From NCBI RefSeq assembly GCF_000689415.1, contig NZ_HG322950.1, positions 1,978,769-2,002,768 on the forward strand: a stretch of 24,000 nt of DNA, read 5' to 3'. Source of the DNA: Pseudomonas knackmussii B13. Lineage in GTDB: Bacteria > Pseudomonadota > Gammaproteobacteria > Pseudomonadales > Pseudomonadaceae. Every line of letters begins with the position of its first letter. The first letter of the stretch is position 1. Position numbers and translations under genes: made by a program. The notes under the pieces were generated by a model. The model did not search any database and had not been told where the DNA came from. It saw nothing but the letters and a program-made list of their open reading frames with translations. This document shows positions 1 through 24,000 of this stretch, piece by piece.

Positions 1-882
1 CGTGCCGGCTTCGACGTGCATTTCCTGCTGCGCAGCGAGTACGCCGCGGTAGCCGAAAACGGCCTGCGATTAAACAGCCAGGTGCATGGCGCCCTGGCGC
101 TGGAGTCAGTTCAGGCGTACCACGATGTCGCCGACATGCCACCCTGCGACTGGGTGCTGGTTGGCGCCAAGACCACCAGCAATGCCGAACTGGCCCCGAT
201 AATCGCCCGCGCGGCGGCGCCAGGTGCGAAGGTCCTGCTGCTGCAGAATGGCTTCGCGGTGGAAGAGGGCATGCGCGCGCTGCTGCCGGACTCGCTGCAC
301 CTGCTCGGCGGCCTTTGCTACATCTGCGTGCATCGATCGGCACCGGGTGTCGTCGAGCACCAGGCGCTGGGGGCGGTACACCTTGGCTATCACTCGGGGC
401 CTGCGGTCGATTCGGAGGCGCAACTGGCGATCGCTGAAGAGGGATCGGCGATGTTCCGCGCCGCCGGCCTGGATTCCAAGGCCATGCCGAACCTGGAGCA
501 AGCGCGCTGGCAGAAACTCGTCTGGAACATCCCCTACAACGGTCTTTCGGTGCTGCTCGATAGCGGCACCCGCGATCTCATGGCCAGCCCGGACAGTCGC
601 GCATTGATCGCCGCGATCATGGACGAGGTCATGCAGGGAGCCGCAGCTTGTGGCCATGAATTGCCTGCCGGCTATCCGGCGGCGATGCTCGACGCCACCG
701 AGCGCATGCCGGACTACCTGCCGAGCATGTACCACGATTTTGCCCAGCATCGTCCGCTGGAGCTGCAAGCCATTTATGGAGCGCCCTTGGCTGCCGCTGC
801 GCAGGCAGGCGCACAGCTGCCTCGCATCGAGTCATTGCTGGCTGCGCTACGTTTCCTGGATGCACGCAATCAGCAACGCTGA
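1..882 (+). CDS. panE: 2-dehydropantoate 2-reductase (ketopantoate reductase, ApbA/PanE family), 5'-truncated by the window edge
   Basis: The frame is open from nt 1 (RAGFDVHFLLRSEY...). It carries the C-terminal-domain signature W-Q-K-L-V-W-N-I-P-Y-N-G-L-S-V-L typical of ketopantoate reductases, and stops at 880-882. The GTG at 16 in the ORF track is probably internal. Confidence 0.72.
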   Translation, partial: RAGFDVHFLLRSEYAAVAENGLRLNSQVHGALALESVQAYHDVADMPPCDWVLVGAKTTSNAELAPIIARAAAPGAKVLLLQNGFAVEEGMRALLPDSLHLLGGLCYICVHRSAPGVVEHQALGAVHLGYHSGPAVDSEAQLAIAEEGSAMFRAAGLDSKAMPNLEQARWQKLVWNIPYNGLSVLLDSGTRDLMASPDSRALIAAIMDEVMQGAAACGHELPAGYPAAMLDATERMPDYLPSMYHDFAQHRPLELQAIYGAPLAAAAQAGAQLPRIESLLAALRFLDARNQQR

Positions 883-895
883 GGGAGAGACAAGC

Positions 896-1804
896 ATGGC
901 GGCAGGGCTGGGCGACAAGCTGGTGGTGGCGATTTCCTCGCGGGCATTGTTCGACCTGCGTGAAAGCCACGAGGTCTACGAGAACGATGGGGTTGAAGCC
1001 TACCGCCAGTACCAGATCTCCCATGAGGACGAGGTGCTGCAGCCTGGCGATGCGTTTTCGCTGGTGCAGAAGCTGCTGGCTCTGAATGCGCGGCTGGAGC
1101 GGCAACTGGTGGAGGTGGTGCTGGTCTCGCGCAACAGCGCAGATACCGGCCTGCGCGTGTTCAATTCCATCCAGCAGCACGGCCTGGAGATTTCCCGCGC
1201 GGCCTTCTCCGGCGGCAGCAGTCCCTATCTGTACCTCAAGGCCTTTGGCTGCCACCTGTTCCTCTCGACCCACGTAGAGGATGTGCGCGGCGCGCTGGAG
1301 AACGGCTTCGCTGCGGCGACCATCCTTTCTGGCGGTGCTCAGCGCGATGCGGCGGATGAATTGCGGTTCGCCTTCGATGGCGATGCCGTGCTGTTCTCCG
1401 ACGAGGCCGAGCGGGTGTTCCAGCAAGGCGGGCTGGAAGCCTTCCAGAACCGCGAGCGCGAATCCGCTCGCGAGCCCTTGGGCGGCGGCCCGTTCAAACC
1501 TTTCCTGGCCGCGCTGAACCGTGTGCAGCGCGCCTTCCCCCAGGCGTCCTGCCCGATCCGCACGGCGCTGGTTACCGCGCGCTCGGCGCCGGCTCACGAG
1601 CGGGTGATCCGCACCCTGCGCGAGTGGGATATTCGTCTCGACGAGTCGCTGTTCCTCGGCGGCCTGGACAAATCGGCCTTCCTCGAGGCGTTTTCCGCCG
1701 ATGTGTTCTTCGACGACCAGCCGGGGCATTGCGAGCGTGCCAGCAAGGTCGTCGCGACTGGCCATGTGCCGCACGGGGTAAGCAACGAGAAAGTTGCCAA
1801 CTGA
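896..1804 (+). CDS. 5'-nucleotidase family protein (cytosolic 5'-nucleotidase-like; I recall this as Pfam PF06189)
   Basis: ATG at 896 is preceded by GAGGGAGAG (881-889). The product starts MAAGLGDKLVVAISSRALFDLRESHEVYENDGVEAYRQYQ... and ends ...FFDDQPGHCERA, which matches my memory of this family. The ORF-track extension back to 650 overlaps panE and looks spurious. Confidence 0.68.
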   Translation: MAAGLGDKLVVAISSRALFDLRESHEVYENDGVEAYRQYQISHEDEVLQPGDAFSLVQKLLALNARLERQLVEVVLVSRNSADTGLRVFNSIQQHGLEISRAAFSGGSSPYLYLKAFGCHLFLSTHVEDVRGALENGFAAATILSGGAQRDAADELRFAFDGDAVLFSDEAERVFQQGGLEAFQNRERESAREPLGGGPFKPFLAALNRVQRAFPQASCPIRTALVTARSAPAHERVIRTLREWDIRLDESLFLGGLDKSAFLEAFSADVFFDDQPGHCERASKVVATGHVPHGVSNEKVAN

Positions 1805-1887
1805 AGCCGGCGGCGCGCCGTCGGTGGTCTTCTCCAGTTGCTGCTACGCTGCTCTAAGGCCCGCCGTTCCAGGCAGTGGGAGGCCGC

Positions 1888-2373
1888 ATGATCCGCTCCA
1901 TTCTCTATGCCACCGATCTTGGTCTTTACGCGCCTTACGTCCTGCAACACGCCTTGTCGCTGACTCGCGCTTATTCGGCTGAACTCTATGTAGTACATGC
2001 GGTAGAGCCGATGGGGCTGTTCGCCGATTCGGTGCTGCAGACCTATCTGGATAGCGAAACCCTGGCCGAGCTGCGCGCTTCGGGGATGCAGACGGTGATG
2101 GGCAATATCGAGAAGCGGGTGATGGAAGGCTTTCGCGATGAACTGGGCGAGCTGCAGCCGGACGCAGGGCTGATCCGCTCGGTGCGCGTGATGCTGGGCG
2201 ACCCGCCCATGGTGATCCTCGAAGAGGCGCAGCGCCTGGGTGTGGACCTGATCGTCGCGGGCAGCCACAGCCACGGAGACGGGCTCAATACGCCCCTGGG
2301 GCGAACCGCCGCGCGCGTGGTGCAACTGGCCGAGGTGCCGGTGTACCTGGTGCCGATGCTCCAGCATCGTTGA
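1888..2373 (+). CDS. universal stress protein (UspA family)
   Basis: MIRSILYATDLGLYAPYVLQHALSLTRAYSAELYVVHAVEP ... VDLIVAGSHSHG ... ARVVQLAEVPVYLVP is the classic Usp alpha/beta pattern. ATG at 1888 follows GGGAGG (1878-1883); GTG at 1876 is an alternative start. Confidence 0.85.
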   Translation: MIRSILYATDLGLYAPYVLQHALSLTRAYSAELYVVHAVEPMGLFADSVLQTYLDSETLAELRASGMQTVMGNIEKRVMEGFRDELGELQPDAGLIRSVRVMLGDPPMVILEEAQRLGVDLIVAGSHSHGDGLNTPLGRTAARVVQLAEVPVYLVPMLQHR

Positions 2374-2502
2374 GTACGACGAGCGGCGCAGTGGCACGCA
2401 GCCGCTCTGCAATGGAGCTTCGCGCGATTCTGCAGGGAAACGGACGGGGACTTTGGACGAGTGGTAGGCAGGTTCCCAAAAAACGTCTAACTTTATTCCC
2501 TA

Positions 2503-3546
<1,044 letters not shown>

Positions 3547-3568
3547 GCCTGAATATCGAAAACGAAAA

Positions 3569-3596
3569 CGCCCGGCATTGCCGGGCGCTTTCATTT
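3569..3596. terminator. bidirectional rho-independent terminator between cysB and the convergent PAP2 gene
   Basis: Stem CGCCCGGC (3569-3576), loop ATT, stem GCCGGGCG (3580-3587), followed by CTTTCATTT. It is preceded by GAAAACGAAAA, which is T-rich on the minus strand. Confidence 0.7.
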
Positions 3597-3602
3597 GGGC
3601 GA

Positions 3603-4232
3603 TCAGTCTCGTACCCAACCTCGCGCTATGGCGGGTGCCAGGCAGCGCCGATACAGATTCTCCGCCTGCTGTGTGAGGGGCGCGCCGTGACGTTGCCAGA
3701 GCACCCAGACCAGGCTGTTGCCGACGGCCGATACGGCCAGGGCGCCGAGCATGTCGAGCGGGAAGTGGATGCCCAGGTAGACCCGTGCATATCCGACCGC
3801 CAGGCCAACCAGCCCAAGCGCTGCGCCCAGCAGGTAGGCATCGTCGAACAGTAGGCTCAGGGCCACGCTGGCGAAGATGGTGAGGTGGTCACTGGGGAAG
3901 GAGGCATTGTCCGCATGCTGCAGCCAGGCGTGCCCCAGGCCGATGGCGAAGGGGCGTGGATGCGGCCAGAGAGCGCCGATCAGGAATCCCATCAGCAGGG
4001 CAACGACGGTGACCGAAAGCGCTCGCAGCAGAGCACCGCGCTTTGCGCGGTCTCCCCAGCACCAGAGGCCAAGCAGGAGCGGCGGCAACAGGAAGAGCGG
4101 CACCGTCGCCACGAAACGGGCGCAGCCCAGCAGCCAGGTCGGCGTGTCGGGGCCGGCGTTGATAGCCAGGAAGACCTGGTGGTTGAGGTGCTCCAGCAGG
4201 CTGGACGAGGACACGAGGTGAGGGCTTTGCAT
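3603..4232 (-). CDS. PAP2-family phosphatase, probably an undecaprenyl-diphosphatase (BcrC/YbjG-like) integral membrane protein
   Basis: It has the PAP2 motifs ...ASFPSDHLTIFASVAL... and ...RVYLGIHFPLDMLGA..., plus multiple hydrophobic helices. I place the start at ATG 4232 (MQSPHLV...); the ORF-track TTG at 4256 is an alternative. Neither start has a good Shine-Dalgarno sequence. Confidence 0.8.
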   Translation of the reverse strand: MQSPHLVSSSSLLEHLNHQVFLAINAGPDTPTWLLGCARFVATVPLFLLPPLLLGLWCWGDRAKRGALLRALSVTVVALLMGFLIGALWPHPRPFAIGLGHAWLQHADNASFPSDHLTIFASVALSLLFDDAYLLGAALGLVGLAVGYARVYLGIHFPLDMLGALAVSAVGNSLVWVLWQRHGAPLTQQAENLYRRCLAPAIARGWVRD

Positions 4233-4349
4233 GAAGAGTCGGAACCGCTTGAGCAACGGGGCTCGTGGCGAGCCCGCACGGCCGCACTCTAAGGGGCGAA
4301 GAATGAACGCGGCATTAACCGGCGGTGAAAAAAATGTCGCGAGAAGGCG

Positions 4350-4694
4350 TCAGAGGTGATCGAGGTCGTTCCGTGCGGCCAGTTCGGCCAGCACCTCGGG
4401 GTCGTCCGCAGGGGCGGGGCCACGGCCTTCGAGAATCTCGTGGAGGAAGCTCATGAACACCGTGAAGACCTGCTCGCGACCGTCGTCATGGCGCACCACG
4501 AAGAAGGGGGCGGTTTCCACGCCATACTGCGCGGCGACCATCCAGCCGCTGCTGGACGGATTGCGCTCGTCGGCGACCAGCACGCGATCGATGCGATCGA
4601 GATAGCCGCCGCGCTCCAGGCGCTGCTGGACGTCCTTGCATTTGCCGCAGTCCTCGCCATCGGCGAGGACCTTCTTCACCAGGGTGATACGCAT
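4350..4694 (-). CDS. small thioredoxin-fold (glutaredoxin-like) protein with a CGKC redox motif
   Basis: 114 aa, beginning MRITLVKKVLADGEDCGKCKDVQQRLERGGYLDRIDRVLVAD... The layout is beta-strand, CxxC (nt 4638-4649), then helix, as in Grx/NrdH-like proteins. It lies 61 bp downstream of cysH on the same strand. Confidence 0.6.
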   Translation of the reverse strand: MRITLVKKVLADGEDCGKCKDVQQRLERGGYLDRIDRVLVADERNPSSSGWMVAAQYGVETAPFFVVRHDDGREQVFTVFMSFLHEILEGRGPAPADDPEVLAELAARNDLDHL

Positions 4695-4755
4695 CGATCT
4701 ACCTCGTCTGCTGTCCCGGTAGAGCAGGGCGCAGGTGCAAACCTGCGGCCCATCT

Positions 4756-5490
4756 TCAGCCCTTGCTGATCAGGTTGCCGGCGTGCAGCCCGCATTCCTT
4801 CTGGGTGGCTTCTTCCCACCACCAGCGGCCTTCGCGCTCGTGCTGGTTCGGCAGCACCGGACGGGTGCAGGGCTCGCAGCCGATGCTGATGAAGCCGCGC
4901 TCGTGCAGGCTGTTGTAGGGAATCTCCAGCATGCGGATGTAGGCCCAGACTTCCTCGCTGCTCATGTTGGCCAGCGGGTTGAACTTGTATAGCGGTTTCT
5001 CCGGGGTGGAGAAGGCGCCATCCAGCTCGACCACCGCGACCTGGCTGCGGGTGCCGGGGCTCTGGTCCTTGCGCTGGCCGGTGGCCCAGGCGGTTACGGT
5101 GGAGAGCTTGCGACGCAGCGGCTCGATCTTGCGGATGCCGCAGCATTCTCCGTGGCCATCCTTGTAGAAACTGAACAGGCCTTTCTCTTTAACGAAGGGT
5201 TCCAGAAGACGCGGATCGGGCGTCATCACCTCGATGGCGATGCCGTAGTGCTCGCGCACCTGCTCGATGAATCGGTAGGTCTCCGGGTGCAGACGGCCGG
5301 TGTCCAGGCTGAACACCTTGACGTTCTTGTTGATCTTCCAGGCCATGTCCAGCAGCACCACGTCCTCGGCACCGCTGAAGGAGATCCACAGGTCGTCGCC
5401 GAAGTGCTCGAAAGCGAACTTGAGGATGTCCTGGGGGGACTTGCTGGCGTAAGTCGCGGCGACTTCCGCTACATCGAAGGGGTGGCTCAT
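4756..5490 (-). CDS. cysH: adenosine 5'-phosphosulfate (APS)/PAPS reductase, Fe-S cluster type
   Basis: [10 protein letters not shown]...[35 protein letters not shown]... The Cys pair HGECCGIRK and [10 protein letters not shown] are the [4Fe-4S] ligands diagnostic of APS reductases, and the C-terminal catalytic KECGLH motif is present. I prefer ATG 5490; TTG 5547 (ORF track) is an alternative longer start. Confidence 0.92.
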
Positions 5491-5678
5491 CAGGCGGCTT
5501 CCAGTTGTTCTTGCGCGGTGCGCTGTAGTGGCCGCCGATCTTAGCAAAGAGGCGGATATGCCCCTAAATAACCATCAGGAAGGGTGACTGCATTGTTTGG
5601 GTATAAGGGCCGCGTTGCGCCGGCTCGGGCGAGCCGCTAGAGTGCCGCCTTCTGTCAAATCCTGCGGGGAAAACGTTC

Positions 5679-6296
5679 GTGGAAATCGCCTGTCTCGACC
5701 TGGAAGGGGTTCTGGTTCCGGAAATCTGGATCGCCTTCGCTGAAAAAACCGGTATCGATGCGCTGAAGGCGACGACCCGCGACATTCCCGACTACGACGT
5801 GCTGATGAAGCAGCGCCTGCGCATCCTCGACGAGCACGGCCTGAAGCTGTCCGACATCCAGGAAGTGATCGCCACCCTCAAGCCGCTGGAAGGCGCGGTG
5901 GAGTTCGTCGACTGGCTGCGCGAGCGCTTCCAGGTGGTGATCCTCTCCGACACCTTCTATGAGTTCTCCCAGCCGCTGATGCGCCAGCTCGGTTTCCCGA
6001 CCCTGCTGTGCCACAAGCTGGTCACCGACGAGACCGATCGCGTGGTGGGCTACCAACTGCGCCAGAAAGATCCCAAGCGTCAGTCGGTGATCGCCCTCAA
6101 GAGCCTGTACTACCGTGTGATCGCCGCCGGCGACTCGTACAACGACACCACCATGCTCAGCGAAGCCCATGCCGGCATCCTGTTCCATGCGCCGGAGAAC
6201 GTGATCCGCGAGTTCCCGCAGTTCCCGGCGGTGCACACCTACGAGGACCTGAAGCAGGAATTCCTCAAGGCGTCGAACCGCGAGCTCAGCCTGTAA
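5679..6296 (+). CDS. thrH: phosphoserine phosphatase / homoserine phosphotransferase ThrH (HAD superfamily)
   Basis: 205 aa with a GTG start: MEIACLDLEGVLVPEIWIAFAEKTGIDALKATTRDIPDYDVLMKQRLRILDEHGL... This is near-identical to my memory of P. aeruginosa ThrH. The HAD motifs DLEGV and GDSYNDTTML are present. Confidence 0.92.
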   Translation: MEIACLDLEGVLVPEIWIAFAEKTGIDALKATTRDIPDYDVLMKQRLRILDEHGLKLSDIQEVIATLKPLEGAVEFVDWLRERFQVVILSDTFYEFSQPLMRQLGFPTLLCHKLVTDETDRVVGYQLRQKDPKRQSVIALKSLYYRVIAAGDSYNDTTMLSEAHAGILFHAPENVIREFPQFPAVHTYEDLKQEFLKASNRELSL

Positions 6297-6318
6297 TTTC
6301 GGCTGTGTAAACGAAAAT

Positions 6319-6341
6319 GGCCCGCTGACGCGGGCCTTTTT
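6319..6341. terminator. rho-independent terminator shared by thrH (+) and the convergent pabB (-)
   Basis: GGCCCGC (6319-6325), loop TGAC, GCGGGCC (6330-6336), then TTTTT (6337-6341). GAAAAT precedes the stem, which gives a U-tract for the minus strand. Confidence 0.75.
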
Positions 6342-6353
6342 CATGCGTGGGAT

Positions 6354-7697
6354 TTACAGCTGCTCCAGGGTTCGCAGCAGCACATCGACCTTGGTCAGCG
6401 ATTCCTCGTACTCGGCTTCCCAGTTCGAGTCGGCAACGATGCCGCCGCCGCCCCAGCAACTGGCCTGGCCGTCTTTCACCAGCACAGTGCGGATGGTGAT
6501 GGAGCTGTCCAACTCGCCGCGCACGTCGAGGTAGAACAGGCTGCCGCAGTAGATGTTGCGGCGAGTCGGTTCCAGCTCGTCGATGATCTGCATGGCGCGG
6601 ATCTTCGGCGCACCGGTGATGGAGCCGCCGGGGAAGCTGCCGAGCAGCAGGTCGAGGGCGTCCTTGTCCGGCGCCAGTTCGCCGGTGACGCTACTGACCA
6701 GGTGGTGCACGTTGGGGTAGCTCTCCAGGGCGAACAGCTCCGGCACTCGCACACTGCCTGGCGTGCAGCTGCGCCCCAGGTCGTTGCGCAGCAGGTCGAC
6801 GATCATCAGGTTCTCCGCGCGGTCCTTCTCGCTGGCCAGCAGCGCTTCGGCGTTCGCTGCGTCCTCTTCCGGCGTGCGCCCGCGGGGGCGGGTGCCCTTG
6901 ATCGGGCGGGTCTCCACCTGGCGCTTGTGCATCTGGATGAAGCGTTCCGGCGACAGGCTGAGGATCGCGCCTTCTTCCAGCGCCAGGTAGCCGGCGAAGG
7001 GTGTCGGGCAGGCCTGGCGCAGCGCCTGATAGGCCAGCCACGGCGAGCCGCTGCAGGGGGCTTGGAAACGCTGGGTGTAGTTCACCTGGTAACAGTCGCC
7101 GGCAAGGATGTAGCCCTGTACGCGCTCCAGCGCTTCGCGGTACTGCGCCTTTTCCAGGTCCGGGCGGAAGCCGCGTTGCAGGCGGAAGGGCTCTTCCGCG
7201 TGTGCCGGCTCGCCGCTTTCGAACAGCGCCATCAAGCGCTGGCGCTCGTCCTGACCCAGATGCGGATGAAACACCAGCTGGCTCGTGCGCTGCTGGTGGT
7301 CGCTAATTAGCGCCCAGGTGTACAGACCGACACGCGCCTCGGGTAGACCCAGGTCGTCGGCGCTGCATTGCGGCAGCCGTTCGATGCGCCGGCCGAAGTC
7401 ATAACTCAGATAGCCGATCACTCCCCCGACGAATGGCAGATCCGGAATTTCGGCCGGTTGCAGATTGCCGAGGCTCTGCAAGGCGTCTCGCAGGCGATCG
7501 AAGAAATCCTTGGCCGATTCGTCAGTGCCTGGCGCCAGTTCTGCCAATGGCCAGGCGCTCATAAGGTCATAGCGTCCACGTGTGGCCACTGGCCTGCCTG
7601 CATCAAGCAGGACGGCGCCTGGAGCCCGACTGATGCGCGTGAAATACGCGGCAGGATCTTCCCGATAGGGCAGAGGGTGTACGAGGTAATGGGACAT
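6354..7697 (-). CDS. pabB: aminodeoxychorismate synthase component I
   Basis: 447 aa chorismate-utilising enzyme with ...RPIKGTRPRG... (the Lys in PIKGT is typical of PabB rather than TrpE) and ...FPGGSITGAPKIRAMQIIDELE... Confidence 0.9.
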   Translation of the reverse strand: MSHYLVHPLPYREDPAAYFTRISRAPGAVLLDAGRPVATRGRYDLMSAWPLAELAPGTDESAKDFFDRLRDALQSLGNLQPAEIPDLPFVGGVIGYLSYDFGRRIERLPQCSADDLGLPEARVGLYTWALISDHQQRTSQLVFHPHLGQDERQRLMALFESGEPAHAEEPFRLQRGFRPDLEKAQYREALERVQGYILAGDCYQVNYTQRFQAPCSGSPWLAYQALRQACPTPFAGYLALEEGAILSLSPERFIQMHKRQVETRPIKGTRPRGRTPEEDAANAEALLASEKDRAENLMIVDLLRNDLGRSCTPGSVRVPELFALESYPNVHHLVSSVTGELAPDKDALDLLLGSFPGGSITGAPKIRAMQIIDELEPTRRNIYCGSLFYLDVRGELDSSITIRTVLVKDGQASCWGGGGIVADSNWEAEYEESLTKVDVLLRTLEQL

Positions 7698-7861
7698 AGG
7701 TGGGGTGAGGGCGCTCCAAGCAGGGGCTGCTGCTTGTCTGAAAAGTCCGATGCTAGAGCCGTTTCCTCGGTTTACGTAGGAAAGGCATTCTGATAAGAAT
7801 TGGATTATCCCGCGGAAGCCATGCTCCGTACCACAACGATAATGAAACAGGGATATAGGCC

Positions 7862-10573
7862 GTGGACGTCGTGTTCAAAACCGCAGCCGGCAGCCTTTCG
7901 CGTCATCAGTCTTCGCTCCCCCAGGTGCCTGCCGATCATCTGTACCTTCCCCAGGTCCAGTCCGCACTGGATCGTTCCAAGCATTTCCGAGTCCTGCTGT
8001 TCTCTGCGCCTGCCGGTTTCGGCAAGAGTGCCGCTTTGGCGTCGCTTGCAGCTCAGCGTGAGGAACGCGGCCACCACGTGGTGTGGATTTCCCTCGAGAG
8101 TGCCGACGACGACCCGGTGCGCTTCTGCACCCGGCTGACCGAGTCGCTCGCCGCCGCCTTGCCCGGCGTCGGCGCCGATGCCCAGAGCTACCTGCAGAAC
8201 ACCCTGCGTGTGCCGGTCGTCGCAGTCATGGAAAGCCTGCTGATGGACCTGGCGCGTTGCGAGCAGCCGGTCCTGCTGGTGCTGGATGACTTCGATCGCA
8301 TTGGCCACGAAGAAATCCTCGGTGGCCTCAACCGCCTGGTGCAGTACGCCCCGCCAGCCTTCACCCTGGCCATCGGCAGCCGTTCGCTGCCGCCGCTCAG
8401 CCTGGCCACCTGGCGCGCCAAGGGTCTGTTGCTGGAAGTCGGCCTCGAAGAGCTGCGCCTGAGCGAAGAACAGACCCGCGACTACTTCCGCCGCAGCGGT
8501 CTTGAACTGGCCGACGAATGCCTGCGCGCGCTGTACACGCAGACCGAGGGTTGGGTGATCGGGGTACACCTGGTGAGCCTGTGGCTGCGTCAGCAACCCA
8601 GCGGCACGCCCCTGAACCTCGAGGCCCTGCGCGGTGACCAGGCGGCGGTCGGTGGTTATCTACTGCGCGCGGTCTTCGAGCGCCTACCCGACGACATCCG
8701 TAGCATCCTGCTGTCTCTGAGCGTGGCCAGTCGCCTGAACGGCGACCTGGCCAATGCCCTGACTGGTCGCCAGGACGGCCAGGCCCTGCTGGAGCGCCTG
8801 GACAGCCTGCAACTCTTCCTCCTGCCGCTGGACCGCGAGCGCCAGTGGTACCGCTTCCACCAGCTGTTCGCCGACTTCCTCCGCGCGCACCTGCGCGATC
8901 GCGAGCCGGAACGCTTCAAGCAGCTGCACTTCAACGCGAGCCTGTGGTTTACCAACCACCACATGCCGACCCTGGCGATCGAACACGCCTGCCTGGCCGA
9001 AGACCCGGAAATGCTAGCCGCGCTGGTCGATGGCTACGGTCTGGAGCTGATCAACCGCGGCCAGCTGTACCTGATCTCGCGCTGGCGCCGGCACGTGCCG
9101 GACGAGATCGCCGCGCGCTATCCGATCCTGGTGCTCAGCGATGTCTGGACCCGCGCCACCGAGCTCAGCCTCGCCGAAGCCAATCGCATGCTCGACGAGC
9201 TGCTGGCGCGCTGGAGCGACGGCAAGCCGCAGTCGCCCATGGGCGACCAATACCTGTCGGCGCTGGCGGTGAAGGCCGTGCTGGCGCTGCAGAAGGACGA
9301 TCTCGAACAGTGCATCGCCCTGGCGCGCCGGGTGGAGAGCCAGCTGGGGCAGAACTCGGCGTTCCTCGAGTGCGCCATCCTGCTGGTCGCCGCCTTCGCC
9401 CAGGTCATGCATGGCCAGGCCGAGCAGGCGCGGCGCCTGATGGGGCTGGCGCAGCAGCGCAATCATTTCCTCGACGGCCGCTACCTGCACATGCAGCTGT
9501 CCACCATCGAGGTGATGCTGGCGCTGGAGCAAGGCCACGTGAAGCAGGCGCAGCTGCTGGTCGATCGCGTCCGCGAGCAGGCGGTGCCGCTGTTCGACCG
9601 GCGCTCCCAGGCCCTGGCCCTGCCGGCGATCACCGAGAGCCTGACGGCCTACTACCGCATGGAGCTCGATGGCCTGGAGGCCCGCCTGCGTTGGGCGTTG
9701 GGGCGGGTCGACGTGATCAACCCCATCGATCTGTACGCCCAGGGCGTGCAGTGCCTGGCGCGCATCCAGCGCCTGCAGGGGCGCAGCAAGGAGGCCCTGG
9801 CGACCCTCGGCCTGATGCAGGCGCTGGCGTCGCGCAACCACTCCTGGCGCATCTTCGCCATGGCGGTGGGGGAGGAGATCAACCTGATTCTCCAGGAGCC
9901 GGCCGCCGACCGCTGCAAGCGCGCCGAGCAGCGCCTCAACGGCATCGATTGGCAGAAGCTCGCTGCTTCGTATCGCCAGGGCCCGTTCAACCCGGTGCTC
10001 TGGGTACGCGGCATCAGCCGGGTGCGCCTGCTGCAGGCGCGCGGCCATTTCAGCGAAGCGCTGCACGAGATCACCCAACTGCGCGCGCTGCTGCAACCCG
10101 GCTGGCACGGTCTGCAGCGCCTGCGCCTGGACCTGCTGGCGGCGCTCAGCTACCAGCGCCTGGGCTACCAGGAGCGCGCCAACAGTCTGCTCGGTCAATG
10201 CCTGATCGGCGCCGAGCGCGAAGGGGTGCGTAGCCTCTTCATCGAGGAGGGCGAGGGCATCCGCCTGCTCCTCCAGCAACTCGAGTCCACCGAACGCCAG
10301 CCGGCGCTGCAGGTCTTCATCCGCGGCCTGTTGTCCGCCTGGCCAGGACAGGAAATACGCAAGGCACAGGACGTGCTCGAGGAAGGGCTGACCGACCGCG
10401 AGCGGGAAGTGGTGTGTCTGGCTGCCCAGGGACTCTCCAACGAGGAGATCGGCCAGAAGCTGTCGCTGGCCCTGGGAACCGTCAAATGGCACCTGCACAA
10501 CATCTACGAGAAGCTCAAGGTGCGTAATCGGACCCAAGCGATCCGCCGTGCCCGCGAGCTGAGCCTGCTCTGA
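7862..10573 (+). CDS. MalT-like LuxR-family transcriptional regulator (N-terminal STAND P-loop NTPase, helical/TPR-like sensor region, C-terminal LuxR/FixJ HTH), copy 1
   Basis: Walker A LLFSAPAGFGKSAAL; Walker B VLLVLDDFDRI; TEGWVIGVHL and WYRFHQLFADFL motifs; C-terminal LTDREREVVCLAAQGLSNEEIGQKLSLALGTVKWHLHNIYEKLKVRNRTQA. GTG start at 7862, with CAGGGA 8 nt upstream. Confidence 0.9.
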   Translation: MDVVFKTAAGSLSRHQSSLPQVPADHLYLPQVQSALDRSKHFRVLLFSAPAGFGKSAALASLAAQREERGHHVVWISLESADDDPVRFCTRLTESLAAALPGVGADAQSYLQNTLRVPVVAVMESLLMDLARCEQPVLLVLDDFDRIGHEEILGGLNRLVQYAPPAFTLAIGSRSLPPLSLATWRAKGLLLEVGLEELRLSEEQTRDYFRRSGLELADECLRALYTQTEGWVIGVHLVSLWLRQQPSGTPLNLEALRGDQAAVGGYLLRAVFERLPDDIRSILLSLSVASRLNGDLANALTGRQDGQALLERLDSLQLFLLPLDRERQWYRFHQLFADFLRAHLRDREPERFKQLHFNASLWFTNHHMPTLAIEHACLAEDPEMLAALVDGYGLELINRGQLYLISRWRRHVPDEIAARYPILVLSDVWTRATELSLAEANRMLDELLARWSDGKPQSPMGDQYLSALAVKAVLALQKDDLEQCIALARRVESQLGQNSAFLECAILLVAAFAQVMHGQAEQARRLMGLAQQRNHFLDGRYLHMQLSTIEVMLALEQGHVKQAQLLVDRVREQAVPLFDRRSQALALPAITESLTAYYRMELDGLEARLRWALGRVDVINPIDLYAQGVQCLARIQRLQGRSKEALATLGLMQALASRNHSWRIFAMAVGEEINLILQEPAADRCKRAEQRLNGIDWQKLAASYRQGPFNPVLWVRGISRVRLLQARGHFSEALHEITQLRALLQPGWHGLQRLRLDLLAALSYQRLGYQERANSLLGQCLIGAEREGVRSLFIEEGEGIRLLLQQLESTERQPALQVFIRGLLSAWPGQEIRKAQDVLEEGLTDREREVVCLAAQGLSNEEIGQKLSLALGTVKWHLHNIYEKLKVRNRTQAIRRARELSLL

Positions 10574-10574
10574 C

Positions 10575-13292
10575 ATGAACATGATGAATTCTCAGCAGCC
10601 CACGCCGCTGCTGCGCACCAAGCTGTTCCCGCCGCACGCGGATGGCGTGGCGCTGTTGCCGCGCCAGGCCTTGATCGACCGCCTGTACGGTGCGCGCAAC
10701 CAGCGCGCGCTGATCCTCAGCGCGCCGGCAGGGTTCGGCAAGAGCACGATCCTCAGCCTGTTTCGCCGGCGCCTGCAGGAGAGCGGGGCGCTGGTAGCCT
10801 GGCTGTCCTGCGACGAAGGCGACAGCGAGCCGCAGCGCTTCCTGCAATATCTGGTGGCGAGCATCCGCAGCGTCGCCGAGGGCTTCGGCGCCAACACCTC
10901 GAACCTGCTGCAGTCGGACATGACGCTGCCGCTGGAGGGGCTGCTCGATGCCTTCCTCGCCGACCTCAAGCGCATCGATGGCCAGCTCTATCTGTTCCTC
11001 GACGACTTCCACCGCATCCGCCATCCGGCGCTCACGCCCGGCGCGCGCTATCTGATCGAGCACCTGCCGGACAACGTCCGCCTGGTTACCAGCACGCGCT
11101 ACCGGCCACGCTTCCTGGTCGACGAACCGGCGCTGTCGCCCTGGGCCTTCTGCCTGAGCGGCGCGGATCTGCGCCTGACCCGCGAAGAAGCCGACACCTA
11201 TCTGCTGGAGCTCAAGGGGCTGTCTCTGGCCGAGTCCGAGCTGGCGCTGCTCTACAAGCGCACCGAAGGCTGGATCACCGCGCTGCACCTGGCCGCCCTG
11301 GCGCTGGCCCGGCACAGCGACCGCGCCGCCTTTCTGCGCGGGCTGTCCGGTACCGAACGGGACATAGCCGACTACCTCGCCGAAGACGTGCTCGCCTCGC
11401 TGCCGGCGCCGCTGCAGCAATTCCTCGACCAGACCTCCGTGCTCGACGAGTTCTGCGCCGAGCTGTGCAACGCCCTGACCGGGCGGCGCGACGGCATGGA
11501 CATGCTCATGCGCCTGCAGAACGAGCAATTGTTCATCATCCCGCTGGACGACCAGCGCGAGTGGTTCCGTTACCACCACCTGTTCGCCGAGTTCCTCCAC
11601 GGGCGCTTGGCGCGCAGCGCCGATCCCACGCCGTTGCTCAATGCCGCGGCGCGCTGGTGCGAGAGCCGCGACATGGCCGATCGCGCGGTGCGCTATGCGC
11701 TGCGTGCGCGTGACTACGCTTTTGCCGCCGACTTGCTGGAGCGCCAGGGCGCGCGGCTGATCGCCGGCAACCGGGTGTACAGCATCCTCGGCATGCTCGG
11801 CAGCATTCCCGCCGAGGTGATCCGCGAGCACCCGGTGTTCCAGATCTTCTATGCCTGGCAGTTGGCCTTCGAGCAGAAGTTCGCCGAGGCCGAGGCCCTC
11901 ATCGAGGAGCTCAGCGCACGGCTGCTGCTGGGGCAGGGCAAGGCGCGCAACTTCGGTCTGGCCGAGTTGCTGGCGGTGGCCCAGGTACTCAAGGCGCTGG
12001 TGCTGCTCTACCAGGACAAGCTGGAGGCGAGCCTCAAGGTCTCGCGCCAGTGGCTGTCGCTGGTGCCTGCGAACCAGCCGGTGTTCCGCGCGAGCCTGGC
12101 GTGCATCCTCGCCGCTGCTCATGCACTGCTGGGCGACTATGCCGAAGCGGCCGGTGCCATCGGCATCGCCCGCGAATGCCTGCGCATGGCGGACAGCGAG
12201 TACCTGCAGGTGGTGGCGAGCATGATCGAGGCGCTGATCTGCAAGGAGAGCGGCGAACTGGAGCGCGGGCGGACCATCGCCGAAAGCGCGCGCAGCCGGG
12301 TCGAGCGGGTGTTCGGCCGGCGCAGTAGGGTAGGTGGGCCGTTGTCGCTGGCCTACGCCGATATCCTCTACGAGCAGGATCGCCACGCCGCGATCCTCGC
12401 CGAACTGCCGCTCGCCACGACCTGGCGCGACGTGGCGACGCCGGTCGAGCTGATCAGCCGCGGCCAGTTGGTGATGGCCAAGGCGCGTTTCTTTGCCGGC
12501 GAGGCCGACCAGGGTCTGGCCCAACTCGACGAATGGCTGGCCGGGCTGCAATCGCCGGGTTACGAGCGGGTCAATGCGCTGGCCATGAGTTGCAAGGTGC
12601 AGCTGTTGCTTTGGCTGCGTCGACCCAACGAGGCCGAGCGCGTTTGCCTTCAACTGGCGCGACAGCTCTCGGGGCTTTCCGCGGAGCGCTTCGCTGACGC
12701 CCACGCCGCGCTGTGCCTGGCCGAGGCGCGCCTGGCGTTGTCCGAGCGGCATGCCGAGAAAGCGCAACAGCGCCTGGAAGCCTGCCTGGCGGCGACGACT
12801 TCGCCCTATCTGCGCGACCGGCGCTTGCGTCTTTCCTTGTTACTTTCTGTTGCGTATTGGCAGAAAGGTAACAGCGAAAAAGCCTTCGCACTCTTCGCGC
12901 CGACTCTCGAAGAGGCCTGGAACCAGGGCTATCGCCGCCTGTTCCAGGACGACGCGCTCTGGCTGCTGCCGTTCTGGGAGGCCTGGCGCGAAGCCGAGCC
13001 CAAGCGCGCCGCCGCCTGGCAAGGGGTGGCCGAGATGCTCCGCGAGCAGTGCCGCCGGCTCTCCGTCGACCCGGAAGGTTTCGAGGAAAATCAGGATGTT
13101 AGCCACCGCGAGCGGGAGATCCTGCGGCTGGTCGCGGCGGGCCTTTCCAATCGCGATATCGCCCAGGCGGTACATCTGTCGGAGGCCACCATCAAGTGGC
13201 ACCTGCACAACCTGTTCGCCAAGTTGGGAGTGCGCAGTCGTACCCAGGCAGTTCTCAAGGGGAAGAGCCTCGGCTTGCTGAGCGAGGCGTGA
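10575..13292 (+). CDS. MalT-like LuxR-family transcriptional regulator, copy 2 (paralogue of the upstream gene)
   Basis: Walker A LILSAPAGFGKSTIL; Walker B LYLFLDDFHRI; TEGWITALHL; WFRYHHLFAEFL; C-terminal VSHREREILRLVAAGLSNRDIAQAVHLSEATIKWHLHNLFAKLGVRSRTQA. The ATG lies 1 nt after the stop of copy 1 (TGA-C-ATG). Confidence 0.9.
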   Translation: MNMMNSQQPTPLLRTKLFPPHADGVALLPRQALIDRLYGARNQRALILSAPAGFGKSTILSLFRRRLQESGALVAWLSCDEGDSEPQRFLQYLVASIRSVAEGFGANTSNLLQSDMTLPLEGLLDAFLADLKRIDGQLYLFLDDFHRIRHPALTPGARYLIEHLPDNVRLVTSTRYRPRFLVDEPALSPWAFCLSGADLRLTREEADTYLLELKGLSLAESELALLYKRTEGWITALHLAALALARHSDRAAFLRGLSGTERDIADYLAEDVLASLPAPLQQFLDQTSVLDEFCAELCNALTGRRDGMDMLMRLQNEQLFIIPLDDQREWFRYHHLFAEFLHGRLARSADPTPLLNAAARWCESRDMADRAVRYALRARDYAFAADLLERQGARLIAGNRVYSILGMLGSIPAEVIREHPVFQIFYAWQLAFEQKFAEAEALIEELSARLLLGQGKARNFGLAELLAVAQVLKALVLLYQDKLEASLKVSRQWLSLVPANQPVFRASLACILAAAHALLGDYAEAAGAIGIARECLRMADSEYLQVVASMIEALICKESGELERGRTIAESARSRVERVFGRRSRVGGPLSLAYADILYEQDRHAAILAELPLATTWRDVATPVELISRGQLVMAKARFFAGEADQGLAQLDEWLAGLQSPGYERVNALAMSCKVQLLLWLRRPNEAERVCLQLARQLSGLSAERFADAHAALCLAEARLALSERHAEKAQQRLEACLAATTSPYLRDRRLRLSLLLSVAYWQKGNSEKAFALFAPTLEEAWNQGYRRLFQDDALWLLPFWEAWREAEPKRAAAWQGVAEMLREQCRRLSVDPEGFEENQDVSHREREILRLVAAGLSNRDIAQAVHLSEATIKWHLHNLFAKLGVRSRTQAVLKGKSLGLLSEA

Positions 13293-13439
13293 AATCACGG
13301 AAGATCCGGCTCCATCCCTTGGATGGGCTGGCAGGTGGGGGTTGGACCAGTAGCTTGAAACCAGGACGCGAAGCCTGAGTGCTTCACGAATCCATGCCCG
13401 CGACACCTAGGGAAGCCGTGGCGGGTCTGGAGGGTCGGC

Positions 13440-13481
13440 TTGGCCGGCCAACCTGCAGCGGGGCAGGACGCCCACTGCAGC
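13440..13481. promoter_or_regulatory. two adjacent palindromic elements in the upstream region of the exported-protein operon (candidate operators)
   Basis: There is a perfect 12-bp palindrome TTGGCCGGCCAA (13440-13451). It is followed by the imperfect inverted repeat CTGCAGCGGG...CCCACTGCAG (13453-13481). Both lie 40-81 bp upstream of ATG 13521. Their function is inferred only. Confidence 0.3.
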
Positions 13482-13520
13482 CCTGGGGCAAACCCACCTG
13501 AACACTGGAGAGACACAACA

Positions 13521-13961
13521 ATGAAAAAAATCCAACAACTGGTTCTTGCAAGTGCTGTTCTGGCCGCTCCGTTCATGGCTCATGCCGACCTGAAATCCAT
13601 GGATGACACCGCGCTGTCCAGCGTGACCGGTCAGGACGGCATCAGCATCGCCGGTACCTTCAACGCCTCTATCGGCGCCGTGACCTACACCGACGCCGAC
13701 ACCAACGGCGGCTCCCTGGTGCTGCAGGGCATCCATCTGCCGAGCGTAACCATCGCCGACAGCGCCCCGATGACCGTAGACGTGGTTACCACCACCATCG
13801 GCAGCACCCCGACCCAGCAGCTGGCTATCGGCCTGCCGACCGTTACCGGCGACGTGACCATCGACGCCATCAAGGTTGGCAGCACTGGCGCCAGCATCGG
13901 CTCGCTGACCGTCTCCAACCTGAACCTGGCCGGTTCCACCGTGAAGATCTGGGGTCACTGA
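13521..13961 (+). CDS. small exported beta-rich protein of unknown function (candidate secreted/fibre subunit)
   Basis: GGAGAG lies 8 nt upstream of the ATG. The Sec signal is MKKIQQLVLASAVLAAPFMAHA|DL. The mature part is Cys-free, rich in T/V/G/S/I/D, and has alternating polar/apolar runs (VTIADSAPMTVDVVTTTIGS, SLTVSNLNLAGSTVKIWGH). The ORF-track start at 13440 is upstream of the RBS and signal peptide and is rejected. Confidence 0.75.
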   Translation: MKKIQQLVLASAVLAAPFMAHADLKSMDDTALSSVTGQDGISIAGTFNASIGAVTYTDADTNGGSLVLQGIHLPSVTIADSAPMTVDVVTTTIGSTPTQQLAIGLPTVTGDVTIDAIKVGSTGASIGSLTVSNLNLAGSTVKIWGH

Positions 13962-13986
13962 TCACGGTGTTCGCGTAGTACCCGAT

Positions 13987-14009
13987 CTCGCCGGCGCCTC
14001 GCCGGCGAG
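13987..14009 (+). other. intra-operon GC-rich stem-loop directly after the small-subunit gene (possible attenuator or mRNA stabiliser)
   Basis: CTCGCCGGCG (13987-13996), loop CCT, CGCCGGCGAG (14000-14009): a perfect 10-bp stem with no following T-tract, located 26 nt after the stop codon. Confidence 0.5.
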
Positions 14010-14038
14010 GTCCATCCAGAATTCAAGGAGTGGGATGG

Positions 14039-14800
14039 ATGTTCGAGATTCTGCTGGGGAGCCTGCTGGGGCTGTTCGGTTTCACCCAGGCGGTGGACAC
14101 CAAGCCGCAACCGCAAGGCACGGTCAATCTCTCGCAGCAACTCACTCCCAACGGCCCCTTGCGTGAGTCGGTGCAGCTCGAGCCGATGAGCCAGGTGCAG
14201 TTCCGCAACGTCATTCGCCAGTCGTACGACTACAGCTGCGGCTCGGCGGCCCTGACCACGCTGCTGGACTACTACCTGGGGCGCAACCTGGAAGAGCGCC
14301 AGGTCATGGAAGGCCTTCTGAAGTACGGCGAGGCGGACAAGATCGTCCAGCGTCGCGGTTTCTCGCTGCTCGACATGAAGCGCTACGCCGCTGCACTGGG
14401 CTACAAGAGCGGCGGTTTCCGTGCCGAATTCTCCGACCTCGACTCGCTGGAAAACCCGGCGCTCGTGCCCATCCACTACGGCGGCTTCAAGCATTTCGTG
14501 GTGGTGCGTGACGTCTACAACGATCACGTTTTCGTTGCCGATCCTGCCCTGGGCAACATCAGTTTCACCCGCAGCCGCTTCGAGGCGATCTGGGACCAGA
14601 ACGTCCTGTTCGTGATCTACCCCGGCGGCCAGGAGCCGAAGAGCGCCCTGGCCCTGAAAGAACAGGACCTGCGCCTGGTGGATGACCGTACCGTGAGCCT
14701 GCTGGCCTTCCGCGATTTTCCGGAGCTGAGCAAGTTCGCCAGCAACCGCGTGACGGAGGCCGCCTCGAAAGGCGACGTGCAGTACATCCGCAACAAGTGA
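14039..14800 (+). CDS. standalone periplasmic C39-family cysteine peptidase (bacteriocin-processing-type papain fold)
   Basis: AAGGAG (14025-14030) lies 8 nt before ATG 14039. The signal-like N-terminus is MFEILLGSLLGLFGFTQA|VD. The catalytic set is present: VIRQSYDYSCGSAALTTLLDYYLG (Gln and Cys; Cys codon 14237-14239) and KHFVVVRDVYNDHVFVADPALG (His/Asp). Confidence 0.85.
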   Translation: MFEILLGSLLGLFGFTQAVDTKPQPQGTVNLSQQLTPNGPLRESVQLEPMSQVQFRNVIRQSYDYSCGSAALTTLLDYYLGRNLEERQVMEGLLKYGEADKIVQRRGFSLLDMKRYAAALGYKSGGFRAEFSDLDSLENPALVPIHYGGFKHFVVVRDVYNDHVFVADPALGNISFTRSRFEAIWDQNVLFVIYPGGQEPKSALALKEQDLRLVDDRTVSLLAFRDFPELSKFASNRVTEAASKGDVQYIRNK

Positions 14801-14846
14801 GCGCTCTTTTCATCGACCCATAAGAACAAGACCAGGGGATAGCATC

Positions 14847-15851
14847 ATGGATTTCAGGGGGTATGCGTGCGCCGCCATACTGGCCTTGCTGGCTGGCGGC
14901 CCTGTGTGGGCCGAGGAGAAATCGGTCGACCAGGCGCGTGATGCACTGTCCAAGAAAGAGGGTGACGCCGACAGCGCCAAGGCGCTGGAGCAGGTGTTCC
15001 AGGCGGCGGAACAAAGCTACACCTTGCTGAAGAAGGGCGAGCGCACGCTCACCTATGGCTTCGACTACTCGATGATGCGCGACACCCGCATCCAGCAGGT
15101 GCGCACTGGCCAGAACGTCTACAGCGTCCTGGCGCAGAGCGAGGCGCAGCACACCTTCACCAACTCGTTCACCTTCGACTACGGCATCTGGGACAACCTG
15201 ACCTTCAGCCTGCGCCTGCCGTTCGTGGCCAAGTACGACACCGAGCGCGACGTGCATGCCTACAGCCTCGGCGACATCTCCACGACGTTGCGCTGGCAGC
15301 CCTGGCCATCGGTACGCGGACGTCCCGTCACCACCTTCTACGCCACCCTCGGCCTCCCCACCGGCGACAGCCCGTACGACATGAATCCGGACAAGGACGT
15401 GTCTACCGGCAGCGGCTACTACAGCCTGGGCGTGGGCGCCAACATGTCCTACGTGATCGACCCGGTCGTGCTCTACGGCTCGCTCGGTTACACCTACAAC
15501 ATGCAGGTCGACAGCATCCATCAGTACCAATACAACGAGGAGCTGCAGAAGGTCACTCCGGGCGACACCCTGAACTTCGCCATGGGCATGGCCTACGCGC
15601 TGTCCTATGACGTATCGCTGGCCACCTCGTACCAGATGGCCTACCAGATGAAGAGCCACTACCACTTCGACGACCGCACGGTGGAGGCTCCGGAACAGAC
15701 CAGCGCAATCATGAACTTCTCGCTCGGCCTGCGAACTTCACCCGACTACATCGTCAACGTGAACGCCGGCTTCGGCATGACCGAGGACTCGCCGGATGTC
15801 CTGCTGGGGGTTTCCCTGCCCCTGGACATCAAGGGCCTGAAACCCGACTAA
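14847..15851 (+). CDS. outer-membrane beta-barrel protein with an N-terminal helical segment (resembles the 'MetA-pathway/transporter' barrel family)
   Basis: Signal MDFRGYACAAILALLAGGPVWA|EE, then a charged helical stretch (KSVDQARDALSKKEGDADSAKALEQVFQAAEQSY). After that come amphipathic Y/G-rich beta-strands (TLTYGFDYS, YSLGDISTTLRW, YGSLGYTYNM, LNFAMGMAYALSYDVSLATSYQMAYQM, VNVNAGFGMT). There is no terminal Phe, so the family assignment is tentative. Confidence 0.6.
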   Translation: MDFRGYACAAILALLAGGPVWAEEKSVDQARDALSKKEGDADSAKALEQVFQAAEQSYTLLKKGERTLTYGFDYSMMRDTRIQQVRTGQNVYSVLAQSEAQHTFTNSFTFDYGIWDNLTFSLRLPFVAKYDTERDVHAYSLGDISTTLRWQPWPSVRGRPVTTFYATLGLPTGDSPYDMNPDKDVSTGSGYYSLGVGANMSYVIDPVVLYGSLGYTYNMQVDSIHQYQYNEELQKVTPGDTLNFAMGMAYALSYDVSLATSYQMAYQMKSHYHFDDRTVEAPEQTSAIMNFSLGLRTSPDYIVNVNAGFGMTEDSPDVLLGVSLPLDIKGLKPD

Positions 15852-15869
15852 CCCGCGAGCGAGACCCAC

Positions 15870-17468
15870 ATGACGAAGCGCATTTCGCCACTCGTGCTGG
15901 CGATGGCTGGGGCGGGGCTTGGCTGGATTCTGCCGGCGCACGCACAACTGGCCAACGACATCACCATCGGCAACCCCAAGGCGATGGCCCTGGGCAACGC
16001 GGTGACTGCCGATTCGACCGGCATCGACGCCGTGCACTACAACCCGGCCGCACTGACCAAACTCAAGGGCCGGCAGACCACGGTGAAGCTGGTGGCCGGC
16101 TTCATGGATATCCGCGCCGGCTTCCATGCGCCGCCAGATTATGGCTCGAGCACCTTCGGCGTGACCGACGACCCGATCGCCAACTCGCACAGCCGCACCA
16201 CCACGCCGACCATGTACCTGCCAGGCCTCGGCGGCATGACCGACGTGCCGGCGCTGGTAGCGCCGCTGGCCGGCATCTCGATCAACCCGCCGGGCTCGAA
16301 ATTCACCTTCGCCACCAACGTCTACACCCCGCAGGCGCTGGGCTATTCGCGCGATTCCGACAGCGATCCGGCACGCTACGATGGCCGTCGTGTATCGCTG
16401 CAGCGGCTGACCTACTTCTCGCCCTCGGTGGGCTACCAGATGAACGACGCCTGGTCGTTCGGCCTGTCGATCGGCTTCTCGCACCAGGCCATGGCGCTGG
16501 ATACCGACTTCCGCAACCCGGGCATCCTCACCGGCCTGCTGGAAACCCTGCACAACACCACCTGCGTGCCGGGGGCGCAGGAAATCGTCGAGCTGGTGTT
16601 CAACGTCTGCGGCGGCAAGATCGGCCCTTACGACAAGCTGGCCAACCTCAAGCTGGACATGCAGCAGACCCTCTCGCCGAGCTACAACCTCGGCGTGCTC
16701 TGGGAGCCCAACGACTGGTTCGGCTGGGGTGCGGTGTACCAGAGCGAGTCGCGCATGAAGCTCAAGGGCAAGTACCGCGTCGACTACACCCAGGACTGGC
16801 AGGGCTTCTGGTCCGGCCTGCAGAGCTCGGTGTTCGGTGCCTTCCTCAGTCCGCTGTTCCCCAACGGCAACGTCGACGAAGAGCACGGCGTAGCCACGCT
16901 GAAGCTGACCAACCCGGACAACTTCTCCACCGGCATCAAGATTCGTCCGTTCGACAACTGGCAGTTCAACGCCGACCTCAAGTGGAGCGGCTACAGCGAC
17001 TGGAACAACATGACCATCGAGTTCGACAAGGAACTCGACCTGCTGCGCATCGCCAAGAACTTTGCGCCCAACGGCGCCACCGACCACAGCATCATTCTCG
17101 ACCGCGGCTACCGCGACACCTGGAGCTACGCCGCCGGCGTACAGTACGACGTGAACGACCGCCTGCAGCTGCGCGCCGGCTACGAGTACCGCCCCTCGGC
17201 GATCCCCAAGAGCAAGGCCGACGCCCTGGTGCCCATCGGCGACGCCAACCTCTACGGCCTCGGCCTGGGCTATCGCTGGGACAAGGACACCACCATCGAC
17301 CTGGGCTTCAACTACTTCGTTTCCAAGCAGAGCATCAAGGCCGGCGAGAGCTGCAACCTGACCTGCACCGGGATCGACAACCTGGTGTACAACCCCTATG
17401 CCGGCATGGATGTGGACACGACGGTGAAGGCCTATATTTTCGCACTGACCTACAACACCACCTTCTGA
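15870..17468 (+). CDS. FadL/OmpP1/TodX-family outer-membrane channel (hydrophobic-compound transporter fold)
   Basis: Signal MTKRISPLVLAMAGAGLGWILPAHA|QL. The hatch-domain signature is GNPKAMALGNAVTADSTGIDAVHYNPAALTKL. The body is long and beta-rich, and the C-terminus is the OMP-type ...YIFALTYNTTF. Confidence 0.85.
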   Translation: MTKRISPLVLAMAGAGLGWILPAHAQLANDITIGNPKAMALGNAVTADSTGIDAVHYNPAALTKLKGRQTTVKLVAGFMDIRAGFHAPPDYGSSTFGVTDDPIANSHSRTTTPTMYLPGLGGMTDVPALVAPLAGISINPPGSKFTFATNVYTPQALGYSRDSDSDPARYDGRRVSLQRLTYFSPSVGYQMNDAWSFGLSIGFSHQAMALDTDFRNPGILTGLLETLHNTTCVPGAQEIVELVFNVCGGKIGPYDKLANLKLDMQQTLSPSYNLGVLWEPNDWFGWGAVYQSESRMKLKGKYRVDYTQDWQGFWSGLQSSVFGAFLSPLFPNGNVDEEHGVATLKLTNPDNFSTGIKIRPFDNWQFNADLKWSGYSDWNNMTIEFDKELDLLRIAKNFAPNGATDHSIILDRGYRDTWSYAAGVQYDVNDRLQLRAGYEYRPSAIPKSKADALVPIGDANLYGLGLGYRWDKDTTIDLGFNYFVSKQSIKAGESCNLTCTGIDNLVYNPYAGMDVDTTVKAYIFALTYNTTF

Positions 17469-17478
17469 GGACGGACAG

Positions 17479-18648
17479 ATGCGTCGCTGCACTCCACTGG
17501 GCATTGTTCTCCTCGGCGTGGCCTTGCTGTCCGCGGGTGCGCAGGCGGGCGCCGGACGCTATCTGTCGTGGATCGACGACAGCGGGCAGGTGCACAACAC
17601 CTTCGTCGACGACGACTTCAATCGCCAACAGCGCCAGGCGGCCAAGCGCATCGACCAAAGCGACCAGGCGCGCCTGCTCGACGACGGCGGCACGCGCTGG
17701 CCGGGGAGCCAGGCGGCGGGGGAGAGCAAGCGGCGTTACTTCACCTGGGTGGACGGCCAGGGCAACCTGCAGAACAGCTTCTACGCGGCCAACCAGGCGC
17801 CTGCCGGTGGCGCCGACTACGTGCTGCCCAATGGCGATCGCTCGTCCGAGTACATCGATGCCGAGGCGTACGAAGACAAGGGCTTCGTTCGCAGCCAGAA
17901 CGGCAATCCGTACTACACCTGGGTCGACGAGCAGGGGCGCATGCACAACTCGCCGATCAGCCCCGAGGAGCGCGCAGCGGGCATTCGCCGCAACGACATC
18001 GCCTTCACCGAAGGTCGGCAGGTCGAGTTCGGCAAGCGTCCGCAGGCATTGCCTGGGCTCGACGGCAGCGGCGAGCAGACCGACGCCATGAAGGCGCTGC
18101 TCAAGGGCAGCGGCAAGACCCTGAACGACCTCTACCAGGACCTGCAGCGGCGCTGCTGCGAGCAGATCGGCGAGGGCGATTTCACCGAACTGAGTGCCGA
18201 TGAGCCGCGCTACGAGGAGCTCAACAAGTTCTCGCCGAGCTTCGATTTCCCGATGGGCAAGAGCTACTACGTGGCCATGAAGCTGCCGGCATCGCAGCAG
18301 GTCTATGGCCTGCGCGTGCGTAGCTTCGCCAACCATCAGGTGGTCTATCCGTCGCTGCTGTTCCTCGACGAACACAAGCGCCCGACCCGCCTGGTCAGCG
18401 ACGCGGTGTACAAGCTCAATCCGGAGACCTGGTACCGCTACGCCTTCATCGAAGGCACGGTGCCGGTGCGCGCCAACGAAGGTGAACGCTACGTACTGCT
18501 GCTGACCACGGACGAGGACCGCAGTCTGCAGACCCTCGACAACAAACCGTACAAGCGGCCGCTGGAAAAACTGGCGGTGAACGATGCCGGCATGAAGGTG
18601 CGCGACCACGGCGACCAGGGCGGTTTCGAGCTGGCGGTGATTCGCTGA
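17479..18648 (+). CDS. exported periplasmic protein: three DUF4124-like Y-x-W-(I/V)-D-x-x-G repeats plus a C-terminal MalM-like domain
   Basis: GAGGA lies 7 nt upstream. Signal MRRCTPLGIVLLGVALLSAGAQA|GA. The repeats are RYLSWIDDSGQVHNTF, RYFTWVDGQGNLQNSF and PYYTWVDEQGRMHNSP. The C-terminal ...FDFPMGKSYYVAMKLPA...VVYPSLLFLDEHKRP...YVLLLTTDED... resembles the maltose-operon periplasmic protein MalM, from memory. Confidence 0.65.
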   Translation: MRRCTPLGIVLLGVALLSAGAQAGAGRYLSWIDDSGQVHNTFVDDDFNRQQRQAAKRIDQSDQARLLDDGGTRWPGSQAAGESKRRYFTWVDGQGNLQNSFYAANQAPAGGADYVLPNGDRSSEYIDAEAYEDKGFVRSQNGNPYYTWVDEQGRMHNSPISPEERAAGIRRNDIAFTEGRQVEFGKRPQALPGLDGSGEQTDAMKALLKGSGKTLNDLYQDLQRRCCEQIGEGDFTELSADEPRYEELNKFSPSFDFPMGKSYYVAMKLPASQQVYGLRVRSFANHQVVYPSLLFLDEHKRPTRLVSDAVYKLNPETWYRYAFIEGTVPVRANEGERYVLLLTTDEDRSLQTLDNKPYKRPLEKLAVNDAGMKVRDHGDQGGFELAVIR

Positions 18649-18663
18649 GGTTGGGCGGGGGAA

Positions 18664-18750
18664 TCCCTGTAGGAGCGGACCTTGTCCGCGATTCGCGCGC
18701 ATGGCGCGCTCCTACAGGTTTTTCGCGGATGAGATCCGCTCCTACGGGCG
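18664..18750. repeat. REP-like palindromic element cluster at the convergent gene junction; the first pair doubles as a terminator hairpin for the + strand operon
   Basis: CCTGTAGGAGCG (18666-18677) pairs with CGCTCCTACAGG (18707-18718) and is followed by TTTTT (18719-23). A third partial copy, TCCGCTCCTAC, sits at 18736-18746. The GTAGGAGCG core is the familiar Pseudomonas REP motif (recalled). Nested small hairpins are GCGGA/TCCGC and GCGCGC/GCGCGC. Confidence 0.6.
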
Positions 18751-18761
18751 GGGCGGCGCCG

Positions 18762-19748
18762 TCAGATCTCCCGCTGCGGCACGTGCCCGAACAGGCTCTG
18801 GGCGAACTTCACGCGCTGCTCCGGCGTTTCCTCAATACCCTTGGCGCGCAGGCTTTCCAGATGCGCCTCCACTGCCTGAGTTCGGCCGACCAGGCCGCAG
18901 TCGTTGGCGATCTGGATGTTCAGGCCGGGGCGTGCGTTGAGCTCGAGGATCAGCGGGCCCTTGTCCTGGTCCAGCACCATGTCCACGCCGATGTAGCCAA
19001 GGCCGCAGAGCTCGTAGCAGCCCGCGGCGAGCTTCATGAAGCCGTCCCAGAACGGCAGCTGCACGCCGTCCACCGCGTTGGCGGTGTCCGGGTGCTTGGC
19101 GATCTTGCGGTTCAGCCAGGTGCCGCGCAGTGTGCTGCCGGTGGCGAGGTCCACACCCACGCCGATGGCGCCCTGGTGCAAGTTGGCCTTGCCGTTGGAC
19201 TGGCGGGTCGGCAGGCGCAGCATGGCCATCACCGGGTAGCCCATGAGGACGATGATGCGGATGTCCGGCACGCCCTCGTAGCTGATGCTCTTGAAGATCG
19301 GGTCGGGGGTGACGCGGTACTCGATCAGTGCGCGGTCACGGTGCCCGCCGAGGGAGTAGAGGCCGGTGAGGATGCTGGACAGCTGGTACTCGATCTCGTC
19401 GCGGCTGATGATCCGCCCGGAGACCGTCTTGTAGTTGCCCTCGAAGCGGTCGGCGATCACCAGGATGCCATCGCCGCCGGCGCCCTGCGCAGGCTTGATC
19501 ACGAAGTCGTTGCGCTCGCCGATGATGCTGTCGAGCTTCTCGATTTCCTTCTCGGTGGAGATGATCCCGTACATCTCCGGCACCTGGATGCCGGCCTCGA
19601 TGGCGCGCTCCTTGGTGATGATCTTGTCGTCGACGATCGGGTACAGATGGCGCTTGTTGTACTTCAGCACGAAGTCCGCGTTGCGCCGGTTGATCCCCAT
19701 GATGCCCTTGGCTTCCAGGGCTTTCCATCGCTTGATCAGGCCGAACAT
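18762..19748 (-). CDS. RimK-related ATP-grasp enzyme (alpha-L-glutamate ligase-like protein)
   Basis: 328 aa: MFGLIKRWKALEAKGIMGINRRNADFVLKYNKRHLYPIVDDKIITKERAIEAGIQVPE...FVIKPAQGAGGDGILVI...GYIGVDMVLDQDKGPLILELNARPGLNIQ. This is the ATP-grasp pattern of the rimK-related glutamate-ligase subgroup. Confidence 0.88.
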   Translation of the reverse strand: MFGLIKRWKALEAKGIMGINRRNADFVLKYNKRHLYPIVDDKIITKERAIEAGIQVPEMYGIISTEKEIEKLDSIIGERNDFVIKPAQGAGGDGILVIADRFEGNYKTVSGRIISRDEIEYQLSSILTGLYSLGGHRDRALIEYRVTPDPIFKSISYEGVPDIRIIVLMGYPVMAMLRLPTRQSNGKANLHQGAIGVGVDLATGSTLRGTWLNRKIAKHPDTANAVDGVQLPFWDGFMKLAAGCYELCGLGYIGVDMVLDQDKGPLILELNARPGLNIQIANDCGLVGRTQAVEAHLESLRAKGIEETPEQRVKFAQSLFGHVPQREI

Positions 19749-19751
19749 GGC

Positions 19752-21278
19752 TCAGTCCTTGAGGAAGGCTTTGAAGCGGAACAGCTCGGTCAGGCGGTAG
19801 CCGCGGTAGCGACCCATCGCGAGCATGAAGGCGACCAGGATCAGCAGCACCGCCGGGAAGGTGAAGACGAAGTACACCAGTTCCGGCACGCGCATCAGGA
19901 TGTGCGCCAAGGTGGCCGCCACCAGGGTGCCGAGGGCCGCCTTCATCGCATGCGCGGCGCCGCGCTCCTCCCAGGTGATCGACAGGCGCTCGATGCTCAT
20001 GGTCAGGATCACCATCGGGAACAGCGCCACCGACAGCCCGCTCTCGAAGCCGAGCTTGTGGCTGAGCAGGCTGATGATCGCGATCATCACCACCACGAAC
20101 GTCAGCACCACCGACAGGCGCGGCAGCATCTGCAGCTTCAGGTGCTCGAGGTACGAGCGCAGCGACAGGCCCAGGGCGGTGATCACGGTGAACAGGCCGA
20201 TGCCCCACTGCAGGCCGGTCTCGCGGAAGGCGAGGGCGATCAGCACAGGGGTGAAGGTGCCCAGGGTCTGGATGCCGATCAGGTTGCGCAGCACCAGGAT
20301 CACCAGCACGCCGAAGGGGATCATGATCATGATCTGGAAGGTCTGCTGGGTCGACAGCGGCAGGCCGTACAGCGAGTACTCGAGGAAGGTCGCGTCGGTG
20401 TTGGCGTCGGAGATCTTCGCCAGGCGGATGGCATTCATCTCGCTGCTGTTGATGCTGAAGCTGACCTGGGCCTTCTTGCCACCGTCCACGCTCAGCAGCG
20501 GCTCGTCGCCCAGCCACCAGATCACCCGGTCGTTGGGCAGGCCGCGCTCGCCGGTCTCGGGGTTGAAGTACAGCCAGTCCTTGCCGTTGTAGCTGCGCAG
20601 CCACAGCTCCGGGGTTTGCTGCTGGTTGGCCAGCAGGCGCAGGGTGTGCACCCGCTCCAGCGGCACGTGGGCGATGCCCAGCAGGGTCTCGACGATGTAG
20701 GCGCGCTTCTCCAGGCTGGTGTCGCCGGCCATCAGCAGCTTGACGTTGTCGTCGGCCTGGTTGTTGGCACGCTTGATGGTCTCGCTGACGAAGGTCTCGA
20801 TGTCGGCCGAATGCTGGCGGATCGGAGCGATCAGCGCTTCGGCTGCGATCTTCTCCGGGCCTTCCAGCGGCGGCGTGTCGCGGAAGATCGGGCCTTTCTC
20901 CTTGGGCTTCTCGCCGCTGAAGCGCTTGGTCAGCACCAGGCGGTAGTAGAGGGTCTGCTTGCCGCTGGCGCGGCGCGAAGACCAGGTCACCTTACGGTTG
21001 CCGTCGGAGCGGTTGATGCTCACGCCGTAGTTGTTCGACACGAAGCTCTCGTTGAGGCTCGTGTAGTCCTGGGTCAGTGGCGGGACGAACATCTGCACCT
21101 TCACCGGCGTCTTGGGCGCGGCTTCGAAGCTGACCCGTGCGTCGATGTTCCAGAGGTCCTCGGTTTCCGCTTCGGTCATGGGAATTCCGAGGACGAAGAT
21201 CTGGTACGCGGTGATCGAGATGCCCAGCAGCACCAGGGTCGCGATCAGGATCTTCAGGTGTAGGTTCAGAGAGCGCAT
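19752..21278 (-). CDS. membrane protein with an N-terminal anchor, a periplasmic inactive-transglutaminase-like domain and a C-terminal 7TM module
   Basis: 508 aa. The N-terminal TM is LKILIATLVLLGISITAYQIFVL, followed by an approximately 270-aa soluble domain and then about seven hydrophobic helices (FQIMIMIPFGVLVILVL ... FTFPAVLLILVAFMLAM). The stop lies 3 nt before the ATP-grasp start. The family name is recalled from comparative-genomics literature. Confidence 0.78.
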   Translation of the reverse strand: MRSLNLHLKILIATLVLLGISITAYQIFVLGIPMTEAETEDLWNIDARVSFEAAPKTPVKVQMFVPPLTQDYTSLNESFVSNNYGVSINRSDGNRKVTWSSRRASGKQTLYYRLVLTKRFSGEKPKEKGPIFRDTPPLEGPEKIAAEALIAPIRQHSADIETFVSETIKRANNQADDNVKLLMAGDTSLEKRAYIVETLLGIAHVPLERVHTLRLLANQQQTPELWLRSYNGKDWLYFNPETGERGLPNDRVIWWLGDEPLLSVDGGKKAQVSFSINSSEMNAIRLAKISDANTDATFLEYSLYGLPLSTQQTFQIMIMIPFGVLVILVLRNLIGIQTLGTFTPVLIALAFRETGLQWGIGLFTVITALGLSLRSYLEHLKLQMLPRLSVVLTFVVVMIAIISLLSHKLGFESGLSVALFPMVILTMSIERLSITWEERGAAHAMKAALGTLVAATLAHILMRVPELVYFVFTFPAVLLILVAFMLAMGRYRGYRLTELFRFKAFLKD

Positions 21279-21284
21279 GGGGCG

Positions 21285-21827
21285 TTACTCGGCAGTTTTC
21301 TTCGCAAGGGGACAGCCGGGCTGGCCGGCGGCGTATTTCAGGCTGGGATCGACCAGCGCACCGAAGCGCTTGAGCGCGTCGGAGCCGATCAGCAGCGGGT
21401 ATTGGAAGGCGCTGCGATCGGTCAAGTTCACTTCGATGGTGCGGCGCACCTTGCCCAGGCAGACCTCCAGTTCGATGACCGGGCGTGCGGTGTAGGCCTT
21501 GTCTTCGTCGGGGTCGAAATCGCCGTGGCGGCGCTTGATCTTGCTGATGCGTGCCAGCGGCCGTTCGATCGGCTCGCGGTCGGCGCTGTCGGTGGCCAGG
21601 TAGAAGCGCACCCAGGTTTCGCCATCGCGCTTGAAGCGCTTGATGTCGCGGGCGCTGAGCGATGCGGTCTTGGCGCCGGTGTCGAGCTTGGCGGCGAGCA
21701 CTTCGTCGAGTTCGCCGATGTGCGCGTATTCGTTGAGGCCGTAGACGGTCTTACCCGCGGCCTGGGCGGTGACGCCGAGGGCGGGGAGCAGGAACAGCAG
21801 CAGAAGGGTGGTGAGTCTGAGTTGCAT
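21285..21827 (-). CDS. exported retropepsin-like aspartic protease (family usually mislabelled 'ATP-dependent zinc protease', RimB-like)
   Basis: Signal MQLRLTTLLLLFLLPALGVTAQA|AG. It has AKLDTGAKTASL (DTGA, nt 21672-21683) and the retropepsin hydrophobic-Gly-x-Asp motif YPLLIGSDALKRF. The stop lies 6 nt before the 7TM gene start. Confidence 0.8.
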   Translation of the reverse strand: MQLRLTTLLLLFLLPALGVTAQAAGKTVYGLNEYAHIGELDEVLAAKLDTGAKTASLSARDIKRFKRDGETWVRFYLATDSADREPIERPLARISKIKRRHGDFDPDEDKAYTARPVIELEVCLGKVRRTIEVNLTDRSAFQYPLLIGSDALKRFGALVDPSLKYAAGQPGCPLAKKTAE

Positions 21828-22023
21828 AGGTTCTGTGCACTGGGAGACCGCGAGGCCTCTGGTACGGGAGCATCCGGCAAACGCCTGGCCCGCATGTGCG
21901 CGCTGATCGTTCGGCCGCGCCGGGAAGACGCCCAGTGGAGAGCGGGCGGCATTCTAGCATGGGGCGTTTCGGCCGCGACAACCGGGCGCTCCTGCCCTGG
22001 GATCAATGTGCGCCAGATAACGG

Positions 22024-22048
22024 AAAAGCCGGCGTTCGGCCGGCTTTT
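22024..22048 (-). terminator. rho-independent terminator downstream of ppsR (symmetrical, A-tract/T-tract flanked)
   Basis: AAAAGCCGGC (22024-33), loop GTTCG, GCCGGCTTTT (22039-48). It lies 27 nt after the ppsR stop codon (TAG, 22075-77 on the minus strand). Confidence 0.75.
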
Positions 22049-22074
22049 CGCGCTGTTTCGCTGCAGTCGAGCGG

Positions 22075-22893
22075 CTATTTTAGACGGCGCTCGACACCCT
22101 TCTCGACGAGAATCTTGGCCGAAATCTCTTCCACCGAAAAATGCGTGGAGTTGATGTAGGCGATGTTCTCGCGGCGGAACAGGTTCTCCACCTCGCGCAC
22201 CTCGAACTCGCACTGGGCGAAGCTTGCGTAGCGGCTGTTGGGCTTGCGCTCGTGGCGAATGGCGGTCAGCCGGTCGGGGTCGATGGTCAGGCCGAACAGC
22301 TTGTGCTTGAAGGGCTTGAGCGCATTGGGCAGCTGCAGGCGCTCCATGTCTTCTTCGGTGAGCGGGTAGTTGGCGGCGCGGATGCCGTACTGCATGGCCA
22401 TGTACAGGCAAGTCGGGGTCTTGCCGCAGCGCGACACGCCGACCAGGATCAGGTCGGCCTTGTCGTAGTAGTGGGTGCGCGCGCCGTCGTCGTTGTCCAG
22501 CGCGAAGTTCACGGCCTCGATGCGCTCCATGTAGTTGGTGTGCTGGCCGATGCTGTGCGACTTTCCGACGGAGTACGAGGAGTCCGCGGATAATTCCTGT
22601 TCCAATGGGGACAAAAAGGTCGAGAAGATGTCGATCATGAAGCCATTGGACTGCGCCAGGATGGCGCGGATCTCGCGGTTCACGATGGTGTCGAAGATGA
22701 TCGGGCGGGCCCCGTCCGCCTCGGCAGCAGCGTTGATTTGCTGTACCATGACGCGCGCTTTTTCTTCAGAGTCGATGTAGGGTCGCGTCAGTTTGAGGAA
22801 GTTGATGTTCTCGAACTGCGCAAGGAGACTTTGGCCGAGGGTTTCGGCAGTGATGCCGGTTCCGTCGGAAATGAAGAACGCCGTACGTTTCAT
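22075..22893 (-). CDS. ppsR: phosphoenolpyruvate synthase regulatory protein (bifunctional PEP synthase kinase/pyrophosphorylase, DUF299)
   Basis: 272 aa: [32 protein letters not shown]... It has the P-loop [19 protein letters not shown] and is divergent from ppsA. Only the 3' 819 nt of the 634-aa ORF-track entry (22075..23979) is real. Confidence 0.92.
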
Positions 22894-23057
22894 TGCGCTA
22901 GTGGCCTTAAGGTAGGAAGGAATCCTAGGTATGATAGGCCGCGCTTTTGCAGGGCCTTTTGCCGGGGGATTGTTACCCATTTTTCCGGCCCAGGCCAGGA
23001 CGCGGCGGAGCCGCGACGGCCGTTTTGAGCTTTTCCAACATTCAGTGGAGAGATCAC

Positions 23058-24000
23058 CTTGGTAGAGTACGTAGTTTCCCTCGATAAGCTCGGCGTCCAC
23101 GATGTCGAACATGTGGGGGGCAAGAACGCATCCCTGGGCGAAATGATCAGCAACCTCGCCGGTGCTGGGGTTTCCGTTCCCGGTGGCTTCGCCACCACTG
23201 CTCAGGCCTACCGTGACTTCCTCGAGCAGAGCGGCCTGAACGATCGCATCCATGCCGCCCTGGACGCGCTCGACGTCGACGACGTCAACGCTCTGGCCAA
23301 AACCGGCGCACAGATTCGCCAGTGGGTGATGGACGCCGAATTCCCCGCCCAGCTCGACGCCGAGATCCGCAAGGCCTTCGCCGAGATGGCCGGCAACAAC
23401 GCCAACATGGCCGTTGCCGTGCGCTCTTCCGCCACCGCCGAAGACCTGCCGGACGCCTCTTTCGCCGGCCAGCAGGAAACCTTCCTGAACATCCGTGGCG
23501 TGGACAACGTGATCCGCGCCACCAAGGAAGTCTTCGCCTCCCTGTTCAACGACCGCGCCATCGCCTACCGCGTGCACCAGGGCTTCGACCACAAACTGGT
23601 CGCCCTGTCCGCTGGCGTGCAGCGCATGGTCCGCTCCGAAACCGGTACCGCCGGCGTGATGTTCACCCTGGACACCGAGTCCGGCTTCCGTGACGTGGTC
23701 TTCATCACCGGCGCCTACGGCCTCGGCGAAACCGTCGTGCAGGGCGCTGTGAACCCTGACGAGTTCTACGTCCACAAGCCGACCCTGGAAGCCGGCCGCC
23801 CGGCGATCCTGCGCCGCAACCTGGGCAGCAAGGCGATCAAGATGGTCTACGGCGACGAAGCCAAGGCCGGCAAATCGGTCAAGGTCGTCGATGTGGACAA
23901 GGCCGACCGCGCGCGCTTCGCCCTGACCGATGCCGAGGTGACCGAGCTGGCCAAGCAGGCGTTGATCATCGAGAAGCACTACCAGCGCCCGATGGACATC
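23058..24000 (+). CDS. ppsA: phosphoenolpyruvate synthase, N-terminal part (runs off the window end)
   Basis: TTG at 23058 is preceded by GGAGAG (23046-51). My own translation is (M)[54 protein letters not shown]...[29 protein letters not shown]..., the textbook PpsA N-terminus. It is not in the supplied ORF track because no stop codon falls inside the window. Confidence 0.93.

Follow-up and report, generated by a model that had tools for sequence, protein, structure and literature searches.

A candidate Fil-type pilus operon with Fap-related machinery and a predicted second leader on its subunit in Pseudomonas knackmussii B13

Organisation of the Locus

In the window analysed, a stretch of 24,000 nucleotides of the P. 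knackmussii B13 genome (NZ_HG322950.1), five genes, here called g1 to g5, lie on one strand between positions 13521 and 18648 (Table 1). The intergenic gaps of 77, 46, 18 and 10 nt, as claimed by an earlier reading made from the sequence only, were reproduced exactly by the ORF listing and by an independent script. That sequence-only reading placed the start of the unit at 13293, the first base past the upstream regulator gene, and included in this way the 228-nt promoter region. An alternative GTG start of g2 is found at 14030; its homologues are about 253 aa long in 120 out of 120 cases among the matches listed. Shine-Dalgarno-like purine runs are located upstream of all five genes; the claim that each has its own Shine-Dalgarno sequence applies clearly to g1 (GGAGAG), g2 (AAGGAG) and g5 (GAGGA), but the signals of g3 and g4 are weak.

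All five products carry hydrophobic N-terminal export signals; those of g1, g3, g4 and g5 follow the canonical pattern of a basic n-region and a site of AxA type. The Sec signal previously assigned to the whole set has, instead, to be qualified for g2, in which the hydrophobic segment MFEILLGSLLGLFGFTQA is devoid of a basic n-region and is, therefore, possibly an uncleaved signal-anchor. Pfam and NCBIfam domain calls and the ORFs revealed no ATPase and no inner-membrane transporter among the five genes, in agreement with the envelope-only character attributed to the cluster.

Table 1. Position of the genes and of the other features of the locus within the window.
Feature	Position	Strand	Description
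MalT-type STAND/LuxR regulator 1	7862..10573	+	903 aa; Pfam GerE, TPR_MalT, AAA_16/22
MalT-type STAND/LuxR regulator 2	10575..13292	+	905 aa; Pfam GerE, TPR_MalT, AAA_16
Operon promoter and 5' leader	13293..13520	+	putative, by position
g1	13521..13961	+	146 aa, no Cys (ORF listing and script)
g1 Sec signal peptide	13521..13586	+	aa 1-22, MKKIQQLVLASAVLAAPFMAHA; basic n-region, Kyte-Doolittle 2.6 core, AHA site
g1 second leader	13587..13634	+	aa 23-38, DLKSMDDTALSSVTGQ; double-glycine-like, from the family logo
g1 mature subunit	13635..13961	+	aa 39-146, 108 aa, all-beta (DUF6160; AF2); stop codon included
Hairpin in the g1-g2 spacer	13987..14009	+	10 bp, GC-rich; fold -38 kcal/mol, z = -3.0 (region)
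g2	14039..14800	+	253 aa (ORF listing and script)
g3	14847..15851	+	334 aa (ORF listing and script)
g4	15870..17468	+	532 aa (ORF listing and script)
g5	17479..18648	+	389 aa (ORF listing and script)

The Five Products and Their Relation to the Fil and Fap Systems

Profile searches recovered the families that had been anticipated, namely Peptidase_C39 in g2 (Pfam, 75 bits), a Phenol_MetA_deg-type barrel in g3 (33 bits), Toluene_X/FadL in g4 (372 bits) and MalM with DUF4124 in g5 (MalM 100 bits at aa 259-387), whereas g1 belongs to DUF6160 (84 bits). The Q/C/H/D catalytic set described for g2 is indeed intact, Q61, C67, H152 and D168 being invariant in 125 homologues, and its matches in the PDB are double-glycine peptidase domains; g2 is a C39 cysteine peptidase of FilB/FapD-like type, located in the periplasm or tethered to the membrane. 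The product of g3 is an outer-membrane barrel, FilC/FapF-like, predicted to act as export channel, and has a conserved N-terminal charged helical segment (ARDAL..KEGD...Y.LLK.G) also seen in the Burkholderiales homologues. A FadL-family, FilD-like outer-membrane barrel is encoded by g4, about 100 aa longer than FadL, with FadL homologues in the PDB (E 1e-9; FadL and TodX matches) and a weak match to the PorV family (30 bits, cut-off 90). Finally, g5 consists of three DUF4124-like repeats followed by the C-terminal MalM domain and is a periplasmic, lineage-specific accessory, possibly a chaperone; in Burkholderiales a DUF2059-like protein, some 200 aa long, takes its place.

The best NCBIfam matches of g2, g3 and g4 are FilB (291 bits), FilC (319 bits) and FilD (507 bits), and g1 matches FilA over the N-terminal 58 model positions only (57 bits); all four scores are under the strain-tight NCBI 'exception' cut-offs for the Acinetobacter 'putative pilus system' filABCDEF (NF050077-NF050080). 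The order of subunit, C39 peptidase, barrel and FadL-type barrel is the same, and g1 resembles FilA in its signal peptide, in the leader and in the first strand; the Fil labels that the sequence-only reading brought up for similar Acinetobacter gene sets turned out to be well founded. On the other hand, g1 has about half as many residues as FilA and departs from it past the N-terminus, the MalM-like fifth gene matches neither the FilE nor the FilF model, no FilF-type lipoprotein is encoded in the operon, and the regulators, unlike those of Fil, are of MalT type. FilA is a fimbrial subunit in Acinetobacter Tol 5, seen on cells grown on triacylglycerol (PMC3498257, PMC11784438). Thus, the system considered uncharacterised already has a name, although the Fil-type pilus is a little-studied surface fibre, whose mechanism is undescribed in the literature searched.

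The next matches of g2 and g3 are FapD (119 bits) and FapF (68 bits), far below the respective equivalog cut-offs of 330 and 700. Moreover, g3 aligns with the crystal structure of FapF (5O67) with an E value of 5.7e-14 over residues 179-325, which contradicts the previous view that the barrels belong to families other than those of Fap. As g3 is a FapF homologue and g2, after FilB, is nearest to FapD, the two machineries are related by descent and not by analogy alone; in each, a C39 peptidase of the periplasm has its active site intact, the outer-membrane barrels are homologous and follow a helical N-terminal segment on the periplasmic side, and Sec is required but no ATP is used at the outer membrane. 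By contrast, the trimeric FapF barrel has a long linker that g3 lacks, the FadL-type barrel is an obligatory addition here, and a folded subunit of the DUF6160 family replaces the N/Q-rich repeat amyloid as cargo.

A Double Leader in the DUF6160 Subunit

The DUF6160 family comprises 626 clusters at 50% identity, and g1 is its shortest form. In 107 diverse members a Sec signal peptide, kept across the family as in g1, is followed by a leader of 15-16 residues, [LM]xx[MLI]DDxx[LM]xx[VM]TGQ. Counted from Gly, the logo shows L/M at -13, M/L/I at -10, D at -8 (95%) and L/M at -5 and, near the site, V/M/T/I at -2, T at -1 (85%), G at 0 (98%) and Q at +1 (98%). If a cut after Q is assumed, hydrophobic residues fall at -15, -12, -7 and -4 and Gly at -2 (98%); for this reason we regard the leader as double-glycine-like, this spacing being reportedly the one given by Havarstein in 1995 and found in PCAT1-substrate structures. 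The C-terminus is equally constrained, reading [IV][YW][GA]H in 107/107 members; the mature part of g1 starts with DGISI and ends with KIWGH, a family signature, and is rich in Thr (19), Gly (15), Ser (14), Val (12), Ala (11) and Ile (11). The AF2 model of g1 is rich in beta-strands (pLDDT 78), with a low-confidence helix at residues 29-36.

The second leader of g1 is predicted to be a C39 substrate cut after Q38, and we infer that the cut after GQ is made by g2. Processing is predicted to take place at this conserved leader in the periplasm, whereas the earlier reading had supposed the cell surface. The leaders handled by ComA, PCAT1 and LahT are likewise amphipathic, with hydrophobic residues at -4, -7, -12 and -15 and Gly at -2, and are paired with a Q/C/H/D C39 enzyme; in g1, however, the leader comes after a Sec signal, the predicted cut is periplasmic instead of cytoplasmic, and an ABC transporter is missing among the five genes. 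Burkholderiales DUF6160-like paralogues have the same leader with a G-[Q/R/A] site, the pattern expected of a shared address or cleavage tag. As for FapD, itself a C39 peptidase of the periplasm, FapC secretion depends on the catalytic Cys of this enzyme, which may cut FapE or FapF instead of the main subunit (PMC5557850); by analogy with these alternative substrates, g2 could act on g3.

One observation counts against the cut site. Characterised C39 enzymes, and double-glycine leaders with them, favour Gly, Ala or Ser at -1, whereas this residue is Gln in DUF6160 and Arg or Ala in the paralogues.

A Homologous Native Filament

Searching the PDB with the DUF6160 profile identified 9XFV (E 8e-43), which was also the sole significant match of the g1 AF2 model (9XFV_A, TM 0.51, E 1e-4); BLASTP of g1 against this chain gave E values of 3e-9 and 4e-8 for the N-terminal and the C-terminal part, respectively. 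The entry is a native helical filament from karst-cave water named 'pilus-like-alpha', with a rise of 11.7 Å and a twist of 283.9 degrees; its authors used it solely as a handedness control and drew no link to DUF6160, Fil or a C39 peptidase (PMC12956863). The chain corresponds to residues 38-210 of P0484, whose operon contains a DUF6160 gene, three DUF6160-like genes, and genes for a C39 peptidase, a barrel, a FadL protein and a 201-aa product. A DUF6160 protein encoded in an operon of this type therefore forms a natural filament, which supports the previous proposal of a fibre-assembly system. The two subunits have in common family, conserved termini and fold; that of 9XFV comes from Burkholderiales, is 173 aa long when mature and has an insertion of about 65 residues with helices, and its operon carries three additional minor genes of DUF6160-like type and a regulator of AraC type, and lacks a MalM-like gene. 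The deposited chain begins right after ...STVSGQ, that is, right after GQ, but this start marks how far the density of an environmental sample allowed a model to be built, and a small chance is left that a disordered, uncleaved leader precedes it.

The filament also allowed us to evaluate whether g1 builds a second functional amyloid of Fap/curli type, with extracellular cross-beta structure. FapD-like and FapF-like components, the same envelope-only, energy-independent logic and the beta-strand content of g1 would fit it; nevertheless, we consider it very improbable, as the homologous filament rises by 11.7 and not by about 4.8 Å per subunit, its subunit is folded (TM 0.84 to the AlphaFold monomer model, PMC12956863), and DUF6160 proteins keep their termini and not a repeat core. 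Besides, in g1 the N/Q-rich imperfect repeats are absent (4 Gln and 4 Asn in the mature part), as the sequence-only reading had noticed in denying it CsgA- or FapC-like repeats, and Pfam and NCBIfam gave no match to the FapA, FapB, FapC, FapE and Csg families among g1-g5.

Proposed Mechanism and Possible Roles of the FadL-Type Barrel

Taken together, we suggest, with a probability of roughly 0.7, that the operon is the Pseudomonas version of a Fil-type pilus system, in which machinery related to the Fap exporter handles a subunit whose second leader is removed by a protease. Pre-pro-g1 would cross the inner membrane by Sec, losing the 22-residue signal peptide; the 16-residue leader would then serve as an amphipathic double-glycine-type recognition helix, bound in the periplasm by g2, which would cut past Gly37-Gln38. 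The 108-residue mature subunit would exit through the FapF-like barrel g3, although on the tests run either g3 or g4 could be the conduit, and would polymerise extracellularly, giving a helical filament that is not amyloid and consists of globular subunits rich in beta-structure. Polymerisation primed by a protease is seen in the type V pili of Bacteroidota, whose subunits can assemble once an N-terminal segment has been cut off. The likeness is a mechanistic analogy only: g1 is not a lipoprotein, and a PDB structure search linked it to type V pilins neither by sequence nor by fold. The constant partner g4 might be an anchor or assembly platform of the fibre, by analogy with PorV, a FadL-family shuttle that in type IX secretion serves protein secretion and attachment and not lipid uptake; alternatively, it might take up hydrophobic compounds touched by the fibre. 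A periplasmic accessory role, possibly as chaperone, would be left to g5.

The block of five genes, whose joint conservation had been named as a check, recurs with the two MalT-type regulators and the hairpin past g1 in 81 Pseudomonadaceae loci, P. aeruginosa included; the order regA-regB-g1-g2-g3-g4-g5 is found in essentially all the non-truncated ones, with g5 and regulator 1 present in 77/81 and regulator 2 in 78/81. The DUF6160-C39-FilC-FilD core is found in 4 Burkholderiales loci, but linkage is not universal, since in marine loci with long-form DUF6160 the subunit genes do not have those for the peptidase, the barrel and the FadL protein as neighbours. We infer that PA1761-65 is the P. 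aeruginosa counterpart, with PA1761 as the g1 orthologue. Both PA1761 and PA1762 bear the label 'hypothetical protein', in line with what the sequence-only reading supposed for PAO1, are weakly expressed in the wild type and rise with lipid-utilisation transcripts (PMC12431658); PA1764 has been described as a FadL paralogue (PMC6137939).

This joint rise raises the question of whether the operon is, rather, mainly a FadL-type uptake system for hydrophobic substrates (lipids, alkanes or aromatic compounds, for instance), with g4 as the channel and g1, g2, g3 and g5 as non-fibre accessories. The unambiguous assignment of g4, MalT-type regulators typical of catabolic regulons, the phenol degradation after which the Pfam family of g3 is named, the triacylglycerol on which the Tol 5 cells bearing Fil fimbriae were grown and, in one locus, a wax-ester synthase gene past the operon all point in this direction. 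We regard it as unlikely: a homologue of g1 from this operon type is a native filament subunit, g2 and g3 are homologous to secretion components, no catabolic enzyme was found within the operon by ORF listing and Pfam, nor does it hold an inner-membrane transporter, and uptake by itself leaves unexplained why several paralogous cargo proteins have leader and C-terminal motifs in common. Uptake through g4 could, however, go on alongside fibre assembly.

Regulation and the Hairpin Past g1

Regulator 2 matches the NCBIfam MalT model with 310 bits, under the 537-bit cut-off, and the tandem regulator 1 is the likely activator of the operon. The two proteins would turn on its expression in response to a signal that is perhaps lipid-related. 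A promoter scan of 13293..13520 gave no sigma-70 consensus, and this region contains short palindromes only, such as CCATCC-N3-GGATGG at 13312-13326.

The g1-g2 spacer has a hairpin of equivalent position and different sequence in 25/25 loci inspected, kept by compensatory sequence change; 80% of the 81 spacers fold at z < -2 (median z -3.1), and a T-rich run follows in many of them. It is probably an attenuator or an mRNA stabiliser. Because it would attenuate read-through or stabilise the g1 transcript, we propose that translation yields more of g1 than of the machinery proteins. This would also bear on whether g1 is, instead, a secreted or surface-anchored monomer (adhesin, surfactant-like or bacteriocin-like) that leaves by g3 or g4 after maturation by the C39 peptidase, a reading that the classical role of C39 peptidases in maturing secreted peptides and the small size of g1 (108 aa, the shortest of its family) might favour. 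We find it quite unlikely, as the hairpin fits the stoichiometric excess expected of a major structural subunit, FilA was found as a fimbrial component in Acinetobacter, and g1 resembles the 9XFV subunit in fold and in both conserved termini.

A Compact Operon of Exported Proteins

The five co-directional genes proposed in the sequence-only reading, hereafter g1–g5, were recovered in place, with gaps of 77, 46, 18 and 10 nt (see table); the start proposed there, 13293, comes right after the stop codon that ends the upstream regulator gene. As also proposed, a hydrophobic export signal is found at the N-terminus of all five proteins, and the cluster is confined to the envelope, with no ATPase and no inner-membrane transporter among g1–g5. 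The G+C content of the window is 62–69%, and its nearest relatives belong to the Pseudomonas delhiensis/citronellolis/nitroreducens group. A scan revealed no promoter consensus upstream of g1 and no canonical terminator after g5; the promoter region upstream of g1 holds short palindromes. Two paralogous MalT-type STAND/LuxR regulators of ~900 aa precede the operon as tandem genes, with 1 nt between the stop of the first and the start of the second, and just upstream of these, in Pseudomonas, a pabB-like chorismate-binding gene is observed.

Coordinates (window positions) of the operon and of neighbouring features
Feature	Position	Strand	Length	Description
pabB-like	6354-7697			chorismate-binding gene
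Regulator 1	7862-10573	+		MalT-type
Regulator 2	10575-13292	+		MalT-type
g1	13521-13961	+	146 aa	DUF6160 candidate subunit
Hairpin	13987-14009			10-bp GC hairpin
g2	14039-14800	+	253 aa	C39 peptidase
g3	14847-15851	+	334 aa	FilC/FapF-like barrel
g4	15870-17468	+	532 aa	FadL-type barrel
g5	17479-18648	+	389 aa	MalM-like protein
Triad	18762-21827	-		ATP-grasp_ST ligase, inactive-transglutaminase/7TM protein, RimB-like zinc protease

The Candidate Subunit Belongs to the Family of a Solved Filament

The first gene product, g1, is a DUF6160 protein (PF19657; 84.1 bits against a Pfam cut-off of 27, residues 2–86), which also aligns with the N-terminal 58 positions of the NCBI FilA model. It represents the minimal one-module form of a family for which an exhaustive profile search gave 626 clusters at 50% identity, with lengths from ~145 to ~520 aa and a single outlier of 2064 aa. 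When the model of g1 (pLDDT 78) was compared with the PDB by Foldseek, the single significant match was chain A of 9XFV (TM 0.51, E 1e-4), the structure of a native filament from karst-cave water named pilus-like-alpha, and no other pilin was matched. Moreover, the DUF6160 family profile matches the 9XFV sequence with E 8e-43, and BLASTP of g1 against the 9XFV chain gave two alignments, one at each end, with E 3e-9 and 4e-8.

The 9XFV chain (173 residues) is identical to residues 38–210 of P0484, a DUF6160 protein of Burkholderiales bacterium PBB6, the precursor of which reads MKFAKLTAVAAILGALSVSASA-MTAIDDSTLSTVSGQ-DGVSIAG...; thus, the ordered subunit starts right after the Gly-Gln that is invariant in the family and stops at the family C-terminus. 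P0484 heads an operon encoding, in this order, the DUF6160 protein itself, three DUF6160-like proteins, a C39 peptidase, a 331-aa barrel, a FadL protein and a 201-aa protein. Pilus-like-alpha is a DUF6160/Fil-type subunit, and its gene lies next to those for C39, FapF-like and FadL-like proteins: a DUF6160 member from the same type of operon forms a native filament, and its modelled chain begins past the Gly-Gln. The authors of the structure employed the filament solely as a handedness control and assigned it to the uncharacterised UniProt entry A0A257CJ09, and their paper draws no connection from 9XFV to DUF6160, Fil or a peptidase (PMC12956863).

The reported rise of 11.7 Å and twist of 283.9° of the filament, together with the TM of 0.84 between its subunit and the AlphaFold monomer (PMC12956863), point to folded subunits arranged in a helical polymer rather than to a cross-beta amyloid. 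An amyloid system would suit the machinery of the operon, which is related to that of Fap, but we rejected it as the main explanation, the subunit composition being wrong for it and the homologous filament having the rise just mentioned. In fact, DUF6160 is the sole family matched by g1, no repeat family was found and the mature part has 4 Gln and 4 Asn, so that the claimed lack of FapC-like repeats is borne out. In its minimal, 108-residue form g1 might also be a secreted product that does not polymerise; we disfavour this possibility because g1 has both the termini and the fold of the filament subunit. Its predicted mature start, TGQ/DGISI, and its end, KIWGH, match the filament-subunit signatures TGQ/[DA]G[IV][ST]I and [IV][YW][GA]H (the slash marks the predicted mature start).

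Within g1, the N-terminal hairpin IGAVTYTD..GGSLVLQGIHL (13650-13740, aa 50–73) resembles the C-terminal hairpin IDAIKVG..ASIGSLTVSNLNL (13854-13940, aa ~112–140), and BLASTP of g1 against 9XFV gave a weak third alignment. Both observations suggest an internally duplicated strand-turn-strand unit.

A Second Leader and Its Candidate Peptidase

C39 domains read double-glycine leaders, in which hydrophobic residues occupy positions −4, −7, −12 and −15 and Gly occupies −2. In 107 diverse full-length DUF6160 members, the AxA-ended Sec signal is followed, with no spacer, by the pattern [LM]xx[MLI]DDxx[LM]xx[VMT]TGQ[AD]G[VI][TS]I, and the C-terminus is [IV][YW][GA]H in 107/107. If the cut is placed after Gln, the logo of this second leader shows hydrophobic residues at −15, −12, −7 and −4, with Gly at −2 and Gln at −1 each in 98% of the members. 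In g1 the leader corresponds to D23–Q38, DLKSMDDTALSSVTGQ, and L24, M27, L32 and V35, with G37, fall exactly at −15, −12, −7, −4 and −2 from a cut after Q38, which is the double-glycine spacing. The Gly, Ala or Ser of a double-glycine leader at −1 is Gln in the g1 family, and Arg, Ala or Gly in minor paralogues. Inside the leader, a helix is modelled by AlphaFold at residues 29–36, with low confidence. The leader-bearing peptide DLKSMDDTALSSVTGQDGISIAG of g1, which includes M27, L32, V35, G37 and Q38, is a candidate substrate of g2.

The leader is also carried by the minor DUF6160-like paralogues of Burkholderiales operons, where it ends in G-Q, G-R or G-A, and its presence on both major and minor subunits would fit a recognition and cleavage tag. 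Some DUF6160 proteins, among them long-form members in the range P0252–P0389, contain 2–3 copies of the beta module, and the giant protein P0243 (2064 aa) shows 10 matched stretches; leader and [YW][GA]H end are retained in all of them.

The second gene product, g2, is a Peptidase_C39 protein (74.8 bits against a Pfam cut-off of 22), with FilB as best NCBIfam match followed by FapD. The Q/C/H/D catalytic set had been described as intact, and indeed Q61, C67, H152 and D168 are invariant in 125 homologues and align with the catalytic residues of the double-glycine peptidase domains of LahT and PCAT1. The export signal of g2, MFEILLGSLLGLFGFTQA, has no basic n-region and a clear AxA site is absent from its relatives, so that it may be a signal-anchor instead of a cleaved signal peptide. 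Secretion by the Fap system depends on the catalytic Cys of its peptidase, FapD (PMC5557850). The predicted removal of the g1 leader by g2 is backed indirectly by the start of the 9XFV chain at the residue past GQ.

Relationship to Fap, Fil and Other Assembly Systems

The sequence-only reading had assigned the barrels to families different from those of Fap. This was wrong for g3, which is a FapF homologue: it matches the FapF crystal structure 5O67 with E 5.7e-14 in the C-terminal half of the barrel, and its best NCBIfam match is FilC, followed by FapF. The charged helical segment ahead of the barrel was found as described (~45 residues, ARDAL..KEGD...Y.LLK.G), and its sequence is kept between Pseudomonas and Burkholderiales homologues. 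The assignments of g4 and g5 also stood. For g4, the FadL/OMPP1/TodX family (PF03349) is matched over the full length with 371.8 bits (residues 19–532 against model positions 6–421) and FadL structures with E 1e-9, g4 being ~100 residues longer than FadL. The MalM-like protein, g5, has a C-terminal MalM domain (100 bits) and three DUF4124-like repeats; these are its only matches in a comparison with the Pfam and NCBIfam family models, with no Fil model among them.

An operon devoted only to uptake would be in agreement with g4 and with the regulators; yet, the filament homology, the homology to FapD and FapF and the shared leaders would be left unexplained. Membership in the Fap system was excluded, as the scores fall below the equivalog cut-offs (119.5 against 330 bits for g2 and FapD, 67.9 against 700 for g3 and FapF, which indicates homologues and not equivalogs) and FapC-like cargo is absent; no candidate genes for FapA, FapB, FapC or FapE were found within the operon. 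The Pfam and NCBIfam matches of g1–g5 include no parts of chaperone-usher (usher, chaperone), type IV (prepilin peptidase, ATPase), curli (CsgG, CsgE, CsgF) or type V (lipoprotein pilin) systems.

The closest similarity is with the Fil system of Acinetobacter, which has the same gene order, subunit-C39-FilC-FilD, as g1-g2-g3-g4, whereas the subunit size differs and the fifth gene probably does as well. Against the FilA–FilD models, of the NCBIfam "exception" type for Acinetobacter, g1–g4 score 56.6, 291.2, 318.7 and 506.6 bits, below the cut-offs of 220, 475, 630 and 970; since these cut-offs are tight for Acinetobacter and the models are nevertheless the best matches, g1–g4 are Fil homologues lying outside those models. 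Ten candidate FilA representatives all score below the NCBIfam FilA cut-off as well. FilF, encoded sixth in the fil operon, is a surface lipoprotein, and no lipoprotein gene follows g5 within the window. In one Burkholderiales locus (L083, 16986-18332) the fil-like operon is followed by a DUF4382 lipoprotein, whose N-terminus, ...SCGGG, recalls FilF.

We rate the operon as a variant of the known but poorly understood Fil kind. The system looks like a hybrid, in which Fap-type outer-membrane export and a predicted periplasmic cleavage of a double-glycine-type leader are combined with a pilus of folded subunits. In the literature searched on DUF6160 and Fil we found no mechanistic account of Fil assembly and no functional statement on DUF6160.

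Conservation of the Operon and of an Intergenic Hairpin

To follow the operon across genomes, we compared 81 Pseudomonadaceae loci, namely one P. aeruginosa contig and 80 species representatives with subunit identities of 44–81%. The latter came from a genome scan with the profile of a narrower DUF6160 alignment (A3); the best 80 of 372 confirmed matches were all from Pseudomonadaceae, so that wider taxa were sampled by individual contigs. About 370 species-level genomes match one subunit pattern. The conservation as a block that the earlier reading had called for was observed: g1-g2-g3-g4 occur in this order in 80/81 loci and g5 in 77/81, the loci without the full block being consistent with contig ends, and both MalT-type regulators are kept in 77–78/81. 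The downstream minus-strand triad was rejected as part of the fibre system; it is kept in only 48–50/81 loci and is thus a separate conserved module.

The hairpin directly 3' of g1 has an equivalent, of differing sequence, in every g1–g2 spacer inspected; over the 81 loci the median folding z of the spacers is −3.1, with z < −2 in 80%, and a T-rich run follows the hairpin in many cases. A hairpin conserved in structure, often with a T-rich run, resembles an attenuator by which the amount of subunit would be set relative to the machinery. Such an effect would be in keeping with a major structural subunit being produced in larger amounts than its machinery.

In P. aeruginosa the locus spans from the PAPS-reductase gene to the PEP-synthase gene. 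From this position, and from the description of PA1764 as a FadL paralogue (PMC6137939), we infer that g1–g5 correspond to PA1761–PA1765; the two regulators would correspond to PA1759 and PA1760. In the Pseudomonas Genome Database both PA1761 and PA1762 bear the annotation "hypothetical protein"; in a rubB mutant they go up together, by 13.5-fold and 17.9-fold, respectively (PMC12431658).

The core DUF6160-C39-FilC-FilD is retained in 4 Burkholderiales loci, which have AraC-type regulators and 2–5 additional paralogues of the subunit; where the MalM-like protein stands in Pseudomonas, they encode a DUF2059-like protein of ~200 aa. FilE and FilF equivalents were sought among the genes after the FadL gene in these loci, and no NCBIfam matches were obtained. 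Here the fil-like operon sits between trpE-like chorismate-binding and trpG/trpD-like genes (L083, 6936-8411 and 19209-20528; L085, 7035-8510 and 18148-20633). The chorismate-binding neighbour common to Burkholderiales and Pseudomonas may be a coincidence or a preferred insertion site.

When metagenomes were scanned with long-form members, most of the contigs obtained were 1–5 kb long; the ~8 informative contigs hold subunit pairs without adjacent machinery genes. In the marine long-form loci L107, L112, L114, L130, L135 and L155, the major DUF6160 gene is paired with a DUF6160-like one, whose product has a leader ending in AQ and terminates in WIY[PAG]H; after the two comes a YgiQ-type radical SAM gene, and no C39, barrel or FadL gene adjoins the subunit pair. 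In L147 (8683-9612 and 18117-18866) a C39 gene lies ~9 kb downstream. With such unlinked machinery in marine loci, the linkage of subunit and machinery is strong but not universal.

A Possible Protease-Primed Pilus Pathway

We suggest that, in the periplasm, g2 would cut the g1 leader after Gly-Gln; g3, by homology with FapF, would be the export conduit; the subunits would polymerise through their conserved termini; g4 could anchor or assemble the fibre, or import hydrophobic molecules; and g5 might act as a periplasmic accessory protein or chaperone. In its most general form, to which we give a probability of roughly one in three, the proposal is that Fil/DUF6160 fibres are a separate and widespread class of Gram-negative pili, built through a protease-primed, energy-independent outer-membrane pathway. 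All subunits, major and minor, would carry a Sec signal and a periplasmic double-glycine-type leader; a cut by the dedicated C39 peptidase after the invariant Gly-Gln would license export through the FapF-type barrel and polymerisation via the conserved termini; and the laterally gated FadL-type barrel would serve as assembly platform or anchor and not as a lipid importer.

The analysis joins three previously separate items, namely the DUF6160 family of unknown function, the Fil pilus name and the unassigned filament 9XFV, and makes one prediction concrete, that is, C39 cleavage past the invariant Gly-Gln of a second leader. If confirmed, the result would add one more route of pilus assembly, akin to the exporter of the Fap amyloid, and provide periplasmic C39 peptidases with a defined type of substrate; by the same logic, the kind of substrate long sought for FapD of the Fap amyloid would be identified, and the obligatory presence of a FadL-family barrel as partner would become a new question. 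This type of operon is found in P. aeruginosa (as PA1761–PA1765, if our assignment is correct), in A. baumannii (fil) and in numerous Pseudomonadaceae and Burkholderiales from the environment, and is thus present in two major pathogens; FilF of A. baumannii is a vaccine candidate.

As for regulation, the MalT-type proteins might answer a lipid-related cue. Fil fimbriae have been reported on triacylglycerol-grown cells of Acinetobacter Tol 5 (PMC3498257), PA1761 and PA1762 are co-induced with lipid-use genes (PMC12431658), and a WS/DGAT wax-ester synthase gene follows the fil-like operon in the Burkholderiales locus L084 (11313-12683); these observations are hints in that direction.

What the first reader, a model, noticed from the sequence alone, without database searches (positions are those of the whole stretch)
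13521..14800. Sec signal peptide followed by a double-glycine-leader-like segment, encoded next to a periplasmic C39 peptidase
After the predicted signal-peptidase site (AHA|DL), the small protein continues DLKSMDDTALSSVTGQ|DG (nt 13587-13634). Counting back from Q38 as -1, the hydrophobic residues fall at -4 (V), -7 (L), -12 (M) and -15 (L), with Gly at -2. That is exactly the spacing of the conserved hydrophobic positions in double-glycine leaders recognised by C39 peptidase domains (established for bacteriocin and competence-peptide leaders). Position -1 is Gln rather than Gly/Ala/Ser.

Canonical C39 domains sit on the cytoplasmic side of ABC exporters. Here the C39 enzyme has its own signal peptide and there is no ABC transporter. 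The inference is two-step maturation in the periplasm: Sec cleavage first, then C39 cleavage.

A true GG (N62-G63-G64|S65) also exists further in, but it lacks the upstream hydrophobic register.
Basis: partly seen in the sequence, partly recalled or inferred. Interest (0 to 1): 0.72.

Follow-up and report, generated by a model that had tools for sequence, protein, structure and literature searches.

The report
Pilus subunit with C39-type propeptide
A small secreted Pseudomonas protein is the subunit of a little-studied "Fil" pilus. Behind its ordinary export signal it carries a 16-residue bacteriocin-style leader that is probably cut off after Gly-Gln by the C39 peptidase encoded next to it, which would give periplasmic C39 peptidases a first substrate class.

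Summary
Residues 23-38 (DLKSMDDTALSSVTGQ, nt 13587-13634) follow a canonical Sec signal. They have hydrophobic residues at -15/-12/-7/-4 and Gly at -2.

This is the hallmark of the whole family (Pfam DUF6160; 291 clusters at 50% identity). G-Q is present in at least 90% of diverse members, and an A-x-A signal-peptidase site lies just upstream.

The predicted cut is backed by an experimental structure. The cryo-EM model of a natural pilus (PDB 9XFV), a DUF6160 homologue, starts exactly at the residue after G-Q and runs to the family's C-terminal His.

A C39 peptidase (FilB-like, Fap FapD-like) lies downstream in 47 of 70 assessable loci. That includes the operons closest to the 9XFV subunit, where four different Sec+leader proteins (P1 = Q, Q, H/R, A; P2 always G) precede the peptidase.

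The window encodes a Fil-type system: FilA-like subunit, FilB, a FapF-like channel FilC, a FadL-like FilD and a MalM-like protein.

Not shown:
- that FilB is the enzyme that cuts;
- why 18 of 18 Marinobacter paralogues have no linked FilB;
- whether FilB's N-terminus is an atypical signal peptide or a membrane anchor.

Periplasmic C39 enzymes were already known (FapD). The leader and the Gly-Gln site appear undescribed.

The parts
7862..10573 (+). MalT/LuxR-type regulator 1 (AAA + TPR + GerE HTH)
   Evidence: NCBIfam MalT E = 4.6e-101. It lies upstream of the cluster on the same strand.
10575..13292 (+). MalT/LuxR-type regulator 2, directly upstream of the subunit gene
   Evidence: Pfam GerE, TPR_MalT and AAA_16. 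Its orthologue sits about 3 kb upstream of the DUF6160 gene in every Pseudomonas locus examined.
13521..13961 (+). FilA-like pilus subunit precursor (146 aa, DUF6160)
   Evidence: Pfam PF19657 E = 7.8e-24, above cutoff. NCBIfam FilA N-terminus E = 2.5e-15. Profile hit to pilus 9XFV E = 3.6e-33. AF2 model with a beta core from about residue 41 to 143.
13521..13586 (+). Sec signal peptide, residues 1-22 (MKKIQQLVLASAVLAAPFMAHA)
   Evidence: n/h/c regions and A-H-A are read from the sequence. A/S at -19 and -17 relative to the G-Q cut in 117 and 112 of 141 family representatives.
13587..13634 (+). Leader-like propeptide, residues 23-38 (DLKSMDDTALSSVTGQ); proposed cut after Q38
   Evidence: Register and conservation. 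AF2 predicts a short helix at 29-36 with low pLDDT, detached from the core. 9XFV starts at the equivalent of D39.
13635..13958 (+). Mature subunit, residues 39-146 (DGISIAG ... VKIWGH), including the conserved C-terminal motif S-I-G-S-L-x-V-x-N-L-N-L-x-G-S-x-V-K-I-W-G-H
   Evidence: Aligns with the whole of 9XFV chain A. The C-terminal motif is conserved in nearly all full-length family members.
13987..14009 (+). Perfect 10-bp G+C-rich hairpin between the subunit and peptidase genes; a second stem covers the peptidase ribosome-binding site
   Evidence: RNA fold of 13955-14040: -38 kcal/mol, z = -3.0. There is no U tract, so it is not a canonical terminator.
14039..14800 (+). FilB-like C39 cysteine peptidase (253 aa). 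Q61 at nt 14219-14221, Cys67 at 14237-14239, His152 at 14492-14494, Asp168 at 14540-14542. N-terminal hydrophobic segment at residues 1-18
   Evidence: Pfam Peptidase_C39 E = 7.6e-21. NCBIfam FilB E = 7.5e-87 and FapD E = 1.2e-34. PDB LahT150 6MPZ and PCAT1 4RY2, with Q, C, H and D aligned. Family alignment.
14847..15851 (+). FilC-like outer-membrane channel related to FapF
   Evidence: NCBIfam FilC E = 6.5e-95 and FapF E = 7.2e-19. Pfam Phenol_MetA_deg.
15870..17468 (+). FilD-like OmpP1/FadL/TodX-family outer-membrane protein
   Evidence: Pfam Toluene_X E = 4.4e-111. NCBIfam FilD E = 6.6e-152.
17479..18648 (+). Periplasmic MalM-like protein (DUF4124 + MalM domain); last gene of the cluster
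   Evidence: Pfam MalM E = 8.5e-29. Syntenic in Pseudomonas loci.

Best explanation
The gene at 13521-13961 encodes the major subunit precursor of a Fil-type pilus of the DUF6160 family. It matures in two steps outside the cytoplasm.

Step 1 (inferred from sequence): Sec export, with signal peptidase I cutting after A-H-A22.

Step 2 (site supported by a homologous structure; enzyme inferred): the 16-residue amphipathic leader D23-Q38 has the hydrophobic register of double-glycine leaders. It docks on the C39 peptidase FilB (14039-14800), which is tethered to or released at the periplasmic face of the inner membrane. The leader is cut off after Gly37-Gln38.

The new N-terminus is D-G-I-S-I. P2' Gly is nearly invariant and is followed by a beta strand. 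The processed subunit then leaves through the FapF-like outer-membrane channel FilC and polymerises into a helical pilus like 9XFV.

The leader probably keeps the subunit from assembling, and marks it for this pathway, until it is cut. FapD is required for Fap export in the same way. FilD (FadL-like) and the MalM-like protein are accessory components of unknown role. Two MalT-type regulators control the operon.
For: Family hallmark:
- The leader is conserved across the family, with an A-x-A site just before it.
- It is the best match in the protein to a double-glycine-leader matrix.

Structure:
- AF2 places the leader as a separate, low-confidence helix before a confident beta core.
- Foldseek and profile searches identify PDB 9XFV as a homologue. 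It is a natural pilus with 25 chains.
- Its model starts exactly after G-Q and ends at the C-terminal His (PMC12956863).

The peptidase:
- FilB has an intact Q/C/H/D catalytic set aligned with LahT150 and PCAT1.
- It is related to FapD. FapD is periplasmic, and its catalytic Cys is required for Fap secretion (PMC5557850).

Gene linkage:
- 47 of 70 assessable DUF6160 loci have FilB downstream on the same strand.
- Operons L125 and L128, closest to 9XFV, carry four different Sec+leader proteins. Gly is invariant at P2 and P1 is Q, Q, H/R, A. All lie upstream of C39 and a FilC-like gene.
- L003 and L105 have three tandem leader-bearing genes before FilB.

Precedent: Fil fimbriae with FilA as subunit exist in Acinetobacter sp. 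Tol 5 (PMC3498257, PMC11784438).
Against: - No experiment links FilB to the cut.
- The 9XFV model was auto-built from density guided by a UniProt homologue. A flexible, uncleaved leader would also be invisible.
- Gln at P1 is outside the known G/A/S specificity of C39 domains.
- 23 of 70 assessable loci lack a nearby FilB: Marinobacter 18/18, plus a Hahellaceae locus, Aquabacterium, Bermanella, Tamilnaduibacter and one unclassified Pseudomonadota genome bin. Whether those genomes have FilB elsewhere could not be determined.
- FilB's N-terminal hydrophobic segment has no basic residue and no conserved cleavage site, so its topology is assumed by analogy with FapD.
- No leader-peptide HMM in NCBIfam matches the segment.
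Confidence: 0.68

Rival explanations
1. The leader is removed after G-Q, but by another periplasmic protease. This could be a housekeeping enzyme or the transglutaminase-like cysteine protease TgpA. FilB would then act on something else, for example the FapF-like channel FilC, as was once proposed for FapD and FapF.
For: - 18 of 18 assessable Marinobacter loci, and several other taxa, have the same leader with no FilB, FilC or FilD within the 8-kb blocks.
- One Marinobacter locus type, and a Hahellaceae locus, conserve the order DUF6160 - small secreted protein - DUF58 - TgpA.
- The target of FapD is still unknown (PMC5557850).
- Gln at P1 does not fit known C39 specificity.
Against: - Wherever FilB is linked, the leader-bearing genes sit directly upstream of it, up to four per operon.
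- The leader's hydrophobic register and Gly at P2 are those that C39 domains read.
- A G-A site occurs in operon mates.
- TgpA-DUF58 clusters are common housekeeping loci, and the linkage was seen in only one paralogue type.
- Scattered substrate genes served by one machinery gene cluster are common.
Confidence: 0.17
2. The segment is not cleaved in this protein. It would be a conserved, flexible N-terminal motif that binds a chaperone or the FilC channel as a targeting signal. It stays attached, and it is simply unseen in the cryo-EM map of the homologue.
For: - The 9XFV model contains only residues that could be built into the density (PMC12956863).
- AF2 gives the segment low confidence.
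- Conservation continues past the proposed site (G at +2, V/I at +3, I at +5), unlike classical leaders, whose cargo is variable.
Against: - The model begins at exactly +1, not a few residues into the core. That is hard to get from a disorder boundary, given that G-Q-x-G is flexible on both sides.
- A catalytically intact peptidase is kept in the operon.
- P1 varies (Q/H/R/A) while P2 Gly is fixed. That is the pattern of a protease site, not of a binding helix alone.
Confidence: 0.1
3. Chance resemblance: an ordinary structural element of DUF6160 that happens to share the spacing of hydrophobic residues with double-glycine leaders.
For: - The score against canonical leaders is modest (7.2 bits against 20-34 for true leaders).
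- Amphipathic helices with i, i+3, i+8 spacing are common.
- No leader HMM matched.
Against: - The same motif is found on proteins that otherwise do not resemble DUF6160 (L125, L128, L078).
- It always lies right after a signal peptide and next to C39 genes.
- It is absent from the solved filament.
Confidence: 0.05

Closest known systems
Double-glycine leader peptides cut by the C39 domain of peptidase-containing ABC transporters (PCAT1, LahT, ComA, LagD, CvaB)
   Same: - Amphipathic leader with hydrophobic residues at -15/-12/-7/-4 and Gly at -2.
- Acidic residues in the leader.
- A papain-like C39 enzyme with the Q/C/H/D catalytic set.
- Closest solved relatives of FilB are 6MPZ and 4RY2.
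   Different: - The leader follows a Sec signal instead of starting the protein.
- P1 is Gln (also H, R or A in operon mates) instead of G/A/S.
- The enzyme is a free-standing 253-aa protein with an N-terminal hydrophobic segment, not the cytoplasmic domain of an ABC exporter.
- The cargo is a 108-residue beta-rich pilin, not a small peptide.
- P2' Gly is conserved.
Fap functional-amyloid secretion system of Pseudomonas (FapD periplasmic C39 peptidase + FapF trimeric outer-membrane channel)
   Same: - FilB hits the FapD model (E = 1.2e-34) and FilC hits the FapF model (E = 7.2e-19).
- Sec-dependent substrates.
- A periplasmic C39 whose catalytic Cys is needed for export (PMC5557850).
   Different: - There are no FapA, FapB, FapC or FapE homologues and no Q/N-rich amyloid repeats.
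- The substrate here is a folded pilin with a defined leader.
- FapD's substrate and cut site remain unknown.
- Scores are far below the NCBIfam cutoffs for FapD and FapF.
- An extra FadL-type protein and a MalM-like protein are present.
Fil fimbriae of Acinetobacter sp. Tol 5 / A. baumannii (filABCDEF; NCBIfam NF050077-NF050080 'putative pilus system')
   Same: - Same gene order: subunit, C39 peptidase, FapF-like protein, FadL-like protein.
- Same leader in Acinetobacter FilA (AMA|MQAMDDASLSETTGQ|DGISIG).
- FilA is a fibre protein detected on cells (PMC3498257, PMC11784438).
   Different: - The Pseudomonas subunit is half the size (146 aa against about 280-370 aa).
- All four proteins score below the NCBIfam cutoffs (FilB 291 against 475 bits, and so on).
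- There are no FilE or FilF matches; a MalM-like gene is present instead.
- Regulation is by MalT-type regulators.
PDB 9XFV 'pilus-like-alpha', natural filament from karst-cave water (PMC12956863)
   Same: - Same family: profile E = 3.6e-33, Foldseek E = 6.6e-5.
- Same N-terminal D-G-[VI]-S-I-A-G and C-terminal ...W-A-H ends.
   Different: - About 21% identity to the window protein.
- It has a roughly 65-residue insertion containing helices.
- The source organism is unknown (Burkholderiales-like homologues).
- The paper used it only as a handedness standard and says nothing about biogenesis.
Type V pili of Bacteroidota (FimA/Mfa1), matured by gingipain cleavage
   Same: Works alike: a cysteine protease outside the cytoplasm removes an N-terminal segment of the pilin, and this licenses polymerisation.
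   Different: The proteins and folds are unrelated. Those pilins are lipoprotein precursors. Cleavage is after Arg by gingipains, and there is no C39 enzyme and no FapF-like channel.

Membership tests
Peptidase family C39 (Pfam PF03412) | Match to the family model above the curated cutoff | tested here: met
   74.8 bits against a cutoff of 22, E = 7.6e-21, residues 60-195 of the GTG-14030 reading.
Peptidase family C39 (Pfam PF03412) | Catalytic Cys and His, with the oxyanion Gln six residues before Cys and the Asp of the D-P motif | tested here: met
   Q61, C67, H152 and D168 (numbering from ATG 14039) are invariant in 19 diverse FilB homologues. They align with LahT150 and PCAT1.
Peptidase family C39 (Pfam PF03412) | N-terminal cytoplasmic domain of an ABC exporter (the classical context) | tested here: not met
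   The protein is free-standing at 253 aa. No ABC transporter is present in the 24-kb window.
Peptidase family C39 (Pfam PF03412) | Proteolytic activity on a leader peptide | not testable with these tools
   Needs an enzyme assay or a mutant.
Double-glycine (GG-type) leader peptide | Hydrophobic residues at -4, -7, -12 and -15 | tested here: met
   V35, L32, M27 and L24. Conserved in 130, 135, 134 and 126 of 141 family representatives. Best window against a canonical-leader matrix.
Double-glycine (GG-type) leader peptide | Gly at -2 | tested here: met
   G37 is at least 90% conserved. It is invariant in the eight leader-bearing proteins of operons L125 and L128.
Double-glycine (GG-type) leader peptide | Gly, Ala or Ser at -1 | tested here: not met
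   Gln38. Gln is found in at least 90% of the family. H, R and A occur in operon mates.
Double-glycine (GG-type) leader peptide | The leader is the extreme N-terminus of a precursor that lacks a Sec signal | tested here: not met
   A 22-residue Sec-type signal precedes it.
Double-glycine (GG-type) leader peptide | Removed from the mature product | tested here: inconclusive
   The homologous pilus model 9XFV starts at +1. This is not this protein, and disorder cannot be excluded.
DUF6160 (Pfam PF19657) | Match above the curated cutoff | tested here: met
   84.2 bits against a cutoff of 27, E = 7.8e-24.
Fil putative pilus system (NCBIfam NF050077-80) | FilA, FilB, FilC and FilD matches above the curated cutoffs | tested here: not met
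   FilA 56.6 against 220, FilB 291 against 475, FilC 319 against 630, FilD 507 against 970 bits. These are homologues, not equivalogs of the Acinetobacter proteins.
Fil putative pilus system (NCBIfam NF050077-80) | Gene order: subunit, C39, FapF-like, FadL-like, on one strand | tested here: met
   Window 13521-17468. Same order in Acinetobacter, Oleispira, Bacterioplanoides and Moraxellaceae loci.
Fap functional-amyloid system | FapD and FapF equivalogs plus the amyloid subunits FapB/FapC and FapA/FapE | tested here: not met
   FapD 119.5 against 330 bits and FapF 67.9 against 700 bits. No other Fap proteins and no repeat-rich subunit in the window.
Sec (signal peptidase I) signal peptide on the subunit | Basic n-region, hydrophobic core, small residues at -3 and -1 | tested here: met
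   MKK / IQQLVLASAVLAAPFM / AHA|D is read from the sequence. A-x-A is conserved in the family. No dedicated predictor was available.
Sec signal peptide on the peptidase FilB | Basic n-region and a conserved cleavage site | tested here: inconclusive
   MFEILLGSLLGLFGFTQA|VD has no basic residue. T-Q-A is not conserved in Acinetobacter or Oleispira homologues. It may be a membrane anchor.

The most novel reading that the evidence does not exclude
DUF6160/Fil pili are a distinct and widespread pilus-assembly pathway of hydrocarbon- and lipid-degrading Proteobacteria. In it a periplasmic C39 peptidase reads a double-glycine-type leader placed behind a Sec signal, cuts after Gly-Gln (a new P1 specificity for the family), and so licenses export through a FapF-like channel and polymerisation. 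The leader would be a portable sorting tag, also carried by minor subunits and by unlinked paralogues. The same logic would explain the unknown role of FapD in Fap amyloid secretion.
Probability: 0.5. Interest if true: 0.8.

Novelty: new variant of a known kind. Interest (0 to 1): 0.68.

Why it matters
- Periplasmic C39 peptidases have been known since FapD (2017), but without an identified substrate or cut site. This family offers a defined leader and a defined bond (Gly-Gln|Asp/Ala-Gly), with a solved filament as the end product. The question becomes directly testable with a peptide assay and one point mutant.
- It would extend C39 specificity beyond G/A/S at P1.
- It would show that a double-glycine-type leader can work in tandem with a Sec signal.
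- It would give a biogenesis route for a pilus class found in Pseudomonas (including P. aeruginosa), Acinetobacter (including A. baumannii Fil), Alcanivorax, Oleispira, Thalassolituus and Marinobacter. Many of these attach to oil or lipid.
- It would give a biological context to PDB 9XFV, which was deposited only as a handedness standard.

Tried and rejected
- Leader-peptide HMMs: NCBIfam scans of the isolated leader at E up to 10 found only FilA and no bacteriocin or NHLP leader models.
- The search for related loci with two DUF6160 alignments failed because no stretch was conserved enough. I used a degenerate DNA pattern instead. It returns 8-kb blocks not centred on the match, so 46 loci were not assessable.
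- Looking for FilB in Marinobacter: a homologue search with the Bacterioplanoides FilB listed only Bacterioplanoides, Thalassolituus and Oleispira in the top 120. This is inconclusive.
- Pseudo-substrate idea: the FilB C-terminal tail (DLRLVDDRTVSLLAF) looks like the leader by eye. A matrix from 140 family leaders scores it weakly (-0.8 to 7 bits, in inconsistent registers), and the best FilB window is the catalytic VADPALGN motif. Rejected.
- The '870-aa' + strand ORF 18651-21263, first taken as a sixth cluster gene (FilF-like), is the antisense of real genes on the - strand.
- Transglutaminase-type cross-linking through the invariant Gln was considered because C39 and transglutaminases share a fold class. 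No evidence for it was found and it was not pursued.
- The paper with the Edman sequence of Tol 5 FilA (Hori et al. 2011) is not held. The 9XFV supplement is not held either.
- Literature searches for a FapD cleavage site found nothing beyond the 2017 paper.
Full report
**1. What is in the sequence**

The ORF at 13521-13961 (+) encodes a 146-residue protein: MKKIQQLVLASAVLAAPFMAHA|DLKSMDDTALSSVTGQ|DGISIAG...VKIWGH.

D23 starts at nt 13587, Q38 ends at nt 13634, N62-G63-G64-S65 is present, and the peptidase Cys codon is TGC at 14237-14239.
- A GGAGAG lies 8 nt before the ATG.
- The first 22 residues have a basic n-region, a hydrophobic core and A-H-A. No signal-peptide predictor was available, so this is read from the sequence.
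- The peptidase ORF was listed from GTG 14030. AAGGAG precedes ATG 14039 by 8 nt, the NCBIfam FilB model aligns from that Met, and all close homologues are 253 aa. The gene is therefore 14039-14800.

**2. Is the leader-like register more than chance?**

This is my own knowledge, not a database. I scored only positions -15 to -2, so that Gln at -1 plays no part.

- The window ending at Q38 is the single best in the protein: 7.2 bits, against -0.7 for the next best.
- 4 of 25,071 windows from six-frame ORFs of this window reach that score. 60 of 5,000 shuffles of the mature region do.
- True leaders score 20-34 bits on their own matrix. This is a real but partial resemblance.
- No leader HMM in NCBIfam matched.

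**3. Conservation**

The protein belongs to Pfam DUF6160 (E = 7.8e-24). An exhaustive search found 291 clusters at 50% identity. The family has two conserved ends and a variable middle of 140 to more than 2,000 aa.

- The N-terminal end, right after the signal peptide, reads A-x-A-[ED]-[LM]-x-x-[LMIV]-D-D-x-x-[LM]-x-x-[VTMI]-[TS]-G-Q-[AD]-G-[VI]-[TS]-I.
- Among 141 representatives, -15 is L/M in 126, -12 is L/M/I/V in 134, -7 is L/M in 135 and -4 is hydrophobic or Thr in 130. A/S occupy -19 and -17, which is the signal-peptidase site.
- That count was anchored on G-[QRK]. An independent MAFFT alignment of 102 diverse members nevertheless gives G37 and Q38 as at least 90% conserved and G40 as invariant.
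- The C-terminal end is ...S-[IL]-G-S-[LV]-x-[IV]-x-[DN]-[LI]-N-[LM]-x-G-[ST]-x-[IVL]-x-[IV]-[WY]-[GA]-H-COOH.

Gln at -1 is a fixed feature of the family, not a drifted Gly.

**4. The cut site: experimental support from a homologue**

An AlphaFold2 model made with 89 homologues (mean pLDDT 74) shows:
- the signal helix;
- a short helix at residues 29-36 with pLDDT around 55;
- a confident beta core from about residue 41 to 143.

Foldseek against the PDB gave one significant hit, 9XFV chain A, 'pilus-like-alpha' (E = 6.6e-5). A profile of the family hits it at E = 3.6e-33.

The deposited 173-residue chain starts DGVSIAGDLNINIGSF..., which is profile position 39, the residue right after G-Q. 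It ends ...GSKFWMWAH, the family C-terminus. BLASTP of that chain against the family aligns residues 1-173 with 12 of 12 best precursors, starting at their first residue after G-Q. An example is ...SASAMTAIEDDALSTVSGQ|DGVSIAGDLNINIGSF.

The source paper (PMC12956863) reconstructed the filament from karst-cave water, auto-built it with EModelX and matched it to UniProt A0A257CJ09. It used the filament only to validate a handedness method and does not discuss the N-terminus.

So a native filament of this family lacks both the signal peptide and the 16-residue leader. Because only residues seen in density were modelled, a disordered uncleaved leader cannot be formally excluded. A disorder boundary falling exactly on the predicted bond would, however, be a coincidence. 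The internal G63-G64 lies within the mature, modelled subunit and is not a processing site.

**5. The enzyme**

- The neighbouring protein is a C39 peptidase (Pfam E = 7.6e-21).
- Q61, C67, H152 and D168 are invariant in 19 diverse homologues. They align with LahT150 (6MPZ) and PCAT1 (4RY2).
- It is closest to Acinetobacter FilB (E = 7.5e-87) and then to FapD (E = 1.2e-34).
- FapD is a periplasmic C39 peptidase. Its catalytic Cys is required for Fap amyloid export, and its substrate is unknown (PMC5557850). A C39 enzyme outside the cytoplasm and without an ABC transporter therefore has a precedent.
- FilB's N-terminal segment (MFEILLGSLLGLFGFTQA) has no basic residue, and the T-Q-A site is not conserved in Acinetobacter or Oleispira homologues. 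It is an atypical signal peptide or a membrane anchor. Periplasmic exposure is assumed by analogy with FapD.

**6. Gene linkage**

A degenerate DNA pattern for DDx6TGQxG[IV][ST]I retrieved 120 genome blocks. I searched them with tblastn using the window's proteins.

- Of 70 loci with enough downstream sequence, 47 have a FilB homologue within 4.5 kb on the same strand, usually followed by FilC and FilD.
- Counts by taxon: Pseudomonas 23/23, Acinetobacter 6/6, plus Alkanindiges, Alcanivorax, Oleispira, Thalassolituus, Bacterioplanoides, Agitococcus and Moraxellaceae.
- The two precursors closest to 9XFV (P0206 at 58% identity, P0204 at 55%) lie in operons with this order: AraC regulator, major subunit, three further proteins, C39 peptidase, FilC-like protein.
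- All four proteins upstream of the peptidase have a Sec signal followed by the leader. Beyond that they are dissimilar.
- In L125 the leaders read ...DDELSAVSGQ|DG...DDELGGVWGQ|AL...DDTELSSVNGH|DG and ...DDDALREVSGA|GV. L128 has the same pattern with G-R in place of G-H.
- P2 Gly is fixed while P1 varies, and one P1 is the classical G-A. That is what a protease site looks like, and it ties the motif to C39 specificity.
- L003 and L105 have three tandem leader-bearing genes before FilB.
- L078 has two extra proteins that share little more than the leader.

**7. What does not fit**

- 23 of 70 assessable loci have no FilB, FilC or FilD nearby. These are 18 of 18 Marinobacter loci (several paralogues per genome, 260-345 aa), a Hahellaceae locus with three identical tandem copies, Aquabacterium, Bermanella, Tamilnaduibacter and one unclassified Pseudomonadota genome bin. 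P0148 stands alone as well.
- One Marinobacter locus type conserves the order small secreted protein - DUF6160 - small secreted protein - DUF58 - TgpA. TgpA is a transglutaminase-like cysteine protease. The order is shared distantly with the Hahellaceae locus.
- I could not establish whether these genomes encode FilB elsewhere.
- This leaves room for another protease. It is equally compatible with scattered substrates served by one distant machinery cluster.

**8. The system in the window**

| Coordinates (+ strand) | Gene product |
|---|---|
| 7862-10573 and 10575-13292 | Two MalT/LuxR regulators |
| 13521-13961 | FilA-like subunit |
| 14039-14800 | FilB, C39 peptidase |
| 14847-15851 | FilC; FapF model E = 7.2e-19 |
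| 15870-17468 | FilD; FadL/TodX family, E = 4.4e-111 |
| 17479-18648 | MalM-like periplasmic protein |

- The long + strand ORF 18651-21263 is spurious. The real genes there are on the - strand: an ATP-grasp protein, a 7TM protein with an inactive transglutaminase domain, and a Zn-protease family protein.
- A perfect 10-bp G+C hairpin (13987-14009) and a second stem over the filB ribosome-binding site separate the subunit gene from the peptidase gene. This fits a high subunit-to-machinery expression ratio, but that reading is only an inference.

**9. Mechanism proposed**

- Shown: the motif and its conservation, the family's two conserved ends, the intact peptidase, the linkage, and a homologous filament lacking the leader.
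- Inferred: signal peptidase I cuts after A22. FilB binds the amphipathic leader helix and cuts after G37-Q38. The processed subunit passes through FilC and polymerises.
- Also inferred: the leader prevents premature assembly or targets the subunit to the pathway.
- Functional analogue: type V pili of Bacteroidota, where gingipain cleavage of an N-terminal segment licenses polymerisation (my own knowledge).

**10. Comparison and novelty**

- The system works like double-glycine leader processing. It fails two defining features of that class: P1 is not G/A/S, and the leader is not at the extreme N-terminus. The enzyme also lacks the ABC context.
- It is a relative of the Fap and Acinetobacter Fil systems but scores below every curated NCBIfam cutoff for them.
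- Fil fimbriae were reported in Acinetobacter sp. Tol 5, with FilA identified by Edman degradation (PMC3498257). That paper is not held, so the mature N-terminus may already be on record there.
- In the held literature, DUF6160 appears once and irrelevantly. No paper describes the leader or the Gly-Gln site.

I rate this as a new variant of a known kind, interest 0.68. My confidence that FilB removes the leader after Q38 is 0.68.

Noticed in passing
AAGGAG lies 8 nt upstream and all close homologues are 253 aa.
   Followed up: yes
window 18651-21827: The 870-aa + strand ORF after the cluster is spurious. The real genes are on the - strand, convergent with the Fil cluster and syntenic in related Pseudomonas. 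They are an ATP-grasp protein (18762-19748), a 7TM protein with an inactive transglutaminase domain (19752-21278) and a PF05618 'Zn_protease' (21285-21827). This is a known but uncharacterised three-gene peptide-modification set.
   Followed up: partly
window 13987-14009 and 14010-14040: A perfect 10-bp G+C-rich hairpin without a U tract lies between the subunit and peptidase genes. A second stem pairs with the peptidase ribosome-binding site (fold -38 kcal/mol, z = -3.0). It may stabilise the mRNA or attenuate expression, setting the subunit-to-machinery ratio.
   Followed up: partly
window 13890-13958: The family has a second invariant feature: a C-terminal motif ending in [WY]-[GA]-His as the very last residues (here K-I-W-G-H). 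It is kept in proteins from 140 to more than 2,000 aa and is present in the 9XFV filament. Its role is unexplained; it could be an export signal for FilC or a polymerisation contact.
   Followed up: partly
L007-L121 (about 49 Marinobacter loci), L059, L067, L078, L094: Marinobacter genomes carry several DUF6160 paralogues with the full leader and C-terminal motif, but no FilB, FilC or FilD within the 8-kb blocks (0 of 18 assessable). A Hahellaceae locus has three identical tandem copies.
   Followed up: partly
L080 426-5330; also L008, L017, L030, L040, L085, L096, L113, L119, L059: One Marinobacter locus type conserves the order small secreted protein - DUF6160 - small secreted protein - DUF58 - TgpA, where TgpA is a periplasmic transglutaminase-like cysteine protease. 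The order is shared at about 33% identity with a Hahellaceae locus. TgpA is a possible alternative processing enzyme, or the linkage may be chance.
   Followed up: partly
window 6354-7697 (-); L128 93-1568; L080 5490-7622: A chorismate-binding enzyme gene (PabB/TrpE-like) lies next to the DUF6160 locus in this Pseudomonas window, in a metagenomic operon closest to 9XFV, and in Marinobacter nauticus. This may be a remnant of ancestral synteny or a functional link.
   Followed up: no
L125 2435-6764; L128 2924-6517: Operons closest to the solved pilus encode four different Sec+leader proteins. Their P1 residues are Q, Q, H or R, and A. They lie before the C39 peptidase and a FilC-like gene and are presumably the major and minor pilins. 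They are regulated by AraC-type rather than MalT-type regulators.
   Followed up: yes
L078 3053-5022: In a Bermanella contig, two proteins downstream of a DUF6160 gene share essentially only the signal peptide and leader (…LTPLNDDTLSAHVGQ…, …LIPLDDAMLQESHGF…). This suggests the leader is a portable tag.
   Followed up: partly
loci L003-L122 (taxonomy of hits): The family is concentrated in bacteria known for growth on hydrocarbons or lipids: Alcanivorax, Oleispira, Thalassolituus, Marinobacter, Alkanindiges, Acinetobacter, and the P. nitroreducens/citronellolis/mendocina groups. The operon includes a FadL/TodX-type protein, and Tol 5 Fil fimbriae were seen on triacylglycerol-grown cells (PMC3498257). 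The pili may serve attachment to hydrophobic substrates.
   Followed up: no
window 14039-14092 and FilB homologues: The FilB N-terminal hydrophobic segment (M-x-E/I-I-L-L-G-S-...) is conserved but has no basic residue in any homologue and no conserved A-x-A site. The C-terminus ends in a conserved basic tail ([YF]-x-[RK]-[RKN]-K). The topology is uncertain.
   Followed up: partly
window 7862-13292: Two tandem paralogous MalT-type (STAND ATPase + TPR + LuxR HTH) regulators of about 900 aa precede the operon. The effector they sense is unknown.
   Followed up: no

Follow-up and report, generated by a model that had tools for sequence, protein, structure and literature searches.

The rloABC operon of Pseudomonas knackmussii B13 and a proposed polyglutamate make-export-degrade mechanism

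Three tightly spaced genes in Pseudomonas knackmussii B13 raise a question of core chemistry: what does a cytoplasmic ATP-grasp ligase (RloC) make, and what does a membrane protein (RloB) do with the product? The genes lie on the minus strand of a 24,000-nucleotide stretch of DNA that was analyzed whole (the window). rloA (21285..21827, minus strand; 180-aa ORF) encodes a secreted retropepsin-like aspartic endopeptidase, rloB (19752..21278, minus strand; 508-aa ORF) an inner-membrane protein, and rloC (18762..19748, minus strand; 328-aa ORF) a predicted cytoplasmic RimK-related ATP-grasp amidoligase. In a genome of 65% GC, the third-position GC of the three frames (0.82-0.95) indicates that these are genuine genes. 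The first-pass annotation reported three minus-strand genes separated by 6 and 3 nt, and both the ORF list and direct reading of the sequence agree (21279-21284 between rloA and rloB; 19749-19751 between rloB and rloC). Its assignment of an exported protease, a membrane protein with a large periplasmic domain and a cytoplasmic ATP-grasp enzyme also holds, as judged from domains and predicted compartments.

Identity and conservation of the locus

The locus is almost certainly rloABC (retropepsin-like osmotic stress tolerance), the ortholog of P. aeruginosa PA1768-PA1767-PA1766. This identification rests on NCBIfam cut-offs, Pfam architecture, the 86% identity of RloB to the P. aeruginosa protein named RloB in the sources used, and P. 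aeruginosa-like neighbors. All three products pass the curated NCBI cut-offs of their models (RloA, RloB and the RloC-type ligase), and the HMM searches suggested by the first-pass annotation gave matches to PF05618, PF14400, PF14402 and TIGR02291. The locus is syntenic with PA1768-PA1766, with the same three families, order and strand. FadL-like and MalM-like genes lie on one side and ppsR and ppsA on the other, resembling the neighborhood in P. aeruginosa, where PA1769 adjoins the PA1768-1766 operon. One difference between the two is the host species, here P. knackmussii B13 / sp. QL9.

In 2009, Iyer, Aravind and colleagues reportedly flagged the three-gene association as a conserved amidoligase system. 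PMC12239564 and PMC12096838 both cite Iyer et al. 2009 in connection with this system. The description of the trio as experimentally uncharacterized, with no known physiological role, is now outdated, as rloABC of P. aeruginosa was described and named by Lormand et al. (mBio 2025; PMC12239564), with PA14_41710 as rloB, PA14_41730 as rloC and PA1768-PA1766 as the PAO1 equivalents. The system itself is already known, and the find is genuine but ordinary: the P. knackmussii locus is one more ortholog and otherwise brings no new biology. In P. aeruginosa PA14, loss of all three RloA paralogs is lethal in low-salt medium, and this hypo-osmotic lethality of the rloA1-3 triple mutant is fully suppressed once rloB or rloC is deleted as well (PMC12239564). 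The P. aeruginosa operon also influences biofilm, beta-lactam tolerance and cell shape, and single deletions of rloB and rloC have milder phenotypes of their own (PMC12239564), suggesting that the RloC product is more than a toxic by-product. The operon recurs in Tn-seq and experimental-evolution screens.

Co-occurrence of the three genes across genomes, which the first-pass annotation had proposed as a check, is clear. A genome scan used a diverse RloB alignment; its best 80 loci were all from Pseudomonadaceae, and distant contexts were examined one by one. The A-B-C order on a single strand was found in 80/80 Pseudomonadaceae species genomes, with tight gaps in 79, and order, strand and tight spacing were also kept in 4/4 distant taxa, including Zooshikella, Nitrosomonas and a Burkholderiales MAG. 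In some of the loci compared, stop and start codons of rlo genes overlap. This arrangement is far beyond chance. The surrounding genes vary between taxa while the three-gene core stays constant, and Wza/Wzz-type polysaccharide export genes adjoin one distant locus. The tight spacing suggests translational coupling of all three genes, and an operon-like arrangement, as first supposed, is supported by the tight gaps, a conserved putative promoter, hairpins on the flanks and the conserved gene order. Points new here include the conservation of the A-B-C order, the candidate extended -10 promoter, the charged predicted cytoplasmic face of RloB and the lack of a precursor-peptide gene; such comparative points, with a core kept from Pseudomonas to Nitrosomonas, could guide decisive experiments.

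The three proteins

RloA matches PF05618 (E = 3.8e-45) and scores 318 bits against the RloA model NF052262 (cut-off 280). Crystal structures have been reported for an RloA ortholog (9G58) and a paralog (9G59) (PMC12239564), and P. knackmussii RloA aligns over 158 residues with 9G58 (Pfl01_1762) at ~80% identity, read by eye. The catalytic D49-T-G motif is present, and all eight residues that contact polyglutamate in P. aeruginosa RloA (K46, R92, K95, K97, R99, K109, R114 and R137) are kept at an offset of +1 (K47, R93, K96, K98, R100, K110, R115 and R138). Data from orthologs show that RloA cuts runs of at least eight glutamates in vitro, that alpha-linked, genetically encoded polyGlu is cleaved, and that the polyGlu-binding residues are required in vivo (PMC12239564). 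Hydropathy and motif point to a Sec signal peptide in residues 1-23 (MQLRLTTLLLLFLLPALGVTAQA, followed by AGK; 21759..21827, minus strand): the sole hydrophobic segment of RloA spans residues 3-23 and ends with an A-Q-A motif. The crystallized 9G58 construct starts at the equivalent of residue 23, and the signal peptide is probably cleaved after this residue. The P. knackmussii and P. aeruginosa proteins share the signal peptide, the D-T-G motif and the polyGlu-binding residues, and every RloA homolog looked at has a signal peptide or lipobox, placing the family always outside the cytoplasm. The signal peptide sets RloA apart from RimB, whose model NF052261 gives RloA 80.2 bits, below its cut-off of 200.

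RloB combines PF14400 (E = 4e-49) with PF14402 (E = 9e-98) and scores 1034.5 bits against the RloB model NF052267 (cut-off 900). Its layout comprises an N-terminal TM helix, a periplasmic domain (residues ~30-300) and a 7TM bundle (~305-490), giving eight TM segments in total. A search of the RloB sequence against the PDB returned nothing; in an AF2 model (pLDDT 77), the fold of the periplasmic domain resembles that of the transglutaminase-like protein 3isr (E = 2.5e-8). An active transglutaminase or papain-like cysteine enzyme is ruled out, since RloB has zero cysteines and hence none for a Cys-His-Asp triad. Fold comparison found no solved structural relative of the 7TM module, and a transport function for RloB is therefore a guess. 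With topology predicted from hydropathy and the AF2 model, the invariant residues R331, R374, R387, E430, R431, E438, R495, E498 and R501 fall on the cytoplasmic face. The invariant charged residues are mostly arginines and lie mostly in the predicted cytoplasmic loops and C-terminal tail.

RloC has no hydrophobic or TM segment, matches the ATP-grasp family PF14397 (E = 5.6e-96) and scores 546 bits against TIGR02291 (cut-off 314). Its ATP-grasp motifs (K85, G89-G94, E143, K187-N189-H191, D256, E269 and N271) are invariant in the close homologs aligned, and, judged by eye, the sequence blocks around them recur in four distant homologs. RloC is 100% identical to the P. knackmussii B13 protein. 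A shallow alignment, limited to sequences of 85% identity or more, gave a low-confidence AF2 model of RloC (mean pLDDT 35). The first-pass annotation had placed the ligase in the RimK clade. While RloC is a RimK-related ATP-grasp protein, it lies outside the RimK family proper, scoring 50.9 bits against TIGR00768 (RimK family; cut-off 143.4) with an alignment that covers just ~40 residues around the Mg/ATP site. RloC is reported to be ~24% identical to RimK (PMC12239564), and this low identity, together with the failure to reach the RimK cut-off, leaves the amino-acid specificity of RloC unproven. A literature search found no later paper defining the RloC product and no published activity assay for any RloC.

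Possible products and functions of the system

We propose a mechanism in which polyglutamate is made, exported and degraded. Transcription would start from an extended -10 promoter that belongs to the operon, with the three genes translationally coupled. In the cytoplasm, RloC would use ATP to polymerize L-glutamate into alpha-linked oligo- or polyglutamate, either free or on some primer. RloB would take up the polyanion through its 7TM bundle and the arginine-rich surface on its cytoplasmic side and pass it across the inner membrane, where the catalytically dead transglutaminase-like domain might hold or present it. Dimeric, secreted RloA and the unlinked paralogs RloA2 and RloA3 would cut runs of at least eight glutamates, and the resulting short pieces would exit the periplasm or be recycled. 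If cleavage failed, the trapped polyanion would be toxic, above all at low ionic strength, which would explain why protease-less cells are rescued by removal of RloB or RloC.

Evidence in support of this mechanism comes from the cleavage of polyGlu by RloA, the need for its polyGlu-binding residues in vivo and the rescue by rloB or rloC deletion (PMC12239564), and from the lack of any genome-encoded periplasmic polyGlu protein (PMC12239564). P. knackmussii RloA carries the same binding residues and D-T-G motif, RloC keeps all ATP-grasp catalytic motifs, and RimK, the nearest characterized relative of RloC, makes poly-alpha-L-glutamate. The arginine-rich predicted cytoplasmic face of RloB and the extracytoplasmic location of all RloA homologs are also consistent with the mechanism. 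Several points stand against it: the RloC product has so far been detected by no one, RloC is distant from RimK, the name of the Pfam family of RloC, "sugar-transfer associated", hints at glycan-linked chemistry, the 7TM module has no solved structural relative, the RloB topology is a prediction, the single rloB and rloC deletions have phenotypes of their own, and peptidoglycan-related targets are also considered by the published authors (PMC12239564). The structure of RloA, its polyglutamate endopeptidase activity, the phenotypes and the epistasis have been shown in orthologs; what RloC makes, its export by RloB and a Donnan-type or osmotic toxicity of the trapped polyanion are the parts that we infer. 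We give the whole statement, rloABC identity plus the five steps, an even chance of being right; the polyglutamate mechanism taken separately falls a little short of that. The general logic of the first-pass annotation, in which the ligase makes a product, the membrane protein handles it and the periplasmic protease trims it, fits the published genetics. One option that it named, a cytoplasmic loop of the 7TM protein as the tagged site, does not survive, because a tag there would be out of reach of a periplasmic protease, and RloB C-termini are divergent, with 0/44 aligned homologs ending in Glu-Glu.

A bolder version of the proposal is tentative and rather doubtful. RloC and RloB would together form a trans-membrane poly-alpha-glutamate synthase/exporter, 7TM_transglut would be a polypeptide translocator of a new class, and RloA would set polymer length and hence periplasmic Donnan or osmotic pressure. 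If true, Gram-negative bacteria would possess a polyanion in the periplasm that they can tune, the peptide equivalent of osmoregulated periplasmic glucans. This reading applies to the whole family rather than to the P. knackmussii locus specially, and parts of it were hinted at in the 2025 paper. There are parallels with known systems. The Bacillus PgsBCA/CapBCA machinery uses a membrane ATP-dependent amide ligase to make extracytoplasmic polyglutamate, which is then processed by PgdS/CapD hydrolases, and so shares with the proposed rlo logic a ligase at the membrane and a dedicated extracellular hydrolase. A difference is that PgsB is a Mur-ligase-type enzyme that makes a gamma linkage, and the proteins are unrelated to the Rlo proteins; we know of no PgsBCA/CapBCA system in Pseudomonas. 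OpgGH makes osmoregulated periplasmic glucans at the inner membrane, and these are important at low osmolarity. It is a possible, hypothetical functional analog of rlo, although its product is a glucan rather than a peptide, made by proteins that are not related to the Rlo proteins.

Among the rival explanations, one, close to that of the first-pass annotation, holds that RloC polyglutamylates a specific protein, which would be RloB or else a membrane or exported protein that RloB passes on, and that the tag is taken off by RloA in the periplasm. Such a system would be the envelope counterpart of RimK/RimB on S6, where RimK adds glutamates to the RpsF C-terminus and RimB trims them. In both RimK/RimB (RimABK) and rlo, an ATP-grasp ligase goes together with a polyglutamate-specific endopeptidase of the retropepsin-like PF05618 type; RimB and RimK both work in the cytoplasm, on RpsF, whereas the rlo protease is secreted and a gene for an 8-TM protein lies between the protease and ligase genes. 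RloA cleaves RimB substrates in vitro; it cuts polyglutamylated RpsF as well as reporter proteins with internal stretches of polyGlu, and post-translationally polyglutamylated proteins are among the possibilities listed by the authors (PMC12239564). Nevertheless, we consider protein tagging improbable. The points on accessibility and divergent C-termini raised above apply equally to a tag on a loop or tail of RloB, the operon contains neither a gene for an acceptor protein nor a conserved small ORF, and a polyglutamylated protein would need to cross the membrane after its modification.

Another explanation, which we regard as unlikely, involves envelope glycans or peptidoglycan. RloC would attach a short peptide or a single amino acid to a sugar- or lipid-linked envelope precursor, RloB would be a flippase or scaffold, and the RloA proteases would act on cell-wall enzymes or peptide decoration, producing the cell-shape and beta-lactam phenotypes. 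The top Pfam match of RloC ("sugar-transfer associated ATP-grasp") is consistent with such chemistry, as are phenotypes in cell shape, ampicillin sensitivity and biofilm matrix, the induction of the V. cholerae orthologs by the cell-wall stress system VxrAB, and the authors' own speculation about regulation of peptidoglycan synthases and hydrolases (PMC12239564). A Shewanella rloB-type mutant over-produces membrane vesicles, and the Wza/Wzz-type genes beside one distant locus fit as well. However, no glycosyltransferase or sugar-nucleotide gene is linked to rlo in the window or in most loci, the substrate channel and mutagenesis of RloA point specifically to polyglutamate (PMC12239564), and it is the neighbors, not the core, that change with taxon.

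A second RimK/RimB ribosome-modification system, suggested by weak local matches of RloC to RimK and RloA to RimB, is effectively refuted by the scores below both cut-offs, the signal peptide of RloA, the intercalated membrane protein gene, and the lack of genetic interaction between a rimB deletion and rloA mutants (PMC12239564). In a RiPP-type (graspetide-like) cluster, the ATP-grasp enzyme would act on a ribosomally made precursor peptide before its export and cleavage. The set of ATP-grasp, membrane protein and protease genes bears a superficial likeness to such clusters, but this reading is rejected as very improbable, because a search for small ORFs in the leader and intergenic regions gave only GC-rich frame artefacts and no credible precursor-peptide gene; the gaps are also just 6 and 3 nt, the leader differs between species, and rlo is a core, chromosomally conserved operon.

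Transcription and boundaries of the operon

Evidence for a dedicated promoter came solely from cross-species alignment. A candidate extended -10 element, TGCTAGAAT (21951..21959, minus strand), precedes the start codon of rloA by ~120 nt and is invariant across a 6-species alignment; a generic sigma-70 consensus scan made no call on it. The corresponding pattern TGnTAnAAT is found upstream of rloA in 78/80 Pseudomonadaceae loci, and these account for 78 of its 79 occurrences in 752 kb. This conservation argues that TGCTAGAAT may act as the rlo operon promoter. TTGTCG (21976..21981, minus strand), read from the sequence at a spacer of 18-19 nt, is a possible weak -35 element; the consensus scan did not call it, and a TGTCGC block is kept at this position in the cross-species alignment. 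A palindrome, TTGTCGACAA, lies upstream of the promoter in 62/80 other Pseudomonad loci and is absent from the P. knackmussii locus.

The rloA leader diverges in sequence across the 6-species alignment. Its predicted folding does not exceed that of shuffled sequence (z = -0.04), which rejects a riboswitch or attenuator in the leader, and scanning the entire window against Rfam yielded zero matches. On the other side of the operon, three REP-like palindromic units (18666..18748), each an inverted repeat of 26 nt with 81-85% complementarity, occupy the convergent intergenic region 3' of rloC. These units are probably the 3' boundary of the operon, with a possible role as a bidirectional terminator or RNA stabilizer. 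The upstream boundary is a perfect 11-bp hairpin with a T-run (22023..22049, minus strand) directly after ppsR, which keeps ppsR apart from the rlo promoter.

The rloABC operon of the window

Three closely packed genes on the minus strand, rloA (21285..21827, 180 aa), rloB (19752..21278, 508 aa) and rloC (18762..19748, 328 aa), lie exactly where the first-pass annotation had placed them, as judged from the ORF list and the sequence. The gap between rloA and rloB is 6 nt (TAA CGCCCC ATG) and that between rloB and rloC is 3 nt, with an AAGGA Shine-Dalgarno sequence inside the 3' end of rloB. Third-position GC is 0.82-0.95 in these frames, in a window of 65% GC, indicating that they are the coding ones. 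The description of the first gene as an exported retropepsin-like protease was borne out: RloA matches PF05618 (E = 3.8e-45) in a Pfam search, scores 318 bits against a cut-off of 280 for the NCBIfam model NF052262, "retropepsin-like aspartic peptidase RloA", and has a single hydrophobic segment (residues 3-23) that ends in A-Q-A and is followed by the mature domain. The second gene does encode a membrane protein with a large extracytoplasmic domain and a 7TM module, since RloB combines the inactive transglutaminase domain PF14400 (residues 25-184) with the 7TM domain PF14402 (residues 260-505) in the Pfam search, and reaches 1034.5 bits against a cut-off of 900 for NF052267, "osmotic stress tolerance membrane protein RloB". 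The third had been called a cytoplasmic ATP-grasp ligase of the RimK clade. RloC is indeed an ATP-grasp protein (PF14397, E = 5.6e-96) with no transmembrane segment, and passes TIGR02291, "alpha-L-glutamate ligase-like protein" (546 bits against 314), but membership of the RimK family itself did not hold up. Among the window proteins the NCBIfam models for RimK and RimB, the cytoplasmic ligase and endopeptidase that act on ribosomal protein S6 (RpsF), stay below their cut-offs (50.9 against 143.4 bits and 80.2 against 200 bits, respectively), and the Pfam models for RimK, glutathione synthetase and TTL give only short local matches to RloC.

RloB and RloC each have a counterpart with 100% identity in both Pseudomonas sp. 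QL9 and P. knackmussii B13, and window RloB shares 86% identity with the P. aeruginosa protein that is called RloB in the sources. The window genes are an ordinary orthologue of rloABC, a system already known, named and annotated by NCBI. In earlier screens PA1768-PA1767-PA1766 was handled as an operon of unknown function; the name rloABC comes from Lormand et al. (mBio 2025; PMC12239564), whose partial characterization means that the system can no longer be called experimentally uncharacterized, as it had been. In outline the first-pass interpretation was correct, but it had been overtaken by the naming, partial characterization and NCBI annotation of the system.

Conservation and flanking elements

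In a genome scan the best 80 species genomes were all Pseudomonadaceae, and homologues of the three genes were collinear and on one strand in every one of them, with tight gaps in 79/80 and median identities of 72.5% (RloA), 79% (RloB) and 85% (RloC). The three-gene core is also present, with overlaps of 0-20 nt, in all four distant genomes compared (Zooshikella, Nitrosomonas marina, a Burkholderiales MAG and an 8.8 Mb genome). The flanking genes of these four loci are mostly unlike those of the window, and the two betaproteobacterial loci are alike. In the 8.8 Mb ENA genome (locus L084), Wza-like (Poly_export) and Wzz/GNVR polysaccharide-export genes follow the core at 7195-9530.

The region upstream of rloA holds a putative extended -10 element, TGCTAGAAT (21959-21951, minus strand), which is invariant in a six-species alignment and occurs in 78/80 loci; these account for 78 of only 79 occurrences in 752 kb. 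The leader of ~117 nt had no hit in Rfam, is not unusually stable and contains no conserved small ORF. Just upstream of the predicted promoter region, a perfect hairpin with a T-run (22023-22049, minus strand) ends ppsR. A perfect palindrome, TTGTCGACAA, stands ~91 nt upstream of the rloA -10 element in L002, L005, L010, L013 and 58 other loci, that is, upstream of the predicted rlo promoter in 62/80 Pseudomonadaceae loci, which hold 62 of its 65 occurrences in these loci. It is absent from the whole 24-kb window, where the ppsR terminator stands at the corresponding position, and may be an operator for a regulator that was lost in the window's lineage. At the other end of the operon, three 26-nt REP-like palindromic units, CCTGTAGGAGCG...CGCGA (18666-18748; two share an orientation and the third is opposite), occupy the convergent gap between a MalM-like gene and rloC.

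The three proteins and the likely product

Lormand et al. solved the structures of P. fluorescens RloA (9G58) and PA0462 (9G59), and found that RloA cuts reporter proteins with 8 or 10 consecutive glutamates but not those with ≤6; residues D48, R114 and R137 were required in vitro and in vivo, and there is no genome-encoded periplasmic polyGlu protein (PMC12239564). The mature domain of window RloA aligns with 9G58 over 158 residues at ~80% identity, as estimated by eye from the alignment. It carries the catalytic D-T-G at D49 and, at a +1 offset, all eight octaglutamate-contacting basic residues of the published model. Homologues in the four distant genomes have long low-complexity linkers or a lipobox and are extracytoplasmic in 3/4; in the Nitrosomonas protein no export signal is seen at the called N-terminus, and the start of this protein may be wrongly called. 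The other three, of 270-318 aa (L081 3047-4000, Zooshikella; L083 3192-4001, Burkholderiales MAG; L084 3174-4004, the 8.8 Mb genome), have long Lys/Glu/Pro-rich linkers and, in two cases, a lipobox (LSGC, VSGC), features suggesting that the proteases of these lineages may be membrane-tethered instead of soluble.

In RloC the lysine and the glycine-rich loop of ATP-grasp enzymes are retained, as are the K-x-N-x-H-x-G motif and the metal-binding D/E/N residues, and the sequence blocks flanking these motifs are also present in the four distant homologues. The predicted layout of RloB, on which an AF2 model (pLDDT 77), hydropathy and the positive-inside charge distribution concur, starts with a short basic cytoplasmic N-terminus and TM1 (10-28); a periplasmic part follows, made of a beta-sandwich and a transglutaminase-like domain, and then come a bundle of seven helices and a cytoplasmic tail that is basic. 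In a Foldseek search of the PDB the periplasmic domain alone had a match, the transglutaminase-like "putative cysteine protease" 3isr (E = 2.5e-8); no relative of solved structure was returned for the 7TM bundle. A thiol transglutaminase activity is ruled out because RloB has no cysteine at all. The family comprises ~2,000 clusters at 50% identity, nearly all of ~510 aa. In alignments down to 30% identity its invariant positions fall mostly in the 7TM half and include R331, R374, R387, E430, R431, E438, Y491, G493, R495, E498 and R501, which on the predicted topology would sit in the cytoplasmic loops and tail. In Shewanella, mutation of the 7TM/transglutaminase gene leads to over-production of membrane vesicles.

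Evidence on function came from mutants lacking RloA and its unlinked P. aeruginosa paralogues, RloA2 and RloA3, which do not grow in salt-free LB and also have biofilm, antibiotic and cell-shape defects. The salt-free-medium phenotype is partly relieved by sucrose, the osmotic phenotype is fully rescued by deletion of rloB or rloC, and rimB deletion leaves these phenotypes unaffected (PMC12239564). Loss of the protease is thus toxic only with RloB and RloC present, the signature of a product that needs to be degraded. The most economical model, to which somewhat less than an even chance is given, is that RloC makes alpha-polyglutamate, RloB exports it and RloA degrades it. This cycle is suggested by the polyGlu specificity of RloA, the lack of an encoded polyGlu substrate, the relationship of RloC to the poly-alpha-glutamate synthase RimK, the extracytoplasmic location of the protease and the arginine-rich predicted cytoplasmic face of RloB. 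If the polyanion were trapped, Donnan or osmotic pressure in the periplasm would rise, most of all at low ionic strength, which would fit both the lack of growth in salt-free medium and the partial rescue by sucrose.

Of the two main rivals, one is that a glycan or peptidoglycan precursor is decorated with amino acids, which is unlikely; it is suggested by the name of the Pfam family, the phenotypes affecting the cell wall and regulation of the system by VxrAB in Vibrio, and among the loci read envelope-glycan genes adjoin rloABC only at L084. It is equally improbable that RloC polyglutamylates a specific protein, the other main rival. The first-pass idea that the tag is built on a cytoplasmic loop of RloB is disfavoured, because the periplasmic protease could not reach such a tag; RloB C-termini are variable, and 0/44 aligned homologues end in Glu-Glu. 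Lormand et al. left the activities of RloB and RloC to be determined (PMC12239564), and among the papers searched no later one defines the RloC product; this product and the role of RloB are a question of the whole family, already raised in the literature.

Neighboring genes

Upstream of rloA lie ppsR, on the same strand (22075-22905), and then ppsA, divergent from ppsR. The neighborhood on both sides of the operon resembles that in P. aeruginosa, where PA1769 adjoins the PA1768-PA1766 operon. The adjacency of ppsR and rloA is lineage-specific, since only 3/80 Pseudomonadaceae loci have ppsR within 4 kb on the upstream side of rloA (~3 kb away in L001). GC falls to 0.59 at 22001-23000, which covers ppsR and the divergent ppsR-ppsA intergenic region, against ~0.65 elsewhere.

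On the 3' side, plus-strand genes converge on rloC. An adjacent pair of genes for MalT/LuxR-type STAND regulators (~900 aa each) comes first, and tightly packed behind it are those for a DUF6160 protein, a C39-like peptidase, a MetA-pathway-type outer-membrane protein, FadL/TodX and a MalM-like periplasmic protein. This set (7862-18648) looks like a hydrophobic-substrate uptake system.
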